Shown piece after piece: positions 1-54,865 of a stretch of DNA of 54,865 nucleotides. Source of the DNA: a virus. Taxonomy: Duplodnaviria; Caudoviricetes. Every line of letters starts with the position of its first letter. Position 1 is the first letter of the stretch. The translations under genes were made by a program, and so were the position numbers. The DNA lies in IMG/VR virus record IMGVR_UViG_3300046413_000898, positions 1 through 54,865 of that record; one strand, given 5' to 3'. The notes beneath the pieces are model-generated. The model was not told where the DNA came from and did no database searches. It saw nothing but the letters and a program-made list of their open reading frames with translations.

Positions 1-20
1 CGATCGGATCAGGGGTTGGG

Positions 21-413
21 TCAGGTGGGGGTGATGACGACGGTGACGCCGGGTTCCTGCCCGTCCGGCACGTATGCCTTCTGGGCGGTGAGCCGCACGA
101 CTCGGGAGTCCTCAGCGAGCACCCCACCCGCCTGCAGCGAGTCGAGCAGGGATCGGCTGAGTTTATCGAGGTCGGGCTTCACTGCGGGCACCAGCCACCT
201 GGGTCTCTTGGGGCGTGGCATCCAGAAGCACAGTTCGACGTGGACGGGCTGGTCGATCGGTGGGCCGTCGTGCTGCGCGGCGACTGAGGCGGTGACCGTG
301 GTTCGCCAGGCTTTGTGGCGCTTGTTCGCCTCGTAGAGCCGCCCGGTGCGGGTCACGGACTTCGAGCCCTGCGGCACCGGGGTACCAACCGTCAGCGACC
401 GATGCAGAGTCAT
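21..413 (-). CDS. rusA: RusA-family Holliday junction resolvase (copy A)
   Basis: PVPQGSK N-terminus, KPDLDKL and DS(L)...EDSRVV motifs; near-identical to 42208-42600; ATGA overlap with upstream gene. Confidence 0.85.
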   Translation of the reverse strand: MTLHRSLTVGTPVPQGSKSVTRTGRLYEANKRHKAWRTTVTASVAAQHDGPPIDQPVHVELCFWMPRPKRPRWLVPAVKPDLDKLSRSLLDSLQAGGVLAEDSRVVRLTAQKAYVPDGQEPGVTVVITPT

Positions 414-637
414 TCGACACGCTCCTGCCAATCTCGGTACCGCAGGGTCCAGGAGTTCTCCCTGCCCCTTCCTTCTGCAACGGCCAGGATTTCTCGGCGC
501 CCTACGGCAGTGATCTCGATCGTGGTGGGACCATAGCCCTCATCTCCGACGAGCCGAGTGCCTGGACCCCACCCGCGGCGACGGGCGTAGTCCGCGGAGC
601 TCTCACCGTGGCGCATGTGCGGGTTGGTCGTGCTCAC
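410..637 (-). CDS. hypothetical phage protein (75 aa)
   Basis: Overlaps both neighbours by 4 nt (translational coupling). Confidence 0.65.
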   Translation of the reverse strand: MSTTNPHMRHGESSADYARRRGWGPGTRLVGDEGYGPTTIEITAVGRREILAVAEGRGRENSWTLRYRDWQERVE

Positions 638-1269
638 TTGACGCGCTCCCTACGAGTCCACGGGCCACAGAGCGGGCGTCGCATGTCCGACAGCATGTAC
701 CCCGACCGCCACGAACCAACCTCGTCGTCCCACCACCACGGGTAGCCGTCATCAACTTCGATCCACTTCCATGCGCGCAGGTGGGTGTCGTTGTCGGGCC
801 ACTCGCCCACCTCGATGCGCTCCGGCACCACCGGGGTGTCGTCGGGCCAGCGGGGCGGGTCCGACACGATGATCTGACGGTCGCCAGCGCGGACCAGTAT
901 GAGGTCCCAAGGCCACCAGTTCTCGTCCGTGTCCAGGATCGGGCATCTCTTGTCTTGCGGATCAGCGACCACGCCCAGCCAGTCGTCCCCCTTGATGCGG
1001 ATGCACTGCCCGAGGATCGTCGGCTTGTCCGGCTGCACCACCGGGGGCGGAGTGATGACCTTGATCGGGCGGGAGACCCGAGCCGCCTTGTACCCACCCT
1101 CCGACGTGAACAGGCGCAGGGCGTCTGCATGGGCCTCTTCAATTCGGCCCAGTGTCATTCGGGTCCGCACCCCCTGCCCGTCGTCCACCTCGATCTCTGC
1201 GCCCAGGTGGGCGTCCGTCAGGTCGCCCACCGTCAGGGTGTCACCCGCGCTGATCTTCTTCGTGCTCAT
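634..1269 (-). CDS. hypothetical phage protein (paralog of 43532-44173)
   Basis: Starts MSTKKISAGD after an AGGAG RBS; clear homolog in the second copy. Confidence 0.8.
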   Translation of the reverse strand: MSTKKISAGDTLTVGDLTDAHLGAEIEVDDGQGVRTRMTLGRIEEAHADALRLFTSEGGYKAARVSRPIKVITPPPVVQPDKPTILGQCIRIKGDDWLGVVADPQDKRCPILDTDENWWPWDLILVRAGDRQIIVSDPPRWPDDTPVVPERIEVGEWPDNDTHLRAWKWIEVDDGYPWWWDDEVGSWRSGYMLSDMRRPLCGPWTRRERVK

Positions 1270-1293
1270 TGCTATGTCTCCTCGGTGTGGGGC

Positions 1294-1323
1294 GCGGCCC
1301 CCACACGTGAGCGTGGGGGCCGC
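1294..1323 (-). terminator. GC-rich hairpin, probable terminator
   Basis: GCGGCCCCCAC...GTGGGGGCCGC 11-bp inverted repeat in the intergenic gap. Confidence 0.5.
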
Positions 1324-1342
1324 TGGTGTTGATGGGGTGGGG

Positions 1343-2356
1343 TCACTCGCCCACAGGGGCGGTGTCCCAGTCGAGCGTCTCCGGGCCATCGCCGTCCTGC
1401 TGGGCGTCAGCCTCGAGCTCGGCGATGAACGCCTCGATCTCGTCGCTGCTCAGCCCGGCGATGCTCTCGACCTTGCGGGTGATGCCCTGTTCGGACACCC
1501 ACGCCTGCACCGCGGTGGACTTCGCTCCCCGGTCCTCGAAGCCCTGAGCCACCAGCGCCGCGTCGAGGCGCTGCCACTGGCCCCGTTTGGACTTCACGAA
1601 GTCGTCGCTGGTCTCCGTGTCGTCGGCGTCCGTGTCGGGGGCGTCAGCCGGCTCGGGCTCCGGGGCGTCGGACACGTCCGGGGTCTCCGGTTCGGGCTGC
1701 TTCTTCGCTCGCGCCGGGGTCTTGCGCTTCACCGTGCGCGGCTTCGACTCCACCGCCGCAGGGGCCGGGGCGCTGGTGTCGCCGTCGAGGTTGATCTCCT
1801 CGACAGACGTGGCCGCCATGCCGGATAGCACGTCGGCGAACATCGTGCGGCACGCCTCGGTCTGCGCCTTCGCGGTGAGCATCGCGGTGGGGTCCTGCGA
1901 GTACAGCTTGTTGCTGGTGTACCCAGCCTTCTGTGCGCGCTGGATGGTCCAGGTGAACTCGGTCCAGTTCGCGGACCCCCGGCGGCGGGCGCGCACGGTG
2001 ACGGCCTGTTCCGTCGCGGCGGTGCGCTCGATCTCGTGTCCGTGGGACAGGACCAGTGCCACCATCGTGCGTGCGTAAAGGGCGGGCTTGCCCTGCACGA
2101 TGAAGATGTTGGACAGGGCGTTCATCGGCGCCAGGCCGATCTCGCGGCCGGTGAGGATCGCCGCGGCGGTGGCTTCGACGTTGCCGCGCAGCCCGCGGGG
2201 GACGAACTCGGTGCCGCAGAGGACAGCGGCGATGCGCCCGGCGGCGTCGAGCTCCGCGGCCCAATCGGCCAGGGCCATCACGGTCTCGGATGCGGCCTGG
2301 GGCTGGGTGGCTACGGCTTTGCCGTCTCGGTCGAAGGGGGACAGTTCGTTGCTCAT
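1343..2356 (-). CDS. RecT-like ssDNA annealing protein (copy A)
   Basis: AAILTGREIGLAPMNAL..I.IVQGKPALY core typical of actinophage RecT-like proteins; near an exonuclease; homolog at 47329-47997. Confidence 0.75.
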   Translation of the reverse strand: MSNELSPFDRDGKAVATQPQAASETVMALADWAAELDAAGRIAAVLCGTEFVPRGLRGNVEATAAAILTGREIGLAPMNALSNIFIVQGKPALYARTMVALVLSHGHEIERTAATEQAVTVRARRRGSANWTEFTWTIQRAQKAGYTSNKLYSQDPTAMLTAKAQTEACRTMFADVLSGMAATSVEEINLDGDTSAPAPAAVESKPRTVKRKTPARAKKQPEPETPDVSDAPEPEPADAPDTDADDTETSDDFVKSKRGQWQRLDAALVAQGFEDRGAKSTAVQAWVSEQGITRKVESIAGLSSDEIEAFIAELEADAQQDGDGPETLDWDTAPVGE

Positions 2357-2370
2357 GGTGTTCTCCTGGG

Positions 2371-2682
2371 TCACTTGATGCTGATCTTGGGGGCGGCCAC
2401 CTTGGTGTAGGCGTCGCGGGTGAGGTCGTCAATCTCGTCGGTGAGCAGCGAGTAGCGGGTCTCGGGCTCGTAGAGATCGGGGGCCTCGGTGGGCGGGTAG
2501 TCGCGCTCGAATCCGGCCTTGTCGAACCGGCGGTTGGGGATGACGGTGAGGGTGTGCTCGCCGGCTTCGTGCTTGCCCAGCGGCAGGGAGCGCAGCACCT
2601 CCTCGATCTCGGCCATGCGGGCCTTGTGCTGCAGGTACTCGGCCACCAGGTCGGCGGTCGTGGTCTCGGGGGTGGTGGTCAT
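2371..2682 (-). CDS. hypothetical phage protein
   Basis: RBS (AAGGAG) before MTTTPETT; coupled to neighbours. Confidence 0.65.
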   Translation of the reverse strand: MTTTPETTTADLVAEYLQHKARMAEIEEVLRSLPLGKHEAGEHTLTVIPNRRFDKAGFERDYPPTEAPDLYEPETRYSLLTDEIDDLTRDAYTKVAAPKISIK

Positions 2683-2897
2683 GGTGTGGTCTCCTTGGTG
2701 CGTTCCTGGATGTTCTTCTTCATGGTGGTGAGGGCGTCGATCAGACGCCCCACGTCGTCGGCGTCGAGGAATACCTCGGTGTATGTCGTCGGGATTCTCT
2801 TGTGTCGTTCGGTGATGTCGATTGCAACCCACTGGTCCTCGTAGTACAGGTCCAGGTACCCACGTCCGGCGCGGCACTCAACATGGAAGGCGCTCAT
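2679..2897 (-). CDS. hypothetical phage protein
   Basis: Starts MSAFHVEC after an AAGGAG RBS; ATGA overlaps. Confidence 0.6.
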   Translation of the reverse strand: MSAFHVECRAGRGYLDLYYEDQWVAIDITERHKRIPTTYTEVFLDADDVGRLIDALTTMKKNIQERTKETTP

Positions 2898-3718
2898 GCT
2901 GTGGTCTCCTTCTCGGTAGTGGTGGGTGGGTCTAGTGGGGGCCGCAGGAACGCTTCCCGGCGGCCGGCGTTCTTGGTCGTGAACGCCGCTACGAGGAACT
3001 GCCGGTACGCCTCCGCGATCTCTTCGCGGCTGGTGCACAGCGGGTGCAGGTCGGTGCCCTGCGGGGTGATGTGCGCGACGTAGGTGGCGGCGATGTCGGG
3101 CATGGGTCGCTCGTCGTCGCCGTCCACCCAGAACTCGGCGCGCGCGTAGGCCGCGGTCTGCAGCGCGGTCTCCCCGTACACGTGGTTGCTTGTCTTGAGG
3201 TCGATCAGCACCGGCTCCCCGTCGTTCAGGTAGGGGCTGGTCGCTACGAGGTCGAGGGTCCCAGCCCACCAGTCGCCCCGGTGGGCGACCATCACCTCGG
3301 TCAGCACCGGGGACACTTCCCACGTGTCGAGGAACTCGAGGTATCCCTCGACCTCAGCGGCGTGGGCGTCGGGCACCTCGACCTCGTTGCCGGCGATGAT
3401 CTGTTCGGCGAGTGCGTGGATCTCGGTGCCCCGGTCAGCGGCGGCGTCTCGCACTTCCCCTGGGACCTTGCAGAGCCGGTCCACTAGGGCAGTGCGGGTG
3501 CGGCCCCTCGACCTCACATCGGGCAGCCCGCGCAGCCGCTCGACCTCCTGCGGGTTAGCGTCCACCCACTCGGCGACCATGCGCCCATGCCAGGGCGCGA
3601 TCGCGGGTTTCGGGATGCCGCCGCCGATCAGGGTGGTGACGCCCTGCACCTTGGCTTGGACGCCCTGTGGGGTGTCGAGGGTGTACCGGTGTCGTCCTGG
3701 CTCGAAGGTCAGCCCCAT
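2894..3718 (-). CDS. PD-(D/E)XK exonuclease (RecE/Cas4-like) (copy A)
   Basis: AADRGTEIH, AGTLDL, IDLKTS and LQTAAY motifs; homolog at 47994-48770. Confidence 0.8.
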   Translation of the reverse strand: MGLTFEPGRHRYTLDTPQGVQAKVQGVTTLIGGGIPKPAIAPWHGRMVAEWVDANPQEVERLRGLPDVRSRGRTRTALVDRLCKVPGEVRDAAADRGTEIHALAEQIIAGNEVEVPDAHAAEVEGYLEFLDTWEVSPVLTEVMVAHRGDWWAGTLDLVATSPYLNDGEPVLIDLKTSNHVYGETALQTAAYARAEFWVDGDDERPMPDIAATYVAHITPQGTDLHPLCTSREEIAEAYRQFLVAAFTTKNAGRREAFLRPPLDPPTTTEKETTA

Positions 3719-4128
3719 CAGACTGCCCTCGAGAAGATGCCGTCACGGATGCGGCGGGGCCGGGCCGCGGCGACCGCTCCGCGCCAGTCTCCCAGCGCCC
3801 GGCCGATGGACTCGGCCATGTCGTCCCGCTCCACCTGGGTGGCGAACTGGTCGCCCGTGGGCCAGTCGCTGATCAGGTCACCGAGAGCGGTGAGCCCGAT
3901 GACTCGGGCGCCGAAGGCGATGGTGAGCGCGGCCTGGATGACCTCGGGGGCGTCGGTGTCGCGGTGCTCCCTGATGTACCAGGCGACGGCCTCGACGGCC
4001 TCGTCGTCGGTGCGGATCAGGTCGGGGGCGATGTGCGCCCCGTCGTGTGCCGCCCCCAGGGGTTCCACCTCGTCGGCGGGCTCCGGGGGCTCGTGGTACA
4101 TGCGCTCGATGGTAGCGAGGCTGGTCAT
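3718..4128 (-). CDS. hypothetical phage protein
   Basis: ORF with RBS, within the operon. Confidence 0.65.
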   Translation of the reverse strand: MTSLATIERMYHEPPEPADEVEPLGAAHDGAHIAPDLIRTDDEAVEAVAWYIREHRDTDAPEVIQAALTIAFGARVIGLTALGDLISDWPTGDQFATQVERDDMAESIGRALGDWRGAVAAARPRRIRDGIFSRAV

Positions 4129-4147
4129 GGTGCTGTCTCCTGTCTGC

Positions 4148-4501
4148 TCATGCGGTGGTGCTGTTGTCGATCCAGGCGTCGATCGGTGCGGCGATGCTCC
4201 GCCAGCGGCGAGATCGCCGGTCGGCCTCCTTATCGTAGAGCCCGCGGTAGGTGCCGATGTAGCCGCCCTTCCGTGAAGCCTTCGAGGACTTCACCGTCCG
4301 GTCTGTTTTCTCGATCCATCCGCGGTTCACAGCCCGAATCAACGCGCCTTGCCATGCCGACCCGGCGGGCGGCGGGCCGCACACTTCTTCGAGGTCCTCG
4401 ACGGTGAACTCCGCGAACTTGTCTGCCGTCTCCTGGATCGCGTTCTCCGCCGCGGCGTGCCATTCCTCGGCCGTCTGGTCGAGTGCCATGGGCTTGCTCA
4501 T
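4148..4501 (-). CDS. hypothetical protein, possible winged-helix (paralog of 49398-49685)
   Basis: Starts MSKPMAL; strongly conserved with the copy at 49.4 kb. Confidence 0.7.
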   Translation of the reverse strand: MSKPMALDQTAEEWHAAAENAIQETADKFAEFTVEDLEEVCGPPPAGSAWQGALIRAVNRGWIEKTDRTVKSSKASRKGGYIGTYRGLYDKEADRRSRRWRSIAAPIDAWIDNSTTA

Positions 4502-4608
4502 GGCTTCTCCTTCTCCCAGCTCCGCCGGCCGCCATGCAGCACTGCCCACGCCGTCCAAGCGAACGCGGCCCATGCGGCGACCGCGAGCAACACGATCCCC
4601 GCCGTCAC
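4498..4608 (-). CDS. small membrane peptide
   Basis: GTG start overlaps the upstream stop; hydrophobic helix; a similar peptide sits at 49682-49849. Confidence 0.55.
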   Translation of the reverse strand: MTAGIVLLAVAAWAAFAWTAWAVLHGGRRSWEKEKP

Positions 4609-4715
4609 TGGTCTCCCTCCTGTCGCCATGGGCGGGCGATCAGCAGCACGACTGCGATGACCGCCAGCGTCAGCAGGAAGTCGGGGTGAAGTCCCCACTC
4701 GATCCACTCGGGCAT
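4605..4715 (-). CDS. 36-aa single-TM peptide (MPEWIEWGLHPDFLLTLAVIAVVLLIARPWRQEGDQ)
   Basis: Strong AAGGAGGAG RBS; conserved homolog at 50913-51020. Confidence 0.75.
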   Translation of the reverse strand: MPEWIEWGLHPDFLLTLAVIAVVLLIARPWRQEGDQ

Positions 4716-4738
4716 GTCTCCTCCTTGGGTGCGGGTGA

Positions 4739-4764
4739 GGCCCGGCACCAGTCGGTGTCGGGCC
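4739..4764 (-). terminator. hairpin between candidate ncRNA and first early gene (copy A)
   Basis: GGCCCGGCACC/GGTGTCGGGCC stem; same position as the U-tailed terminator at 51039-51072. Confidence 0.5.
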
Positions 4765-4787
4765 GTCGTTGTGTCTGGTGTTCGTCC

Positions 4788-5065
4788 CACCTGGTCAGGC
4801 GAGCACGATCCGCTTGGCGCTCCGGGATCTACCGGGGCGACTTCCCTCACACCGTGCGGTTGCCTGCCGCAGCCTTATCGGGCTGTACCCACCCGCCATG
4901 CGGGTGCTCTGCGACGTGTAGGGGCTGGCCGGTCACCGGCCCCCGTAACGCTGTGGTGTGGGGTATATGCCTTCACCCTCCGCATCGCCTCGTGAGGCTC
5001 ACATGCGGTGGGCGCCCGGTGAATCTCCGGGTGTGTCGTGCGGATCGTGCTAGTCCGACCAGGTG
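4788..5065 (-). ncRNA. candidate ~280-nt structured non-coding RNA (copy A)
   Basis: Long terminal stem plus internal hairpins; compensatory changes relative to 51095-51371; no conserved ORF. Confidence 0.7.
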
Positions 5066-5072
5066 CGGCGTC

Positions 5073-5240
5073 TTAGGCCTTGGGCAGCCAGGGCGCCAGG
5101 TTGCTCTCGGGGATGACCCAGCGTGCGCCCCGCCCGGTCTTTACCGCGTCGGGGAAGGACTTGTCGTGGATCATCCGCATGATGGTGGTGCGGGAGACTC
5201 GCAGGAGCTCGGCTGCCTCGTGTGTCGTGTAGTTCTTCAT
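5073..5240 (-). CDS. excisionase/AlpA-like HTH DNA-binding protein (55 aa, missing from the ORF track)
   Basis: Manual translation MKNYTTHEAAELLRVSRTTIMRMIHDKSFPDAVKTGRGARWVIPESNLAPWLPKA; GGAGG RBS; homolog at 51379-51540. Confidence 0.85.
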   Translation of the reverse strand: MKNYTTHEAAELLRVSRTTIMRMIHDKSFPDAVKTGRGARWVIPESNLAPWLPKA

Positions 5241-5268
5241 CGTCACCTCCTTGGTGCGTCGTAGTCAC

Positions 5269-5297
5269 AGCATGGCACACGGTGGAGCGCCAGGCAA
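5269..5297 (-). promoter_or_regulatory. putative early promoter TTGCCT-N17-CATGCT
   Basis: Spacing and -10 conserved in copy B (TTGCAC-N17-CATGCT, 51569-51597). Confidence 0.55.
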
Positions 5298-5334
5298 CAC
5301 CCCGACCCCCTTAGTGCCGTAATGATGCGTCATG

Positions 5335-5363
5335 TTGCGCAGTGACGCGCGGTGACGTACTGT
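5335..5363 (+). promoter_or_regulatory. putative divergent promoter TTGCGC-N17-TACTGT, overlapped by 10-bp phased repeats
   Basis: Positional equivalent in copy B is TTGACA-N16-TACGGT. Confidence 0.5.
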
Positions 5364-5399
5364 GACGCCATGAACAACCGCACCACCAAGGAGCACGAC

Positions 5400-5690
5400 A
5401 TGCAGACCTTCACCAAGGCCCTCAAGACCATCGACGCCGGCACCACCTCCATTGGCATCGATGCCTGGACCCAAGAGGACGGCAAGCTGCGCGGCACCAT
5501 CTGGCGCCGCGCAGATGAGGAGACCGCCGCAGGCAAGTGGGACAGCGTGCTCGCGGCCTTCATCGCCGACGAGGGCGAGGATCACGACGACATGATCGGC
5601 CGTCTCCGCCAGGCCGACTGGCTCCCCGAGGAGTGGGTCCACTACGACCTCGGCGGCGACGAGGGCGACACCATCGCAGCGACTCGCTGA
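5400..5690 (+). CDS. hypothetical acidic protein
   Basis: AAGGAG RBS before MQTFTK; high-GC codon usage. Confidence 0.7.
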   Translation: MQTFTKALKTIDAGTTSIGIDAWTQEDGKLRGTIWRRADEETAAGKWDSVLAAFIADEGEDHDDMIGRLRQADWLPEEWVHYDLGGDEGDTIAATR

Positions 5691-5708
5691 CGCCGAGGGT
5701 GAACCAGG

Positions 5709-6251
5709 ATGGGCTTCGCTGAAATGCCACTAGCCATGTCCGTCCCCGGTCTCACCCCTGTGGAGCGGCTCGTGCTCACATCCGTGGCTGAGCACTCGCG
5801 CCGATCGGAGGGGTGGACGATGTTCTGGGGGCAGAAGCGCCTGGCCGCACGCCTCAATGTGTCCGACCGGGCGGTGCGCAACGCATATGTGCGCCTTGAG
5901 GACATGGGGCTGGTCACCCGCACCAAGCGCACCCGGGGCGATGGCGAGAACCGCCGGCGCACCACGGACCTTGTGCGCTTCAACGTGGAAGCCGTCCGCC
6001 GGGCAGCAGATGCGGAACTGAGTTCCTCCACTAGCGGAAGTGAGTTCCGCAGGTCAGCGGAACTGAGTTCCGCGCTTAACAGGGAAGGAGAACAGGGAAG
6101 TGAACATGCATCTGCGGAACTGAGTTCCGCTAGTCGCCAGGACCCCCCGCCAGCAGACGATGATGATGGATGGAACAACGACGACTGGCACATCACAGAC
6201 GGACCAGCACCGATAGACCACAGCGCCGGTCACTACGACTGGACCGCCTGA
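5709..6251 (+). CDS. winged-HTH replication-initiator-like protein with internal iterons
   Basis: ERLVL..A...GQKRLAARLNVSDRAVRNAYVRLEDMGLV resembles phage Rep N-termini; four 17-bp palindromes inside the gene. Confidence 0.65.
   Translation: MGFAEMPLAMSVPGLTPVERLVLTSVAEHSRRSEGWTMFWGQKRLAARLNVSDRAVRNAYVRLEDMGLVTRTKRTRGDGENRRRTTDLVRFNVEAVRRAADAELSSSTSGSEFRRSAELSSALNREGEQGSEHASAELSSASRQDPPPADDDDGWNNDDWHITDGPAPIDHSAGHYDWTA
6012..6130. repeat. four 17-bp palindromic repeats GCGGAACTGAGTTCCGC (iteron-like)
   Basis: Copies at 6012-6028, 6034-6050, 6057-6073 and 6114-6130. Confidence 0.9.
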
Positions 6252-6290
6252 CCCACGAACCACCACCACCCGCACGATAGGATCCCCACC

Positions 6291-6584
6291 ATGAGCACCA
6301 CCCGCATCATCAAGACACAGTCCGAGCAGCGCACCTACACCGGCAACCGCTCACGCGGCCTCCTCGGCTTCACCATCGGCCTGCCTCTGGTCCTGGCATG
6401 CTTCGTCGCCGCGATCGCCACCTGGGGCAACAACGAGGACCTGGGACGGCTGTTCTTCGTCGCCGGGCTGATTGCGTTCGCCTGGTTCGTGGTGTCGATC
6501 CTCCGACTGCTGTTGTTCGTGCTCTCAGGTGACCGGGACGTGACGGTCACCAGCCCCACCGAGTACACGGTGGTGGAGGACTGA
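6291..6584 (+). CDS. two-TM membrane protein
   Basis: Two hydrophobic helices; ends before the hairpin. Confidence 0.7.
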   Translation: MSTTRIIKTQSEQRTYTGNRSRGLLGFTIGLPLVLACFVAAIATWGNNEDLGRLFFVAGLIAFAWFVVSILRLLLFVLSGDRDVTVTSPTEYTVVED

Positions 6585-6604
6585 CCACACCCGGGCATGA
6601 CGAA

Positions 6605-6646
6605 ATGGCCCCCGGCCACCTCCACAGGGGAGGGGCCGGGGGCCAT
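6605..6646. terminator. bidirectional terminator hairpin between convergent genes
   Basis: ATGGCCCCCGGCC...GGCCGGGGGCCAT; homologous hairpin at 51953-51997. Confidence 0.75.
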
Positions 6647-6662
6647 GTTCATCGGCGACGGA

Positions 6663-7112
6663 TCAGGTGCCCACCTGCCGCGCCAGTCGCGCCACCGGAT
6701 CGGTGTCGTCGTCGTGGTCGTCGTCCACGGTCTGCTCGAGCTCGACCGGGGAGTCAGTGACGGCCTGGTCCTCGGTGAGGACGAGGCCGTCGGTAGGGAT
6801 CTGGTCGGGGTCCACGAGGTTCGAGGCGTACTCCCCGGTCTCGTCCGGCGAGTCCACCTGCGGCGGCAGGGGATCACGGGCCGGGTCGCGCTTGGCGTAG
6901 CCGGCCAGGACTGCGCCGGTGGCGCCGATGGCGACGAACACTGGCGCTGACCAGACGCCGAGACTCTGCACGGCTTCCTGGGGGATCGCCAGCAGGAAGG
7001 CGGCCGCGATACCAGCCAGGGCGGTCAGTGCACCGCCGGTGACGATGCCCGCGGTGACCTTGGGGCTGATGCGGGTGGGATCGGTGGATGCGCTGGCTGC
7101 GTGGCGGCTCAT
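6663..7112 (-). CDS. holin-like membrane protein (copy A)
   Basis: Two TM segments (ISPKVTAG... motif), acidic tail, directly after the endolysin. Confidence 0.65.
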   Translation of the reverse strand: MSRHAASASTDPTRISPKVTAGIVTGGALTALAGIAAAFLLAIPQEAVQSLGVWSAPVFVAIGATGAVLAGYAKRDPARDPLPPQVDSPDETGEYASNLVDPDQIPTDGLVLTEDQAVTDSPVELEQTVDDDHDDDTDPVARLARQVGT

Positions 7113-8176
7113 GCCTGCACCTCCTTGATCTGATCGGCCGGCACCTGGCGGGTGATGCGGGCGTCGGAGACGACGGTGACCGTGTCGGCCTGCGCTGCGT
7201 TGATCGCGGCGGACACGATCTGCTCGAGACGCTCCTTGTCCAGGCCAGCGGCGATGGTGCGCAGCGTCACCGATGACTTCTCGCGCATCCGCTGTTCGAG
7301 GATGCGGTGGGACTCGTTGAGGGTGCGCTCGTGGCGCTGCCACCCCAGGAACTCGCTGATGGTCTGCTCACCCTTGGCGGAACCCTGGGCGGGAATCTTG
7401 GCGCTGAGAAGCGCCTGCACGATGCGCTTCTCGGTGCGTTCGTTCTCCTCTCGGATGACGGCGCGGAACTCTTCCTTGGAGGCCATGTCAGACCACTCCT
7501 TCGTCTCGGTCGGGGCCGCCGGGGTTACCGGCTTGGCGGTGGCGGATGCCCGGGCGGGCGCGCCAGTGGGATTAGAGTAAGACCACGAGTGCTTGCCGGT
7601 GGCTGTCACCCACGCCTGGGCGGAGCGCAGTCCCTCGATCTTGCCCGGCAGCAGGGAGGCGTCGATCTTCCCCATCGAGGACCACTCGTAGTGGGCCAGC
7701 TGCAGGAAAGTGTCCGGGGCGGCAGGCTTATACATCCGCGCCAGTGCGGAGGCCAGGTAGGGCCACACGCGGATCTGGTCCGCGGTCCAGTCAGCCGGGG
7801 CGACCCCGGAGGACTCGGCCTCGATACCGATCAGCCAGCCGTTGCCCCCGTTGAGCGGCACCCCGCCGATCGGGCCGCCGACGCCGGCGTGATTCGCCCA
7901 CCCGGCGGCGACCACGTAGACCTCGCCGCCGCGCCCGAAGGCGAGGTTGCACAGCGGGCCGGGAAGGTCGGAACGTCCGCCGATCAGCATGTTCAGCGTC
8001 GGCGAGCCGGTGGTGTAGCGACGGGCGCTGGTCGTGGCCGTGTGATGGTGCAGCACGCCCTTCGGGGTGCCGTAGAACCCGCGCCCGGCCCATCCGCGGG
8101 TCTTCCACCCGTTGGTCTCGATCACGGTCAGGCCGTGCTTGCGCAGCCCGTCCGCCAGGTCAGTGAGCATCACCAT
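7109..8176 (-). CDS. endolysin, N-acetylmuramoyl-L-alanine amidase (Amidase_2)
   Basis: HHTA, GRSDLPGPLCN, ANHAG, IGIEAE, AHYEW and KID motifs. Confidence 0.9.
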   Translation of the reverse strand: MVMLTDLADGLRKHGLTVIETNGWKTRGWAGRGFYGTPKGVLHHHTATTSARRYTTGSPTLNMLIGGRSDLPGPLCNLAFGRGGEVYVVAAGWANHAGVGGPIGGVPLNGGNGWLIGIEAESSGVAPADWTADQIRVWPYLASALARMYKPAAPDTFLQLAHYEWSSMGKIDASLLPGKIEGLRSAQAWVTATGKHSWSYSNPTGAPARASATAKPVTPAAPTETKEWSDMASKEEFRAVIREENERTEKRIVQALLSAKIPAQGSAKGEQTISEFLGWQRHERTLNESHRILEQRMREKSSVTLRTIAAGLDKERLEQIVSAAINAAQADTVTVVSDARITRQVPADQIKEVQA

Positions 8177-8189
8177 GTGATGACTCCTC

Positions 8190-8612
8190 TCATGAAGAAT
8201 CCCCCGTGTCAGGCGGGGGCTTGGTGTGTAGTGGGCGTGAGCGCATGTTCTGCAGGTGCTGCAGGATCCGCCACGACAACGACGGAACCGGTGGACGCGC
8301 GCCGTCCTGCACCCACTTCACCACCGGGACCATGTCATCGATCAGTTCGTCCCGGTCGCGCAGGGCTCCCTCTAGGGCCACGAGGCGGCGGGTGTGCTCC
8401 GAGGACTCTGCCCGCAGGCTCTTGAGCTCTTGCTCCTGGCGGGTGAGTGCGCTTTCGAGGGTTTTCTGCCACTCGGACTGCACCGTGGTGGAGCGGTCCA
8501 CGCGCCGCGCCCACCACACCAGAAAGGCCGTGATCAAGGCGCCACCGGTGGTTATGAGCGCGGCCAGCACAGTAGGTTCCAGCGGCATCATGGCGGGACT
8601 AATCACGGCCAC
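8190..8612 (-). CDS. membrane-anchored coiled-coil lysis-cassette protein (copy A)
   Basis: N-terminal TM plus coiled coil; near-identical to 54022-54459. Confidence 0.75.
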   Translation of the reverse strand: MAVISPAMMPLEPTVLAALITTGGALITAFLVWWARRVDRSTTVQSEWQKTLESALTRQEQELKSLRAESSEHTRRLVALEGALRDRDELIDDMVPVVKWVQDGARPPVPSLSWRILQHLQNMRSRPLHTKPPPDTGDSS

Positions 8613-9159
8613 CCCCTGCCCTTACCCTCGGGGCATAGTCAAACGCGCCAGCGTGCGCCGCCAGCGCCAAAAGGGTCATCACCGCCCGAGTCCAGTAGTT
8701 CGCCGTGGACCCCCACCCCGAGCTCACATGCGGCGGACCACCAGCACCACCGCCACTACCGGCAGGGAACCCCATCAACCCAGAGGACTCCCACAGCAAC
8801 CACGGGCCCAGGAACAGTGCGCCGATCAGCAGTGGGATGATCACCAGCACCGAGCCAATCAGGATCAGCTGCTGCCTGGCCGCCTCACCACGCACCACAG
8901 ACAGCACCACACCCAACGCCGCCAGAACAGCGGCGACCATCCAGACACCGGCGATCACATGCGGAGTCATCCACCCCGCCACCCACGACACACCATCAAC
9001 CCGCGCCGGCGACGGACGGGACCACCACGAAGCCGCCATCAGCGCATGGGAGATCGCAAGAACAGCGAGGACCACACGGAAGAACGCCGACCTGGACACG
9101 GGAACGGGTACGCCCCGGCCGCCTAGGGGTGGCTCAGGGTCTGGTCTGTGGGTGTTCAT
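8599..9159 (-). CDS. multi-TM membrane protein (possible holin)
   Basis: About four TM helices; homolog at 54446->54865. Confidence 0.7.
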   Translation of the reverse strand: MNTHRPDPEPPLGGRGVPVPVSRSAFFRVVLAVLAISHALMAASWWSRPSPARVDGVSWVAGWMTPHVIAGVWMVAAVLAALGVVLSVVRGEAARQQLILIGSVLVIIPLLIGALFLGPWLLWESSGLMGFPAGSGGGAGGPPHVSSGWGSTANYWTRAVMTLLALAAHAGAFDYAPRVRAGGGRD

Positions 9160-9160
9160 C

Positions 9161-11230
9161 TCAGGCCACCTTCCAGGTCGTCCACCCGCCAGCAGCGGTC
9201 CACGTGCGGGTATGGCGGCGACCATCCGCACCCCACCCGGTCTGAATCACCAGCGACGAAGTCACCCGCACCACATCGACATGTCCCTCGAATCCCTCGA
9301 CCGGCCACCCACGGCCCATCGACGCCGCCGAGGACGTGGCGTAGTACCTGCCCGATTGCAGGGCGTAGTTCAGCGAGTACGAGGTGTCGGGCATCCGCAT
9401 CACCGTGTCATCCGACGAGTGCACCTGGAACCGGGCGGAGGGCGGCGGGAACCGATCAATGCCCACGAACAGGACCGTGTTCCCGGTCCAGTGCACGACA
9501 GACTGCGAGGAGTCCGACCCCCACCCATCCTCATCCCACGCCAGCGCCTGCCCCACCTGAGCGAACGTGTTCCCCGACACGACGGTGTCCAGGCTGTTCG
9601 CGGTGACCTTCACCCCGACCGTGTCAGAGCCAGTGAGTCGGACGGTGTTCCCCTGGACGGTGAGGCCACGGACTCCACGCCCGTTCTCACAGGTCAGCAC
9701 CGCGACCGCCCCGTCCTGGCGGGACTCAAAAAGATTGTCCGCCAAGGTGATGCCCTGTGGGACAGTCGGCACAGGCGTGCCATATCCGACCATCCGGTAG
9801 AACCCGACCGAGAAGTCTCGGATCACGTTGCCCACGAACTGTGTGCCGATCCACCCCTGAAAGGGCTTGCCTCCGCCGTCATTCACCCGGAACCCAGCCG
9901 AGAAGCCCTCGATCACGTTGCCGGTGATGAGAGCGTTCTTCCCTCCGCCCTCGAAGCAATAGACCCCCACATACGGGTTTGACGAGGTGTTGTAGTTACC
10001 GGATCCGGTGATCCTGTTGTTCGCCACGATCGAGCTGTTACCTCGGATCGAGAGGCCGGAACTACGGCACTCGGAGAAATTGTTGTCCGTGATCTCGCAC
10101 CCGTAGGTTCCGGGGTGCAGCGTCATCGGGTTGAACAGCGCCCCGTACGAGGCGCACTGCTTCACGTAGCAGAACACTGACGGGTACGGCGTGCTCGAGC
10201 GGTAGGTGAAGTCGTAAGGCTGCGCACCCCACGTGGTGGAACAGCCCACCAGGCCGGAGGACTGACAGGCGGCGACATGGAAAACGTTCTGCAGCGCATG
10301 GTCAGCAGCCTCGTAGAGCATCTCGGACGCGTACGCGTGGCAGTCACGGATCTCGACGCGGTAGCAGTCCTCGAGCCCCACAGCGCGGCCCCGAGCCGTG
10401 ACCTTGACAGTGACTCGCTCGACCCTGGAATCGTTGCTGCGGATCAAGCGGACCGCGCCCATGGAGAACTGGCCCACCAGCTCCAGGTCCCGGATAGTGA
10501 CCCGGTCACCGGACCCGTCCGTTGCCCGTAGCTCCGCAGAGGTGCCCGCATCCGGGCTCGTCTCCTGTGTGGCATCCGGTCGGTACCCGTCGAACACCAG
10601 CCCGCGGTCGAGGGTGATTTGCGTTGGCGAGAGCACACCCTGCACACGAACGAACTCGGAGAAGAACGGGCCCTGCCCGCCGCTCGTGGACCACCCCAAT
10701 CGGTTCTCGCCGGCGTCATCGGACGTGGAGACTCGCTGGGAGATCAGCCTCACCACGTCACCCTGCATCAACCCGTGAGCGGTCTTGGTGGTCAGCTCGT
10801 TCGCTCCCGCGTTGACAGCCACAGCGAGCTCGGACGTGACGCCGTGGCTGCCGAACGCCCGGAAGATGTTCTCCACGGTCGTGCTGCCCTGCACGAGCAC
10901 AGTGCCGGGCTCCCCGAACACCGTGGTGCCGGCCTGAACTCGCAGGTACGGCACCCCGTCCACCTTGTACCTGCCGGCCGCGATGAACAGGACCTTGCCC
11001 GCCGCATCATCCAAAGCCGCCTGCAGAGCTGGTGCGTCGTTCGTGGTCCCGTCGCCCTTCGCCCCGTACTCCCGGGCGTCGATCGCGGTGCCGTTGCCAC
11101 CAGCCCCGATCGGCAGCTCCTGGTCGTGGTTCCAGTATCGCTCGTCCAGGCGCTCGAGCATCTTGGGCGGCAACTCCCCGGTGGGCTTCACCTTGGGGTA
11201 GATCGTGTACTCGCTCATGGCGGTCGTCAT
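9161..11230 (-). CDS. tailspike / pectate-lyase-like beta-helix depolymerase
   Basis: YGAKGDGTTND..ALQAALD N-terminus; repeated ITGNVI/FVGNVI/VQGNTV beta-helix rungs. Confidence 0.8.
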   Translation of the reverse strand: MTTAMSEYTIYPKVKPTGELPPKMLERLDERYWNHDQELPIGAGGNGTAIDAREYGAKGDGTTNDAPALQAALDDAAGKVLFIAAGRYKVDGVPYLRVQAGTTVFGEPGTVLVQGSTTVENIFRAFGSHGVTSELAVAVNAGANELTTKTAHGLMQGDVVRLISQRVSTSDDAGENRLGWSTSGGQGPFFSEFVRVQGVLSPTQITLDRGLVFDGYRPDATQETSPDAGTSAELRATDGSGDRVTIRDLELVGQFSMGAVRLIRSNDSRVERVTVKVTARGRAVGLEDCYRVEIRDCHAYASEMLYEAADHALQNVFHVAACQSSGLVGCSTTWGAQPYDFTYRSSTPYPSVFCYVKQCASYGALFNPMTLHPGTYGCEITDNNFSECRSSGLSIRGNSSIVANNRITGSGNYNTSSNPYVGVYCFEGGGKNALITGNVIEGFSAGFRVNDGGGKPFQGWIGTQFVGNVIRDFSVGFYRMVGYGTPVPTVPQGITLADNLFESRQDGAVAVLTCENGRGVRGLTVQGNTVRLTGSDTVGVKVTANSLDTVVSGNTFAQVGQALAWDEDGWGSDSSQSVVHWTGNTVLFVGIDRFPPPSARFQVHSSDDTVMRMPDTSYSLNYALQSGRYYATSSAASMGRGWPVEGFEGHVDVVRVTSSLVIQTGWGADGRRHTRTWTAAGGWTTWKVA

Positions 11231-11295
11231 GGGGCCCTCCCTTGGGCATGAGAAAGACCCCAAACCAGACGGTCAGGGGCCAACGGGATGAGGTG

Positions 11296-13080
11296 TCAGA
11301 GGCGGGAGTCGGCGCGCAACAGGTCGTAGTAACCGAGCACCACAACGCGGCCCGCGTCGCGCTCGGCGGCCAGCCACTCGAGGAATGCGACGAAGTCGAC
11401 AGACGACAGGTACCCCTCGGTGTCCAGTCGTGAGGGGTGCAGCATCAGCGCCACTCCACGCGCTCCCGTGTAGGCGCCGGTGACACGGGCCTTCATGGTG
11501 TCGAGGGTGAGCGTGTCCACGGTGTAGTGCGACTGGCCTTGGCGGACCTCGCCGTCGAGGGTGCGGTACACCGTGCCGTCGAGGTAGCCGGCGCCCACAG
11601 CGTGCGTGCGCAGGATCGCTCGCCCAGGCGCAGTGTTCCACCAGGACTCGATGGAGCCTCCGCCGTCGAACCCGGTCGTGTCACCGGAGGAGCCGGGAGG
11701 CGCGTACCCATCAATGACCGCGGCCGGCAGATCAGCGCGCAGCTTGTCCAGCCCACCCTTGACCTGCTCTTCGAGAGCCGCCTCCGTGGCGGGTGGGGCG
11801 ACGTGGTTGAGGCTGTGGTTCCAGACCTCGAGCCAACCCTCAGAAACCCACGTGTTCACCTGCGCGGCGGTGACGCCGTCGTTCTCGGTGCGGTCCCAGT
11901 CGCCGCCGTTGAGGGCCTGCGCGGCCGGGAGGTTCAAGCGCTTGAGCGCGGGCACGACATTGTCGCGGAAGTTCCCGAGCCCGTGGTCGAAGCGCAGCGC
12001 GACGGCGGGCTTGCCGTTGGTCTTGATGACCGGGCGGCGGCGGGTGAAGTCCTGCACGAGCAGCGCATTCGCCAGCCCCGCATCTGCGGTAGACGCCGAC
12101 TGGGTCGGAGCCGTGAGGTCCCGCCACGCAGAGAACGGGAACGGGGACGGCGACGTGCTCGCCGTGGATCGGACCAGGAACCGCGGGTCCGACCCGTAGG
12201 TCTGCATCTGCTGGAAGATCAGCCCGGTCGTTGTAGCCCGGACGCTGACCCGCGCCGCGACACGTGGGATGCCCTGAGCGTCCGGCCACCCACCAGTGAC
12301 CGCTACGGCGTCCGTGGTGTTGCGGATGACCAGTTCCTGGTTAGCCCGCAGGTCATCGAGATTCACTCCTGCAGCGGGCTGTGACACCGGCAAGGCATTC
12401 CACGGGTTCCACGACGACGACGACGACGACGACCGTTCCCACATCGCAGGAGAGATGTGCTGCACGACCCGCTGATGAGCCACCGCCCGCTGAACCGAAA
12501 CGATCAGCAGACCCGCCGCGGTGTTCGGGATCGGGCTGTTCACGTAGGAGCGTGACGCCGCCAGCTCCCACACGCCAGCCTGATCCGGGCCTCGATACGT
12601 GTTCAGGTCAGCCCCCGAGGGGACGATCCCACGGGAGAGCATCGCCCCAGCCGTGGCGTTCTCCACCGCGACCGCCGCAGACGCATCGATGACCGCGTTG
12701 GGGACCTCGGAGACCTCGAACAGCCCCGGGTCTGCGGTCTCCGCCATCTGGAACGCGCCGCCCGGGCCCTCCGGGCCACGCGGCCCGATCGGCAGCTCCA
12801 GGTTCAGCGTCTGCTCCGGCGAGGTTCCCGTGATCGACGCACCAGCGCTGGCACCACCAGCGACCGTGCCGACACTCAGCACATTCGGGGGACCCGGGAC
12901 CCCGTACTGTTCTGCCTCCGTGCGGGGCACGAAGTCACGCTTCACCAGAGCAGACAGGGAACCGATCTCCCGAGTAATCGCCGCCGTCGTTGTCGAGGCG
13001 AGAGTGCTCCACCACTGCTCAGATGGGTGCATATCCCCAGCTGTCGGGGCCTGAATCTGCAGAGAAGTCGTACGAGGCAT
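11296..13080 (-). CDS. minor tail/fibre protein with C-terminal polysaccharide deacetylase (NodB-like) domain
   Basis: Short collagen-like GPRGPEGPG; ALRFDHG, EVWNHSLNH and LMLH motifs. Confidence 0.75.
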   Translation of the reverse strand: MPRTTSLQIQAPTAGDMHPSEQWWSTLASTTTAAITREIGSLSALVKRDFVPRTEAEQYGVPGPPNVLSVGTVAGGASAGASITGTSPEQTLNLELPIGPRGPEGPGGAFQMAETADPGLFEVSEVPNAVIDASAAVAVENATAGAMLSRGIVPSGADLNTYRGPDQAGVWELAASRSYVNSPIPNTAAGLLIVSVQRAVAHQRVVQHISPAMWERSSSSSSSWNPWNALPVSQPAAGVNLDDLRANQELVIRNTTDAVAVTGGWPDAQGIPRVAARVSVRATTTGLIFQQMQTYGSDPRFLVRSTASTSPSPFPFSAWRDLTAPTQSASTADAGLANALLVQDFTRRRPVIKTNGKPAVALRFDHGLGNFRDNVVPALKRLNLPAAQALNGGDWDRTENDGVTAAQVNTWVSEGWLEVWNHSLNHVAPPATEAALEEQVKGGLDKLRADLPAAVIDGYAPPGSSGDTTGFDGGGSIESWWNTAPGRAILRTHAVGAGYLDGTVYRTLDGEVRQGQSHYTVDTLTLDTMKARVTGAYTGARGVALMLHPSRLDTEGYLSSVDFVAFLEWLAAERDAGRVVVLGYYDLLRADSRL

Positions 13081-13089
13081 CAGCCCCTC

Positions 13090-15393
13090 CTATCGTCGTG
13101 CCAGGGGAGCCGCATCGAACTCGCCCAACGTCTTGTCGGCCCACACCCGGTCGCGTTCCTCGAGCGTCGCTCCGCCCCACAGCTGGTCGTACTCGAACAG
13201 CGTCGGACGGCTGGCGTGCACCCTGACCACCAGCAACTGCAGCGTCTGGGAATAATCGCCAGCCGCTATGGAATCCCGGATTCCGCGCACCACCCCGGTG
13301 ATGCGCAACCCCGTGCGGTGCGTATCGGTCACGGTGACCATGTCCCCGATCATCAGTCGCGCATCACCAGTTGTCTCCACCCCATCGACTACCGGGAACG
13401 GCTTCGCCGTCTGCTGAGCCAGCCAGAACGCTAACGACTTCGCCATGTCCTCGGTCTGGATCCACCAGCCCGCCTCATGGACCAAGTCCGGGGCACGGCT
13501 CGGCCCACCTACAGAGGCAGTGAAGTCGACGTCGGTGAGGGAGATCTTCATCTGGGCGCGCAGAACCGGGAGGTTGTAGTCCCGCCACTGGGGCTTCAGC
13601 ACCGTCCCAGTGTCTTGCGTAGCCAACTTGATCTCGGTTACCCCATTTGGCACATTACCCACCCAGGAATGGGTGATGTGGTAAGCGGACCCACCCAGCG
13701 GCCGGATGCTGCCCTGATACCCAACCCACTCCGTGTTCGGGTGGATGTTACCGTCCTTGTCGTAGGCAACGTACCCCATCCACGAACCCACGCCCCGGTT
13801 GAAGCTGTTCTTGGAGGTCTCGGCCTGGAAGAAATTCGGGTTGCTATCGACGTTGATCCAGATTTCGTCGTCCGGAGCGGTAATGAACTCCTCGAACTCG
13901 TCACCTGGTTCCATGGTCTCGCCCGACCCCTGCCACACCGGAATCCGTGAGCGGTTCGCGCGCTTCACCGCGCCCTGCTGGTACTTGACGACGGCGCGCG
14001 CCGAGGCTCCCTGTGCATCATGCGACCAGGTCAGATCCAGAATGTCATTGGTTGACGTGAGCTCTACGACGGGATCCCCGGCGGTGAAGTGGTTACGAGA
14101 TCGCCACTGCACTTTGTCGTCCTCGTCTACCCAGAACGCTGCGCATTCGGCCTCCGCCCACTGCGTGAGCAGGTCCAATGCTTTCTGCTTCTGGATCGGG
14201 GGGGACCAGAATAGCGAGGCCATCTGTGGCGGCGCAGTGATGCTCGCGTTGGCTACGAAAGTCTCATAACCCGAGGGAACGGCCGGGAACGCGACCTGGA
14301 CGCCGCCAACATCGTTGCCGCGCAGGTCGACTACAGCCCGCGTCATGGGCAGGTGCTCAGAACCCCACGGCAGTGTGGCGGAAGGATGTACCTTCGACCC
14401 CCGGTTGTTGGTCCTGATCGAGATCCGCCCCCGGCGGTTTCCAATCGCCTCGATGCGAATCGAGGCGCGCCGCCACCCCCGGCCGATGTCCCCATCGGTG
14501 GCTGAGAGGTAGGTGGCCCAGTCCTCAGCATCGGCCGTGCGAAATTGCACCAGAATCGACCGAGACGACGTGACGACGACAGCGATCCTCGCCCCGTTCT
14601 CGAACTGCACATAGACCCGCCCAGAGGTCTCCTGGGTGCCGGCGGCGGTCAGGTTGATCTCCAGCGGGCGAGACAGGTTGCCCTCTGAGTGCATCCCCAG
14701 ATCGGGGACGTACTCGGCGTAGAGCCGGTTACCCATGACCGAGTCCCACCCTTGGGCGAAGTAGGGCTGCTCGCGCCACGTCGACGACCGCCGCGAGTTC
14801 ACGATCGTTCCGCGTTCCGGGTATGCGGACCCCACCAGCGGCACGGACAGAACGGTCCGGGCCGGCATCGGCGGTGTCGTGAAGTAACCGCAATCGCGCA
14901 GCACTCGATCCACGAAATAGGAGGAAACGAGCCCGATGTTCATCGGGTTAGTCACCCCATCCGTTGTGGGCGCGGGCATGATCCGCGCCAGCGGCGGAAT
15001 ACTGACCACACGATTCAGCTGATCAGTGTTATCCACCATGCTGATCTGCAAATCAGATTCAGAAGCCGCCCCGCCCGCCTTATCCACCACACCCGAGAAC
15101 ACCTTCGCCCGAGACGTTCCGCTGAGCGCGTACACCTCCACAGGCGCCATCGGCTGCGGTGTCTCGGCGCCCCACGGCACCGGAGAACGATCCGTAACCC
15201 GGGCGTCCTGTAGCACCGTTGCCGATGCCGTCGACGCCGAGTAGCCGCCCACACCCGCCACCTGGTCCGGGAGGCTCGATGGAATCGACCTCTCGATCGA
15301 CAGGTCCTCGGCCGAGACCACCTCCCCGCCGATCACGAGCTCACCCGAGACCGTGGTCACTGAAGAGTCGTTATCCCACTGGATGTCACGCAT
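13090..15393 (-). CDS. minor tail protein (baseplate hub-like)
   Basis: Size and position after the tape measure; C-terminal DARLMIGDMVTV motif. Confidence 0.7.
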   Translation of the reverse strand: MRDIQWDNDSSVTTVSGELVIGGEVVSAEDLSIERSIPSSLPDQVAGVGGYSASTASATVLQDARVTDRSPVPWGAETPQPMAPVEVYALSGTSRAKVFSGVVDKAGGAASESDLQISMVDNTDQLNRVVSIPPLARIMPAPTTDGVTNPMNIGLVSSYFVDRVLRDCGYFTTPPMPARTVLSVPLVGSAYPERGTIVNSRRSSTWREQPYFAQGWDSVMGNRLYAEYVPDLGMHSEGNLSRPLEINLTAAGTQETSGRVYVQFENGARIAVVVTSSRSILVQFRTADAEDWATYLSATDGDIGRGWRRASIRIEAIGNRRGRISIRTNNRGSKVHPSATLPWGSEHLPMTRAVVDLRGNDVGGVQVAFPAVPSGYETFVANASITAPPQMASLFWSPPIQKQKALDLLTQWAEAECAAFWVDEDDKVQWRSRNHFTAGDPVVELTSTNDILDLTWSHDAQGASARAVVKYQQGAVKRANRSRIPVWQGSGETMEPGDEFEEFITAPDDEIWINVDSNPNFFQAETSKNSFNRGVGSWMGYVAYDKDGNIHPNTEWVGYQGSIRPLGGSAYHITHSWVGNVPNGVTEIKLATQDTGTVLKPQWRDYNLPVLRAQMKISLTDVDFTASVGGPSRAPDLVHEAGWWIQTEDMAKSLAFWLAQQTAKPFPVVDGVETTGDARLMIGDMVTVTDTHRTGLRITGVVRGIRDSIAAGDYSQTLQLLVVRVHASRPTLFEYDQLWGGATLEERDRVWADKTLGEFDAAPLARR

Positions 15394-16201
15394 CCGAGCT
15401 CAACTCCTTCACAGTGAACGAAATGTTCTCCATCAGCCCCTGGTGGGCGTCGATGTGCGCCAGATCAGCGTCGAAACCCTCGACCACGACCTGGCTAGAA
15501 CCACCCCCAGGTGCCCAGTCGGAAAGCTCAGCCGACCAAGCGAGCGCCGGCAACCCGACCTGCATGGCCTCCGTGACCCGCACCCGGGCAGACACCGCAG
15601 ACGCAGAGACCGCAGGGATCGTGGCCGAGACCCGCACCGGCTCAGTGCCAGTCACCCGGGTCGAGACGTTGTCCACGATCGCGCCGTTAGCGTCCACGGT
15701 CTGCACCCAGACGACTCCGGGCCCATTGATCCACACCGCGCCGGTGAGCGGCATCCCTGGCACCACAGGTGTGCCCTCCGCGAGGGTGACCAGATTATTG
15801 TCGGCAATCACCGAGTGCCGCACGAGCCCCAGTCCAGGCACCTGCCACGCACCAGCTGGATCGCCGGCACCAGACCAAGACCTGTGCGTCGGTCCGGGCA
15901 TCGACGCCCCAAGGGTCATGACGTTCGTCGTCGTGGCCTGCACCGGCACCCACGCGAACGGACCCAGGCCGAACACTCCGGCCGTCAGTGCCTTGAGGTG
16001 ACGTGCTTCCTCCGGGGTCGCCAGCGACAGCTCGCACTTCCACTCGCGCAGAACCTGCGGAGAGACCTGAGCCCGCAGCCGCCCCCCGAGCGTCGTCCTG
16101 TAGGACGCCGCCCGGGAGGACGACACGGAGGCCTTGCCCCGGATGTGAGCGAACAACTGCATGGACCCGGGTGGGCCCAGGTACGCGCCACGGAACGGCA
16201 T
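15386..16201 (-). CDS. minor tail protein (distal-tail position)
   Basis: Immediately downstream of the tape measure. Confidence 0.65.
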   Translation of the reverse strand: MPFRGAYLGPPGSMQLFAHIRGKASVSSSRAASYRTTLGGRLRAQVSPQVLREWKCELSLATPEEARHLKALTAGVFGLGPFAWVPVQATTTNVMTLGASMPGPTHRSWSGAGDPAGAWQVPGLGLVRHSVIADNNLVTLAEGTPVVPGMPLTGAVWINGPGVVWVQTVDANGAIVDNVSTRVTGTEPVRVSATIPAVSASAVSARVRVTEAMQVGLPALAWSAELSDWAPGGGSSQVVVEGFDADLAHIDAHQGLMENISFTVKELSSDA

Positions 16202-16215
16202 GATGGCCTCCTTGA

Positions 16216-19200
16216 TCAGATCGGCTGGGTATCTCGCGCAGCGCGCTTGGTGGAGCGCAGACCCCGGATCAGCTGGGAGCCGTCCAGGGTCTTGCCGGCC
16301 TCCGTCGCCTCAGCGATCCGAGCCAGGAGCTCGAGCATCAGCGACTCCGCCGACGCCTCACCCTCGCCGGTTGCGACACCGGCCTGAGCCTGCGGCACCA
16401 CCGGCGACGGAGGCGCCACCATCGACGCCAAAGCCGACTGCACCGCTGCGGACTCATGGTCGACACCGATACGCAGCGGCCTAGCCTTGGCCATGCTATC
16501 GAGCATCGCGGCAGGCGAGTTGAGCCCCGTGGACCATGCCCGCCCCATGTCGTCTGCGACGGAGCGCATCCCGGAAAGCGACCGGGCGGCGGCATCTACG
16601 GTGGACTCGGCCATGGCCTTGGCGGAGCGGGCCGCTTCGCCGGCGGCGCCGTCGATGCCCTTGGCCATGCCGGGCGGGATCCACCGGCCCACGTTCTTGG
16701 CGAACTCGCGGGATGGCGACTTGATGCCGAGGGCACCCTTCGCAGCATCCAAGGCGCCCTTCGCCAAGTCCTTGAGCGAGGAGAAGAGCGACCCGGCGGC
16801 GCCCTTTACGCCGTTGATGATGCCGTTGACAACGTCCCTGCCGATGCTGGCGGCGTTCGTCACCATGGTCCGCAGAGCGTCGAGGGCATTCGATGCCAGG
16901 TCACGGAACGCCTGCAGCGCGTTGGACGCCCCGGTGGTGATCGCCGAGACCAGGTTCTGCATCGCGGAGGACACCGTCGACTTGATCAGTGACCATGCCA
17001 CCGAGGCCGCGATGCGGATGTTGTTCCACGCATCCGTCATCACCGAGCGCATGCGGGATGCGCCGGAGCTGATGGCGGAGACCACTCCGGAGAGCGCCGA
17101 GGAGATCAGCGACTTGATGCCGTTCCAGGCGGAGGATGCGACGGACTTGATGCCATTCCACGCCGACGCCCACAGGGATCGAATCCCGGAGAGCACCGAA
17201 GAGATCACCGAGCGGACGGCGTTGATGCCGTTCGACACGGCACCACGGATCGCAGACCACACCTGGGACACGAGCGACTTCAGCAGCGACCAAGCGGCGC
17301 GCCAGTTTCCCTGGATCGCGAGCATGCCGACCCGGATCAGCACCTTGACGATGTTGATCCCGATCTGGACCGCGGCGCGGATGGCGTTCCAGATCGCCAT
17401 GACGGGGCCCTTGAGGGCGTTCCAGATCGTGGTCCAGACGGCCTGGATCGCGGCCATGCCGGTGGCGATGAGGTTCTGCACCCAGGCGATTCCGGCCATG
17501 ACGGCGCTGCTGATTCCGGTCCAGATGGACGAGACGACGCCGCCGAGCAGTGACCAGATGCCGTTCCAGATCGTGACGATCAGCTGCAGACCGGCCTGGA
17601 TGATCGACCAGAGGACCTGCAGAGCGGACGTCACGATCGTGGTGATCAGCGTCCACACCGACTGCAGGATCGTGCCCAGCCCGGTCCACACCGCGCTCCA
17701 GTTGCCCTGCAGCAGGGCCAGGAACGTCGACAGGATCGCCTGAATCACGCCGACCGCGGCGGTGATGATCGCCCCGATGGCCGAGAACACCGTCGTCACG
17801 ACCGGCAGCAGGGCCTGGATGACGGGCATCAGCAACCCGACCAGCATCGTCGCCAGCTGGGTGATGATCTGCACCACCGTGGTGATCACCGGCACGATGG
17901 CCGCGAACACCTGGCCCAGCACCGGCAGGATCGCCGAAGCGAGCTGCTGGAACACGGGAAGGATCGCGCCCACCAGAGTCTGGCCCAGGGTCAGCAGCGT
18001 CGAGCCCAGAGTGGCCAGCGCCTCGCGCAGAGGTGCCGACGTCGCGACCGCGAGCGCGAAGGCCGCGGCGATCAGGCCGATCGGTCCGGTGAGGATCGAG
18101 AACGCGGTGCCGAGCCCGGAGACGATAGTGCCGAGTACACCAGCTGCAGCGCCGCCGGCCGAGAACGCGCCGACGAGCGACGTGATCACCGGGATGATCG
18201 TGCCCAGGGTGGACAGCACGGAGATCACCACAGGGACCAGGGCGCCGATCACCGCGCCAGCGGCGGCGATACCGGCAGCCAGCCCCGGGAACCGGTTTGC
18301 GAAGCCCTCGACCGCCTGGGCGGCGGTGGTGATGATCGGGCCCAGGATCTGCAGGGCCGTGATCAGCGCGCCGGAGAGCACCGGGATGATCGGCTGGATC
18401 GCGCCCATCAGGGCTGTGAACGCCGGGGCAAGCGCCTCGATCGCGGTGCCGAGCACCGGGCCGATCGTGGAGGCGAGGGTGCCCAGCACCGAGAGGAACG
18501 ACCCGAACGCCGTGCCCAGCGCCGGGGCTGCGGTCACGAGCCCCTGGATGCCGGTGAGGATGCCCTCGAACAGCGCCGTGGCGCCCGTGGCGAGCGCGGG
18601 CGAGGACAGGGCTGCACCGAGGCCCTCGAGCAGCGCGGACCCAGCCTGCCCGGCGAGAGTCATGATCTGCGCCAGCGTCGGCGCCAGGGTCAGGAATGCG
18701 TCACCCAGCGCAGAGACACCCGGGCCGAGCGCGGCCACGGCCTGGTTCATGCCCGAGAACACCGTGGTGAGGGCGCCCTGCCACACGGGGCCGTTGATCG
18801 CGGCGGACACATTGGCCAGACCGTCAGCGAGCGCGCCGAGAGACGCCCCACCAGCAGCGGATGCGGCGCTGGCGAGGCCACCGAGGATGCCAGCGGTGCC
18901 GCTGATGACGCCACCGAGGTCCTGCAGTGCAGAGACCGCACCGTCGACCCAGGCGAAGAACTGCCCGGAGTCGACGATCCGGGTAGCCCAAGCGGAGAAG
19001 GACTCGCTGACCTGCGCGAACCAGCCAGCGAGCTGCGGGAGGTAGGACGCCCCGGCCCCGGTCAGAGTGAGGAGCCCGGAGGTCAGGGAGTTGATGCCCT
19101 CACCAGCGATGTCGATCGCGAGAGTGAGGTTGGAGAAGAGGGACTCCATCGCGGCCAGCCCGGCGGGCGACGTGAAGGCGCGGGAGATCCCGTTAGTGAA

Positions 19201-20199
19201 GTAGCCGAGCTGAGTAGCGATCTGAGGGAACCAGGTGTTCGCCAGCGGCATCAGGGCCGAGACGAAGTCCCGCACCGCGCCCTCGGCCACGGACCAGTAC
19301 GCGCCGGAGATCTGGTCCTGCAGGGCAGAGAACTGCGGGGCGAGGTCGCCCAGCACGTCGCCGCCGTCCTTGAGCGCGGCGAACAGCACACCGAAGGACA
19401 CACCCATGCCGCCGATCAGCGCCGGGAGCACCAGCGCGGCCGGGGCGATTGAGGCCAGGGACGAGGCCAGGGTGAGGATCGAGCCCACACCCGCGCCGGC
19501 CACCGACACCAGGTTCGTCAGCGTGGTGGCCAGCAGCGCGATCGAGGGGATCGCCTGGTCCATGTTCTGGACCATCGAGCGGATCCCACGCCCGAAGTTC
19601 CCCAGCACACGGGAGCCGGACAGGGCCGCCAGCGAGGCGGCGGCCGCGGCGATCGACGACCCGGACACCCGGGCGTGAATCGTCGCGAAACGATCCCGCG
19701 TCAGCGCCGCGATCCGCGCAGCAGCCACGGCCGTGTCGAGACCGACCTGCATCTCCGGCTTGTGGTCTGCGATCTGCTCAGCCAGACGCTCCGCCTCGAC
19801 ACGTGCGGCAGCGGTCTCAGCCTGGATGCGCAGCTCAGCGGCGTTGCGCTCCACCTCGGCCACCATCCGCCGGACCTGGGCGCGAAATGCCCCATCGCGG
19901 TCGAGATCCACGGGGATCTCGACCGTCGCCGCACCGCTGGCCTCTCGTGCAGCAGCCACGGCCTGACGCGCCAGCTTCGCCGCCTCAACGCGGGTCTCGA
20001 CGGCGACGGTCGCGACGCCAGATGCCGCCTTCGCTGCGGCCTTCACGGACCGGGCCACTTCGCTGGTATCGACTGCAGCCTGGATGGTGACCTTGGCCTG
20101 CTTCTCGATCTTGGCGAGCTGAGCCTTGAGCGTCTTGGCGAAGCCCGTGGTGTCCGGGACACCACGGACGGACATGCGCCCGACCTCGGATGCAGCCAT
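16216..20199 (-). CDS. tape measure protein
   Basis: 1327 aa, Ala/Gly-rich, periodic Trp repeats, LGIKSPSR motif. Confidence 0.95.
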   Translation of the reverse strand: MAASEVGRMSVRGVPDTTGFAKTLKAQLAKIEKQAKVTIQAAVDTSEVARSVKAAAKAASGVATVAVETRVEAAKLARQAVAAAREASGAATVEIPVDLDRDGAFRAQVRRMVAEVERNAAELRIQAETAAARVEAERLAEQIADHKPEMQVGLDTAVAAARIAALTRDRFATIHARVSGSSIAAAAASLAALSGSRVLGNFGRGIRSMVQNMDQAIPSIALLATTLTNLVSVAGAGVGSILTLASSLASIAPAALVLPALIGGMGVSFGVLFAALKDGGDVLGDLAPQFSALQDQISGAYWSVAEGAVRDFVSALMPLANTWFPQIATQLGYFTNGISRAFTSPAGLAAMESLFSNLTLAIDIAGEGINSLTSGLLTLTGAGASYLPQLAGWFAQVSESFSAWATRIVDSGQFFAWVDGAVSALQDLGGVISGTAGILGGLASAASAAGGASLGALADGLANVSAAINGPVWQGALTTVFSGMNQAVAALGPGVSALGDAFLTLAPTLAQIMTLAGQAGSALLEGLGAALSSPALATGATALFEGILTGIQGLVTAAPALGTAFGSFLSVLGTLASTIGPVLGTAIEALAPAFTALMGAIQPIIPVLSGALITALQILGPIITTAAQAVEGFANRFPGLAAGIAAAGAVIGALVPVVISVLSTLGTIIPVITSLVGAFSAGGAAAGVLGTIVSGLGTAFSILTGPIGLIAAAFALAVATSAPLREALATLGSTLLTLGQTLVGAILPVFQQLASAILPVLGQVFAAIVPVITTVVQIITQLATMLVGLLMPVIQALLPVVTTVFSAIGAIITAAVGVIQAILSTFLALLQGNWSAVWTGLGTILQSVWTLITTIVTSALQVLWSIIQAGLQLIVTIWNGIWSLLGGVVSSIWTGISSAVMAGIAWVQNLIATGMAAIQAVWTTIWNALKGPVMAIWNAIRAAVQIGINIVKVLIRVGMLAIQGNWRAAWSLLKSLVSQVWSAIRGAVSNGINAVRSVISSVLSGIRSLWASAWNGIKSVASSAWNGIKSLISSALSGVVSAISSGASRMRSVMTDAWNNIRIAASVAWSLIKSTVSSAMQNLVSAITTGASNALQAFRDLASNALDALRTMVTNAASIGRDVVNGIINGVKGAAGSLFSSLKDLAKGALDAAKGALGIKSPSREFAKNVGRWIPPGMAKGIDGAAGEAARSAKAMAESTVDAAARSLSGMRSVADDMGRAWSTGLNSPAAMLDSMAKARPLRIGVDHESAAVQSALASMVAPPSPVVPQAQAGVATGEGEASAESLMLELLARIAEATEAGKTLDGSQLIRGLRSTKRAARDTQPI

Positions 20200-20254
20200 G
20201 GTGCGGGCCTCCTCTCATTGCAGGGGCGGCCCGCACCGCGGCGAGCGCTGAGGG

Positions 20255-21015
20255 TCAGTGGAAGAATGAGTCGTCCACGTCCTCGAGGGATTTCGGGGCG
20301 ACCTTGCTACTCGGGCGCTCCACGGGCGTGATCTTGCGCGGCTTCTTCTTGCTGCCCTTGACCGCGACCATGTTCGCGAAGCCCTGGATCTGGTCCGAGA
20401 GGTTCTCGAGCAGGGTGGTGTCGCGGGTGCGGCCGGCGTGCTCCCAGTTGTGGAGCAAGCTCTCAGCCCGGTATGTCGAGCGCGGCTCCTTCGGGAGCCG
20501 GTCGATCAGGGCGAGCACGAGATCCGTGCGCTCCGGCGGGCCGGTGACCCCCGTATGGGGGTCAACGGCGTAGAGCGCCTGGATGTCACCGGCCGCGTCG
20601 GGGTGCTCCCTCAGCCATTCGTGGAGCGCGAGCCTTTTCCCATGGCGGATCCGTAGCCCATCGCCAGGGACTGAACAGCCTCCATGCCGTGCTCATGACC
20701 GAAGGTGTCCCACGCGTCGCCGTCGAGGACGTAGCGGTCCTCGAGGAACTCGATGAAGTCGGCCAGCGCATCGAAGTCGAGTGAGGAGACATCCACGTTC
20801 TCCAGGTCCTCCACGCCGATGTCGGAGCTGATGACGCTGATCAGCTTGCCCTGCACGCGAGCCATCTCGGAGGGGCGCATGCTCGTGATCGGCTTGAGGA
20901 GCTCATGGCCCTCGAGCTCCTCGAACTCGAGCTGCTTCTCCTCCTTCGAGGGCTGGTGGTCCTGGGGCTGCTTGGTGGCGCGGGAACGGGTCGTGCTGGT
21001 CTTGGCGGTGGCCAT
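20255..21015 (-). CDS. tail assembly chaperone, long (-1 frameshifted) form
   Basis: GGGAAAA at 20635-20641; the -1 frame is open (RLALHEWLREHPD...) into ORF 20255-20518. Confidence 0.85.
20611..21015 (-). CDS. tail assembly chaperone, short form
   Basis: Between major tail and tape measure genes. Confidence 0.85.
   Translation of the reverse strand: MATAKTSTTRSRATKQPQDHQPSKEEKQLEFEELEGHELLKPITSMRPSEMARVQGKLISVISSDIGVEDLENVDVSSLDFDALADFIEFLEDRYVLDGDAWDTFGHEHGMEAVQSLAMGYGSAMGKGSRSTNG
20635..20641 (-). other. programmed -1 frameshift slippery site GGGAAAA
   Basis: G GGA AAA phasing near the chaperone 3' end. Confidence 0.85.
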
Positions 21016-21164
21016 GGTGAGTCCTTCCGTGACGGAGGCGTGCAGGCACGCTCGGGGCCCAGGGCCTGTCGGCGTCCGGGCTGTGAATCTGGTCGTGAGT
21101 CAGTAGGGGATGGGGACCGCTGAGGGCGCAGGACTCACACCGCGCCCCCAGCGGGGTCATGGGG

Positions 21165-21770
21165 TCAGGCCGCGGGCTCAGCCGGGGCCGCGTATTCGCG
21201 GACCGGGAACCAGCCCTTGGTGACAGCGCGCCCGTTGGGCGCGACGAGAGTCTTGGACGACAGCGCCTGGAACGACGCCTGGGTCTCGAAGAACTCCTCG
21301 ACGTCCACGGACGGGGCATCGCCCAGGCCCATGGACACACGCGGGAAGTACAGGCCGGCGCGCTTGGTGCCCTGCACGAAGATGAAGAACAGGGCGCGCT
21401 CGATCTTGCCGTCGCCGTACTGCTGGTAGTACCCGCCGGCTTCGTCGGTCCACTCGCCCTCGGGGAGCACCCGCTCGTAAGTCTCGCGGGTCATCTCGAG
21501 CGCGTTGACCACGCCCGACCACGAAACGGACTCGTAGGCCACGTCGATGGCGTCCTGCTCCCAGGAGCCCTTCTGCGTCGCGTCGCCGCCGTCCTTCTCG
21601 AACTCGGGCGGATTCTCGCGGGACGTGTGCCCGAAGGAACCCCAGCCTTCGCCGTAGGTGGCAGGGTTGCCGATGATGAACTGCGCCGGGTCGAACGGCA
21701 GCGTGTCCGGGTCGGCATCGAGCACGTTGCCGTATCCGGGAATAATGACCTTGCTCGCGTCGAGCGACAT
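21165..21770 (-). CDS. major tail protein
   Basis: WGSFGHTSREN motif, ~200 aa, synteny. Confidence 0.85.
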   Translation of the reverse strand: MSLDASKVIIPGYGNVLDADPDTLPFDPAQFIIGNPATYGEGWGSFGHTSRENPPEFEKDGGDATQKGSWEQDAIDVAYESVSWSGVVNALEMTRETYERVLPEGEWTDEAGGYYQQYGDGKIERALFFIFVQGTKRAGLYFPRVSMGLGDAPSVDVEEFFETQASFQALSSKTLVAPNGRAVTKGWFPVREYAAPAEPAA

Positions 21771-21866
21771 GGTTCCCTCCTAGGGAATGAGGCAGACCCG
21801 ACCCACCACCCCAAGGGGATGCGGACCGGCCTGCACGAGATGTGCTGTGGGGCGGCTGTGCGCCGC

Positions 21867-22277
21867 TCAGATCGCCATCCGCACGGTCACGGTGGCGTTG
21901 TACTGGTGGACGTCCTGCGCGGCTGCGTCGGCCCGTGGCGGGCGGAACGGCAGCACGTCGACGTCCACAGAGGCGATCGCCGCATGAGCAGGCGAGCGGT
22001 GCCCCAGATCCGGGGCGGCCTCGAGCGCCGTGACGGCATCCCAGGCCAGCTCCGAAGCATCCGAGTTCGTATCGGCCAGCGCCAGGAGCGCGACGGTCCA
22101 GACCTGCCCATCGGTCGCGCCTGCGTTGGGGACGCGGTCGCCGGTGGGGATCTGGACCCAGATGGCCGGAAGCCGCTGCGCCAGATCTGCCGGCGGATCC
22201 GACGTGCGGAACACGTCACTCCCCAGGGCATCACCGAGTACGGCGAGCACGGCCTTGTACGGCGACATAGGCCTCAC
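21867..22277 (-). CDS. tail terminator
   Basis: Size and position upstream of the major tail gene. Confidence 0.6.
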   Translation of the reverse strand: MRPMSPYKAVLAVLGDALGSDVFRTSDPPADLAQRLPAIWVQIPTGDRVPNAGATDGQVWTVALLALADTNSDASELAWDAVTALEAAPDLGHRSPAHAAIASVDVDVLPFRPPRADAAAQDVHQYNATVTVRMAI

Positions 22278-22567
22278 GAGATGCCCCGAGAGAAGGGGAA
22301 GTGCCCGTGGACGGGGGTGCCATCCGGGGCCACGTGCCCGAACTCGATGGACAACGCAGCCGGGTCGTCGGAGTAGATCTCACGGTCGGTGACGCCCTTC
22401 TTGCCGGGCACCTTACGCATCTGGATCGACTCACGGAACGCTCCCGTTCGCGTCGGGGCCAAGCCCTGGATACGGGCCCGGCGTTGCTCCATGACGGAGT
22501 CGAACTCGACGGAGTCACCGATCATGCGGGCGGCTTCGGTGGACACGCCACGGTTCAGGGAGACCAT
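22274..22567 (-). CDS. neck/tail-completion protein (HK97 gp10-like)
   Basis: APTRTGAFRESI and ALSIEFGH motifs. Confidence 0.7.
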   Translation of the reverse strand: MVSLNRGVSTEAARMIGDSVEFDSVMEQRRARIQGLAPTRTGAFRESIQMRKVPGKKGVTDREIYSDDPAALSIEFGHVAPDGTPVHGHFPFSRGIS

Positions 22568-22922
22568 CAGGCACCTCCTCGGTATCGGCCACACGCGGGG
22601 CGCGGGCACTGATTCGGATCCGCTCGTGGGCGGTCCGGGGAGACATGGTGTTCCGGGCCGGCTCACCGATCTGGTCCCACCAGCGCCCGTCCCAAAAGAC
22701 ACGGGCGCGGTGGTCACCAGGCCAGTTCCGGGCCGTCACCCAGTACGTCTCGGTGGCCTGGACGCCGTACGCGACGACCTCGTCGGCACTGAGCGGATGC
22801 ACGTTGCCGCGCACCAGGATCGGATCACCGAGGGGCCCCGTGGCGGAGACACCCTCGTCGTCGGTGGTCGTGCCGTAGCGCTGCACGAGCAGCTCGTGGC
22901 GCGGGTTGGTGAGCAGGCTCAT
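22515..22922 (-). CDS. head-to-tail stopper
   Basis: WDGRWWDQIGEP...SPRTAH motif; synteny. Confidence 0.7.
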   Translation of the reverse strand: MSLLTNPRHELLVQRYGTTTDDEGVSATGPLGDPILVRGNVHPLSADEVVAYGVQATETYWVTARNWPGDHRARVFWDGRWWDQIGEPARNTMSPRTAHERIRISARAPRVADTEEVPDGLPEPWRVHRSRPHDR

Positions 22923-23338
22923 CGCCAGCCACCTGCCCACGGGGCACGTGTGGAGACCCTGGCCGTCCCCACGAACCCCGCATCCACGGCCTTGCAACCG
23001 ATCCGTGCCAAGTCCTTGTCAGGGAACCAGATGTTCGCCGACGCGGACAGGGCGTTCTTGCTGTAGGAGTACCCGTTCTCGGACTCGGTCTTGAGCGTGG
23101 GGTCCTCGTCACGCACCAGGCGCAGGACGGCGTCGACGACGACGTCCCTCACGAGTTCCACGTCCACAGACCCCGCAACGATGCGACGCGGCAGGGACGG
23201 GCACTCACCGATCAGCGCCCGCTCAGCCTTGCCGATCTGGTGCGTGAGCCACTTCTGAGTCTCGGCGTCCTGCGTGTCGATGGCACCCTCGTAGGCGTCC
23301 ACGAGGTCATCGACAGTGACAGTGAGGATGCTCGCCAT
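22919..23338 (-). CDS. head-to-tail adaptor
   Basis: VVVDAVLRLVR...ESENGYSYS motif; synteny. Confidence 0.8.
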   Translation of the reverse strand: MASILTVTVDDLVDAYEGAIDTQDAETQKWLTHQIGKAERALIGECPSLPRRIVAGSVDVELVRDVVVDAVLRLVRDEDPTLKTESENGYSYSKNALSASANIWFPDKDLARIGCKAVDAGFVGTARVSTRAPWAGGWR

Positions 23339-23397
23339 GAGTCTCCTTCCAGGTGGTCTGCGGTGGCTAGCACATGACGTGATAGCCACCGCATGGC

Positions 23398-23583
23398 TCA
23401 CTTCTCGGAGTCGGTGGCGGCCTTGGACGAAGCCCGCTTGGCAGCGGGCTTGTCGGCCTCGAGGACATCCGTGTTCGAGATCAGACCCTCGGCCCACGCC
23501 GGGGCGTTCTCGCCCTCACGCAGGAAGGCGATCTCGCCATCAGCCGGGTTGCGCAGCAGGGTCGATGCCTTGATCTTCGCCAT
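23398..23583 (-). CDS. small head-associated hypothetical protein
   Basis: GENAPAWAEGLISN motif, common after actinophage capsid genes. Confidence 0.65.
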   Translation of the reverse strand: MAKIKASTLLRNPADGEIAFLREGENAPAWAEGLISNTDVLEADKPAAKRASSKAATDSEK

Positions 23584-23588
23584 GCCGA

Positions 23589-24635
23589 TCAGAGCACCTT
23601 CACGGCCATGGACAGGTTCGCGTTGGCCAGGATCGGCAGCGCGATCGCGTCCGAGATGACCTCGGCGATCATCGGCGGCTTCTCGTTGCGGTAGACGCCG
23701 GCGACGATGCCCGGCTGCTCCGAGTCCTCGATCGCGTATTCCGGCGACTGCGAGGTCAGGGTGGTGCCCCAGATGGTCGAGCCCAGCGGGGTGCCGGCCT
23801 CGTTGGTCGTCGCACCCGGGGCCGGCAGCAGGAAGATGCTGTCGTCCGGCAGGACCTTGCGGGCGGTGCCGCGCACGGAGACGCGGCGATCGTAGGCGAC
23901 GATCGGGGGCAGGCTCGAGCCGACCAGGGTGTCGTTGACCTGCGCCTCGGTCGCAGAGCGGGCGCCGCCGTTGAGCAGCTGGGTCTGGAACTCCGCACCG
24001 GCGGCCAGGGCGCGGCGAGCGCGGGTGCCGGCGACGATCGCGCCGGGTGCCTCGCCGTTGATGTCGGTGTAGAGGTCGACCCAGGTCTGGATCGCCTCGA
24101 GGCGCGAGACGCTGGAGTCGGCCCAGAGGTCGGCGGCGGTGATGGTCAGGCGCTCGTCGCGACCGAAGTCGTCGTCGATCACGTTGACCACGTTGCCGTT
24201 GACGTCGCGGGTGACGGTGGCGCGGCCGGTGGCCAGCACGGTGCCGCGCAGCAGCTCGACACGGTTGGCGACTGCCTGCGTGACCTGGTCGGTGGTCTTC
24301 TGCACCTGGTTGAGCATCGCCTCGTCGGAGGCGTTGCGCAGACGGAGCTGCTGGTACTCAGTGACGGGGATCGTCTGGCTGACGGCAGGCATCTCCAGGG
24401 TGAGGCGGCGACCGCCCGGAGCGCGCCCGACCTCGGGCTCGGCGTCGTAGGCGCGGACCTCGGCCGCGTCGATGAAGCCGTTATCGCCCTGAGTCACTCG
24501 GGCGACGATGTCCTGGACAGTGCGGTTGGGCAGCCAGCGGGCGAGGGTGCCCTTCTGCTGCTCGTAGTTCTCCAGCGAAGCCCGGGCGTAGCCGGAGAGG
24601 GTGGCGGGATCGATCAGATCAGTGATCAGAGGCAT
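23589..24635 (-). CDS. major capsid protein
   Basis: 348 aa, strongly biased codons, follows the decoration gene; lambda-E-like layout. Confidence 0.85.
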   Translation of the reverse strand: MPLITDLIDPATLSGYARASLENYEQQKGTLARWLPNRTVQDIVARVTQGDNGFIDAAEVRAYDAEPEVGRAPGGRRLTLEMPAVSQTIPVTEYQQLRLRNASDEAMLNQVQKTTDQVTQAVANRVELLRGTVLATGRATVTRDVNGNVVNVIDDDFGRDERLTITAADLWADSSVSRLEAIQTWVDLYTDINGEAPGAIVAGTRARRALAAGAEFQTQLLNGGARSATEAQVNDTLVGSSLPPIVAYDRRVSVRGTARKVLPDDSIFLLPAPGATTNEAGTPLGSTIWGTTLTSQSPEYAIEDSEQPGIVAGVYRNEKPPMIAEVISDAIALPILANANLSMAVKVL

Positions 24636-24650
24636 GGATCAGCCCTCCTT

Positions 24651-25016
24651 TCAGAGGTAGACGATGGTGGTGGAGGGCTGCTCGGCCGGGGCGGTGAAGC
24701 CCTCGAGCGGCACGAGCGAGGTGTTCACGCGGCCGTGGTCGTAGACCGGGACCGGCACGTTGCCGGTGGCCGGGACCTTCTGGTCGGTGAACAGGTGTCC
24801 GGCGAGCGTGCCGGCCGTGGCGTCACCGGCGACGTAGGGGGCCAGCAGCCCGTTGACTTCGGCCACGGGGTAGCCGGAGGGGACGACGCCGTTGACAGCC
24901 ACGGAGCGGAACGCATCGCCGGGCAGGGCCGCGGTGCGGCAGTTGGCGATGCCGTGGGAGGTGGCCAGCCAGCGCTGGTCACCACCGCCGAAGGACTCAC
25001 GAGTCAGGTGAGGCAT
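24651..25016 (-). CDS. head decoration protein
   Basis: NGVVPSGYPVA and LAGHLF motifs; between scaffold and capsid. Confidence 0.75.
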   Translation of the reverse strand: MPHLTRESFGGGDQRWLATSHGIANCRTAALPGDAFRSVAVNGVVPSGYPVAEVNGLLAPYVAGDATAGTLAGHLFTDQKVPATGNVPVPVYDHGRVNTSLVPLEGFTAPAEQPSTTIVYL

Positions 25017-25044
25017 GAGAGGTCACTCCTTCCAGAGTGGTAGA

Positions 25045-26136
25045 TCAGGAGGTGGTGGGTGCGCCCTGTCGGGCCTGGAACATCGCAGCCCCAGCGGCAG
25101 TCGAGGATGCCCCCGTGTGCCGCTGGTAGCCCTGATGCGTGGACCTGTTGGTCCGCTGGTTCGCCGTGTCGGCGGGAGTCAGGAGGGAAAGCGAGTCGGA
25201 CACCGCATCGGTGTCGACAGCGCCGTCATCGCCCACGAAGGACGAGAGGTTCACCCGGCCCAAGAACTTGTCCAGAGCGGACGGGTCGATCGACCGAGCC
25301 GCAGGGTTGCCGGTGAATGCGGCACGCACCCGCTCGTCAGCGACCTCAGCGAGCACCTGTGCACGCGCCTCAGCCTTGGCGGCCTCGACGGCGTCCGTGA
25401 CAGCGCGCTCGTCCGGGGACTGCTGCGCGCGCTGCGCCTCATCCCACTGAGCGGCCTTGGCGGCCAGCTCATCGTAGTCGGAGCGTGCCTTGGCGGTGGA
25501 CTCGTGCTTGCGGGCCTGGTGCTTCCAGTAGGCCTCGCGCTGGTCGACGGTCATCTCGGCCAGGGGCGTCTGCGCCGGGAACCCCGGCTCGCCCCCGGAC
25601 TCGGACTGATCCGGCCCGTTCGCGCCCTGATCCTGGGTGGAGCTCTGGTTCTGCGGAGCGTCCTGCGGATCGGCGTCCTTGGGTGCGGCGTTGAGCGACT
25701 GCGGCATGTTCGTGTCCTTGTCAGGTGAGTCGGTGCCCTGCTCGGGCGTGATCGTGATGTCCCCATCGGCAGGCGCGTAGGTCGCCCACCAGCGGGAGAT
25801 CGGTTCGTCCATGTCCTCGCCCTGCCCCCGCCCGCGAGCGCGCTGGGTGGCGAGCTCCTCGGGGGTGGCCAGGACGATGACTTCCTCAGCGCCGACGCGC
25901 TTAGCGTGGTCGACGCGAGCTTCCGGGTCAGCGAGCGTGCGGATGATCCACACGTCACCGCGCTCATACTGGGCGGCTCCGGTCTCCATGAGGGAGCGCA
26001 CGGAGCGCGCCAGTTCGGGGTCGCCGTACTGCTCACGCAGCTGATCCAGATCGATGACGAGGTCGTCAGGGGCGGCGTGGGCTGCGACGTAAGTCGTCTT
26101 GCCGGCGGCCGGTGGGCCACATACGGTGCGGATCAT
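25045..26136 (-). CDS. P-loop NTPase domain fused in frame to scaffolding protein (internal start ~25707)
   Basis: GPPAAGKTT Walker A at the N-terminus; GFPAQTPLAEMT...AYWKHQARKHE scaffold motif in the C-terminal half. Confidence 0.75.
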   Translation of the reverse strand: MIRTVCGPPAAGKTTYVAAHAAPDDLVIDLDQLREQYGDPELARSVRSLMETGAAQYERGDVWIIRTLADPEARVDHAKRVGAEEVIVLATPEELATQRARGRGQGEDMDEPISRWWATYAPADGDITITPEQGTDSPDKDTNMPQSLNAAPKDADPQDAPQNQSSTQDQGANGPDQSESGGEPGFPAQTPLAEMTVDQREAYWKHQARKHESTAKARSDYDELAAKAAQWDEAQRAQQSPDERAVTDAVEAAKAEARAQVLAEVADERVRAAFTGNPAARSIDPSALDKFLGRVNLSSFVGDDGAVDTDAVSDSLSLLTPADTANQRTNRSTHQGYQRHTGASSTAAGAAMFQARQGAPTTS

Positions 26137-27290
26137 GCGGCCCTCCTGCTCTTGCGTGGCTTGGTCAGCGCCTCGAGCTCCTGCTCGTAGCGCGTGATGC
26201 GCTTGAGCGCGGCGTGACGGATGTACTGGGCCTTCTGCGGGTCGTCGAGCTCGGCCAGCAGCTTGTCGCCGTGTTCCACGGACTTCCGGGCCGCAGCCAG
26301 ACGCTTCTCGACCTCAGCGATTCGGTCGGCGTTCTTCGCCGCCTTCGCCTCGATCGTCTTGGCATCCCGCGCCGCCTCGACCGCAGCAGCACGCTTGGCT
26401 GCCATGTCCTCGACGATCTCAGTCTCGCCGTCCGCCTTGAGCACCGGGCCCAGCTCACCGTTCTCTTCCACGGTGACTCGGACGCGCTGCAGATCCCCGC
26501 GCCCTGTCGACCCAGCGGCCTTGTAGATCTTATTGAGGTCCGCCTCGTTGAGGTCGAAGCCGGGGTCCTCGGCAGCGGTGATCACCGAGACAGTGCACTT
26601 GCACCCGTTGTGGACCCCCTTGAGGTCCTCCCGGGAGTACTTCCTCGACGCGGCTGCCACGCAGAGCCCGCAGGTGCCCGTCTTGGATTCCTCCGGGTGG
26701 ATGATCCGTCGATAGCCGACGACCTTCTGCGTCTTGCGCCCGCGGGCCTTGTGCTTCTTCCTGGCCTGGGCGACCTCGTCCTCGTTGGGCTCGGCCACGA
26801 GCACCTCGCGCTCCTGGTCGCGCTGCGCCAGCGCCATGTCCATCTCGGCGAGCGCCTTGATGCGCGACTCGACCTCACGATCGATGCGATCCGCCGCCCA
26901 CTGCTGGCCCTCGGCATAGCGCAATGACTTCTCGAAGCGCCGGTGAGTCTTCACCGGACGCTCCCAGATCTGCTCGATGCTCTCACCACCGCGCTCTCGC
27001 GAGTATCGGAACGGCAGCAGGACGTCGTCGATCTCGTCCTCCGGGAACACGGCGTCCAGGTCCTCGTACTGCTGCTGGAGGGTGGCGATCGTCTGCCGGC
27101 GGACCTGAGTCTGCGCGGCCTCCACGAGGGTGGAGGACTCCCGCGAGATGGCACGCACCATCTCGCCGTCATACCAGCCGTCGAACGGCCTCCACAGCTC
27201 GAGCAGCTGCTGAACCAGCGCGGCCGTGATCGTCGTCGTGACCGACGCCTGGGCGTTGACGATCCGAGTCAGGGTCCGCAGATCAGCCAT
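26133..27290 (-). CDS. capsid maturation / MuF-like head morphogenesis protein
   Basis: GYRRIIHPE..TGTCGLC and HNGCKC motifs; follows the portal. Confidence 0.75.
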   Translation of the reverse strand: MADLRTLTRIVNAQASVTTTITAALVQQLLELWRPFDGWYDGEMVRAISRESSTLVEAAQTQVRRQTIATLQQQYEDLDAVFPEDEIDDVLLPFRYSRERGGESIEQIWERPVKTHRRFEKSLRYAEGQQWAADRIDREVESRIKALAEMDMALAQRDQEREVLVAEPNEDEVAQARKKHKARGRKTQKVVGYRRIIHPEESKTGTCGLCVAAASRKYSREDLKGVHNGCKCTVSVITAAEDPGFDLNEADLNKIYKAAGSTGRGDLQRVRVTVEENGELGPVLKADGETEIVEDMAAKRAAAVEAARDAKTIEAKAAKNADRIAEVEKRLAAARKSVEHGDKLLAELDDPQKAQYIRHAALKRITRYEQELEALTKPRKSRRAA

Positions 27291-28695
27291 CAGATGCCAC
27301 CGCGATCTGCTCGAGCAGCGCATCCTGCGAGCGCTGCAGCTCGGCCGCGGAGATCTCCTCGGGGGAGAGCTGCAAGAACTTCTCCATCGCGGTGCGCCAC
27401 GGGACACCTGCCTCCTTCGCGGCGCGGCCGGCCTCGGCGCGCTCGGTGAGCGAGGAGCGCCGCGGGTCCGCCCAGGACGCCCGGATCGAGGCCGGGTCGG
27501 CGCGGTCCGGGAACCCGGCCAGGAGCAGGGCGGTGGAGATGACGGCCTTCATGCGTCCGTTGATGCCGAGGATGATGTCCTCGACCTCGAACACGATGCC
27601 CTCACGCTTGAGGTCCGACCCGGAGGCGGACTCGTTGGCGGCGTCCGGGGCGAGCATGTACAGCGGCGTGTTCGACACGGCCGCGAGGTGCTTAAGGTCG
27701 TCGCGCACGGCGTTAAGCACCGGGGTGATGTCGGCCTGACCGGACTCCCAGATATCCACGGCCTGCGGCAGAATCCACAGCGACCCCGGGTCGGACTCGA
27801 AGATCGCGTCGTAGTCGATCTCCTCACCCGTCTCCGGGTTGGTGCGGGGCGCGCCCTTGAGGCCGCGCTGCCGAAACGCCTGCAAGGCGATCAGGATCAT
27901 CCGCTGCAGGATGCTGTGGTTGATCCGCTCCATGGTGGGGATGTGCTGCTCGAAGCACGCCTGCCCCTCCTGGCCCAGGAGCTCGACCACAGGGACGTAG
28001 TCGACAGGCATCTCCACCGGTTGTTCGTCGAGGACCCACATGCCGGGGTGCAGCCGCCAGTTCTTGGCCGCACCGCGGGGCAGGATCGTGGGGCCCTCGT
28101 GCACTGCGGTGCGCGTGTAGCCCGGGCGCCACAGCACGGCGACGTCGCGGTCGCTGATCTCGTCGCGGTACACCTTGAGCGCGGCCAGGGGGCGCGCGGC
28201 GTCGGCCGGGTTGGGCTCGACGATCATCTGCGACGGGTGCTCCGCCGTGATCCGCACCCCACCCTCAGACCCGTCTGCCGGGTCCAGGTGATCCACGAGC
28301 AGGTACCCGGCGCTCAGCCCGGCCATCCACCGCAGCGCGGTGCGCAGCTCGTGCTTGCCGTCGGCGGACTCGAGCAGGCGGTTGACCTCGTCGTCCCCGT
28401 TCGTGGAGTCATCCACGGCCGTCTGGAAGGTTTGCAGCTGGATGCGGTGCAGGCGCGCGTTCGTGATCAGCTGCGCCAGGTTCAACGAGGCGAGCCGCTG
28501 CAGCTGGCGGAAGTTCCCGCCCTTGTCCGGGTACGGCAGGGGCGGGGTGCCCTGCAGCCACTGCTCATTGCGGTGGATCTGCGGCAGACGCTGAGCCAGC
28601 TTCTTCGACAGGTGGTGCATCCACCACTCGTCCGAGCCCCGCGGCGCCGAGGACGGGGCCGCGAGCGGAGCGAACCCTTCGGGGATCAGCAGCAT
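27283..28695 (-). CDS. portal protein
   Basis: 470 aa after terminase; QAFRQR and DIWESGQAD motifs. Confidence 0.9.
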   Translation of the reverse strand: MLLIPEGFAPLAAPSSAPRGSDEWWMHHLSKKLAQRLPQIHRNEQWLQGTPPLPYPDKGGNFRQLQRLASLNLAQLITNARLHRIQLQTFQTAVDDSTNGDDEVNRLLESADGKHELRTALRWMAGLSAGYLLVDHLDPADGSEGGVRITAEHPSQMIVEPNPADAARPLAALKVYRDEISDRDVAVLWRPGYTRTAVHEGPTILPRGAAKNWRLHPGMWVLDEQPVEMPVDYVPVVELLGQEGQACFEQHIPTMERINHSILQRMILIALQAFRQRGLKGAPRTNPETGEEIDYDAIFESDPGSLWILPQAVDIWESGQADITPVLNAVRDDLKHLAAVSNTPLYMLAPDAANESASGSDLKREGIVFEVEDIILGINGRMKAVISTALLLAGFPDRADPASIRASWADPRRSSLTERAEAGRAAKEAGVPWRTAMEKFLQLSPEEISAAELQRSQDALLEQIAVASDG

Positions 28696-28721
28696 GGGCG
28701 TACCTCCTCGGCATCACGGGG

Positions 28722-30437
28722 TCATCGGCGGCGCGAACCACCGACCTTGAACGGGACGAACATCTCCGGAGTCGGCTTCTCCGGCTCGTTGAGCACCTGG
28801 GCGCGGGCCTCGTAGGCCAACGCTGAGGCGACCGCGGCGTCGATCTTCTTGACCGACCCCTTGGCCTCCTTGCCGATCACGATCCCGCCGCGGCGAGACC
28901 ACCGGCGGGCGTTGATCAGGTGCCGAACCAGCGCCGGATTGGCGCTGATCGCCACCTGCTCCTTGGCGATCGCGTCATGCAGACGCTCGAGCGCGAGCGC
29001 CATCTTGGTGTCGAGCTTCGTCCACCACTTCACCGTCGAGTTCCCGGACGCCTTAGCCCGGTAGCCATCGCCGTACTCGCGCTCCCACCGCTCGACCTGA
29101 TCGATCCAGTGCGGCGGATCCGCGAAGAACGCAACGACGTCATAGCGGTCATGGGCGTTGGCCACGGCCGCGTCGACCGCGACCTCGTCCACCCGCCAGT
29201 CGGCGGCCTCCGGCCCGTCCGGGCACTCCCAGATCCCGATCTCGAACAGATAGCCGTCCGAGATCCGGCAGCCGATCAGCGCCGTGGCGTCGTCGGTCTG
29301 CGCGCCGTCGAACCCCAGGGCGATCTGCTCGCCCGCAGCGACCTCGTCAGCACCACGTCCAGGCATCCCGGACGTCACGCCAGCGAGCTGCGCCGGGGTG
29401 ACCCACGCGTTGTGTTGCTCGGTCAGCGCGTTGAGGAAGTACCTGCGGGAGTCCTCTGGGGTGGAGCGCGGGTCGAAGATCTCGTCGATCAGACCCTGCT
29501 TCGAGTTCCAGTCCAGGGCCTCGCCGTAAGCCTCCTCGATCGCGCCCTCGAGCGCGTCCAGGTCCGCGAGGTTCTGCAGGTCGGACCAGCGGTGGTCGTA
29601 GAGCATACGCAGACGCCCACGCACCTTCGGCGCGCGGCCCTCAGCGAGCGCCACAAGGCTCTCCTCGACGGCCTGGGCGTACTTGTACGTCTGCTCGGCC
29701 ACGGACTCCTCACCGGGGGCGTACATGGTGGTGGTCTCGATATACCAGGTCTCGTCCACGCGCTTGCGCTTGACAAGGTTCCTGGTCACGGTCGTGTGCA
29801 TGGACCGCAACCCCGGGGTGTTGTAGAGGTGCGTCTCGTCCATGACGGCGAACGTCTCCTTGCCGCCGTCCTTGGAGGCGGATCCGGCAGTGGAGGGGGT
29901 GATCTCCCCGCCGTAGGGCAGCAACACCCGTGTGAGGCCGACGTCAAGGCCGTAGGCCTGCAGCTCCGCGAGCGGGCCCTCCTTGAGATTCAAGTAGACC
30001 TGATCGTAGACGTTGCCGGTCTGGCCCTCCTCGGTGGCCATGATCCGCACGAACGGCGAGCGCACCGGACGACCCATGGGTTCGCCGGCGGCGTACGTGT
30101 AGGTCTGACCGAGGAACTCGTACGTCTCCCCACCCTCGGCCCAGCCATCGAAGCGACACGGCCCCAGGGCCTCCAGCAGCACGAGCTCAGCCGCCAGACC
30201 GGACTTGTTGCACCCCTTGGGGCGAGAGAAGAACGCGCTGTCGACCAGGCGGCGACCATCGGCGTCGAGGCTATAGCAGTCCACGACGAACTGCGAGTAC
30301 TCGTCGCCGTGACGGATCGGCTCGCCCTGCACAGCGCCCGGGCCGTGCACGACGAAAGTCTCGATCCACCACAGACCCAGCCAGCCGAGAGACCGCGAAC
30401 GCGAGGCCCCAGGCGGGCGGACTACCTTGTGCGGCAT
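28722..30437 (-). CDS. terminase large subunit
   Basis: SRPKGCNKS Walker A, AVMDETH Walker B, LGFDG and KIDAAVA nuclease motifs. Confidence 0.95.
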   Translation of the reverse strand: MPHKVVRPPGASRSRSLGWLGLWWIETFVVHGPGAVQGEPIRHGDEYSQFVVDCYSLDADGRRLVDSAFFSRPKGCNKSGLAAELVLLEALGPCRFDGWAEGGETYEFLGQTYTYAAGEPMGRPVRSPFVRIMATEEGQTGNVYDQVYLNLKEGPLAELQAYGLDVGLTRVLLPYGGEITPSTAGSASKDGGKETFAVMDETHLYNTPGLRSMHTTVTRNLVKRKRVDETWYIETTTMYAPGEESVAEQTYKYAQAVEESLVALAEGRAPKVRGRLRMLYDHRWSDLQNLADLDALEGAIEEAYGEALDWNSKQGLIDEIFDPRSTPEDSRRYFLNALTEQHNAWVTPAQLAGVTSGMPGRGADEVAAGEQIALGFDGAQTDDATALIGCRISDGYLFEIGIWECPDGPEAADWRVDEVAVDAAVANAHDRYDVVAFFADPPHWIDQVERWEREYGDGYRAKASGNSTVKWWTKLDTKMALALERLHDAIAKEQVAISANPALVRHLINARRWSRRGGIVIGKEAKGSVKKIDAAVASALAYEARAQVLNEPEKPTPEMFVPFKVGGSRRR

Positions 30438-30910
30438 CAGTCCGCGATCCTCCCGCGCCGCGCCTCGATCGACGTCACCGTCGCCCCCGCACCGGATCCG
30501 GCGACAGCGACATCGGGGACCTCGATCTCCGACTTGAGACGCAGCCGGTCCTCGACCGTCGCACCGAACTTCGCCACGCGGATCCGCACCTCAGCAGAGA
30601 ACTCCCACCGGCCCTTGGCCCACATGATGTGGTGCATCAGGGCCGTGTCGAGCAGGAAGTCCCAGTCCGGGTCCGACAGCATCCGGGACGCCTGCGGCGA
30701 ACGCCGCCAGTGGTCCCACCAGCGGCGGGTCTGCGGGTGCCAGTCCTCGCCCTCGGGCAAAACCTCGGCACCCTTCGGGAGATCGGGGCCGAAATACTTG
30801 GGGCCACGCACGATCTGGCGATGCGTGTTGTCCTGCGGCAGCTTCGTACGCTCAGGCTGATCCCGACCACGAGACCGGCTCTGCTTCGGTGCGGGCCCAT
30901 GTCCGGCCAT
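30437..30910 (-). CDS. terminase small subunit
   Basis: MAGHGPAPK, WHPQTRRWW and AKFGATVEDRLRL motifs. Confidence 0.85.
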   Translation of the reverse strand: MAGHGPAPKQSRSRGRDQPERTKLPQDNTHRQIVRGPKYFGPDLPKGAEVLPEGEDWHPQTRRWWDHWRRSPQASRMLSDPDWDFLLDTALMHHIMWAKGRWEFSAEVRIRVAKFGATVEDRLRLKSEIEVPDVAVAGSGAGATVTSIEARRGRIAD

Positions 30911-30937
30911 GACGAGTCACCTCCGTGTCGGTGCAGA

Positions 30938-31252
30938 TCAGACCCGTGCCGGGTCCTCCTGCGTGGTGTGCGGGGAACTCCCGCCGCTCAGGGCGCCCAA
31001 ACGAGCGCCAGCCTCCTGGATCTGCCGATCAAGCACCGGCACCATGCCCTGCTCCCACCTACGCCCCAACGCGAGTACCTCGGCGCGCCGCTGCTCAAGC
31101 CGGGCCAGCCGGTCGTTCAGCCGCTTCACCTCGCGCTTCGTCTGCGCCTTGCAGACCTGCGAGCAGTAGAGCTGCGGGCGGCCGCGCCGATGGGGCGCGA
31201 TGAACTCGCCGGCGCACCACCGACAGGTCCTCCACATGTCCACCACCCCCAT
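30938..31252 (-). CDS. small Zn-finger/coiled-coil protein
   Basis: CRWC...GRPQLYCSQVC; start uncertain. Confidence 0.55.
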   Translation of the reverse strand: MGVVDMWRTCRWCAGEFIAPHRRGRPQLYCSQVCKAQTKREVKRLNDRLARLEQRRAEVLALGRRWEQGMVPVLDRQIQEAGARLGALSGGSSPHTTQEDPARV

Positions 31253-31401
31253 CCACAGGCCGCAGAAGGCCGCGCATCATACCAGGCCCGCGACCGCATA
31301 TCGGGGCGAGCCCAGACCCCCAGACCCACGCGCACAGCGTCCTGCCGAACTCAGCGGAGGGGGGAGCCGACCTCCAGGGGAGGGGGTCGGGCGGGGGCGG
31401 G

Positions 31402-32241
31402 TCAAGCGGCCTCGGCCATGAGCTGGGCGCCCTTGAGCGAGTTGCAGATCGCGTGGGCGGTGCGGAGGTTCGTGAGGTCGTCCGTTCCGCCGACTGCTCG
31501 GGGGATGACGTGGTCGAGGGTTGGTGACCATGGGTCGTCGTACCGATAGGTCTTGCTCGTCGCCCCGCCGCATAGCCAGCAGGTGAAGTTGTCACGGGCA
31601 AGGACTGCGCCTCGATGCTTGAGCCACGGCCCCTTGTGGATCCGGCCTGGTAGGCGTCGTGCTTCTACCCGCTTCCTGCATCGAGTGGAGCAGTACACCT
31701 TCCCCCACGCGGGGTTGGTGGTGAAGGTGTGCCCGCAGTCCGCGCATGGGATGTAGGCGACTTGGCAAGTGGTGGCTCGGGCGAGGTCAGCTCGTGCGCG
31801 ATCGCGTGCCCTGCGGGCGCACGGGTCCGAGCAGTACCTTCGTTCCCGCCCGGCCCTGCCAACCCAGGCAATGTCGCACTCTGGGCAGGTGCCGTACTGG
31901 AGATCGCATTGGCCGCGTATCTTGCTGCTCTCGAGCGGGTCGATCCGGTGGGCAGCCTGTGCCATCTTCCCTGCCCGGGCGAGTTGCCCTGTGGCGCGGT
32001 TGTTGAGGTCTCGGCAGGTGCGGGAACAGAAGCGGGCGGAGGCGCGGGCCGTGAAGCTCTCGCCGCAGAGCTGGCAGGTCTTCTCGTGGTGGTGGCCGCG
32101 GATGACCTCGCCATTGGCTACCTGCTTGCGGTAGATCTCGCGGTTCCGTCTGCGCTTGCGTTCCTTGGCGCAGTCCGGTCCGCAGGTGAGCCGCTTGGCG
32201 GGCTGCCCGCATTCTGTGCAGGTGCGGGTAGGGTTGGGCAT
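31402..32241 (-). CDS. HNH endonuclease with four tandem Zn-finger modules
   Basis: Repeated CxxC...CxxxC; C-terminal RDNFTCWLC, TLDHVIP and AHAICN. Confidence 0.85.
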   Translation of the reverse strand: MPNPTRTCTECGQPAKRLTCGPDCAKERKRRRNREIYRKQVANGEVIRGHHHEKTCQLCGESFTARASARFCSRTCRDLNNRATGQLARAGKMAQAAHRIDPLESSKIRGQCDLQYGTCPECDIAWVGRAGRERRYCSDPCARRARDRARADLARATTCQVAYIPCADCGHTFTTNPAWGKVYCSTRCRKRVEARRLPGRIHKGPWLKHRGAVLARDNFTCWLCGGATSKTYRYDDPWSPTLDHVIPRAVGGTDDLTNLRTAHAICNSLKGAQLMAEAA

Positions 32242-32304
32242 GTGATCGTTCCTCCTGTGAACGGTTGCCATGCCCCCGGCTGTTGACGCAGCGCGGGGGT
32301 CTTC

Positions 32305-32610
32305 TCATGCCGTCGGGTCGATCCCCGGGTGCTGCTCCGGAGGGCGACGCTCACGCGGACGGCGGGACGACGTCGCGCCCTGCGCGCCGGTGATGCGGTC
32401 GTGGTGCCACGAGCACAGCGACGCGAGGTCGTCGTGATCATCAGCCTCGCCGCGGTGATGAACATCGGTCGCTCGCGCAGTGCACCGCAGCCCGGTGTCC
32501 GGGGAGACGTAGGTGCACCGCCCGCCATCAGCACGCAGCTGACGGCGACGACGCCGCTCCCAGTCGGGAGGCAGTGCCGCGGTGCGCCCGGACCGATCAC
32601 CCCACGGCAT
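32305..32610 (-). CDS. HNH endonuclease (packaging-associated type)
   Basis: LPPDW...ATDVHH...LCSWHH..IT; near the terminase. Confidence 0.8.
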   Translation of the reverse strand: MPWGDRSGRTAALPPDWERRRRRQLRADGGRCTYVSPDTGLRCTARATDVHHRGEADDHDDLASLCSWHHDRITGAQGATSSRRPRERRPPEQHPGIDPTA

Positions 32611-33185
32611 CAGGAGAACCGGCCGAGGTAGGCGAAGGCTGCCGACAGGCGAGGGCTCTCTGCATACCCCACGAGGACGTTGCACGGCGAACAGAGCAGG
32701 GCCCGGACACACGCCCCGCATGCCTTCTCTCCGGGGCAGCAAGCGTGGTCATGGTCGATCAGGAGTTGCCGTCCGGTCTCTACCTCGGGGACCCCGCATA
32801 GCGCGCATGCACCGCCTTGAGCAGCGTGCATCGACTGGTAGGTCTCAACCGTGATGCCGAACGCTGCGCATCGGTCTCGAAGCCTGTTCGCTCTGGTGCG
32901 CTCTGGGTTAGCCACCCTGGACCGCCGGTTGTAGTCAGCGGCCTTGCCCATGTTCTGGGGTAGCTGGTGCCATCGCTGCAGGTAGTCGCGCACGCAGGGC
33001 AGGCACTTGTTGTTGAGCCCGTCTGCCCTGTCGCTCGACTTGCCGAACTCCTTGACTCGCAGCCACTCTTTGCAGGATGTGCACCGCTTGACCCCGACAC
33101 GGAGGGTCGTCGCTGTCTTGTTCCTCTTGGGGAGCTTCCCGCCATAGGCTTCTGTGGCGATCTCAATCGGCGTACGCTGGTCCAT
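32610..33185 (-). CDS. endonuclease VII-family HNH nuclease
   Basis: FGIT..Y......QGGACALC, IDHDH and VRALLCSPCN. Confidence 0.85.
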   Translation of the reverse strand: MDQRTPIEIATEAYGGKLPKRNKTATTLRVGVKRCTSCKEWLRVKEFGKSSDRADGLNNKCLPCVRDYLQRWHQLPQNMGKAADYNRRSRVANPERTRANRLRDRCAAFGITVETYQSMHAAQGGACALCGVPEVETGRQLLIDHDHACCPGEKACGACVRALLCSPCNVLVGYAESPRLSAAFAYLGRFS

Positions 33186-33262
33186 GTCGAACTCCTTCAC
33201 AGTTCGTCCACGCCCTCGTCCTGTTCCCGCAGGAGCGAGGGCACTTGTCTGTCAGCTTGGAT

Positions 33263-33526
33263 CTATCCGGGGCCCACCGGATTGGATCCCTTTCTCGAGC
33301 CGGGCCAGTAGCCGTACACGTCCTTGAACCACTGTGATGCTGTGCGCTTTGCCTGCACGATGCTCATGTGCTTGACCAGCTGCCGATATAGCGCCGTCCA
33401 GGGATGGGCGTGCCCGACCCAGCGCGTCTTGCCTGGGCCCTGGGTCCACCACCACTTGAGGTAGCCCCGCGTTCCCTGCTTCGGGTTTGCGGTGGCGTCA
33501 GGCCATGCAGATGCCACGACCATCAC
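33263..33526 (-). CDS. hypothetical Trp-rich phage protein
   Basis: GGAGG RBS; 87 aa. Confidence 0.65.
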   Translation of the reverse strand: MMVVASAWPDATANPKQGTRGYLKWWWTQGPGKTRWVGHAHPWTALYRQLVKHMSIVQAKRTASQWFKDVYGYWPGSRKGSNPVGPG

Positions 33527-33604
33527 CTCCGTTGTGTGGGTCGGCGGGTGCGATCACCGGGGAGGAGTTGCCCTGGTCCGCACACCGCCGGTCTATGGGG
33601 CCGC

Positions 33605-33721
33605 CTACCAGCGGCCGATGATCTTCCAGCAGCGGGCGCATTGCCAGGCTGTGGGGTCGGGGCAACGCTCCCACCAGTGGGCGTTGCAGGCGCAGAGGAT
33701 GCGTCCGAGGCGGGTTCGCAT
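33605..33721 (-). CDS. 38-aa Cys-rich peptide
   Basis: AGGAG RBS; MRTRLGRILCACNAHWW...CARC. Confidence 0.55.
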   Translation of the reverse strand: MRTRLGRILCACNAHWWERCPDPTAWQCARCWKIIGRW

Positions 33722-33857
33722 GGTGGTCTCCTGTGTGGTGTTCCCCTGGCGGGGTGCGATGCGTGTATCCAGTGCGTCGTCTGCGCGGACGGCATCTTGT
33801 TGTGTGGTTGCCCTGCCAGGGGTGGTGGGTGGCGCGGTGAAACGGCACCGCACCGAG

Positions 33858-33929
33858 TGCGGGTGCCCGGGGTCGAACCGGAGGACTGGTCCACGGCAGG
33901 CCTGCTCACCCTGCCTCCACCTCACCCGC
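33858..33929 (-). ncRNA. tRNA-like element lacking a canonical D arm
   Basis: 7-bp acceptor GCGGGTG/CACCCGC+A; T arm TCCGG-TTCGACC-CCGGG; 6-bp stem with 9-nt loop. Confidence 0.5.
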
Positions 33930-34129
33930 TGCCCCACGTCTGGGGCTCAACAGCCAGCCAATCCCGGGGGACGACTGGCAACAATGTCCTGGTGGTTTCG
34001 CACAGGGTGCTGGGCCCGCCAGGTGGCCACGTTGTCCCTCGCGCCCCGGAGGTGTGTCTTTGCGCGGACGGTGCCCCAGGGTGGGGCGGGTGTCCGGGGC
34101 GCGAGGTGGTCTACATTGGGGCACGGTGG

Positions 34130-34375
34130 TCAGTCGCGGGGAAAGGGCGACGTGAGCTCCTCGGGGATGACGACCTCGTGTGCGATCAGCCTGGACACGA
34201 TGCGGTCAGCGACCTTGATCAGGTCGAGGCCAATTTCGTCTGCCTCGTAGCCGGCCCGTTCGATAGCCGATTCGAGCTCGACGTACACGTGGTCCTTGGC
34301 TGCTGAGACCTCGGCGGGCTCATACCCCTTGGGGTGCTCTCGGTCTGCCTGGCTCATATCGGTCTCCTTGGTCAT
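34130..34375 (-). CDS. hypothetical phage protein
   Basis: Coupled ORF; an alternative internal start has an RBS. Confidence 0.55.
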   Translation of the reverse strand: MTKETDMSQADREHPKGYEPAEVSAAKDHVYVELESAIERAGYEADEIGLDLIKVADRIVSRLIAHEVVIPEELTSPFPRD

Positions 34376-34605
34376 CGTGGCCTGCGGTCGGCTCTGCCGA
34401 TGGCGCGTTCGGCGGTGGGGTCGCGGCCTTGCCAGGCGTGGGACACCTGGGTCTCGGCGGGGGACGTGAACGGTGAGTTCCCCATCGACTGGTTGAACTT
34501 GCGGCGCGCCCGGCGGCCCTGCTCTCGGACCCTCTCATCGTCGCGTTGGGCGGTGAGGTACCGGAGGAGGCGGTGGTCGTCAGGGTCGAGAGTCATGCTC
34601 ATCAC
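34372..34605 (-). CDS. hypothetical phage protein
   Basis: ORF downstream of the terminator. Confidence 0.5.
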   Translation of the reverse strand: MMSMTLDPDDHRLLRYLTAQRDDERVREQGRRARRKFNQSMGNSPFTSPAETQVSHAWQGRDPTAERAIGRADRRPR

Positions 34606-34612
34606 CCCCAGG

Positions 34613-34652
34613 CATGAAAGAACCCCGGACCGTTTGGTGCCGGGGTTTCATG
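34613..34652 (-). terminator. intrinsic terminator
   Basis: AACCCCGG...CCGGGGTT stem with a U-rich tail on the minus strand. Confidence 0.65.
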
Positions 34653-34682
34653 GTGTCGCCTTCTTCGTCACTGCTGGCGAAT

Positions 34683-35486
34683 CTACGATCCAGCATAGGT
34701 CACAGTCTCCTCGGTAGCAAGTGGCTTGTCTGCGTGTCGTGGTCCTTTGCCTGCGGCGGTGAGAACGTCCATGCAGTCCCCGAGCCTCACCCCGCCGTCG
34801 TTGGTGAGTTGTCCGCGCTTCACCCGGCCGTGGAGGCCGTCGTAGGTGACCTTGTAGCCCATGGTGTTCAGCAGGCGGGCTGCTTCTCTCTCGGAGACCC
34901 GCATGTTGCGTGCCTCGGTGACTCGGTCTTCGCGGGCTGCGATGAGTTCGGCTACCCACCAGCGGGCGTCGCAGGCCGGGCAGTGCACCACAAGGTCCCC
35001 CGGTGTCACGACGAGCTGGGGCTGGTCGTGCCCGGAGGGCTGGCAGTCGCACTCCCCCACGACAACGCCGGTCTCCTGGATGTCGATCATGCGCTCGGCC
35101 TCGGCGTCGGCGGAGATGAGGCCGTGGTAGAGGTCGTGGATGTCTGGGTGCGCTGCGACGTGTGCGAGGCCCCGGAGGGCTTGGAGGGCGAGTTCGATGT
35201 GGGTGTGTCCGCGTGTGGGCCACCCTGCGGCGGTGGCGGCTCCGGTGAGGTGGCCTTCGAGGCGGGTGCGGGTGATGGACGCGCCGACGTGGAAGGGCAT
35301 GGCCTCTTGCCCGTCTCCGCCGCCGGTGACTCCGCGGACTTGTGCGGATTGGCGGGTGATGGTGGTTTCGAGGTCGTGGAGGCGGTCTGGGGTGCGGGCG
35401 ATGACGGTGTGGAGGTGGTCGGCGTGGGTGCGGCACAGGTGGCCGATGGTGGCGTCCTGGTCGGCGCAGATCTCGCAGGGTGTCAT
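34683..35486 (-). CDS. Zn-ribbon/HTH protein, possible late-transcription regulator
   Basis: CxxC motifs plus a C-terminal HTH-like segment; last gene of the early operon. Confidence 0.55.
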   Translation of the reverse strand: MTPCEICADQDATIGHLCRTHADHLHTVIARTPDRLHDLETTITRQSAQVRGVTGGGDGQEAMPFHVGASITRTRLEGHLTGAATAAGWPTRGHTHIELALQALRGLAHVAAHPDIHDLYHGLISADAEAERMIDIQETGVVVGECDCQPSGHDQPQLVVTPGDLVVHCPACDARWWVAELIAAREDRVTEARNMRVSEREAARLLNTMGYKVTYDGLHGRVKRGQLTNDGGVRLGDCMDVLTAAGKGPRHADKPLATEETVTYAGS

Positions 35487-35743
35487 GGGCGGGCTCCGTT
35501 CTTGATGCGGGTGAAGGCGCGCTTACCGGCTTCCCATGCCTGGTTGATCGCTGCGACTCGGGCGCGAGCAGCGAACGTGGTCGCGTCCCGCACAGCGGCT
35601 TCATGGGTCGTGTAGTGCGCTGCTCCTACAGGGGTAGACCAGCCGTTGGGGAATGGGTGGTATGTCGGCCAGTTCCTGGCTGGGGTGAGGGTCCACCCGT
35701 ACTGGGTCTTACGGACGATGACGAGGGGGTTGCGGTAGGTCAC
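35483..35743 (-). CDS. hypothetical phage protein
   Basis: GTG start (VTYRNP) coupled to the upstream stop. Confidence 0.55.
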   Translation of the reverse strand: MTYRNPLVIVRKTQYGWTLTPARNWPTYHPFPNGWSTPVGAAHYTTHEAAVRDATTFAARARVAAINQAWEAGKRAFTRIKNGARP

Positions 35744-35904
35744 TGGTCGTCCTTCTTCTTGGTGGTGTCGAGGAGGTCTTCGCCGACGATGAACAGCAGG
35801 GCGGCGGTGATGAGGGACTCGTAGCGGTGGTCGTCCCACCAGACAGCGAGAATCCCGGCGGCGACGGCGAGGGCTATGAGGATGGCCCCGATAGTGCGGG
35901 TCAC
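35740..35904 (-). CDS. small two-TM protein
   Basis: Hydrophobic; paralog of 36674-36853. Confidence 0.6.
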   Translation of the reverse strand: MTRTIGAILIALAVAAGILAVWWDDHRYESLITAALLFIVGEDLLDTTKKKDDQ

Positions 35905-36077
35905 TGGTCGGTGTTCCTTCGTGATCGGAAGATGATTTTCCAGGCGCAGACGATACACAGCAGCGCCGCGGCCATGAGCCCGGTCCTTCCCTCTTCCCAA
36001 ACCATCGCGACGCCCATGAATATGAAGGCCAAGTTGATCAGCACGTCGTTGGCCTTTCGTGGCTCCTTGGCTCTCAC
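35901..36077 (-). CDS. small two-TM protein
   Basis: GTGA coupling; hydrophobic. Confidence 0.55.
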   Translation of the reverse strand: MRAKEPRKANDVLINLAFIFMGVAMVWEEGRTGLMAAALLCIVCAWKIIFRSRRNTDQ

Positions 36078-36286
36078 TGGTTGTCCTCCTCGTCGGTGAT
36101 GCCGACCAGGATCATGGCCGTGATGACGTCGTAGACGGCGTTCTCGTACCGGGCCTTGATGGCCTCGGAGACCAGGCCGTGGTCCCACATCCAGTATCGG
36201 ATGCAGCCCGGGATGTAAGACTTCGTGAAGCGGGCGTAGCAGTCGCGGGCGAAGCCTTCGAGGTTCTCGTTCGGGGTGGTGGTCAT
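36074..36286 (-). CDS. hypothetical phage protein
   Basis: RBS and 4-nt overlaps. Confidence 0.6.
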   Translation of the reverse strand: MTTTPNENLEGFARDCYARFTKSYIPGCIRYWMWDHGLVSEAIKARYENAVYDVITAMILVGITDEEDNQ

Positions 36287-36516
36287 GATTCCTCCTGGTC
36301 GGAGTTGACGAAATCAGCGAGGATGTCGGCCATGCCGATCTGCATCGCGAGGGGAGCGGCGCTGGAGGTCCAGACGTATCGCTCTTCGATCCGGCCGTCG
36401 GCGTGGAGGCGCTCGGTGCGTGCGACGATCATCACGTTGGTGGCAGTCTCACCGTCCTCGAGCGGGATGCTGGGCACGGTCACGCCCATGCAGCTGGTGT
36501 TCTTCTCGTTGGTCAT
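36283..36516 (-). CDS. hypothetical phage protein
   Basis: 4-nt overlaps. Confidence 0.6.
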   Translation of the reverse strand: MTNEKNTSCMGVTVPSIPLEDGETATNVMIVARTERLHADGRIEERYVWTSSAAPLAMQIGMADILADFVNSDQEES

Positions 36517-36677
36517 TCTTCACCGTCTCCTGCGTTGGGGGCCTTGGCGTAGAGCACGCCGTTTTCCTCGTAGCACGTGTAGCCGTGGGACTCGAGTACG
36601 CCCCGGTATGCGTCGAATTGCCGGTCGGCCATCTGGGGTACGGACGCCGCGGCGAGTGTCAGACAGTGCTCGTTCAT
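36513..36677 (-). CDS. hypothetical phage protein
   Basis: Starts MNEHCL; RBS; overlaps. Confidence 0.55.
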   Translation of the reverse strand: MNEHCLTLAAASVPQMADRQFDAYRGVLESHGYTCYEENGVLYAKAPNAGDGEE

Positions 36678-36853
36678 GACTTCTTCTCCTTGGTGTTGTG
36701 GTTGTCGGCGTTCCCGAGGCAGGCGGCGGCGATGATGAGCAGTAGGAAGGCGGTGGCGCCGGACTGCCAGCGGTGCCCGTCCCACCAGATGGTTGCGAGG
36801 GCCGCGAGGACGGCGAGGGTCATGAGGGCGGTGCCGATGCGGGTGAGGGTCAT
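36674..36853 (-). CDS. small two-TM protein (missing from the ORF track)
   Basis: Manual translation MTLTRIGTALMTLAVLAALATIWWDGHRWQSGATAFLLLII... Confidence 0.6.
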   Translation of the reverse strand: MTLTRIGTALMTLAVLAALATIWWDGHRWQSGATAFLLLIIAAACLGNADNHNTKEKKS

Positions 36854-37068
36854 GCGTGTGTCCTTACGTTGAAGTGGATCGCCTGGATGTGGTCCGGGGG
36901 TGTGATCGTTGCCTCGGTGGGTTCGATGCGGGCGTTGTTGGCCAGATAGATGGCGTCACACCAGTTGGTACACAGGATCGTGTCGTTGGGATCGGTGGTG
37001 CTGGTGACACCCCAGGCGTCGAAGGCGTCGTCCCATCGGATGCGGGCGGGTGGGTTGCGGTGGGTCAC
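36850..37068 (-). CDS. hypothetical phage protein
   Basis: GTG start (VTHRNPP) after an AAGGA RBS. Confidence 0.55.
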   Translation of the reverse strand: MTHRNPPARIRWDDAFDAWGVTSTTDPNDTILCTNWCDAIYLANNARIEPTEATITPPDHIQAIHFNVRTHA

Positions 37069-37091
37069 TGCTTGTTCCTTCCGAGTGTGGG

Positions 37092-37120
37092 TGCGCCCCC
37101 GGCGCGTGGCCGGGGGCGCA
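37092..37120 (-). terminator. GC-rich hairpin
   Basis: TGCGCCCCCGG/CCGGGGGCGCA inverted repeat, intergenic. Confidence 0.5.
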
Positions 37121-37129
37121 TGGGTGGGG

Positions 37130-37456
37130 TCAGGCGGGCGGGTTGAGGGCGGCTTCCAGGACGGCTCGGGCATCGGCGCGGAAGCTGTCCTTCTCCTCGG
37201 GGAACAAGATCAGCCAGATGGCCTCGTGGTTGTCAGTGGCGCACATCTGGATCGCGGCCTTCTCGACCTTGTCGTCGGTGATGGTGGTCAGGTCGCGCAG
37301 CCGCTCGATCTCGTCCATGGCGGCGGCACCGTACTCACTGCCCCACCCGTTCGGGTCCTGATCGAGTGCGTGCCGGGCATCCACGTGCTGGTCGTGGTCC
37401 CAGGTCGTGCAGCCCTTGTCCGGGCCATCGGTCGTGCAGATGATGGCGCGGATCAT
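37130..37456 (-). CDS. hypothetical phage protein (LEAAL motif family)
   Basis: Starts MIRAII after a GGAGG RBS. Confidence 0.6.
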   Translation of the reverse strand: MIRAIICTTDGPDKGCTTWDHDQHVDARHALDQDPNGWGSEYGAAAMDEIERLRDLTTITDDKVEKAAIQMCATDNHEAIWLILFPEEKDSFRADARAVLEAALNPPA

Positions 37457-37767
37457 GCGTCCTCCTCGGACTCGGCATGGCAGACGCTGATCTCGTGGAT
37501 CAGGCGCTCGATGTGCTCGAAGGCGGCCTGCACGGGCGCCGCGATCGGCGGCGCAGTCACGTCGAGTTGGTGACGCTCGATGTGTGCGGCCAGGGCCAGG
37601 TCCAACGCCCAGGCCCCCACCTCGCCGTCCGGGTGCGGCGCGGCCCAACGGACGATGCGCAGCTCTCGGATCTCGTCGGGCCGGATGGACACGACGTTCA
37701 GCCCCATAGCGCGAGCGCGCTGGGTCGTCTCGATGAGTTCGCGGGCTCGAGCGGTGTCGATACTCAT
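37453..37767 (-). CDS. hypothetical phage protein
   Basis: Starts MSIDTAR; RBS; overlaps. Confidence 0.6.
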   Translation of the reverse strand: MSIDTARARELIETTQRARAMGLNVVSIRPDEIRELRIVRWAAPHPDGEVGAWALDLALAAHIERHQLDVTAPPIAAPVQAAFEHIERLIHEISVCHAESEEDA

Positions 37768-38144
37768 GACTGGTTCTCCTTCGGTGTGAGGGCGGCTTCC
37801 AGGGCAGTGCGAGCGCGGCGGCGGTAGGACTCTCTGACGCCCCCGGAGACCTCCCCGCTGTCCCACATGCGCCGCGCATTCTCTGTTGTGCGGGTCTTGC
37901 CGAACGTGCGGCGGAAGAGGGCGAAGCCTGCCCGCTCGACCATGTCGTCGGTGATGACCGGAGCCTCCGGGACGAAGTCCGCATAGCGGCTGGCGATGTA
38001 CTCCTCAACCTCGTCTCCGTCGTCGTCGGACCCAAGCCATGTATGGGCTAGGGTCTCGGCGTCCGCGATGGCATCCTCGTGTCCGTGTGCTCGTGCGCGC
38101 AGGAGGTTCCTCGCTGCTGCGCCCCGTTCGTGTGCGTATCCCAT
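37764..38144 (-). CDS. hypothetical phage protein (LEAAL motif family)
   Basis: RBS; operon context. Confidence 0.6.
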   Translation of the reverse strand: MGYAHERGAAARNLLRARAHGHEDAIADAETLAHTWLGSDDDGDEVEEYIASRYADFVPEAPVITDDMVERAGFALFRRTFGKTRTTENARRMWDSGEVSGGVRESYRRRARTALEAALTPKENQS

Positions 38145-38145
38145 G

Positions 38146-38739
38146 TCAGTTCTCCTCCGGGTTGAGTGCGGCTTCCAGGGCGGTGGCGATAGTCAGCGCG
38201 TCCTCCCCCGTCTTGTCCCTCGCGGTCGGCTGAAGTGCTGCCTCAAGAACGTCCGAAGCCATGTCATCTGCCATCTCAACAGCTCCCCCCGGGGACATGC
38301 GGTGCACGGCGACGAGGTACATCAGGAGTCTCTTTCTTGCCCGGTCTACCATGTCGCCCGGTGTCTTCCCCGGCTCCGTGTCGCCCCACAGCCAGGAAAC
38401 GTGCGCCTCGAACGGCGCCAAGCGCTCCACCTCAGCGCGCAGACGCTCGATCTCGTCCAGGGCCTGCGGGAGATCCACCCTGGCCCGGGCGATGAACAGC
38501 GCGTCGGGGTAGCTGTTGAGGTTCCCCCGTCCGGCCTTCTCGGGGATGCCTTCGCTTGTCCGAAGCACGGGCTGCGCCCCGTCGAAGCCCATCCGAGCGA
38601 AGCCCATGACAAGCGCGTCGCCCCGCCGCGCCAGCCTGACGTGCGCTCCTCCTGAATTGCTCCACATCCACGGCCCGGCGGTCGCGGCCTCGCATCGCGC
38701 GCGTGCGGCTTCGTGCCGCTCGTCGGTCCAGGTGCTCAT
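38146..38739 (-). CDS. Ead/Ea22-like hypothetical protein
   Basis: AATAGPW...DALFIARAR.D...ALDEIERLR motif. Confidence 0.6.
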   Translation of the reverse strand: MSTWTDERHEAARARCEAATAGPWMWSNSGGAHVRLARRGDALVMGFARMGFDGAQPVLRTSEGIPEKAGRGNLNSYPDALFIARARVDLPQALDEIERLRAEVERLAPFEAHVSWLWGDTEPGKTPGDMVDRARKRLLMYLVAVHRMSPGGAVEMADDMASDVLEAALQPTARDKTGEDALTIATALEAALNPEEN

Positions 38740-39074
38740 GCTTCCTCCTCGATGTTGGCGTATTCCCAGACCATGCAGTCCCCGTTCCAGGACGGGATGA
38801 TCGGCCCGTTACGGACGGGCTCCCCATCCGGGGCGCACAGTTCGGCGCAGCTCCAGGCGTTGTCGTTGGCGACGTGGATGCACTCGTCGTGAGGAACGCC
38901 GTGCTCGATCTGCTCGGCCACGGTCCAGCCATCCTCCCAGCGATACGGATCATCGGGGTCGGGTTCAGGGTAGATGTGGCAGGCGGAGTTCCGGTCACCG
39001 TCGCAGGTGATCCAGGACTCCACTCCCTCCCCAGCGACGTGCTTGTGGTGGACGTGGTGCAGGTGCTTGGTCAT
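38736..39074 (-). CDS. hypothetical Cys/His-rich protein
   Basis: Starts MTKHLHH; RBS. Confidence 0.55.
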   Translation of the reverse strand: MTKHLHHVHHKHVAGEGVESWITCDGDRNSACHIYPEPDPDDPYRWEDGWTVAEQIEHGVPHDECIHVANDNAWSCAELCAPDGEPVRNGPIIPSWNGDCMVWEYANIEEEA

Positions 39075-39229
39075 GATGCGGTCTCCTCGGTGTCGGTGGT
39101 GTAGCGCGCGGAGTGGTCCGCGCCGTCCAGGGACAGCCATGCGTCCTTCCCCAGCTGCTGAGCGGTGCGCTGCGCCTCGTGTGCGAGCCAGTCGCATCTC
39201 GCGCAGTCCTCGTGCTTCTTCTCGATCAT
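39071..39229 (-). CDS. small hypothetical protein
   Basis: Starts MIEKKHEDC; fills the gap with ATGA overlaps. Confidence 0.45.
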   Translation of the reverse strand: MIEKKHEDCARCDWLAHEAQRTAQQLGKDAWLSLDGADHSARYTTDTEETAS

Positions 39230-39702
39230 GGTGTGTCCTCCTTGATGAACGTCAACCAGTGGGTCTTGGCGGTCTTGCCGGATCGGTGCCCGAACAAGGG
39301 CTGGTGAGGCGTCAGCGCGAGGACCTCACTCACCGGGATCTGCGTCTCGTTCCACTTGAAGACCAAAACACCAGACGGGCGAAGGACCCGGAAGCACTCG
39401 GAGAAGCCCGCCCTGAGATCCTCGCGCCAGTCGTCCCCTAGCACGCCGTACTTGAGGGCCTGCCAGCCCTTCCCCGCCCGTCGCAGGTGCGGCGGGTCGA
39501 ACACCACGAGCGGGAAGGTCCCGTCCTCGAAAGGCATGTCGCGGAAGTCCATCAGCACGTCGGGGCGGATCGACAGCGCCCGCCCGTCGCAGAGCACGTG
39601 GTCCTCGGAGCGGATGTCGCCGAACAGTGCCCGCTGGTCGTCCTTGTCGAACCACATCATCTTGCTTCCGGCGCAGGGGTCGAGAACAACGGGGTCGTTC
39701 AT
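39226..39702 (-). CDS. class I SAM-dependent methyltransferase (small DPPH type)
   Basis: VLDPCAGSKMMWFDK, VVFDPPH and LVFKWNE motifs. Confidence 0.85.
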   Translation of the reverse strand: MNDPVVLDPCAGSKMMWFDKDDQRALFGDIRSEDHVLCDGRALSIRPDVLMDFRDMPFEDGTFPLVVFDPPHLRRAGKGWQALKYGVLGDDWREDLRAGFSECFRVLRPSGVLVFKWNETQIPVSEVLALTPHQPLFGHRSGKTAKTHWLTFIKEDTP

Positions 39703-39704
39703 GG

Positions 39705-40166
39705 TCAGTTCCCTCCTGTGGATCCGAAGCCGCCGGTGCCTCGTGCGCTGCCCGGCAGTGCGTCCACGACCTGCGGGGTGGCGTAGGCGATCGGTGCCAC
39801 GACGAGCTGCGCTATCCGATCCCCAGCGGAAACAGACACAGTGTGCAAGTCGGTGATGTTGACGAGCAGAACGATCAGCTCCCCGGTGTACCCGTGGTCG
39901 ATGGTGCCCGGGGCGTTGGCGACGGTGATGCCGCGCAGGGCCATGCCGGAGCGGGGGTTGATGAGTCCTACGTGGCCGTATGGGATGGACACGGCGATCC
40001 CGGTTCGGACCGGGAGCACGTACCCACGGCGGCTGGGGTCCATGAGGACCTGGCTGTTGCTGGTGTCTTCGAGGGCGTACAGGTCGAGGCCGGCGTCACC
40101 GGAGTGGGCGCGGGTCGGGACGATGGCGTCGGGGTCGAGCAGCTGGATGGGGAGTCGCATGGTCAT
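39705..40166 (-). CDS. dut: dUTPase
   Basis: DAGLDL, PRSGMA, GTIDHGYTGE, RIAQL and RGTGGFGSTG motifs. Confidence 0.95.
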   Translation of the reverse strand: MTMRLPIQLLDPDAIVPTRAHSGDAGLDLYALEDTSNSQVLMDPSRRGYVLPVRTGIAVSIPYGHVGLINPRSGMALRGITVANAPGTIDHGYTGELIVLLVNITDLHTVSVSAGDRIAQLVVAPIAYATPQVVDALPGSARGTGGFGSTGGN

Positions 40167-40185
40167 GTCTCCTGGGTTGCGGTGG

Positions 40186-40863
40186 TCAGATCGAGGTTCT
40201 GCTGGTCTTGCGGCGGGTGCGCTTGTGCAGGCGGGCGTCACGGGCGGCGAGGTAGCGGGCCAGTGCGGGGTCCGTGACGATGTGGGCGGGCTCCGGGGCG
40301 GGCTCCTGGGTGGGTTCCGTGGCTCTTGCCGCTTCTCGGTCAGCTCGGGCAGCGGCCCGTGCCGCATCCCTCTGGGCGCGCTCAGCGTCCTGCTCTGCGC
40401 GGATCCGCTCCCGCTCAGCATCACGCTCAGCGCGCAACCTGGCGCGTTCCGCCCGGGCTGCTTCCCGCTCAGTGCGCACCCTGGCCCGCTCCGCCGCCCG
40501 CTCAGCCTTCGCCTGCTGAGCAGCCCGCTTCCGACGAGACGCCTCCTCACGGGCCGCAGCCCTCTCCAGGGTCGTCCCACCATTCGCGTGGCACGCCGCG
40601 CAGCAGTCCACAGAGTGGCAGGGAACAGTGCCCGGGGCGTCCGCCGCCCGTGTGTCGGTCTCCCTGATGCGCTGGTGGCAGTGCTTGCACCTGGCCCTAG
40701 ACCAGTCGGTCGGTTCCCGCAGGACCTTCCCGTTCCGCAAGTCCCGCCGGTAGCACGTCAGGCACTGGTCATGGGCTCCTTTACGCCACAGTCCCTCCGG
40801 CTGGCCCGGCCCCCAGCCTCCGAGAGCTCGGCCGCACGCACAGTGCGTAGCCTTCTGAGTCAT
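40186..40863 (-). CDS. Cys-rich Zn-binding protein with charged coiled coil
   Basis: Starts MTQKATHCACG; AER-rich helix. Confidence 0.6.
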   Translation of the reverse strand: MTQKATHCACGRALGGWGPGQPEGLWRKGAHDQCLTCYRRDLRNGKVLREPTDWSRARCKHCHQRIRETDTRAADAPGTVPCHSVDCCAACHANGGTTLERAAAREEASRRKRAAQQAKAERAAERARVRTEREAARAERARLRAERDAERERIRAEQDAERAQRDAARAAARADREAARATEPTQEPAPEPAHIVTDPALARYLAARDARLHKRTRRKTSRTSI

Positions 40864-40895
40864 GGTGTTGTCTCCTGGTGTGGTGTTCCGGCTGG

Positions 40896-41108
40896 TCAGT
40901 CGCCCGTCGGCGATGTTGGCTGCTGGTGCCACTCGAAGCTGTCGTTGATCCAGGCGTCGATGTCGGCCTTGCGCCAGTACCATCGGCCGCCGATCTTGGC
41001 CTTCGGGGGCGCGGTGCCGCGCCAGATGCGTTGCCGGAGAGCGGCGGGCGTGATGCCGAGGTACTCGGCGGCCTGGTCGGTGTCCCAGAAATCGGGGGGG
41101 AGCTTCAT
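40896..41108 (-). CDS. AlpA/excisionase-like HTH protein
   Basis: DTDQAAEYLGIT..ALR....G.AP...KIGGRWYWRKADIDAWI. Confidence 0.85.
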   Translation of the reverse strand: MKLPPDFWDTDQAAEYLGITPAALRQRIWRGTAPPKAKIGGRWYWRKADIDAWINDSFEWHQQPTSPTGD

Positions 41109-41240
41109 GCTTGCGCCTCCTTAGCGGCGGATCTTGCTGACGTTGATTACCGTAGCACCGTGTTGCGTTGCGTTATGTCTACGCCGGGGGAGCACTACGA
41201 AATATTACGGGCGGGCGGGCGCTGCCCCACAGGGCGAGAG

Positions 41241-41266
41241 CGGCCCCGCACACAGGTGCGGGGCCG
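41241..41266 (-). terminator. hairpin terminator upstream of the AlpA promoter region
   Basis: CGGCCCCGCA/TGCGGGGCCG inverted repeat. Confidence 0.55.
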
Positions 41267-41301
41267 GGTACGGGGTGTTAGAAGATCAGGTCACCCTAGG
41301 G

Positions 41302-41652
41302 TCATTGGTTCTTCCCGATCACTCGAACCTCGATAGGTTGCTGCGCGGCTTGCGCGGCGTGGATCGCCGAATGCATCCCGGGGCTCACCCCATAGTCGAT
41401 ATAGACGGCCGTGAGGTCAGCGCACCTCGCCCACGTGAGTCCCGCGGCGATCCCCTGCGCACGCTCACGGGGGTCGGTGTCTGCGAGGACCTGCGGGTAC
41501 AGCAGATGGGATGCAAGGGGCGCCTCCCCGCGTGACAGACTGTGCGCCAATGCGCGCCGGGCGTACTCAACATGTGTCGTTTCGTCGCCCAGCGGTCCGG
41601 GCGCGAACGGTGACTCGACCGCCACGCGCCGCGGCTCGTCTGGCCCCGCCAT
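41302..41652 (-). CDS. conserved phage protein (nucleoside deoxyribosyltransferase-like fold)
   Basis: VESPFA...GEAPLASHLLY.Q.L.D...ER..GI.AG...GVSPGM. Confidence 0.6.
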   Translation of the reverse strand: MAGPDEPRRVAVESPFAPGPLGDETTHVEYARRALAHSLSRGEAPLASHLLYPQVLADTDPRERAQGIAAGLTWARCADLTAVYIDYGVSPGMHSAIHAAQAAQQPIEVRVIGKNQ

Positions 41653-42158
41653 CAGAACGGCGGGTCCTGGTCCTGGCCGGGACCCCAGTCGTAGCGGCCC
41701 TGACCTGACTGCCCCTGCTGACCCCACGGGTCGTTCTGGGGCCGCTGGCCCTGCTGTCCGCCGCCGCTGAAGCCGCCGCCCGACCCGCCTCCGCGGGACT
41801 GGCGGTTGACCGTGGCCGATGCGAAGCGCAGCGACGGGCCGATCTCATCGACGTCGAGCTCCATCACCGTGCGGCGATCGCCTTCCTTCGTGTCGAAGGA
41901 CCGGGACTTGAGCCGCCCCTGGGCGATGACGCGCATGCCCTTCTGCAGCGTCTCGGCGACGTTCTCCGCCGCCTCCCGCCACACCGAGCAGCGCATGAAG
42001 ATCGTCTCCCCCTCCTTCCACTCGTTCGCCTGCTTGTCGAAGGCGCGGGGCGTGGAAGCGATCGTGAAGTTCGCGACCGCTGTGCCGTTCGGCAGGAAAC
42101 TCAGCTCGGGCGTAGCGGTCAGGTTGCCGATGATGGTGATGGTGGTGTCGTTGGCCAT
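41652..42158 (-). CDS. ssb: single-stranded DNA-binding protein
   Basis: [12 protein letters not shown]...[10 protein letters not shown]; acidic DPPF tail. Confidence 0.95.
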
Positions 42159-42207
42159 TTGGTTCTCCTTGGTTGTGTTCTGCGAGCCGCTCGGATCAGG
42201 GGTTGGG

Positions 42208-42600
42208 TCAGGTGGGGGTGATGACGACGGTGACGCCGGGTTCCTGCCCGTCCGGCACGTATGCCTTCTGGGCGGTGAGCCGCACGACTCGGGAGTCCTC
42301 AGCGAGAACCCCGCCGGTCTGCAGTGAGTCCAGGATGGACCGGGTGAGCTTGTCGAGGTCGGGCTTGACGGCGGGCACCGGCCACCTGGGTCGCTTGGGG
42401 CGCGGCATCCAGAAGACGAGCTCGACGTGCACGGGCTGGTCGATTGGTGGGCCGTCGTGCTGCGCGGCGACCGAGGCGGTGACAGTGGCCCGCCACGCCT
42501 TGTGGCGCTTGTTCGCCTCGTAGAGCCGCCCGGTGCGGGTGACGGACTTCGAGCCCTGCGGCACCGGGGTGCCAACCGTCAGCGAGCGATGCAGGGTCAC
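42208..42600 (-). CDS. rusA: RusA-family resolvase (copy B)
   Basis: Same motifs as 21-413. Confidence 0.85.
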
Positions 42601-43536
42601 TCGCCCACCTCTTCATTCATATTGGTGTCCTCTACGAAGCCTTGCCCGATTAGCCGCTTTCTCGCCAGCTCCATATATTCCGGGTTCAACTCAATTCCAG
42701 CGAATCGTCTACCTAACAGCCCCGCCGACAGTGCCGTTGTTCCCGACCCCATAAAGGGATCGAGAACAATATCGCCCGGTTGGCTTGCGGTTAATATGCA
42801 CGGATCTACAAGAGTCGGCGGAAATGTTGCAAAATGACCGGACGCTTCACGGTACGCCCGCGTTTTCACATCCCACACAGTGCGCAGTCGCCTGTCGTTC
42901 GGTCCTTTTACTGCACCGACATCGTATAGGTACCTCTCCGACTTCGAGAGTAAGAACACATACTCGTGACTCCTCGTTGGTCGATCTCGAACACTTTCAG
43001 GCTGACAATTGGGCTTGTTCCAGACAATATCGGACCGCAGGTACCATCCGCGCTCCTGCAGTGCGAAGGCTAGGCGCCAGGGAACACCTATCAAATCTTT
43101 TGGCTTCAAACCTTCGGGAGTATTCGGGCGTTGACTCATGGCGCGAGCTGCATTCTTCTTGTCAGGCGCGCGCCAGGTTCGCCCTCCACTGGTGTAGGAG
43201 TCGCCTATATTTAACCAAAGCGTTCCATCATCCCTCAGCACCTGATATACGAGATCAAACACGTCTGCAAGCGCTTCGATGAAGGAGTAGACGCTGCTTT
43301 CGAGACCGATCTGCCCGTCAATCTTGTAATCCCGAAGCGACCAGTAAGGTGGAGACGTGACCACGGTTTGCGCCGAAGCCTTAGGCATCTCCGCAAGCAC
43401 TTCGTGAGCGTCTCCGAGAATTAGCGCTGACCGATTCATCACGGTCAGGTAGTCCGCCTCCGGCGGATGCTCGAAGGTGCCGAACCTCGGATAAGCGATG
43501 GAGGTGCCCACCGTCAGCGATCGATGCAGGGTCACT
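42568..43536. repeat. 34-bp direct repeats flanking the methyltransferase
   Basis: 42568-42601 vs 43503-43536, 32/34 identical. Confidence 0.85.
42597..43535 (-). CDS. DNA N4-C/N6-A methyltransferase, beta class (lower-GC insert)
   Basis: VTSPPY, HFATFP and VLDPFMGSGTT motifs; start at 43535 (GTG) or 43439. Confidence 0.9.
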   Translation of the reverse strand: MTLHRSLTVGTSIAYPRFGTFEHPPEADYLTVMNRSALILGDAHEVLAEMPKASAQTVVTSPPYWSLRDYKIDGQIGLESSVYSFIEALADVFDLVYQVLRDDGTLWLNIGDSYTSGGRTWRAPDKKNAARAMSQRPNTPEGLKPKDLIGVPWRLAFALQERGWYLRSDIVWNKPNCQPESVRDRPTRSHEYVFLLSKSERYLYDVGAVKGPNDRRLRTVWDVKTRAYREASGHFATFPPTLVDPCILTASQPGDIVLDPFMGSGTTALSAGLLGRRFAGIELNPEYMELARKRLIGQGFVEDTNMNEEVGE

Positions 43537-44173
43537 TGACGCGCTCCCCACGAGTCCACGGGCCGTCGAGAGGCTTCACATAGCCCCCGTCGCGGTCGAT
43601 CCACGGACGGACCCAGCCACCCTCCTGGGGGACCCACCGCCAGATGTAGTCGTCGATTTCTATCCACTCCCACTCGCGCAGGTGCATGTCGTCGTCGGGC
43701 CACTCGCCCACCTCGATGCGCTCCGGCACGTCCGGGGTCTCGTCGGGCCAGCGGGGCGGGTCCGACACGATGATCTGACGATCACCGGCACGGCGCAAGA
43801 CGTAGTCCCAGTGCCGCCAGTACCCGTCCATATCCCAGAGCAGGCCTCTCCCCTCCTGAAGATCAACGACCATACCCCGCCAGTCGTCGTCCCCCTCGAT
43901 GCGGATGCGCTGCCCGAGGATCGTGGGCTTGTCCGGCTGCACCACCGGGGGCGGGGTGATGATCTTGACGGGAGTGGAACGGGTGAACGCCCTCCTCTCC
44001 TCCCCGCGCTCGGTGACCAGCCTCGTGAAGGCGTAACCAGTGTCGATGCTTCCGAGCGTCAGCCGGTAGAGGATCCCCTCCGGCTCTCCGACCTCGATGA
44101 ACGCCCCCACGTGGGCGTCCGTCAGGTCACCCACCGTCAGGGTGTCACCCGCGCTGATCTTCTTCGTGCTCAT
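43532..44173 (-). CDS. hypothetical phage protein (paralog of 634-1269)
   Basis: Homology to copy A. Confidence 0.8.
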   Translation of the reverse strand: MSTKKISAGDTLTVGDLTDAHVGAFIEVGEPEGILYRLTLGSIDTGYAFTRLVTERGEERRAFTRSTPVKIITPPPVVQPDKPTILGQRIRIEGDDDWRGMVVDLQEGRGLLWDMDGYWRHWDYVLRRAGDRQIIVSDPPRWPDETPDVPERIEVGEWPDDDMHLREWEWIEIDDYIWRWVPQEGGWVRPWIDRDGGYVKPLDGPWTRGERVK

Positions 44174-44271
44174 TGCCCTGTCTCCTTCCTCGTGTGAAGC
44201 CCTCAGAATCGTTTCTGCGGGCCTAGAAACTGCTCACCCCCACACGGGGGCGTCCAACACCTGCCCGGCGC

Positions 44272-45537
44272 TCACGCAGCAACCTCCGACTGACCACGCC
44301 CATACAGGCGCGCCCGCACCGACGCAGGCACATCCTCATCATTCCAAGGCAGCGGGCCACTCGTCGTCAGCACATCCGGCCACGCCCGCTGATCACGATC
44401 ACCACGCCACCGCGACAACTCGATCACCCGCCGACGCTCCGACGACTCCTCCACGTCCAACCGCAGCCCAATACCGAACTCCGGCCAGCCAAGCAACGCC
44501 GATGAGCCACGAGGCGCGAGGTTCCTATCCCCCGCCGAGTTCGTGCCCTTCCCGGCGTGAGCCTCGATCAGCAGCGACAACCCCCGGTCCCGGATCGAAT
44601 CCAAGGCCGTGAGCACAGGCGCCGCTTCGTCATCCGTCGTGATGGCCCGCGACGTGATCTTGTACAGCGGGCCGATCGCCACCAGATCCGGTTCGATCTC
44701 GTCGATCTTCCGGTGCACCGCCCCGATGTGGGACTCCCTGGTCACGTCCAGCCGTGGCGAGCACACAACGTGCACCCGCTCTCTCGGGTCCCCCTGGGTG
44801 CCCGCCTTGAGCAGCGTCTCAACCATTGGGGACACGGCGCGCTTCCACTGCCGTTCACTGTTCTCCGCGTCGATCACCAACACCCGCAGAGGCGTGATGT
44901 CCGTCAGCGCGAAAGGGTGCAACCCGGCCGCGAGGCAAAGCACCATCTGCCGGATGAACATCGTTTTGCCCGTACCCTCCGCGCCGGTGAGCATCAGCCG
45001 GTCTCCGCGCTCCATGAGCCCATCGACCAACCAGTCATAGTTCGCCGGGACCTTGAGCAGATCCCCGAGCTCCTTCCCTTGGAGGACACCTTCTGTGGAA
45101 CCTGCCCGCAACTGCCGGAGGCCCTCGATCATCTGAGACAAGGCCTCCCCTGTCTCGGCCCCCTGCGCCTGGGCGATGACCTGCTGCATGGACCGACGCA
45201 CCCAGGACTCGTGAACGGTGTTCGCCAGGGCGGAGACGGTGTGCTCCGTCATGCCCCACACCGACGACGCCCACGAGTGCGGGTCCGCCGGCGAAAGTCC
45301 CCGGATGCCCTTGCGTTCGATCTCGATCCCCAGGGTCCCTGGGTCCAGCGGGGACTTCGCCGCCCACGCGGTGGTGACGAGGTCCCAGCATTGCTCCATG
45401 CGCGGGTCGTAGAACTCGCAGGAAGTGACCACGGCGGACGCGACCCTGAGCAGGTCGGGGTTGAAGGTGACCGCCCCGATCAGCTGCTGCTCGGCGGTGA
45501 AGCCGTTCACAGTGCGCTGCTCGAAAGGTTCATCCAT
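44272..45537 (-). CDS. DnaB-like/AAA replicative helicase
   Basis: N-terminal AEQQLIGA; GAEGTGKT Walker A; VLVIDAEN; PRGSS. Confidence 0.85.
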   Translation of the reverse strand: MDEPFEQRTVNGFTAEQQLIGAVTFNPDLLRVASAVVTSCEFYDPRMEQCWDLVTTAWAAKSPLDPGTLGIEIERKGIRGLSPADPHSWASSVWGMTEHTVSALANTVHESWVRRSMQQVIAQAQGAETGEALSQMIEGLRQLRAGSTEGVLQGKELGDLLKVPANYDWLVDGLMERGDRLMLTGAEGTGKTMFIRQMVLCLAAGLHPFALTDITPLRVLVIDAENSERQWKRAVSPMVETLLKAGTQGDPRERVHVVCSPRLDVTRESHIGAVHRKIDEIEPDLVAIGPLYKITSRAITTDDEAAPVLTALDSIRDRGLSLLIEAHAGKGTNSAGDRNLAPRGSSALLGWPEFGIGLRLDVEESSERRRVIELSRWRGDRDQRAWPDVLTTSGPLPWNDEDVPASVRARLYGRGQSEVAA

Positions 45538-46169
45538 GAGTCGCTCCTCCTTACCTGTGGTGGGCGGGGCTTGGCCTTGGTGAGCCAGTTGCGGAACCCG
45601 GCGTCCCAGTCCACGAGCCTGCGGTCGTGGGCTTGGGCGTGGTTGCGGAAGGTCTCGGCTTCGTGTGCGAGGTCGAGGTTCTTCTCGTTGGCCTTGGCCC
45701 TGTGCGTGTCGTTCGGCTCCCAGCTGTCCGGAAGGCGGCGCTCGCGCTGCTTCCGCGGAGCGGGAGCATTCATTGGTTCTAGTTCAGTGGTTCTAGTTAC
45801 TGCGACATCTGTGGGGAGAGGGTGGCGACATTCTTGGGGAGAGGGTGGCGTCACTGGTGACGCCACCCCTGGGACGTGGTGAACGTGGTACAGGTTCGAT
45901 GTCCGCTCCGTCGAACCCGGCTTCCACCGGGGCTCCACCGTCACAGCTTGGATCTTCTCGAGCTCATCGATGTACCGGTCCACGCTCTTCTCGCTCCGGC
46001 CCACCTTCGAGGCCAACAGCTTGCGCCCCGGCCACGCGGACCCCGTGTCGTTGTCCGCGAACTTGAGCATGACCATGTACAGGCGCAGCGCACCGTCCGA
46101 GATGTCTGACTCGAGCACCCAGTCCGGTACAGTGCGGAACTTCCCCGCGGTGAAGTCACTCATCGGCAT
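45507..46169 (-). CDS. replication initiator protein (wHTH plus C-terminal domain)
   Basis: ISDGALRLY, AWPGRK.LA, RLPDSWEP and DWDAGFRNWL; internal repeats; upstream of the helicase. Confidence 0.8.
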   Translation of the reverse strand: MPMSDFTAGKFRTVPDWVLESDISDGALRLYMVMLKFADNDTGSAWPGRKLLASKVGRSEKSVDRYIDELEKIQAVTVEPRWKPGSTERTSNLYHVHHVPGVASPVTPPSPQECRHPLPTDVAVTRTTELEPMNAPAPRKQRERRLPDSWEPNDTHRAKANEKNLDLAHEAETFRNHAQAHDRRLVDWDAGFRNWLTKAKPRPPQVRRSDSWMNLSSSAL

Positions 46170-46425
46170 CACCGTCAAGCATCCGGTCGAGGTCGGCGCG
46201 CTTGAAGCGCAGCCGCCCGGCCATTTCGTCGCGGGTCAACCCCAGGGTGTTGCCCTTGTCGAGGAAGTACATGAGGGTTCGGTACTCGGCCTCGATTCGT
46301 TCGCGGCTGACGTCCAAGAACTCGAGGACGAGCCGTTGTCTGCTATCCTGTTCCATGTTGTCTCCTTTCTTCGCGGTGAAGGCCCCTAGCCCTCTTGGAT
46401 AGGGGCCTTCGCTGTTGGTGCTCAT
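46156..46425 (-). CDS. small HTH-like hypothetical protein
   Basis: GLTRDEMAGRLRF; start at 46425 or 46356. Confidence 0.5.
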   Translation of the reverse strand: MSTNSEGPYPRGLGAFTAKKGDNMEQDSRQRLVLEFLDVSRERIEAEYRTLMYFLDKGNTLGLTRDEMAGRLRFKRADLDRMLDGDADE

Positions 46426-46565
46426 CCCCGCTTGGCAACCAGTTCCGCGACAAGCAGCTGCATCGTCTGATCCTCGGTGAACCCGGTTTCCACCAGGGCG
46501 AGGAAGTACTCGCGCAAGCTGGTGGCGGCCCTCATCGGTTCGCTCAGGCCATCGTTGTTGTCCAT
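46422..46565 (-). CDS. small hypothetical protein (missing from the ORF track)
   Basis: MDNNDGL...LREYFLALVETGFTEDQTMQLL; AGGAGG RBS. Confidence 0.6.
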   Translation of the reverse strand: MDNNDGLSEPMRAATSLREYFLALVETGFTEDQTMQLLVAELVAKRG

Positions 46566-46575
46566 GTCAGTCCTC

Positions 46576-46986
46576 CTATGAGTTGTGCCCCGTGGTGGGG
46601 CATTCGTTGTCTGCGCCGTCCGGCAGATACCGTGACAGCGCCTCGTCCGTAAGCCTCAGCCGCGACCCATCATCCGAAAGCAGGAACCACGCCTGCTCCG
46701 GCTCGGACCAGCACGCGACCTCCGCCGGCTGGCGCACCCCATTCCGGGAGACCTTCCAGCCCCGCAGTCGGCCGATCACCGCGAAGACCGCATCGGACTC
46801 GAGCTGCTCGTTGTGGCGCTTGCACATGGTCACCAGGTTCGACAGCCCGTGGCCGCGCTTCGACCCGCCCATGCCACGGTTCGCTCGGTGCTGCGGGGTG
46901 AGGTCGTACTCGGTGCCGCAGGCCACGCACTTGTAGCCGTCACGCTCCTGCATTCGCTTCACAGAACCGGTCGGTGTTGCGCTCAT
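46576..46986 (-). CDS. HNH endonuclease-like protein
   Basis: ERDGYKCVAC, QHRANRGMGG and NLVTMCKRHN. Confidence 0.8.
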   Translation of the reverse strand: MSATPTGSVKRMQERDGYKCVACGTEYDLTPQHRANRGMGGSKRGHGLSNLVTMCKRHNEQLESDAVFAVIGRLRGWKVSRNGVRQPAEVACWSEPEQAWFLLSDDGSRLRLTDEALSRYLPDGADNECPTTGHNS

Positions 46987-47342
46987 GCTCCCGGCCCCCT
47001 GTCTGCGTACAGCTGGGCGGCCATGCGCTCGTCCACATGCTCCGAGCGCAACGCGTCACTCTTGGCGCGGCACCAGTGGAGCTTCTGCTTGAACGACTCC
47101 GCCTCAGCCTCCGCCGCCACCTTGTGCAACCGGATACCCATGACCGCGTCGTCCGCATCAGCCAGCGTCTCCGCCGCCGCCTGCGACAGCTTCGTGTCAT
47201 CGTCACGGGCCCGCACGATGAACTTCGCCCGGGCCCGCCTGTACTCGTTCTCCGCCCGCGCCGCCTCGTTCGTGTGATCCCGGTACGTCAGGATCAGCTT
47301 GTCCCAGGCGAGCAGGTGCTCGTTGATGTCACTCTGTGGCAT
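46983..47342 (-). CDS. helical hypothetical protein
   Basis: Coupled ORF. Confidence 0.65.
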   Translation of the reverse strand: MPQSDINEHLLAWDKLILTYRDHTNEAARAENEYRRARAKFIVRARDDDTKLSQAAAETLADADDAVMGIRLHKVAAEAEAESFKQKLHWCRAKSDALRSEHVDERMAAQLYADRGPGA

Positions 47343-47997
47343 CGCTGTCGTTCTCCGGCGGGTTCTCGAGCTCGGGCACCTCCGGCTCCGGCGCCTTAGC
47401 CCGCTGCACCGTGCGCCGCTTCTTCGGCTCCGGCGCCGGCTCAGGGGCGTTCGACAGCTCGATGTCCTCCACCGACGACAACCCCATCAGCGCATCCGGG
47501 GCCACCAGCTTCGCGGCCTCCGCCTGGCACTTCGCCGTCAGCATCCCGATCGGGTCTGTCTTGTACTTCTGGTTCGACGTGTACCCCGCCCGGTCAGCCC
47601 GTGCCATGGTCCACTCGACCTTCTGCCACACCTGCGAGCCACGGCGCCGGCACTGGAACACCACCGCCTGCTCCGTCGCGGACTCACGGGTGATCTCGTG
47701 CCCAGCAGACACCGCCAGCGCCATCATCGTGGAAGCGTACAGCGCCGGCGTACCGTGGACCACGTACACCGACCGCAGGGAAGCAATCGGGTCCAGACCC
47801 AGCGTGTTCCCGTACAGCATCGCCGTCGCCGCCTCAGCAGGCTTGCCCTGGAAGTGCTTCGGGGCGAACGCCGTCTGGCACAGCTTCTGCGCCAGCGTGT
47901 ACCCAGCGTCCAGCTCTGCCGCGTAGTACGCCAACGACTTGACCCCCGGCGCCTCAGCGCGGGGGTCGTAGGCCTCGTTCTCTGCGAGCTCGCTCAT
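47329..47997 (-). CDS. RecT-like ssDNA annealing protein (copy B)
   Basis: Homolog of 1343-2356 with a shorter C-terminus. Confidence 0.75.
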   Translation of the reverse strand: MSELAENEAYDPRAEAPGVKSLAYYAAELDAGYTLAQKLCQTAFAPKHFQGKPAEAATAMLYGNTLGLDPIASLRSVYVVHGTPALYASTMMALAVSAGHEITRESATEQAVVFQCRRRGSQVWQKVEWTMARADRAGYTSNQKYKTDPIGMLTAKCQAEAAKLVAPDALMGLSSVEDIELSNAPEPAPEPKKRRTVQRAKAPEPEVPELENPPENDSDATE

Positions 47998-48770
47998 GCT
48001 CTCTCCTTCGTCTCGGGCCACACCGGGTCACCCAGGTAGTTCTTGCGCTTGTCCACCGTCTTGGCGATGTACGCGGCCGCCAAGAAGTCTTGGAACTGGC
48101 TGTCGATCTGCTTGCGTGATGTCGCCAGCGGGTGCAGCCGCACCCCCGAAACGGTGATGTGCGCGACGTAGGTCGCCACCACTTCCGGCATGGGGTGCTC
48201 GGTGTCTGGGTCGTCGTCCTCCACCCAGAACTCGGCGCGGGCGTACGCGGCGCACTGCAACGCAGTGTCGCCGTACACGCGGTTGGAGGTCTTCCAGTCG
48301 ATCAGGACCGGCAGCCCGTCATGGAGCTTCGGGGAAGTGCCGATGAAGTCCACCCGGCCCGCGTACCAGTGCTCCCGGTTTGCCAGCGACTTCTCCACCA
48401 CCACGGGCTGCAGGTTCAGGTCCTCGATGAAGTCCACCAGTCCCTCCACCTCCGGGCGGTGCGCCTCTGGGATCTCCACCTCATCGCCAGCAAGGTACCG
48501 CTGCCCCAGGTCGTGGATCTCCGTGCCGCGCATAGCCGCCTTGTCGCGCACCAGGTCGTGCACCCGCGACAAGGTGGGCACGAGCTCCCCTGTGGAGCGC
48601 AGTCGGTCCACCTCCTCCGGGTTCTTGTCCACCCATTCCGCCACGGTGCGAGCCGCCCACGGAACCAGCGCCGGCTTCGGGATGCCACCACCGATCAGGG
48701 TGGTCGCTCCCTTCACCGGGCGCTTGTCCAGCCGGTAGCGGTGGGCTTTCTCGCTGAACGTCAGACTCAT
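47994..48770 (-). CDS. PD-(D/E)XK exonuclease (copy B)
   Basis: RGTEIH, YAGRVD, IDWKTS and LQCAAY. Confidence 0.8.
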   Translation of the reverse strand: MSLTFSEKAHRYRLDKRPVKGATTLIGGGIPKPALVPWAARTVAEWVDKNPEEVDRLRSTGELVPTLSRVHDLVRDKAAMRGTEIHDLGQRYLAGDEVEIPEAHRPEVEGLVDFIEDLNLQPVVVEKSLANREHWYAGRVDFIGTSPKLHDGLPVLIDWKTSNRVYGDTALQCAAYARAEFWVEDDDPDTEHPMPEVVATYVAHITVSGVRLHPLATSRKQIDSQFQDFLAAAYIAKTVDKRKNYLGDPVWPETKERA

Positions 48771-49141
48771 CGCTGCTCCTTCGTTTCGATGTAGTGCTGG
48801 ATGTCCTGGATCAGCTGCTCGTGGTCGTCCGGGGTCATGTCGTCCCACACCTCCGTGCGCAGCATGTCCTTCCAGTCCTCCCACCGGATCGTGTGGTACG
48901 GGGCGTCGTGGCACCCGAAGGCGTGGTCCTTCTTCCCGAGGTCACCCATGCGGTCCGTGAACGCTGCCCACAGGTGCCACGCCCACCGCTCCGCCGCATC
49001 CCGTGTCGAGCGCACGGGCTTCACGTCGTGGCTGATGCGGTCCGGGTCCGTCATCCGCGTCCGATCGAACTGGATCGGGGAGGGGTCGGGCCGCTCCGGT
49101 TCATCCCACATGCGCGCCCACTTCCCATCTGGTGCAATCAC
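48767..49141 (-). CDS. hypothetical phage protein
   Basis: Coupled ORF with RBS. Confidence 0.6.
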   Translation of the reverse strand: MIAPDGKWARMWDEPERPDPSPIQFDRTRMTDPDRISHDVKPVRSTRDAAERWAWHLWAAFTDRMGDLGKKDHAFGCHDAPYHTIRWEDWKDMLRTEVWDDMTPDDHEQLIQDIQHYIETKEQR

Positions 49142-49401
49142 TGGTCATCCTCCTTCGTTGTTGCGGGGCGGTGGATTTCGTGGCCCTCGCCGCGCTTATG
49201 GACGCTCCACCCGTCGGGCCACGGCAGGTTGCGGAGCTCGAGGCCCCACCCGTCGTCGGTGACGGATACGACATCTACCTCGCAAAGCATGGCGCCCCCG
49301 TCGTCGTCCACGACGATCAACTGCGCTCCGGGCTTGGGTGGGGTTGACCCGCTGACTCTCACAAGATCATCGATGAATTCGAATACCAGGGGACGCGTCA
49401 T
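49138..49401 (-). CDS. hypothetical phage protein
   Basis: Coupled ORF. Confidence 0.6.
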   Translation of the reverse strand: MTRPLVFEFIDDLVRVSGSTPPKPGAQLIVVDDDGGAMLCEVDVVSVTDDGWGLELRNLPWPDGWSVHKRGEGHEIHRPATTKEDDQ

Positions 49402-49685
49402 CGGTCTTCCTCCAGATCATAGAGCCCGCGGTAGGTGCCGATGTAGCCACCCTTCCGCGAAGCCTTGGACGACTTCACCGTCCGGTCCGTTTTCTCGATC
49501 CAACCGCGGTGCACTGCCTTGAGCAGCGCGCCCTGCCACGCCGACCCAGCCGGCGGCGGGCCGCACACCTCTTCGAGGTCCTCGACGGTGAACTCCGAGA
49601 ACCTGTCTGCCGTCTCCTGGATCGCATCCTCTGCTGCGGCGTGCCATTCCGCCGCGGTCGGCTCGAGGACCGCCGGGCCGCTCAC
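49398..49685 (-). CDS. hypothetical protein (paralog of 4148-4501)
   Basis: Homology to copy A. Confidence 0.7.
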   Translation of the reverse strand: MSGPAVLEPTAAEWHAAAEDAIQETADRFSEFTVEDLEEVCGPPPAGSAWQGALLKAVHRGWIEKTDRTVKSSKASRKGGYIGTYRGLYDLEEDR

Positions 49686-49849
49686 GACCGCACCCGGTGC
49701 CACAGCACCCGCACCACCGTGCACGCCGCCGCCACCGCGAAGAACCCCACAGCGACCAGCACCGCGGTCTGCCACCACCCCAAGAGGGCCATGCCGCCGC
49801 TGACTCCGAGCGCCGCGCCACCGTGCGGGATCGCACTGACTTGATTCAC
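49682..49849 (-). CDS. small membrane protein
   Basis: Hydrophobic; C-terminus resembles 4498-4608; start uncertain. Confidence 0.5.
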   Translation of the reverse strand: MNQVSAIPHGGAALGVSGGMALLGWWQTAVLVAVGFFAVAAACTVVRVLWHRVRS

Positions 49850-49881
49850 ATCTGAGCCGTACACCTGTTGTCTCCTTTGTC

Positions 49882-50916
49882 TCAGCTGGCGTGATGCCAG
49901 GTCATGTCTGAACGTCGAACGAACGTGAGCAGCGCCTTCACGTGGGCGAACTGCAACGCGGCCGCGTAGGCCATCTCCGGGACCAGTGCGGCGGCCACCA
50001 GGCGGTGACGCCACCCCATACCCCAGACCGTCACGACCCGCTCCACGATGAACACCGCCAAGATCGCCAGCCCCCACCAGGACGGCTGCAGGCCGTAGAT
50101 CGGGGTGAGTACCGCGGTGAGGACCAGGAACGACCAGAACGCGAGGATGGACACCAGCAGCAGCGCCTGCTGCCGCCAGTACACCGCCGTCACACGATTG
50201 AGGCCGTGCCGGGTCACAACGTCCAGCGCCCCACGCGACCAACGAGCTCGCTGCTTGATCAGGTCCGGGATCGTGTCCATCGTGTCCGTCAGCACCCCAC
50301 ACCCAGCCGGCGAGGTCAGGCGCGCGCCGGTCGCCTTGAGGCGCACCGTGAGGTCGAAGTCCTCCGTGATCGCATCCTCGTCGTAGTACGAGCCGTAGCG
50401 GGCACGCACAGCCTCGAGGGCCGACATGCGGATCAGCGCCGCCGTGCCCGACAGAACATGCGTGTGGTCGCTCATCGTGTTCTGAACGGTGTAGCGCTCC
50501 CACTCCCTCGCAGTGCACCCACGCAACCAGCCCGTGTCGTCGTCCGCGAGGAACACCGCGCCAGCCGCATCCGCACGGCCACGCGGCCCAGGCCCCAGTG
50601 CATCGAGTGCGTTCTGCACCCACACCGGGGACATCACCGTGTCAGCGTCCATCGGCAGCACCATGTCCCACGGGGACGGGTCAGCGTAGGCGATCGCCCG
50701 ATTGAGAGCTCCTGCCTTGCGTCCGGTGATCTTCCCGAAGTCCACGACCTCGATCCGCGGGTCACGCACTCGCGCCGCCGACGCCACAGTGATGTCGTCC
50801 TGCGCGTTGTTCACCGCAACAATCAGCCTGTCAGGGGACCGCGTCTGGTCCAGCAGGGACCGCAGCGTCCGGTCGATGTCCGGCTCCGTCACGGCCGGCA
50901 CGATAGCGATGATCAC
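49882..50916 (-). CDS. GT2 processive glycosyltransferase (IcaA/PgaC/HAS-like)
   Basis: KAGALN, DADT, TED and QRARW motifs plus C-terminal TM helices. Confidence 0.85.
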   Translation of the reverse strand: MIIAIVPAVTEPDIDRTLRSLLDQTRSPDRLIVAVNNAQDDITVASAARVRDPRIEVVDFGKITGRKAGALNRAIAYADPSPWDMVLPMDADTVMSPVWVQNALDALGPGPRGRADAAGAVFLADDDTGWLRGCTAREWERYTVQNTMSDHTHVLSGTAALIRMSALEAVRARYGSYYDEDAITEDFDLTVRLKATGARLTSPAGCGVLTDTMDTIPDLIKQRARWSRGALDVVTRHGLNRVTAVYWRQQALLLVSILAFWSFLVLTAVLTPIYGLQPSWWGLAILAVFIVERVVTVWGMGWRHRLVAAALVPEMAYAAALQFAHVKALLTFVRRSDMTWHHAS

Positions 50917-51020
50917 GACTCGTCACCCCTCCAGAACAGGGCCACCAGTCCGATGACCGCGATGATCCCGATGGTCAGCAGGAAGTCGGGGTGCATCCCC
51001 CACTCGAGCCACTCAGGCAT
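50913..51020 (-). CDS. 35-aa single-TM peptide (MPEWLEWGMHPDFLLTIGIIAVIGLVALFWRGDES)
   Basis: Homolog of 4605-4715; strong RBS. Confidence 0.75.
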   Translation of the reverse strand: MPEWLEWGMHPDFLLTIGIIAVIGLVALFWRGDES

Positions 51021-51038
51021 GTCTCCTCCTTGGGTACG

Positions 51039-51072
51039 AAAAAAGCCCCGGCTCCTCGAAGGGCGCCGGGAC
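51039..51072 (-). terminator. intrinsic terminator directly 3' of the candidate ncRNA
   Basis: GUCCCGGCGCCC-UUCG-AGGAGCCGGGGC-UUUUUU on the minus strand. Confidence 0.75.
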
Positions 51073-51094
51073 GGGTTCTGCGTGTTGTCTCTAC

Positions 51095-51371
51095 CACCTG
51101 ACCAGTTCAAGCAGCACCGATTCGCGCCCAGGAACCTGCCTGGGCGGCTTCCCTCACGCTTCACGGTTGCCTGCCGCAGCCTTATCGGACTGTGTCCACC
51201 CGCCATACGGGTGCTCTGCGACGTGTGGGCACCGACCGGTCACCGGCCCCGTAACGCTCTGCGTGGGTTATATTTCTTCATCCGCCGTGTCGCCTCGTAA
51301 GGCTCACACACAGTGGATGTCCGGTGAAACTCCGGATCGTGTTGCTCGGTGCTGCTTGAACCAGCCAGGTG
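51095..51371 (-). ncRNA. candidate ~280-nt structured non-coding RNA (copy B)
   Basis: 16-bp perfect closing helix 51105-51120/51346-51361; covariation with 4788-5065. Confidence 0.7.
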
Positions 51372-51378
51372 ATTAGGC

Positions 51379-51540
51379 TCAGCTGAGCCAGGGTGCAAGG
51401 TCGCTCTCGGGGATGACCCAGCGTGCGCCTCGTCCGGTCTTTCGCGCCCCGGGGAGGGACTTGTCGTGGATCATCCGCATGATCGTGGTCCGGGAGACTC
51501 GCAGGAGCTCTGCTGCCTCGTTGCTGGTGTAGTGCTTCAT
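51379..51540 (-). CDS. excisionase/AlpA-like HTH protein (53 aa, missing from the ORF track)
   Basis: MKHYTSNEAAELLRVSRTTIMRMIHDKSLPGARKTGRGARWVIPESDLAPWLS. Confidence 0.85.
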   Translation of the reverse strand: MKHYTSNEAAELLRVSRTTIMRMIHDKSLPGARKTGRGARWVIPESDLAPWLS

Positions 51541-51568
51541 CGTCACCTCCTTGGTTCGTTGTGGTCAC

Positions 51569-51663
51569 AGCATGGCACACGGTGACGCACGGTGCAACGC
51601 ACTGCCCGCCCATGGTTCGTAATGGTGCGTAATGATTGACAGTGGTGCGCCGTGGTGTACGGT
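51569..51663. promoter_or_regulatory. divergent promoters (minus TTGCAC-N17-CATGCT; plus TTGACA-N16-TACGGT) with 10-bp phased repeats
   Basis: Sigma-A-like hexamers conserved in position with 5269-5363. Confidence 0.55.
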
Positions 51664-51700
51664 GATGTCACCAACAACCGAACCACCCAAGGAGCACACC

Positions 51701-51940
51701 ATGCGACGCAACGAGGTTGCATCCGTTATCCAGTACGAACGCCACGACTGCTCCCGGCCGAAGGGCATCAAGACCCCTGGCGTCATCTGGCAGTGCGCCG
51801 ACTGCGGCGTCATCTGGGAGACCATCCGCCGGGATGCTGGTGGCATGGTGGCCAACGTCGGGAACTATGGCCCGGTAGGCGACGAGGTCGTCTACGACCC
51901 ACACCGGGAGCGCGTTCTGGCCAACCTCCGCGGACACTGA
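51701..51940 (+). CDS. small Zn-ribbon hypothetical protein
   Basis: AAGGAG RBS; HDC...WQCADCG. Confidence 0.65.
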   Translation: MRRNEVASVIQYERHDCSRPKGIKTPGVIWQCADCGVIWETIRRDAGGMVANVGNYGPVGDEVVYDPHRERVLANLRGH

Positions 51941-51952
51941 CCCCAGACACGC

Positions 51953-51997
51953 AAAAAAGGCCCCCGGTCCCACCCATCAGGGTGAGGCCGGGGGCCT
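51953..51997. terminator. bidirectional terminator
   Basis: AAAAAAGGCCCCCGG...CCGGGGGCCT between convergent genes. Confidence 0.8.
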
Positions 51998-52054
51998 AGT
52001 CATTCAGCGGCGGCGGATCTTGTTCGCCAGCCATTTGGCGACGTGCCGAACCAT

Positions 52055-52501
52055 TTAGATCACCTGCTTTGCGAGTCGAGCGACAGGGTCATCGTCCAGG
52101 TCATCTTCCTCGGTGGTGGGTTCGGTGACCGGCTGCTCACCAGTAGCGGGTGCATACTGCGCCGGCCCCGCGGCCTGCGCGGCCGCCAGGCGGGAGACGA
52201 TCTGGTCAACCTGGTCCACGGCCTCCTGCGCGTAGAGCGCGTCGCCCTGGTCCGTGGGCGTGTTCTTGCCGCCCTGCCGGGCACCCAGGCCCGACGTTGC
52301 GGTGGCGATCGGCATACCCAGCCAGCTAGCCAGCAGCGCGATCTTCACCTCGTTGGGGAGATCCGCGAGCAGGACGATGAGAAGGACGATGACTCCGGTG
52401 GCGACGGAGGCGATCGAGCCCCACATCAGTGCGCCGGACTGCGCCCCTCGCGTCGTCGCGCCCACGGTCTTGCCAGTTGTGGTGGTAGCTGCCTCAGCCA
52501 T
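52055..52501 (-). CDS. holin-like membrane protein (copy B)
   Basis: Two TM segments; C-terminal DDPVARLAKQV shared with 6663-7112. Confidence 0.65.
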   Translation of the reverse strand: MAEAATTTTGKTVGATTRGAQSGALMWGSIASVATGVIVLLIVLLADLPNEVKIALLASWLGMPIATATSGLGARQGGKNTPTDQGDALYAQEAVDQVDQIVSRLAAAQAAGPAQYAPATGEQPVTEPTTEEDDLDDDPVARLAKQVI

Positions 52502-54008
52502 TGGTGGTCTCCTTCTCAGTGTGGGCCAGGATCTTGGAGACCCCGGCGGCGATCACGTTCAGGGAGTGCTCCACGCGCTCCTGGTGGTCTTCGACCGCGA
52601 CCCGGTGCTCCTCCTGACGGACCCGCTCGTGGCGTGCCCAGCCCTCGTTGTCGAGCGCGGTCATGTCCCCCGTGGCATCGCCCTTGGGGGGAATGATGAT
52701 CTTGGAAAGGTCGATGCTGGCGATGGTTGCCTCCTTGGTCGTGGTCTGCTTGGTAGCAACATGCTTGCCCTTCGCCGCGGGCTTTGCCTTGGTCGTCGGG
52801 CTCGGCCACATGGTGCCGTTCAAGGTGCGGTTCAGGTCGAGGTCCCCGGCGTAACCCTTGAACCTGCCGCGCCGACTGTACTGCCACGCGGCGATGTTCC
52901 ACCCAGCCACGCTCGGCGCACCGGCGAAGCTGGTGGCGTAGGCGGAGAACGGCTTATCAGACCCGTAGGCCGCGATCCACACCGGGACCTTCTTGTCCAC
53001 GGGGCGCCACCCGGATGCCGTGAGGAAGTCGCGGCGAGTGTAGAGCACGAGGTGCACACCGGGCGCCTTAGCGCGCAGGCGGGCCAGGAAGTCGGACGCC
53101 CACCGGGCGTAGGCCCCGGCCTTGTCCTCCTCCCAGTCGAGGACGAGGCCAGAGAACCCCTTCTGCGACAGGTAGGGGCGGGCTACCTTGAGGAAGTAGT
53201 CCACCTCAGCGTCGGAGCTGTTGGAGAGAGGGCGGGCGAAGTGGTACAGCATCCACGGGATGCCCTTAGCCTGCGCGGCCTTGACATGCCCTGCGGTTTT
53301 CTTGCCCGACCACCCCACGCCCTCGGTGGCCTTGATGATCGCCGCGTAGGTTGGCACGTCCCGGATCACGGTCGTCGGCTGGTAGTCGGAGACGTCGATC
53401 CAGTTCTTCGGCCAGCTCGTGGCCGTGGTCGCCGCGGCGGTTCCGGCCTTGGACGCCGACCCCGTGCCCTTAGTCGCCGTCCCGGTCCATGACGTGTACG
53501 TGTTCGGGGCGTAGGGGATCGTCAGCCACGGGGCAGGGTCGATCGAACCGTACGTTCCGTTGGACCAGTTCGGCCGCCCAGGGACAAGCCCAAGGTGCAG
53601 GTGCGGTCCGGTGGACGTACCCGTGTTGCCCGTCTTGCCGATGATGTCACCACGCTTGACGCGCTTGCCCACAGGGGCCTCGTCATTGGACGACAGGTGC
53701 GCGAAGATCCAGTGGGACCCGGCGTCGTTGCGGAGCACGGTCATGATGCCGCCGCCGCCCCGCCTGTTATTCACAGCGGGCTTGAGCTGGAACCACCTGG
53801 GGACCCAATCGTCCGGGCCACCAGGCAAATTCCACGCCCAGTCGGCGTGGACGATGACGCCGTCATCGGGCGCGACAACCGGGGTGCCGGTTGGGGCCGC
53901 GAAGTCGATCGCGCCGTGGGCGGCTCCACCCGAGAACCGGGTGCTGTACTTGCCGTTGAAGGGTTGGGTGACCCGGTACATTGCGGGCACCGGTCGCATT
54001 GAGGTCAC
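52494..54008 (-). CDS. endolysin, M23 peptidase plus GH25 muramidase
   Basis: HGAIDF, FAHLS, GNTGTSTGPHLH; IDVSDYQ, IKATEG, YHFA, LVLDWEE and WQYS. Confidence 0.9.
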   Translation of the reverse strand: MTSMRPVPAMYRVTQPFNGKYSTRFSGGAAHGAIDFAAPTGTPVVAPDDGVIVHADWAWNLPGGPDDWVPRWFQLKPAVNNRRGGGGIMTVLRNDAGSHWIFAHLSSNDEAPVGKRVKRGDIIGKTGNTGTSTGPHLHLGLVPGRPNWSNGTYGSIDPAPWLTIPYAPNTYTSWTGTATKGTGSASKAGTAAATTATSWPKNWIDVSDYQPTTVIRDVPTYAAIIKATEGVGWSGKKTAGHVKAAQAKGIPWMLYHFARPLSNSSDAEVDYFLKVARPYLSQKGFSGLVLDWEEDKAGAYARWASDFLARLRAKAPGVHLVLYTRRDFLTASGWRPVDKKVPVWIAAYGSDKPFSAYATSFAGAPSVAGWNIAAWQYSRRGRFKGYAGDLDLNRTLNGTMWPSPTTKAKPAAKGKHVATKQTTTKEATIASIDLSKIIIPPKGDATGDMTALDNEGWARHERVRQEEHRVAVEDHQERVEHSLNVIAAGVSKILAHTEKETTNG

Positions 54009-54021
54009 GATGTGCCTCCTC

Positions 54022-54459
54022 TCATTCAGACGACCCCGTGTCAGGCGGGGGCTTGGTGGTGGGTAGTGGGTCCGTGGATGGGCGTGAGCGCATGTTCTGC
54101 AGGTGCTGCAGGATCCGCCACGACAGCGACGGGATTGGGGGGCGGGCGCCGTTCTGCACCCACACCACGACTGGGACCATGTCATCGATCAGTTCGTCCC
54201 GGTCGCGCAGGGCTCCCTCTAGGGCCACGAGGCGGCGGGTGTGCTGCGCGGACTCCGCTCGTAGGCTCTTGAGCTCATCCTCCTGGCGGGTGAGTGCGCT
54301 TTCGAGGGTTTTCTGCCACTCCGACTGCACGGAGGTGGAGCGGTCTACGCGCCGCGCCCACCACACCAGAAAGGCAGTGATCACGGCGCCACCTGTGGTG
54401 ATGATCGCCGCCAGCACCGTAGGGTTCAGCGGCATCATGGCGGGATTAATCACGGCCAC
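54022..54459 (-). CDS. membrane-anchored coiled-coil lysis-cassette protein (copy B)
   Basis: Near-identical to 8190-8612. Confidence 0.75.
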   Translation of the reverse strand: MAVINPAMMPLNPTVLAAIITTGGAVITAFLVWWARRVDRSTSVQSEWQKTLESALTRQEDELKSLRAESAQHTRRLVALEGALRDRDELIDDMVPVVVWVQNGARPPIPSLSWRILQHLQNMRSRPSTDPLPTTKPPPDTGSSE

Positions 54460-54865
54460 CCCCTGCCCGGCACCTCGGTGCCTGGTCAAACGCCCCAGCA
54501 TGAGTCGCCAGGGCCAGCAATGTCATCACCGCCCGGGCCCAGTAGTTCGCCGTAGAGCCCCACCCCGAACTCACATGCGGCGGACCACCAGCACCACCAC
54601 CACTACCGGCAGGGAACCCCAACAGCCCAGAGGACTCCCACAGCAGCCACGGCCCCAGGAACAGTGCGCCGATCAGCAGAGGGATGATCACCAGCACCGA
54701 GCCGATCACGATCAGCTGCTGCCGTGCCGCCTCACCACGCACCACAGACAACACCACACCCAACGCCGCCAGAACAGCGGCGACCATCCAGACACCGGCG
54801 ATCACATGCGGAGTCATCCACCCCGCCACCCACGACACACCATCAACCCGCGCCGGCGACGGACG
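54446..54865 (-). CDS. multi-TM membrane protein, truncated by the window end (copy B)
   Basis: Near-identical to 8599-9159. Confidence 0.75.
   Translation of the reverse strand, partial: RPSPARVDGVSWVAGWMTPHVIAGVWMVAAVLAALGVVLSVVRGEAARQQLIVIGSVLVIIPLLIGALFLGPWLLWESSGLLGFPAGSGGGAGGPPHVSSGWGSTANYWARAVMTLLALATHAGAFDQAPRCRAGGGRD

What the first reader, a model, noticed from the sequence alone, without database searches (positions are those of the whole stretch)
4788..5065. Candidate novel ~280-nt structured RNA with compensatory base changes between the two phage copies
Seen: 4788-5065 and 51095-51371 are homologous, near-equal in length (278/277 nt) and have no conserved ORF. Both are bounded by CACCTG...CAGGTG. 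The inner closing helix differs in sequence yet pairs perfectly in each copy (A: AGCACGATCCGC 4802-4813 / GCGGATCGTGCT 5040-5051; B: GTTCAAGCAGCACCGA 51105-51120 / TCGGTGCTGCTTGAAC 51346-51361). Internal helices also covary: CGCTCCGG/CCGGGGCG vs CGCCCAGG/CCTGGGCG; CCGCAT/ATGCGG vs CCGTGT/ACACAG; CCCGG/CCGGG vs TCCGG/CCGGA; CACAC/GTGTG vs CACGC/GCGTG. The core has invariant blocks (25 nt at 4857-4881 = 51164-51188, and CGGGTGCTCTGCGACGTGT). Most single-sided changes are A-C on the plus strand, i.e. G-U on the minus strand, which favours a sense RNA in the early transcript; a few point the other way. I do not recognise it as a known family. Only two sequences support the covariation.
Basis: partly seen in the sequence, partly recalled or inferred. 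Interest (0 to 1): 0.9.

Follow-up and report, generated by a model that had tools for sequence, protein, structure and literature searches.

The report
Conserved folded RNA in phage operon
Two diverged copies of an actinophage early region carry the same roughly 280-base non-coding stretch whose mutations keep a many-helix fold intact, so it is probably a new structured RNA, known so far from one narrow phage lineage and of unproven function.

Summary
4788-5065 and 51095-51371 are orthologous non-coding spacers in two diverged copies of one early region. Both are closed by the two longest inverted repeats of the window. A shared 86-pair fold keeps every pair in both copies: 17 pairs changed on both sides, 8 on one side, 0 broken. 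Structure conservation of the core alone beats column shuffles (SCI 0.88 vs 0.70, 0 of 100) and 8 control segments. G-U wobbles favour the minus strand, the sense of the flanking genes (12 vs 3 cells).

No Rfam family matches. No relative was found in any held DNA collection.

Caveats:
- Only two full sequences exist.
- 10 of the 17 compensated pairs lie in the closing helix.
- One unbiased test of the core is not significant.
- Core identity (81%) equals third-codon identity next door.
- Stability alone is only a mild outlier in this GC-rich genome.

The element lies between the first early gene (HTH_17) and a hairpin (a canonical terminator in copy B) that precedes the recombination genes. 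My best guess is a cis-acting RNA that lets transcription pass that terminator. An RNase III-processed stable RNA is the main rival.

The parts
4788..5065 (-). Element, copy A (278 nt). Read on the minus strand: closing helix P1, then a multi-branch core with hairpins P2, P3 and P9 and a domain P4-P8.
   Evidence: Sequence. Consensus fold of 86 pairs. Helix coordinates. cmsearch with R1 gives 339 bits, which is by construction.
51095..51371 (-). Element, copy B (277 nt), with the same architecture.
   Evidence: The closing helix is about 29 continuous pairs on the minus strand.
5040..5065 (-). P1 5' arm of copy A (CACCUGGUCGGACUAGCACGAUCCGC in RNA sense).
   Evidence: Inverted repeat I1. Pairs in columns 11-36 / 264-289.
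4788..4813 (-). P1 3' arm of copy A.
51346..51371 (-). P1 5' arm of copy B.
   Evidence: Inverted repeat I2, 26 nt, 88% Watson-Crick complementary. The rest are G-U pairs on the minus strand.
51095..51120 (-). P1 3' arm of copy B.
4866..4915 (-). Three-way junction P6/P7/P8 of copy A. Its unpaired stretches AGC, GAUAAGG and (just outside it, 4859-4865) AGGCAAC are identical in both copies.
   Evidence: helices and junction letters. P6 has 7 invariant pairs, and P7 and P8 each have a one-sided change kept as G-U.
4974..5014 (-). Hairpin P3/P3b of copy A. It has three pairs changed on both sides and two on one side between copies, and a YACG tetraloop.
4737..4767 (-). Hairpin about 20 nt downstream of element A and 21 nt before the start codon of the small ORF. 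No U run follows it.
   Evidence: Fold. Not listed as a minus-strand terminator.
51039..51072 (-). Hairpin plus a run of six U downstream of element B, an intrinsic-terminator-like site. It ends about 10 nt before the ribosome-binding site of the small ORF.
   Evidence: Scan hit on the minus strand. Fold.
5073..5240 (-). Upstream gene of copy A: a 55-aa HTH_17 (MerR/excisionase-type) DNA-binding protein and first gene of the leftward early operon. Its stop codon is 7 nt before the element.
   Evidence: Pfam PF12728, E 3.9e-12. PHROG HTH/excisionase families. Translation.
51379..51540 (-). Upstream HTH_17 gene of copy B (53 aa).
   Evidence: Translation. PF12728 match at 51385-51531.
4605..4715 (-). 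Downstream 36-aa hydrophobic ORF of copy A, with a strong AAGGAGG ribosome-binding site.
   Evidence: Translation. Sequence.
50913..51020 (-). Downstream 35-aa hydrophobic ORF of copy B. It overlaps the start of a family-2 glycosyltransferase gene by 4 nt.
   Evidence: Translation. Pfam on 49882-50916.

Best explanation
The element is a structured domain of the leftward (minus-strand) early transcript of an actinophage. It is transcribed from the divergent promoter region at about 5241-5351, through the small HTH_17 gene.

**Fold.** The RNA folds into a 26-29-bp closing helix (P1) around a core of about 225 nt with some eight further helices. One of these is a three-way junction whose unpaired nucleotides are identical in both copies.

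**Proposed function.** I propose that it works in cis on the transcript that carries it. The folded RNA acts on the elongating polymerase, or recruits a factor to it. Transcription then runs through the hairpin or terminator 20-25 nt downstream and on into the small membrane ORF, the exonuclease/RecT genes and the rest of the early operon. This is how HK022 put, Bacillus EAR and Tn916 canT work.

**Shown:** the conserved fold, its position, the hairpin, and the absence of a coding frame.

**Inferred:**
- that it is RNA, about 0.6-0.65;
- that the minus strand is the active one, about 0.7 given RNA;
- that the function is antitermination, about 0.3 overall.
For: **The fold is conserved**
- All 172 cells of 86 pairs are standard pairs. 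17 pairs changed on both sides and 8 on one side, with 0 of 500 shuffles reaching this. Structures slid by 1-3 columns give only 0-2 double changes.
- For the minus-strand core without P1, SCI is 0.88 against 0.70 +/- 0.04 in 100 column shuffles, none reaching it.
- Eight control windows from five other A/B homologous segments give SCI z of -1.4 to +1.6.
- Threading one copy on the other copy's own MFE fold gives z -3.7 to -5.9 for the whole element.

**The strand is minus**
- Consensus energy, SCI and wobble counts all favour minus.
- A third variant seen in Logan contigs turns two copy-A wobble or mismatch positions (4821, 4887) into Watson-Crick pairs. It also carries the paired change 4823 C>A / 4834 G>T, though all three states are shared with copy B.

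**The position fits a cis-acting element**
- The order is first early gene (HTH_17), then 7 nt, the element, about 20 nt, a hairpin (canonical with U6 in copy B), the ribosome-binding site, and the rest of the operon.
- The simple scan finds no promoter-like site between the hairpin and the ORFs. Downstream genes therefore need read-through.

**The element is a discrete module**
- An RNA-library contig of an isolate matches 4921-5065 with one difference and departs exactly at 5065.
- Related phages have the HTH gene and the small ORF abutting, without the element.

**There is precedent**
- canT of Tn916 is a 452-nt, cis-acting, orientation-specific RNA antiterminator lying between orf8 and xis. 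The same paper lists put, EAR and conAn2 (PMC11658703, passages read).
- HK022 put RNA acts alone on RNA polymerase (PMC9378689, start of abstract in the search listing).
Against: - **Thin sample.** Only two full sequences exist, and they share ancestry.
- **Weight on P1.** 10 of 17 double changes are in P1. The core alone is not significant in one direction of the threading test (z -1.0).
- **Near-neutral core.** Core identity of 81% is no higher than the third-codon identity of the adjacent gene, 79%.
- **Strand is not unanimous.** Copy A alone is more stable on the plus strand. The variant 5052 A>T makes a G-U only on the plus strand.
- **Weak terminator in copy A.** Its hairpin has no U run. 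Terminator-like sites elsewhere in the early region are no more frequent than in shuffles. A need for processive antitermination is therefore not evident.
- **P1 is unusual for this role.** A 26-29-bp perfect helix is not a feature that I know of in put or EAR (recalled). It looks more like an RNase III site.
- **No expression data.** There are no RNA ends and no expression level. The RNA-library contig could be DNA carry-over.
- **No similarity to known antiterminators.** No sequence or structure likeness to any curated RNA was found.
Confidence: 0.32

Rival explanations
1. It is an RNase III processing stalk around a stable non-coding RNA. P1 is a dsRNA substrate. Cleavage separates the HTH_17 cistron from the downstream cistrons, as at the intercistronic RNase III sites of T7 early mRNA or the stalks that flank rRNAs (recalled). 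It also releases the core of about 225 nt, which then acts in trans, for instance by binding a host or phage protein.
For: - P1 is 26-29 bp. Its inner sequence is free to vary (40-47% identity between copies) as long as it pairs, as expected if only the helix shape matters.
- The core is a compact multi-helix fold with identical junction nucleotides.
- The boundary of homology in another genome lies exactly at the foot of P1.
- Large ornate RNAs of unknown function are known from phages and prophages (GOLLD, ROOL: PMC12286853 and PMC5737381, seen as search listings only).
Against: - No cleavage data exist.
- No partner protein is evident in the record: no reverse transcriptase and no TROVE/Ro protein.
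- The outer 6-7 bp of P1 are conserved in sequence, which a pure shape signal would not need.
- The core evolves at about the neutral rate.
Confidence: 0.27
2. It is a DNA-level element. The fold forms in single-stranded DNA of one strand or as a cruciform. It would serve replication priming, recombination or protein binding rather than as RNA.
For: - Compensatory changes and G-T against A-C asymmetry are equally expected for a single-stranded DNA fold.
- The element lies about 650 bp from a lambda-O-like initiator gene, in a region rich in recombination genes.
- Several loops are only 3 nt.
- Both strands fold about equally well.
Against: - A better origin candidate exists: three palindromic iteron-like repeats at 6030-6134 inside the O-like gene.
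- The element is kept in copy B, where I found no O-like gene on the plus strand beside it (not searched specifically).
- It lies in a transcribed, co-oriented spacer followed by a terminator-like hairpin.
- Many small internal helices with conserved unpaired junctions are more typical of RNA.
Confidence: 0.13
3. It is a selfish or relic insertion: a MITE-like inverted-repeat element, comparable to Neisseria Correia elements, that landed between two early genes. Its palindromic ends are kept complementary by template-switch correction rather than by selection for function.
For: - It has 26-nt terminal inverted repeats, a size of about 280 bp and sharply defined ends.
- Related phages lack it at the same junction.
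- The core changes at about the neutral rate.
- Correia elements have inverted repeats and a core, and are bound or cut by RNase III (PMC2649163, start of abstract in the search listing).
Against: - There is no target-site duplication at either copy.
- There is a single copy per genome unit.
- None of four conserved-block patterns matched any other record in viral contigs; one of them was also scanned, without a match, in GTDB genomes and in JGI metagenomes.
- The pattern is the reverse of a MITE: the arms vary and the core is the more conserved.
- Helices outside the arms also keep pairing (7 double changes and 6 one-sided changes, 0 broken).
Confidence: 0.13
4. It is a structured 5' leader of the small hydrophobic ORF, in the style of a type I toxin mRNA or a translational control element.
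For: The next ORF encodes a 35-36-aa hydrophobic peptide with a strong ribosome-binding site. Long, folded leaders are typical of type I toxin mRNAs (recalled).
Against: - The fold closes on itself and does not touch the ribosome-binding site or the ORF.
- In copy B the ORF is coupled to a glycosyltransferase gene, which suggests an ordinary membrane protein.
- No antisense RNA gene is evident.
Confidence: 0.05

Closest known systems
Tn916 canT (conjugation-associated RNA antiterminator)
   Same: Both are long (hundreds of nt), predicted to be structured, and lie in a non-coding stretch of a mobile element's operon next to a small xis/HTH gene. Each is downstream of the operon promoter and upstream of an intrinsic terminator that must be passed to express the downstream genes. 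canT acts in cis and only in one orientation (PMC11658703, passages).
   Different: I found no sequence or structure likeness, although canT itself was not compared because its sequence was not held. canT was defined genetically and ours only by comparison. canT is 341-452 nt, and I read of no long closing helix in it. The host is Firmicutes rather than Actinobacteria.
HK022 put RNA
   Same: Both are phage early-operon RNA elements. put suppresses pausing and termination on its own (PMC9378689, start of abstract). putR sits after the cro gene and before the first terminator (recalled), which is the same relative position as here.
   Different: put is about 70 nt with two stem-loops (recalled). 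This element is 278 nt with about nine helices and a 26-29-bp closing stem. They are not homologous.
RNase III sites of phage early transcripts and rRNA processing stalks
   Same: Both involve a long intercistronic double helix formed by sequences that flank a folded RNA, with the helix sequence free to vary.
   Different: T7-type sites are simple hairpins of about 50-60 nt (recalled). Here the helix encloses a conserved 225-nt core. Cleavage has not been tested.
Large ornate RNAs of phages and prophages (GOLLD, ROOL)
   Same: Both are complex multi-helix RNAs carried by phages, with no known function and no coding capacity (listings only).
   Different: Those are 500-800 nt (recalled), widespread, and in Rfam. 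This element is 278 nt, has no Rfam match and is confined to one lineage.
Correia repeat-enclosed elements and other bacterial MITEs
   Same: Both have terminal inverted repeats of about 26 nt and a total size in the MITE range. Both fold into a long hairpin when transcribed, and Correia elements interact with RNase III (PMC2649163, start of abstract).
   Different: This element is not repeated, has no target duplication, has variable arms and a more conserved core, and was not found in the bacterial genome collection (one 21-nt block scanned).

Membership tests
Any Rfam 15 family (4227 models) | Score at or above the family's gathering threshold. | tested here: not met
   There were 0 matches over the whole window. 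At E up to 10 on 501 nt around each copy, 2 and 4 weak matches appeared (best E 0.061, 21.6 bits against a gathering score of 39). Of these six, 3 lie partly or wholly outside the element, over the downstream hairpin and the small-ORF flank. The other 3 are short pieces inside it, all below threshold: GlsR26 at 4880-4952, sR41 at 51265-51285 and Dictyostelium_SRP at 51181-51255.
Processive RNA antiterminators (put / EAR / canT kind) | Lies downstream of the operon promoter and upstream of terminators, on the sense strand. | tested here: met
   The order is HTH_17 gene, element, hairpin or terminator, remaining early genes, all on the minus strand. The promoter itself was not located by the simple scan.
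Processive RNA antiterminators (put / EAR / canT kind) | Increases read-through of downstream terminators in cis, dependent on orientation. | not testable with these tools
   This needs reporter assays or RNA-seq of wild-type and deletion phage.
Processive RNA antiterminators (put / EAR / canT kind) | Homology to a described member. | tested here: inconclusive
   No Rfam match was found.
Intrinsic terminator downstream of the element | GC-rich hairpin followed by a U run. | tested here: inconclusive
   Met in copy B (hairpin 51045-51072 plus U6). In copy A the hairpin is present but there is no U run.
MITE / Correia-like element | Target-site duplication flanking the inverted repeats. | tested here: not met
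   The flanks are GTCC|...|CGGC in copy A and CTAC|...|ATTA in copy B, with no duplication.
MITE / Correia-like element | Many copies, with conserved terminal repeats. | tested here: not met
   There is one copy per genome unit. The inner arms are only 40-47% identical between copies. Four blocks or patterns were scanned in viral contigs. Three found nothing, and the fourth found 2 chance stretches that the model rejects. A fifth, 21-nt sub-block was scanned only in the metagenome and genome collections and found nothing there.
Retron msr-msd RNA | Adjacent reverse transcriptase gene. | tested here: not met
   There is no RVT_1 match in the record at E up to 0.1.
Bacterial Y RNA (YrlA-like) | Ro/Rsr (TROVE) partner encoded nearby, and a match to the RNA model. 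| tested here: not met
   There is no TROVE match and no Rfam match. That a YrlA model is in Rfam is recalled, not checked.
Riboswitch with terminator expression platform | A marginally stable closing helix that competes with the terminator or antiterminator. | tested here: not met
   P1 is 26-29 bp and does not overlap the downstream hairpin. No aptamer family matches.
Phage replication origin | Iterons or initiator-binding repeats. | tested here: not met
   No direct-repeat family of note lies inside the element. Iteron-like palindromes lie instead at 6030-6134 in the O-like gene.

The most novel reading that the evidence does not exclude
This is a previously undescribed class of ornate phage RNA in actinophages. 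It would be a self-folding module of about 280 nt with its own processing stalk, acting without a phage protein. It would either reprogram host RNA polymerase for read-through (an actinobacterial counterpart of put/canT with an unrelated, far larger fold), or act as a catalytic or decoy RNA released early in infection.
Probability: 0.25. Interest if true: 0.75.

Novelty: new variant of a known kind. Interest (0 to 1): 0.55.

Why it matters
RNA elements that act on transcription in phages and mobile elements are few. The paper I read names put, EAR, conAn2 and canT (PMC11658703). I know of none described from Actinobacteria or their phages, although no search here was aimed at that point.

If this 278-nt fold is functional, it would be a compact and experimentally tractable new RNA. 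It has two natural variants that already form a compensatory-mutation series. It also sits at a defined place in an early operon, where reporter assays could read its effect directly. If instead it is released as a stable RNA, it would join the small set of complex phage RNAs whose functions are an open question.

The practical limit is its rarity. It was found only in this record and in near-identical environmental contigs.

Tried and rejected
**Searches for relatives that found nothing**
- blastn (word 11) of copy A and of copy B with flanks against 50,697 phage records, and of copy A against 72,556 plasmids.
- megablast of window 1-9000 against phages.
- Exact or patterned blocks of the element in viral contigs. 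One search gave 2 stretches, both rejected by model R1.
- The same kind of block in JGI metagenome contigs and in GTDB genome contigs.
- Protein-anchored locus searches with the HTH_17 protein, RecT and the alignment of the downstream 95-aa family, in viral, genome and metagenome contigs.
- tblastn of the HTH_17 protein against phages.
- Model R1 on Glutamicibacter phage BIM BV-113 (whole genome) and on the early regions of Arthrobacter phages Kukla and Hirko: no match better than E 0.14.
- Protein relatives of the neighbours do exist in ENA/Logan assemblies: 18 for the 95-aa protein and 4 for HTH_17.

**Runs**
- Parts of the stretch without cover in the laid runs are not interpreted.

**Ideas rejected**
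- Coding gene: indels of 1 nt and no shared frame.
- Retron, Y RNA and attP: no reverse transcriptase, TROVE protein or integrase.
- Origin: see the membership test.
- Complementarity of the conserved GGCAGGCAAC motif to the divergent promoter region in copy A (inverted repeat I10): not kept in copy B, so taken as chance.
- A DnaA-box-like word in copy B: a single, imperfect box, recalled consensus, dropped.

**Limits**
- Supplements of PMC10690425, which hold 8,495 IMG/VR candidate RNAs, could not be opened. Its text says that these are 29-151 nt and needed at least 3 unique IMG/VR regions, so this 278-nt element is unlikely to be among them as a whole. A sub-motif cannot be excluded.
- The statement that the element is not in print rests on searches and on the Rfam scans. 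None of these searched by sequence in papers.
Full report
**What the window is.** The window is a whole IMG/VR virus record of 54,865 bp, classed as linear and estimated 80% complete. Its large terminase is at most 51% identical to those of Streptomyces and Gordonia phages. Its RecT is closest to those of Glutamicibacter and Arthrobacter phages. It is therefore an actinophage with no close cultured relative.

Positions 1-9018 are collinear with 42188-54865 at 65-92% identity. The record is about one genome length followed by a diverged second version of its first 9 kb. No tyrosine or serine integrase and no reverse transcriptase were found. "Two phage copies" is thus better read as two related genomes joined in one contig than as two prophages.

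**The observation.**
- The two elements, 4788-5065 and 51095-51371, occupy the same spacer.
- On the minus strand a 53-55-aa HTH_17 protein gene lies upstream (Pfam E 3.9e-12). Its stop codon is 7 nt before the element in copy A.
- After the element come about 20 nt, a hairpin, a strong ribosome-binding site and a 35-36-aa hydrophobic ORF.
- Next come a conserved 95-117-aa protein of unknown function, a PD-(D/E)XK exonuclease and RecT.
- On the other side of the HTH_17 gene is a divergent intergenic region and, in copy A, plus-strand genes that include a lambda-O-like initiator.

There is no conserved reading frame. Three 1-nt indels lie inside the element, and the long plus-strand frames over it differ in register and extent between the copies.

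**Is the fold real?** RNAalifold gives a common structure of 86 pairs on the minus strand (-135.9 kcal/mol) and 81 on the plus strand (-121.95).

Counting pairs on the minus-strand structure:
- All 172 cells are standard pairs.
- 17 pairs changed on both sides and 8 on one side.
- None of 500 shuffles reaches any measure.
- Structures slid by 1-3 columns give 0-2 double changes and 33-40% paired cells.

Because the structure was derived from these same two sequences, I added tests that do not share that bias.
- **Threading.** I folded one copy alone, threaded the other on that fold, and compared with the same substitutions placed at random. The whole element gives z -3.7 to -5.9, with 15-16 compensated pairs against 2.8-3.1 expected. 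The core without P1 gives z -3.4 and -3.1 from copy B to A, but only -1.0 and -0.9 from A to B.
- **Structure conservation index.** Against column shuffles that keep the pattern of conserved and changed columns, the minus core scores 0.88 against 0.70 +/- 0.04 (0 of 100 reach it). The plus core scores 0.78 against 0.69 (3 of 100).
- **Controls.** The same test on eight 227-column windows from five other homologous A/B segments, mostly coding, gave SCI z of -1.4 to +1.6.

The core is therefore an outlier too, though less strikingly than the closing helix.

**Results against a strong reading.**
- Thermodynamic stability alone is not extreme for this genome. Among 275 windows of 296 nt the two copies rank 1 and 3, but at z -2.4 and -1.7 after GC correction. 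One of 24 random coding windows had a shuffle-z of -4.48, against -4.6 and -5.4 for the element.
- Core identity between the copies (179 of 220, 81%) equals identity at third codon positions of the neighbouring HTH gene (41 of 52, 79%). The invariant blocks therefore do not show purifying selection on sequence.
- Ten of the 17 double changes lie in P1. Its inner part is only 40-47% identical between copies, below the neutral level. That points to segment replacement, mirrored indels or templated correction of a palindrome as much as to stepwise compensation.

**Strand.**
- The minus strand is favoured by consensus energy, by SCI, and by 12 G-U cells within helices against 3 interior A.C cells.
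- Copy B alone is more stable on the minus strand (-146.8 against -135.8). Copy A alone is more stable on the plus strand (-169.9 against -153.1).
- Contig variants from other samples mostly agree with minus. 4887 A>G and 4821 T>C turn copy-A wobble or mismatch positions into Watson-Crick pairs, and 4823 C>A with 4834 G>T is a paired change. All three are states also seen in copy B, so they are not independent. 5052 A>T favours plus.
- The minus strand is the coding strand of both flanking genes.

**Anatomy (RNA sense).**
- **P1** is 26-29 bp. It has a conserved outer CACCUGG...CCAGGUG and a variable inner part.
- **Multi-branch loop.** This carries hairpin P2, the long hairpin P3/P3b (YACG loop; three double changes), domain P4 and hairpin P9.
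- **Domain P4.** P4 leads to P5 and to a three-way junction P6/P7/P8.
- **Unpaired stretches identical in both copies.** These are AGC, GAUAAGG and AGGCAAC around P6.

**Known families.**
- Rfam 15 gives no match at gathering scores. At E up to 10 it gives 6 weak matches (2 around copy A, 4 around copy B). Three lie partly or wholly outside the element and three are short pieces inside it, all below threshold.
- The record has no tRNA or tmRNA.
- It has no reverse transcriptase, so the element is not a retron, and no Ro-type protein, so it is not a Y RNA.
- The element is not a typical MITE. It has no target duplication, one copy per genome unit, variable arms and a more conserved core, and nothing like it turned up in the one block scan of the GTDB genome collection.
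- It is unlikely to be the origin. Three palindromic iteron-like repeats lie at 6030-6134 inside the O-like gene.

**Distribution.**
- No relative was found by DNA similarity, by eight collection scans with six distinct patterns, or by five protein-anchored locus searches in the held collections.
- Related cultured phages have the HTH gene and a small ORF abutting, with no spacer. Model R1 finds nothing in three of them.
- Public runs do hold near-identical sequence: seawater, dairy, wastewater and food metagenomes and some isolates.
- When four runs were laid, a dairy-metagenome contig of 3,438 nt spanned 4669-5700 with 45 differences. Wastewater contigs covered the element with copy-A-like, copy-B-like and a third variant.
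- A small RNA library of an isolate (coded organism B) held a 163-nt contig matching 4921-5065 with one difference. It departs from the window exactly after CAGGTG at 5065.
- That contig shows the element is a discrete module that occurs with a different upstream neighbour. As evidence of transcription it is weak, because DNA can be present in such libraries.

**How it most likely works.** The layout is promoter-proximal small HTH gene, folded RNA, hairpin, and then the bulk of the early genes. In copy B the hairpin is a canonical intrinsic terminator with six U, ending about 10 nt before the next ribosome-binding site. No promoter-like site was found between the hairpin and the ORFs.

This is the layout of RNA-mediated antitermination. 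HK022 put RNA suppresses pausing and termination by itself (PMC9378689, start of abstract). Tn916 canT is a 452-nt, cis-acting, orientation-specific RNA between orf8 and xis that carries polymerase through terminator T1 and others. The same paper lists EAR and conAn2 as further cases (PMC11658703, passages read).

I therefore put cis-acting control of read-through first, at about 0.3. The long, sequence-free but strictly paired P1 is not explained by that idea. It fits an RNase III stalk that releases or stabilises the core, at about 0.27, and the two readings are not exclusive. The remaining rivals are DNA-level function (0.13), a selfish palindromic insertion (0.13) and a leader of the small ORF (0.05).

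**Novelty and verdict.** The finding is real and belongs to no curated RNA family. As a kind of thing, a structured non-coding RNA in a phage early operon, it has precedents. As a fold it is new.

The evidence is good for two sequences but remains two sequences from one narrow lineage, and function is inferred from position only. A large IMG/VR survey of candidate RNAs reports motifs of 29-151 nt that needed three or more unique regions (PMC10690425, passages). Its supplements were closed, so overlap with a sub-motif cannot be excluded.

I score interest at 0.55. The element is worth a targeted follow-up, first by fetching more contigs and then by end mapping and a read-through reporter. It does not yet justify the 0.9 given at first reading.

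Noticed in passing
window 1-9018 versus 42188-54865: The record repeats its first 9 kb at its end in a diverged form (65-92% identity, collinear, with insertions in the second version). It therefore looks like one genome length of about 42-46 kb joined to a variant genome. This could be a chimeric or concatemer-like assembly of two co-occurring strains, which may be why CheckV calls it 80% complete and linear.
   Followed up: partly
window 6030-6134 (inside ORF 5709-6251, +): There are three copies of a near-perfect palindrome (core GCGGAACTGAGTTCCGC) inside the lambda-O-like replication initiator gene. This is a likely origin of replication with iterons, as in lambda. It is present only in the copy A arm.
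   Followed up: no
window 49882-51020 (-): In copy B the 35-aa hydrophobic ORF overlaps by 4 nt the start of a 344-aa family-2 glycosyltransferase that copy A lacks. This may be a cell-envelope modification cassette inserted into the early operon.
   Followed up: no
window 7109-8176 (-) versus 52494-54185 (-): The two arms carry different lysins at the corresponding place: an Amidase_2 protein of 355 aa in arm A and a GH25 plus Peptidase_M23 protein of 563 aa in arm B. This is a module swap between otherwise collinear genomes.
   Followed up: no
window 5241-5351 and 51541-51631: The divergent intergenic region between the HTH_17 gene and the plus-strand genes is rich in short GTGAC/GTCAC and TGACGC words and inverted repeats, which look like operators. 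The sigma-70 consensus scan found no promoter there.
   Followed up: no
window 40944-41084 (-): A third HTH_17 gene (ORF 40896-41108, 70 aa) lies elsewhere in the early region. Model R1 finds no copy of the element next to it.
   Followed up: partly
window 4148-4501 (-) and 49398-49778 (-): A small, well-conserved protein family of unknown function (45 invariant columns in 18 sequences, no Pfam or PHROG match) lies just downstream of the element.
   Followed up: partly

Follow-up and report, generated by a model that had tools for sequence, protein, structure and literature searches.

A conserved structured RNA at the head of the early genes in two related marine actinobacterial phages: a possible antitermination leader

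Results and Discussion

Organization of the module

The DNA analyzed here, referred to as the window, is the whole 54,865-nucleotide stretch of the IMG/VR record IMGVR_UViG_3300046413_000898, assigned to Caudoviricetes. A compact module opens the gene train, which occupies about 44 kb of one strand; we compared this module in two copies, B (50913-51700) and A (4605-5400). The copies belong to two related marine actinobacterial phages and are alignable end to end, with a mean column identity of 85% in a MAFFT alignment of both copies and their flanks (934 columns) and 77.7% identity over 764 positions by blastn. At either value the module is better conserved than its neighbors, the proteins of which are 57% (exonuclease) and 48% (RecT) identical. 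The parts of the module and their order on the minus strand are the same in both copies by alignment and by annotation, as the initial annotation had claimed: a promoter-like site, an HTH_17 gene, an RNA, a linker, a hairpin, a small peptide and the early genes. The features of the promoter region and the genes around it are:

51957..51998, minus strand: very strong terminator (-37.9 kcal/mol, then U5) that ends the preceding lysis operon
51701..51940, plus strand: divergent gene of copy B, 79 aa, no known family, with an H-x-C ... C-x-x-C pattern
51636..51663, plus strand: promoter-like site of the divergent gene (TTGACA, 16 nt, TACGGT), read from the sequence
51612..51631, between the divergent promoters: two tandem 10-bp repeats, ATGGTTCGTA / ATGGTGCGTA, found by repeat search
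51569..51597, minus strand: promoter-like site for the HTH gene and the RNA (-35 TTGCAC at 51597..51592, 17-nt spacer, -10 CATGCT at 51574..51569)
51379..51540, minus strand: HTH_17 (Xis/MerR-type) gene of copy B, 53 aa (Pfam PF12728, E 3.3e-15)
5073-5240, minus strand: HTH_17 gene of copy A, 55 aa (PF12728, E 3.9e-12), 85% identical to that of copy B

Copy A has a counterpart of the promoter-like site in front of the HTH gene (TTGCCT, 17 nt, CATGCT at 5297..5269), and in the alignment the copies do not differ over the 21 nt around the -10. Since the consensus promoter scan did not list the site at 51569..51597, we regard this promoter as putative. The site of the divergent gene was also absent from the scan output; its copy A counterpart, at the equivalent place, reads TTGCGC ... 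TACTGT. The tandem repeats, found at 5318-5337 in copy A, are a candidate operator. The terminator at 51957..51998 closes the lysis operon and thereby insulates the early promoter region.

The HTH_17 proteins of the two copies fall into PHROG 10045 and 66, and only four clusters of relatives (85-96% identity) were found among 5.8 billion proteins. The 79-aa divergent protein of copy B gave only a hint of a Zn-ribbon in Pfam (E 0.087). The divergent slot of copy A encodes a 180-aa winged-helix protein (HTH_36, E 1.6e-5), which may be a regulator.

Structured RNA

Downstream of the HTH_17 gene, beginning 6-7 nt past its stop codon, each copy carries a large structured RNA:

51093..51373, minus strand: structured RNA of copy B, 281 nt (RNAalifold, pair counts, strand test)
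4786..5067, minus strand: structured RNA of copy A, 282 nt (RNAalifold, pair counts)

A 25-pair closing helix (P1) encloses a core of about 225 nt, and 11 helices were counted in total. Conservation is highest in the central three-way junction, where the GAUAAGG and AGGCAAC strands are invariant; per-column conservation shows further invariant strands AGC, AUG and ACA. Among the 86 predicted pairs, 17 differ between the copies by double changes and 8 by one-sided changes, and none is broken (172/172 cells paired), a count made on two full sequences from which the tested structure was itself derived. Shuffled controls gave a mean of 8.4 double changes, with none of 500 reaching 17, and sliding the partner strand gave 0-2. 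P1 has a sequence identity of only 56% (28/50 columns) and its pairing is complete. The z-score of the folding energy (MFE) of the copy B RNA is -6.87, and the minus strand forms 86 pairs at -135.9 kcal/mol compared with 81 pairs at -121.95 kcal/mol for the plus strand. These results demonstrate a real RNA on the gene strand with a well supported fold, and they confirm the structured RNA that had been proposed downstream of the HTH gene. The RNA of copy A scores 346.7 bits with CM R1, a covariance model built from the two copies and so from copy A itself.

No known RNA family accounts for this element. Rfam 15 gave no matches in the whole window at gathering thresholds, and at E up to 10 the best match in 50900-51720 was NsiR1 (E 0.1), which covers the terminator hairpin only. 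The RNA has no similarity to catalogued 6S, Y RNA, tRNA-like or tmRNA families. A coding region was rejected, since single-base gaps separate the two copies and break every reading frame that they could share. We also rejected a MITE or other DNA inverted repeat, as the arms covary to stay paired and the G-U pairs work only on the minus strand. Neither a reverse transcriptase (RVT_1) nor a TnpB zinc-ribbon (PF07282) was found in the window, as would be expected for a retron msr-msd or a TnpB-IscB omega RNA. A cos site was dropped because we take cos to lie beside the HNH-terminase pair, which is located at about 30.4-32.3 kb. Inspection by eye showed no CUCUUU-type motif of a boxA/nut site.

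Linker, hairpin and early genes

Between the RNA and the first long gene of the train we found the following features:

51073..51092, minus strand: CA-rich, G-poor linker of copy B, 20 nt, predicted unpaired
4768-4785, minus strand: CA-rich linker of copy A, 18 nt, predicted unpaired
51038..51072, minus strand: intrinsic terminator of copy B, a 10-pair GC-rich hairpin (51072..51045) followed by CUUUUUU (-20.1 kcal/mol)
4737..4767, minus strand: hairpin of copy A, no U-tract (-28.1 kcal/mol for a folded stretch of 74 nt)
50913..51020, minus strand: single-span membrane peptide of copy B, 35 aa, one hydrophobic span
4605-4715, minus strand: single-span membrane peptide of copy A, 36 aa, 69% identical to that of copy B
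49882..50916, minus strand: family-2 glycosyltransferase (Pfam), the first long gene behind the copy B module

The initial annotation had placed a U-tailed terminator in copy B and a matching hairpin in copy A about 20 nt past the RNA, and both are present at a distance of 18-20 nt. The linker keeps its length and composition and not its sequence, and the two hairpins are unrelated in sequence. As the hairpin of copy A has no U-tract, it may not terminate transcription. Shuffled sequences folded at least as well as the hairpin in 18/200 cases for copy B and 3/200 for copy A. A terminator right behind a compact RNA is equally normal for a free-standing small-RNA gene.

The copy B site is also listed by the terminator scan. 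[quoted passage not shown] Only about 9 nt separate its U-tract from the next Shine-Dalgarno (SD) sequence, which leaves no room for a promoter, and neither the alignment nor the consensus scan shows a promoter-like site common to both copies between the hairpin and the SD sequence of the peptide. The early genes must therefore be read by the polymerases that transcribe the RNA. In the rest of the gene train, terminator-like sites occur at chance level (10 found vs 8.3 expected, 4 vs 4.5 and 8 vs 4.8), so that a processive device is not obviously needed.

The first 16 residues of the membrane peptide are nearly identical between copies, its ribosome-binding site CCCAAGGAGGAGACATG is identical and its ATG start is conserved. 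In copy B the stop codon of the peptide overlaps the GTG start of the downstream gene. The early genes behind the module include an exonuclease, RecT, a replication initiator, DnaB and RusA (Pfam, PHROG). The glycosyltransferase at 49882..50916 is optional: in run X6, from a different study, a related contig goes from 49681 directly on to 50913, so that 1231 bp are absent.

Distribution in other genomes

A third variant, about 94% identical, was found in another seawater study; it retains the module stretch and lacks the glycosyltransferase. Seawater sequencing runs share 26-86% of its sequence words, and no RNA run is among those listed as containing the stretch. The nearest more distant relative found (L019, with an exonuclease 50% identical) has the HTH_17 gene and a small membrane peptide and lacks the non-coding gap. 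The five-part order expected in related phages is thus kept in the close variant and not in this one, and an early operon of this kind is evidently able to work without the RNA.

Wider searches returned no further copies of the module. No match was obtained by blastn of the 788-nt region against phages or of 516 nt against plasmids. Motif scans gave two loci in IMG/VR, both chance matches of 18-21 nt, and none in GTDB genomes. A 20-mer scan of JGI metagenomes gave five loci in which the shared stretch is only the 20-25-mer itself; four are near-identical copies of an unrelated repeat element, scoring about 16 bits with CM R1, which we treat as chance, and one is a likely coding stretch. Searching IMG/VR with the HTH protein gave six loci (40-65% identity over part of the query), none with the RNA, one of which (L009) is an ordinary xis-int pair. 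The HTH alignment matched one irrelevant Bacteroidales locus in GTDB genomes, the peptide alignment matched one unrelated low-GC phage in IMG/VR, and CM R1 found nothing in five whole viral records (0/5). The finding is limited by a very narrow distribution and an uncultured host.

A possible antitermination leader

Our best reading, which we hold tentatively, is that the RNA is a cis-acting leader that lets RNA polymerase pass the terminator. Among the mechanisms offered in the initial annotation, the anatomy favors antitermination, since the RNA ends 18-20 nt before the terminator and there is no room for a promoter beyond it; this is an argument from position. One transcript would start from the promoter between the lysis genes and the early genes and would encode the small HTH_17 protein first and then the 281-nt RNA, 6-7 nt past the stop codon. 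The fold would be finished 18-20 nt ahead of the hairpin that fronts the ribosome-binding site of the first early gene. Most likely the RNA would act in cis, on the polymerase from which it has just emerged, and this polymerase would then read through the terminator into the recombination and replication genes, perhaps beyond. The HTH protein probably regulates the divergent promoters via the conserved repeats, and it might in addition work together with the RNA, in the way that ConAn1 does with conAn2. In this scheme we infer that the RNA is transcribed together with the HTH gene, that the hairpin terminates transcription and that the RNA affects this termination. Inspecting the folds by eye, we saw no alternative helix joining the RNA to the terminator arms that both copies retain.

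A broader version, which we consider doubtful, is that the RNA represents a new class of large RNA-polymerase-modifying RNA, possibly a two-part device with the HTH_17 protein, that carries transcription of the whole lytic genome past terminators.

By analogy, conAn2 of pLS20, canT of Tn916 and put of HK022 appear to be the closest known systems. The first two were not named in the initial annotation and are better analogies than P4 CI or P1 c4. In conAn systems, a small protein gene is described as being followed by an RNA element of 260-600 bp at the head of a long operon, and conAn2 of pLS20 as a 238-bp core between 20-bp inverted repeats that acts only in cis (PMC8191782). Here too, a very long operon on one strand has near its start a small gene with a large non-coding element directly behind it (281/282 nt, 6-7 nt behind the gene). 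The 25-pair helix around a core of about 225 nt resembles the core, repeats and stem-loops of pLS20; an MFE fold of pLS20 3080-3470 has a closing helix of about 25 pairs, located about 12 nt past a stop codon, and a multi-hairpin core. A terminator lies downstream in both systems, 20 nt behind the RNA here and two genes later in pLS20. The small gene differs, encoding a 53-aa HTH_17 protein and not a relative of ConAn1 (PF17362). Pfam at E up to 10 gave only HTH_17 and other HTH families for both HTH copies and no PF17362, which is a weak test because ConAn1 of pLS20 itself has no Pfam match. CM R1, run over pLS20 2000-5000 with filters off, gave nothing above 3.1 bits in the conAn2 region, and this says little since proven conAn2 elements are described as only 30-40% identical to one another (PMC8191782). 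Moreover, pLS20 is a Firmicutes plasmid whereas the RNA described here comes from phages of Actinobacteria-like kin, and its function is predicted.

The canT element, cloned as 452 nt and located behind small regulatory genes, is described as a processive antiterminator that acts in cis, with fragments of 341 nt and longer being active, in one orientation only, on the first terminator as well as on later ones (PMC11658703). Both canT and our RNA are large and lie downstream of the main promoter of their element and of small regulatory genes. We liken the two by description and not by sequence; canT is an RNA-only device of a Firmicutes conjugative transposon and has several documented downstream terminators, compared with one strong terminator here.

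In HK022, putR is reported about 270 nt downstream of PR, and the RNA of putL is reported to act at a functional distance of about 20 nt (PMC9378689). The corresponding values here are similar, about 190 nt from the predicted start site and a linker of 18-20 nt. As with put, the RNA would be a phage early-operon leader acting on the transcribing polymerase, which put is described as doing without a phage protein. However, the put RNA has two stem-loops in about 70 nt and binds the beta-prime zinc-binding domain (PMC9378689), whereas the RNA described here has 11 helices in 281 nt; no homology is evident, and HK022 is a temperate coliphage with a repressor. Literature searches on antitermination in mycobacteriophages and Streptomyces phages gave nothing relevant by title or abstract among the matches listed.

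Alternative explanations

The main alternative, to which we give limited credence, is that an RNA of about 230-280 nt, released by its own terminator or by an RNase III cut of P1, is stable and acts in trans on a host or phage target. Such an RNA could sequester polymerase or another protein, act as a decoy against host defence or serve in host takeover, and the early genes would be expressed by terminator leak. The compact fold, the long near-perfect closing helix, the highly conserved junction and, in copy B, the terminator directly 3' of the RNA are all in keeping with this. P1 varies in sequence and never in pairing, which is what a helix with a purely structural or processing role would show, and its length suits RNase III, the substrates of which are helices of 20 bp or more. 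However, the RNA resembles no catalogued RNA, and the alignment reveals no conserved promoter within the last part of the HTH gene from which it could be transcribed separately. A search for antisense targets (complementarity of at least 11 nt) kept by both copies found none in their own leaders or in the window. The terminator must also still be passed, as the early genes have no room for a separate promoter.

The module could also be a passive attenuator or insulator, in which a Rho-resistant spacer and a constitutive partial terminator set the ratio of HTH to early transcripts without any switch. The missing U-tail of the copy A hairpin, the hairpin folds, which are not unusual for their composition, and the relative that lacks the RNA entirely would fit this explanation. 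We consider it improbable, because a spacer would not retain 17 compensatory pairs and invariant junction strands, and these features are kept although the neighboring genes are only 48-57% identical at the protein level.

A riboswitch-like leader is less probable still. Here termination or read-through would be decided by a metabolite or host factor bound at the junction, and a conserved, aptamer-like junction upstream of a terminator does invite this comparison. However, searching at E up to 10 matched no riboswitch family, a P1 of 25 pairs is too stable for a switching helix, and the two copies have no mutually exclusive terminator and antiterminator pairings in common.

The initial annotation had offered an analogy with immunity in P4 and P1, where CI and c4 are short antisense RNAs of temperate elements that match target repeats. 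An antisense RNA of this kind would block early transcripts, either those of its own phage or those of a superinfecting one. The likeness lies in an RNA locus in the early leader, behind an Xis-type gene and beside a membrane/killer gene, and positions 51348..51334 of the copy B RNA are perfectly complementary over 15 nt to the other phage's early mRNA (4584-4598). This complementarity is not common to both copies, none was found to the own leader, and the RNA is about four times larger than P4 CI or P1 c4. It has no Rfam match either, although Rfam may not contain these two RNAs. The initial annotation had also noted that no CI repressor or integrase is visible in the divergent slot, and a six-frame search of the window indeed gave no Phage_integrase, serine Recombinase, HTH_3 (XRE/CI-type) or ParB_N, so that lysogeny is not visible. 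Together with the absence of reverse transcriptase and TnpB, this makes P4/P1-like immunity very unlikely. Of the overall interpretation offered at the outset, the order of parts, the RNA, the terminator and the lack of CI repressor and integrase hold, while the immunity analogies are not supported.

Least probable of all is an RNA primer or replication origin, like ColE1 RNA II or the RNA origins of parABS mycobacteriophages that lack an integrase. A precedent exists in integrase-less actinophages, which are described as using a non-coding RNA region of some 400-500 bp for prophage replication. However, the RNAs described there adjoin parA and not the head of an early operon (PMC7157519), and our phage has no ParB_N in six frames, no parABS neighborhood and its own O-like initiator and DnaB-type helicase.

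Implications

The support for the RNA fold is sufficient to justify a bench test whether the RNA acts as an antitermination leader or in trans. If it is a stable trans-acting RNA, it would still be a new non-coding RNA of phages, and one whose fold is well defined. To our knowledge, the known RNA-based antiterminators are few (put, EAR, conAn2 and canT), and none of them comes from a phage of Actinobacteria. If the broader antitermination reading is true, phages of Actinobacteria-like hosts would have their first such device, and the conAn/canT principle would reach beyond Firmicutes conjugative elements into phages. An RNA that gates the early operon would also provide a compact, portable read-through element for high-GC hosts and, in a phage without integrase and repressor, would suggest that large leader RNAs in front of long operons are a general solution among mobile elements.

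The structured RNA

The RNA that lies between a small helix-turn-helix (HTH_17) gene and a hairpin in two minus-strand modules (copy A, 4605-5400; copy B, 50913-51700) is real. Its two versions occupy the following positions.

Structured RNA in the two copies
51373..51093, minus strand: RNA of copy B, 281 nt
5067..4786, minus strand: RNA of copy A, 282 nt

Folding energies of the copies correspond to z -6.87 and -5.83, and in each case none of 100 shuffles was as stable. The two-copy consensus fold comprises 86 pairs in 11 helices, and all 172 cells in the pair count are paired. Between the copies 17 of the 86 pairs have changed on both sides, eight on one side and none is broken, compared with 8.4 +/- 2.1 double changes in shuffles (0 of 500 reached 17) and 0-2 when the partners were slid by 1-3 columns, all of these covariation counts being flattered because the tested structure was derived from the same two sequences. 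Ten compensatory pairs lie within one continuous helix, an arrangement that is hard to explain otherwise. The 25-pair closing helix, P1, is fully paired despite 56% sequence identity (28 of 50 columns), while 84% of the paired columns in the core are identical between copies. In the central three-way junction the single-stranded segments AGC, AUG, ACA, GAUAAGG and AGGCAAC are invariant. The minus strand folds with 86 pairs at -135.9 kcal/mol and the plus strand with 81 pairs at -121.95 kcal/mol, and only the minus strand allows the G-U pairs in P1, which places the RNA in the same orientation as the genes. A coding region was ruled out since single-base gaps between the copies break any shared reading frame.

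Composite nature of the record

Both the early region and the lysis cassette occur twice in the window (IMG/VR virus record, 54,865 bp, classed as linear, 67% G+C, CheckV completeness 80%), the two cassettes being different and having the following endolysins.

Endolysins of the two lysis cassettes
7109-8176: Amidase_2 endolysin, one cassette
52494-54185: GH25+M23 endolysin, other cassette

Positions 1-5403 are collinear with 42188-51704 at 66-92% identity, and 8181-9018 is 90% identical to 54013-54865. These duplications indicate that the window is not one simple genome and joins at least two related phages, as a tandem or a chimeric assembly. Copies A and B are the property of two different phages.

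Nearly all genes are carried by the minus strand. The large terminase is overall most like actinobacteriophage terminases; its closest match is Streptomyces phage Samy (51%), and the 2,041 matching records come nearly all from phages of Mycobacterium, Gordonia, Streptomyces and their kin. Seawater metagenomes form the majority of public runs containing the flagged stretch. An HNH endonuclease gene adjoins that of the small terminase (31402-32271 and 30437-30910, minus strand), as is usual around a cos site. If a cos site is present here, the ends of the physical genome would be near 31.3 kb rather than at the lysis/early junction. Another HTH_17 gene (70 aa, 40896-41108, minus strand) was found far inside the early region of the phage that carries copy B. 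The minus strand at 6663-7112 encodes a 149-aa protein with hydrophobic stretches, its ATG overlapping the endolysin stop, which makes the plus-strand ORF 6597-6950 doubtful.

Module order and protein components

The initial annotation described the same gene order in both copies, and the comparison agrees: read on the minus strand, each has a promoter-like site, the HTH_17 gene, the non-coding stretch, a hairpin, a ribosome-binding site with a peptide gene, and early genes. The promoter-like site (-35 TTGCAC or TTGCCT, 17 nt, -10 CATGCT) shows no difference between copies over the 21 nt surrounding the -10 and is not among the predictions of a strict consensus promoter scan. The HTH_17 proteins (53/55 aa; Pfam E 3.3e-15 and 3.9e-12) are named "HTH DNA binding protein" and "excisionase and transcriptional regulator" in PHROG, and their recognition-helix regions are identical in the alignment. 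The 35/36-aa peptide has one hydrophobic span and a perfectly conserved ribosome-binding site. Exonuclease, RecT and RusA are the early genes common to both copies, to which copy B adds an O-like initiator, a DnaB-type helicase and methyltransferases. In copy A a further gene for a hydrophobic peptide of 36 aa (4498-4608, minus strand) begins with a GTG that overlaps the first peptide's stop; the matching position in copy B, right behind the peptide, holds a family-2 glycosyltransferase gene (49882-50916), an optional gene of moron type.

Two tandem 10-bp repeats with CGTAATG are present between the divergent promoters in both copies and are a plausible candidate operator for the HTH protein. 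In the divergent slot copy B encodes a 79-aa protein that belongs to no known family, and copy A encodes proteins of 96 aa and 180 aa, the latter a winged-helix (HTH_36) protein, as well as a membrane protein. Six-frame searches of the whole window found no tyrosine integrase, serine integrase, HTH_3 or ParB, upholding the earlier observation that no CI-type repressor or integrase is visible in the divergent slot. A classical repressor is absent from the divergent slot, but the winged-helix protein of copy A might be a regulator.

Terminator and transcriptional context

A U-tailed terminator had been placed about 20 nt 3' of the copy B RNA, with a hairpin at the same place in copy A, and both were confirmed. 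The copy B hairpin (51072..51045) is followed by CUUUUUU, and the copy A hairpin (4767..4737) has no U-tract and is unrelated in sequence. A CA-rich linker of 18-20 nt, unpaired in both copies, separates the last helix of the RNA from the hairpin. The RNA starts 6-7 nt past the HTH stop codon, the two-copy alignment contains no conserved promoter at this start, and the RNA and the HTH gene probably share one transcript. In copy B the U-tract ends up about 9 nt ahead of the next SD sequence, with no promoter-like site common to both copies in between, so that any polymerase reading the early genes has made the RNA beforehand and has had to get past the hairpin. Our own scan found nine minus-strand hairpin-plus-U-tail sites in the window, only two of them at -20 kcal/mol or better: the copy B module terminator and the following site.

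Second strong terminator-like site
51957-51998, minus strand: terminator of the previous operon, -37.9 kcal/mol, then U5

This site separates the lysis operon's end from the divergent 79-aa gene and was seen by our scan only, its loop being too large for the standard terminator scan.

Possible functions of the RNA

The position of the hairpin and the likeness to the known antitermination systems conAn, canT and put lead us to rank first, tentatively and by analogy, a cis-acting read-through function, in which the RNA would act so that the polymerase that made it passes the hairpin into the early genes. Against this stand the missing U-tail of the copy A hairpin and the chance-level frequency of terminator-like sites elsewhere in the window. 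The antitermination proposed initially is the best available reading by position and analogy.

The nutR/putR sites of lambdoid phages share the geometry of the module, putR lying ~270 nt downstream of PR in HK022 (PMC9378689), but large cis-acting antiterminator RNAs match it more closely. The conAn system consists of a small protein gene and then a 260-600-bp RNA element, heading a 37-kb operon, and conAn2 of pLS20 has 20-bp inverted repeats on either side of a 238-bp core (PMC8191782). When folded, the pLS20 region gave a closing helix of ~25 pairs beginning ~12 nt past the stop codon, a multi-hairpin core and z -4.91, in outline the same as the RNA studied here. However, the protein of the module is HTH_17 and not a relative of ConAn1. 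A covariance model built from copies A and B (CM R1) did not match pLS20 conAn2, which carries little weight since proven conAn2 elements are only 30-40% identical with one another (PMC8191782). In Tn916, small regulatory genes are followed by canT, a 452-nt RNA that acts in cis as a processive antiterminator (PMC11658703). The relation to known antiterminators is one of resemblance, not membership.

Another possibility, to which we give somewhat less credence than to read-through, is a stable trans-acting RNA set free when transcription stops at the hairpin or when RNase III cuts P1; small-RNA genes, too, are normally built as a compact fold followed by a terminator. That the RNA is a passive spacer in front of a leaky terminator is unlikely, as this fits poorly with the invariant junction strands, and a riboswitch-like sensor, for which there is neither a family match nor a switching helix, is less likely again. 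Immunity of the P4/P1 type, also raised in the initial annotation, is very improbable: no lysogeny genes can be seen in the phage, and a complementarity scan gave no antisense target common to both copies. The copy B RNA at 51334-51348 (minus strand), the junction after P1, has 15 nt of perfect complementarity to 4584-4598 (minus strand) in the early mRNA of the other phage, within its second small membrane-peptide gene. Copy B's own operon has no counterpart of this target, and the match may be chance or cross-phage antisense. Least probable is an RNA-primed origin as described for parABS mycobacteriophages (PMC7157519), as ParB is missing from the window and an initiator and a helicase are encoded by the phage itself. 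A retron or omega RNA was excluded, there being no reverse transcriptase or TnpB in the window.

Distribution and relatives

No match to Rfam 15 was found in the whole window at gathering thresholds; with the limit raised to E 10, five weak ones appeared in the module region, of which the strongest, NsiR1 (E 0.1), covers the terminator only. ARAGORN found no tRNA or tmRNA. Queries with DNA, motifs, neighboring proteins and the covariance model found no homolog of the RNA in phage and plasmid records, IMG/VR, GTDB genomes or JGI metagenomes. Four near-identical metagenome contigs (L014, L015, L017 and L018) were rejected as an unrelated repeat element of long inverted repeats; their 20-mer in common with the RNA and ~16 bits with CM R1 were treated as chance. 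Only four clusters among 5.8 billion proteins match the HTH protein, at 85-96% identity.

The five-part order is kept in one relative but not in another. By aligning contigs from four seawater runs to the window, we found a third variant on a 1,350-nt contig from another study, covering 50913-52113 with 70 differences and six gaps. This contig joins 49681 to 50913, skipping the 1231 bp with the glycosyltransferase gene, so the module is kept and its neighbor is optional. Outside the lineage, the nearest relative (L019, exonuclease 50% identical) lacks the RNA: small genes, including one for a 40-aa membrane peptide, follow directly behind its HTH_17 gene with no non-coding gap, so the RNA is a lineage-specific addition. 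It represents a new family; its structure is well supported and its known distribution very narrow.
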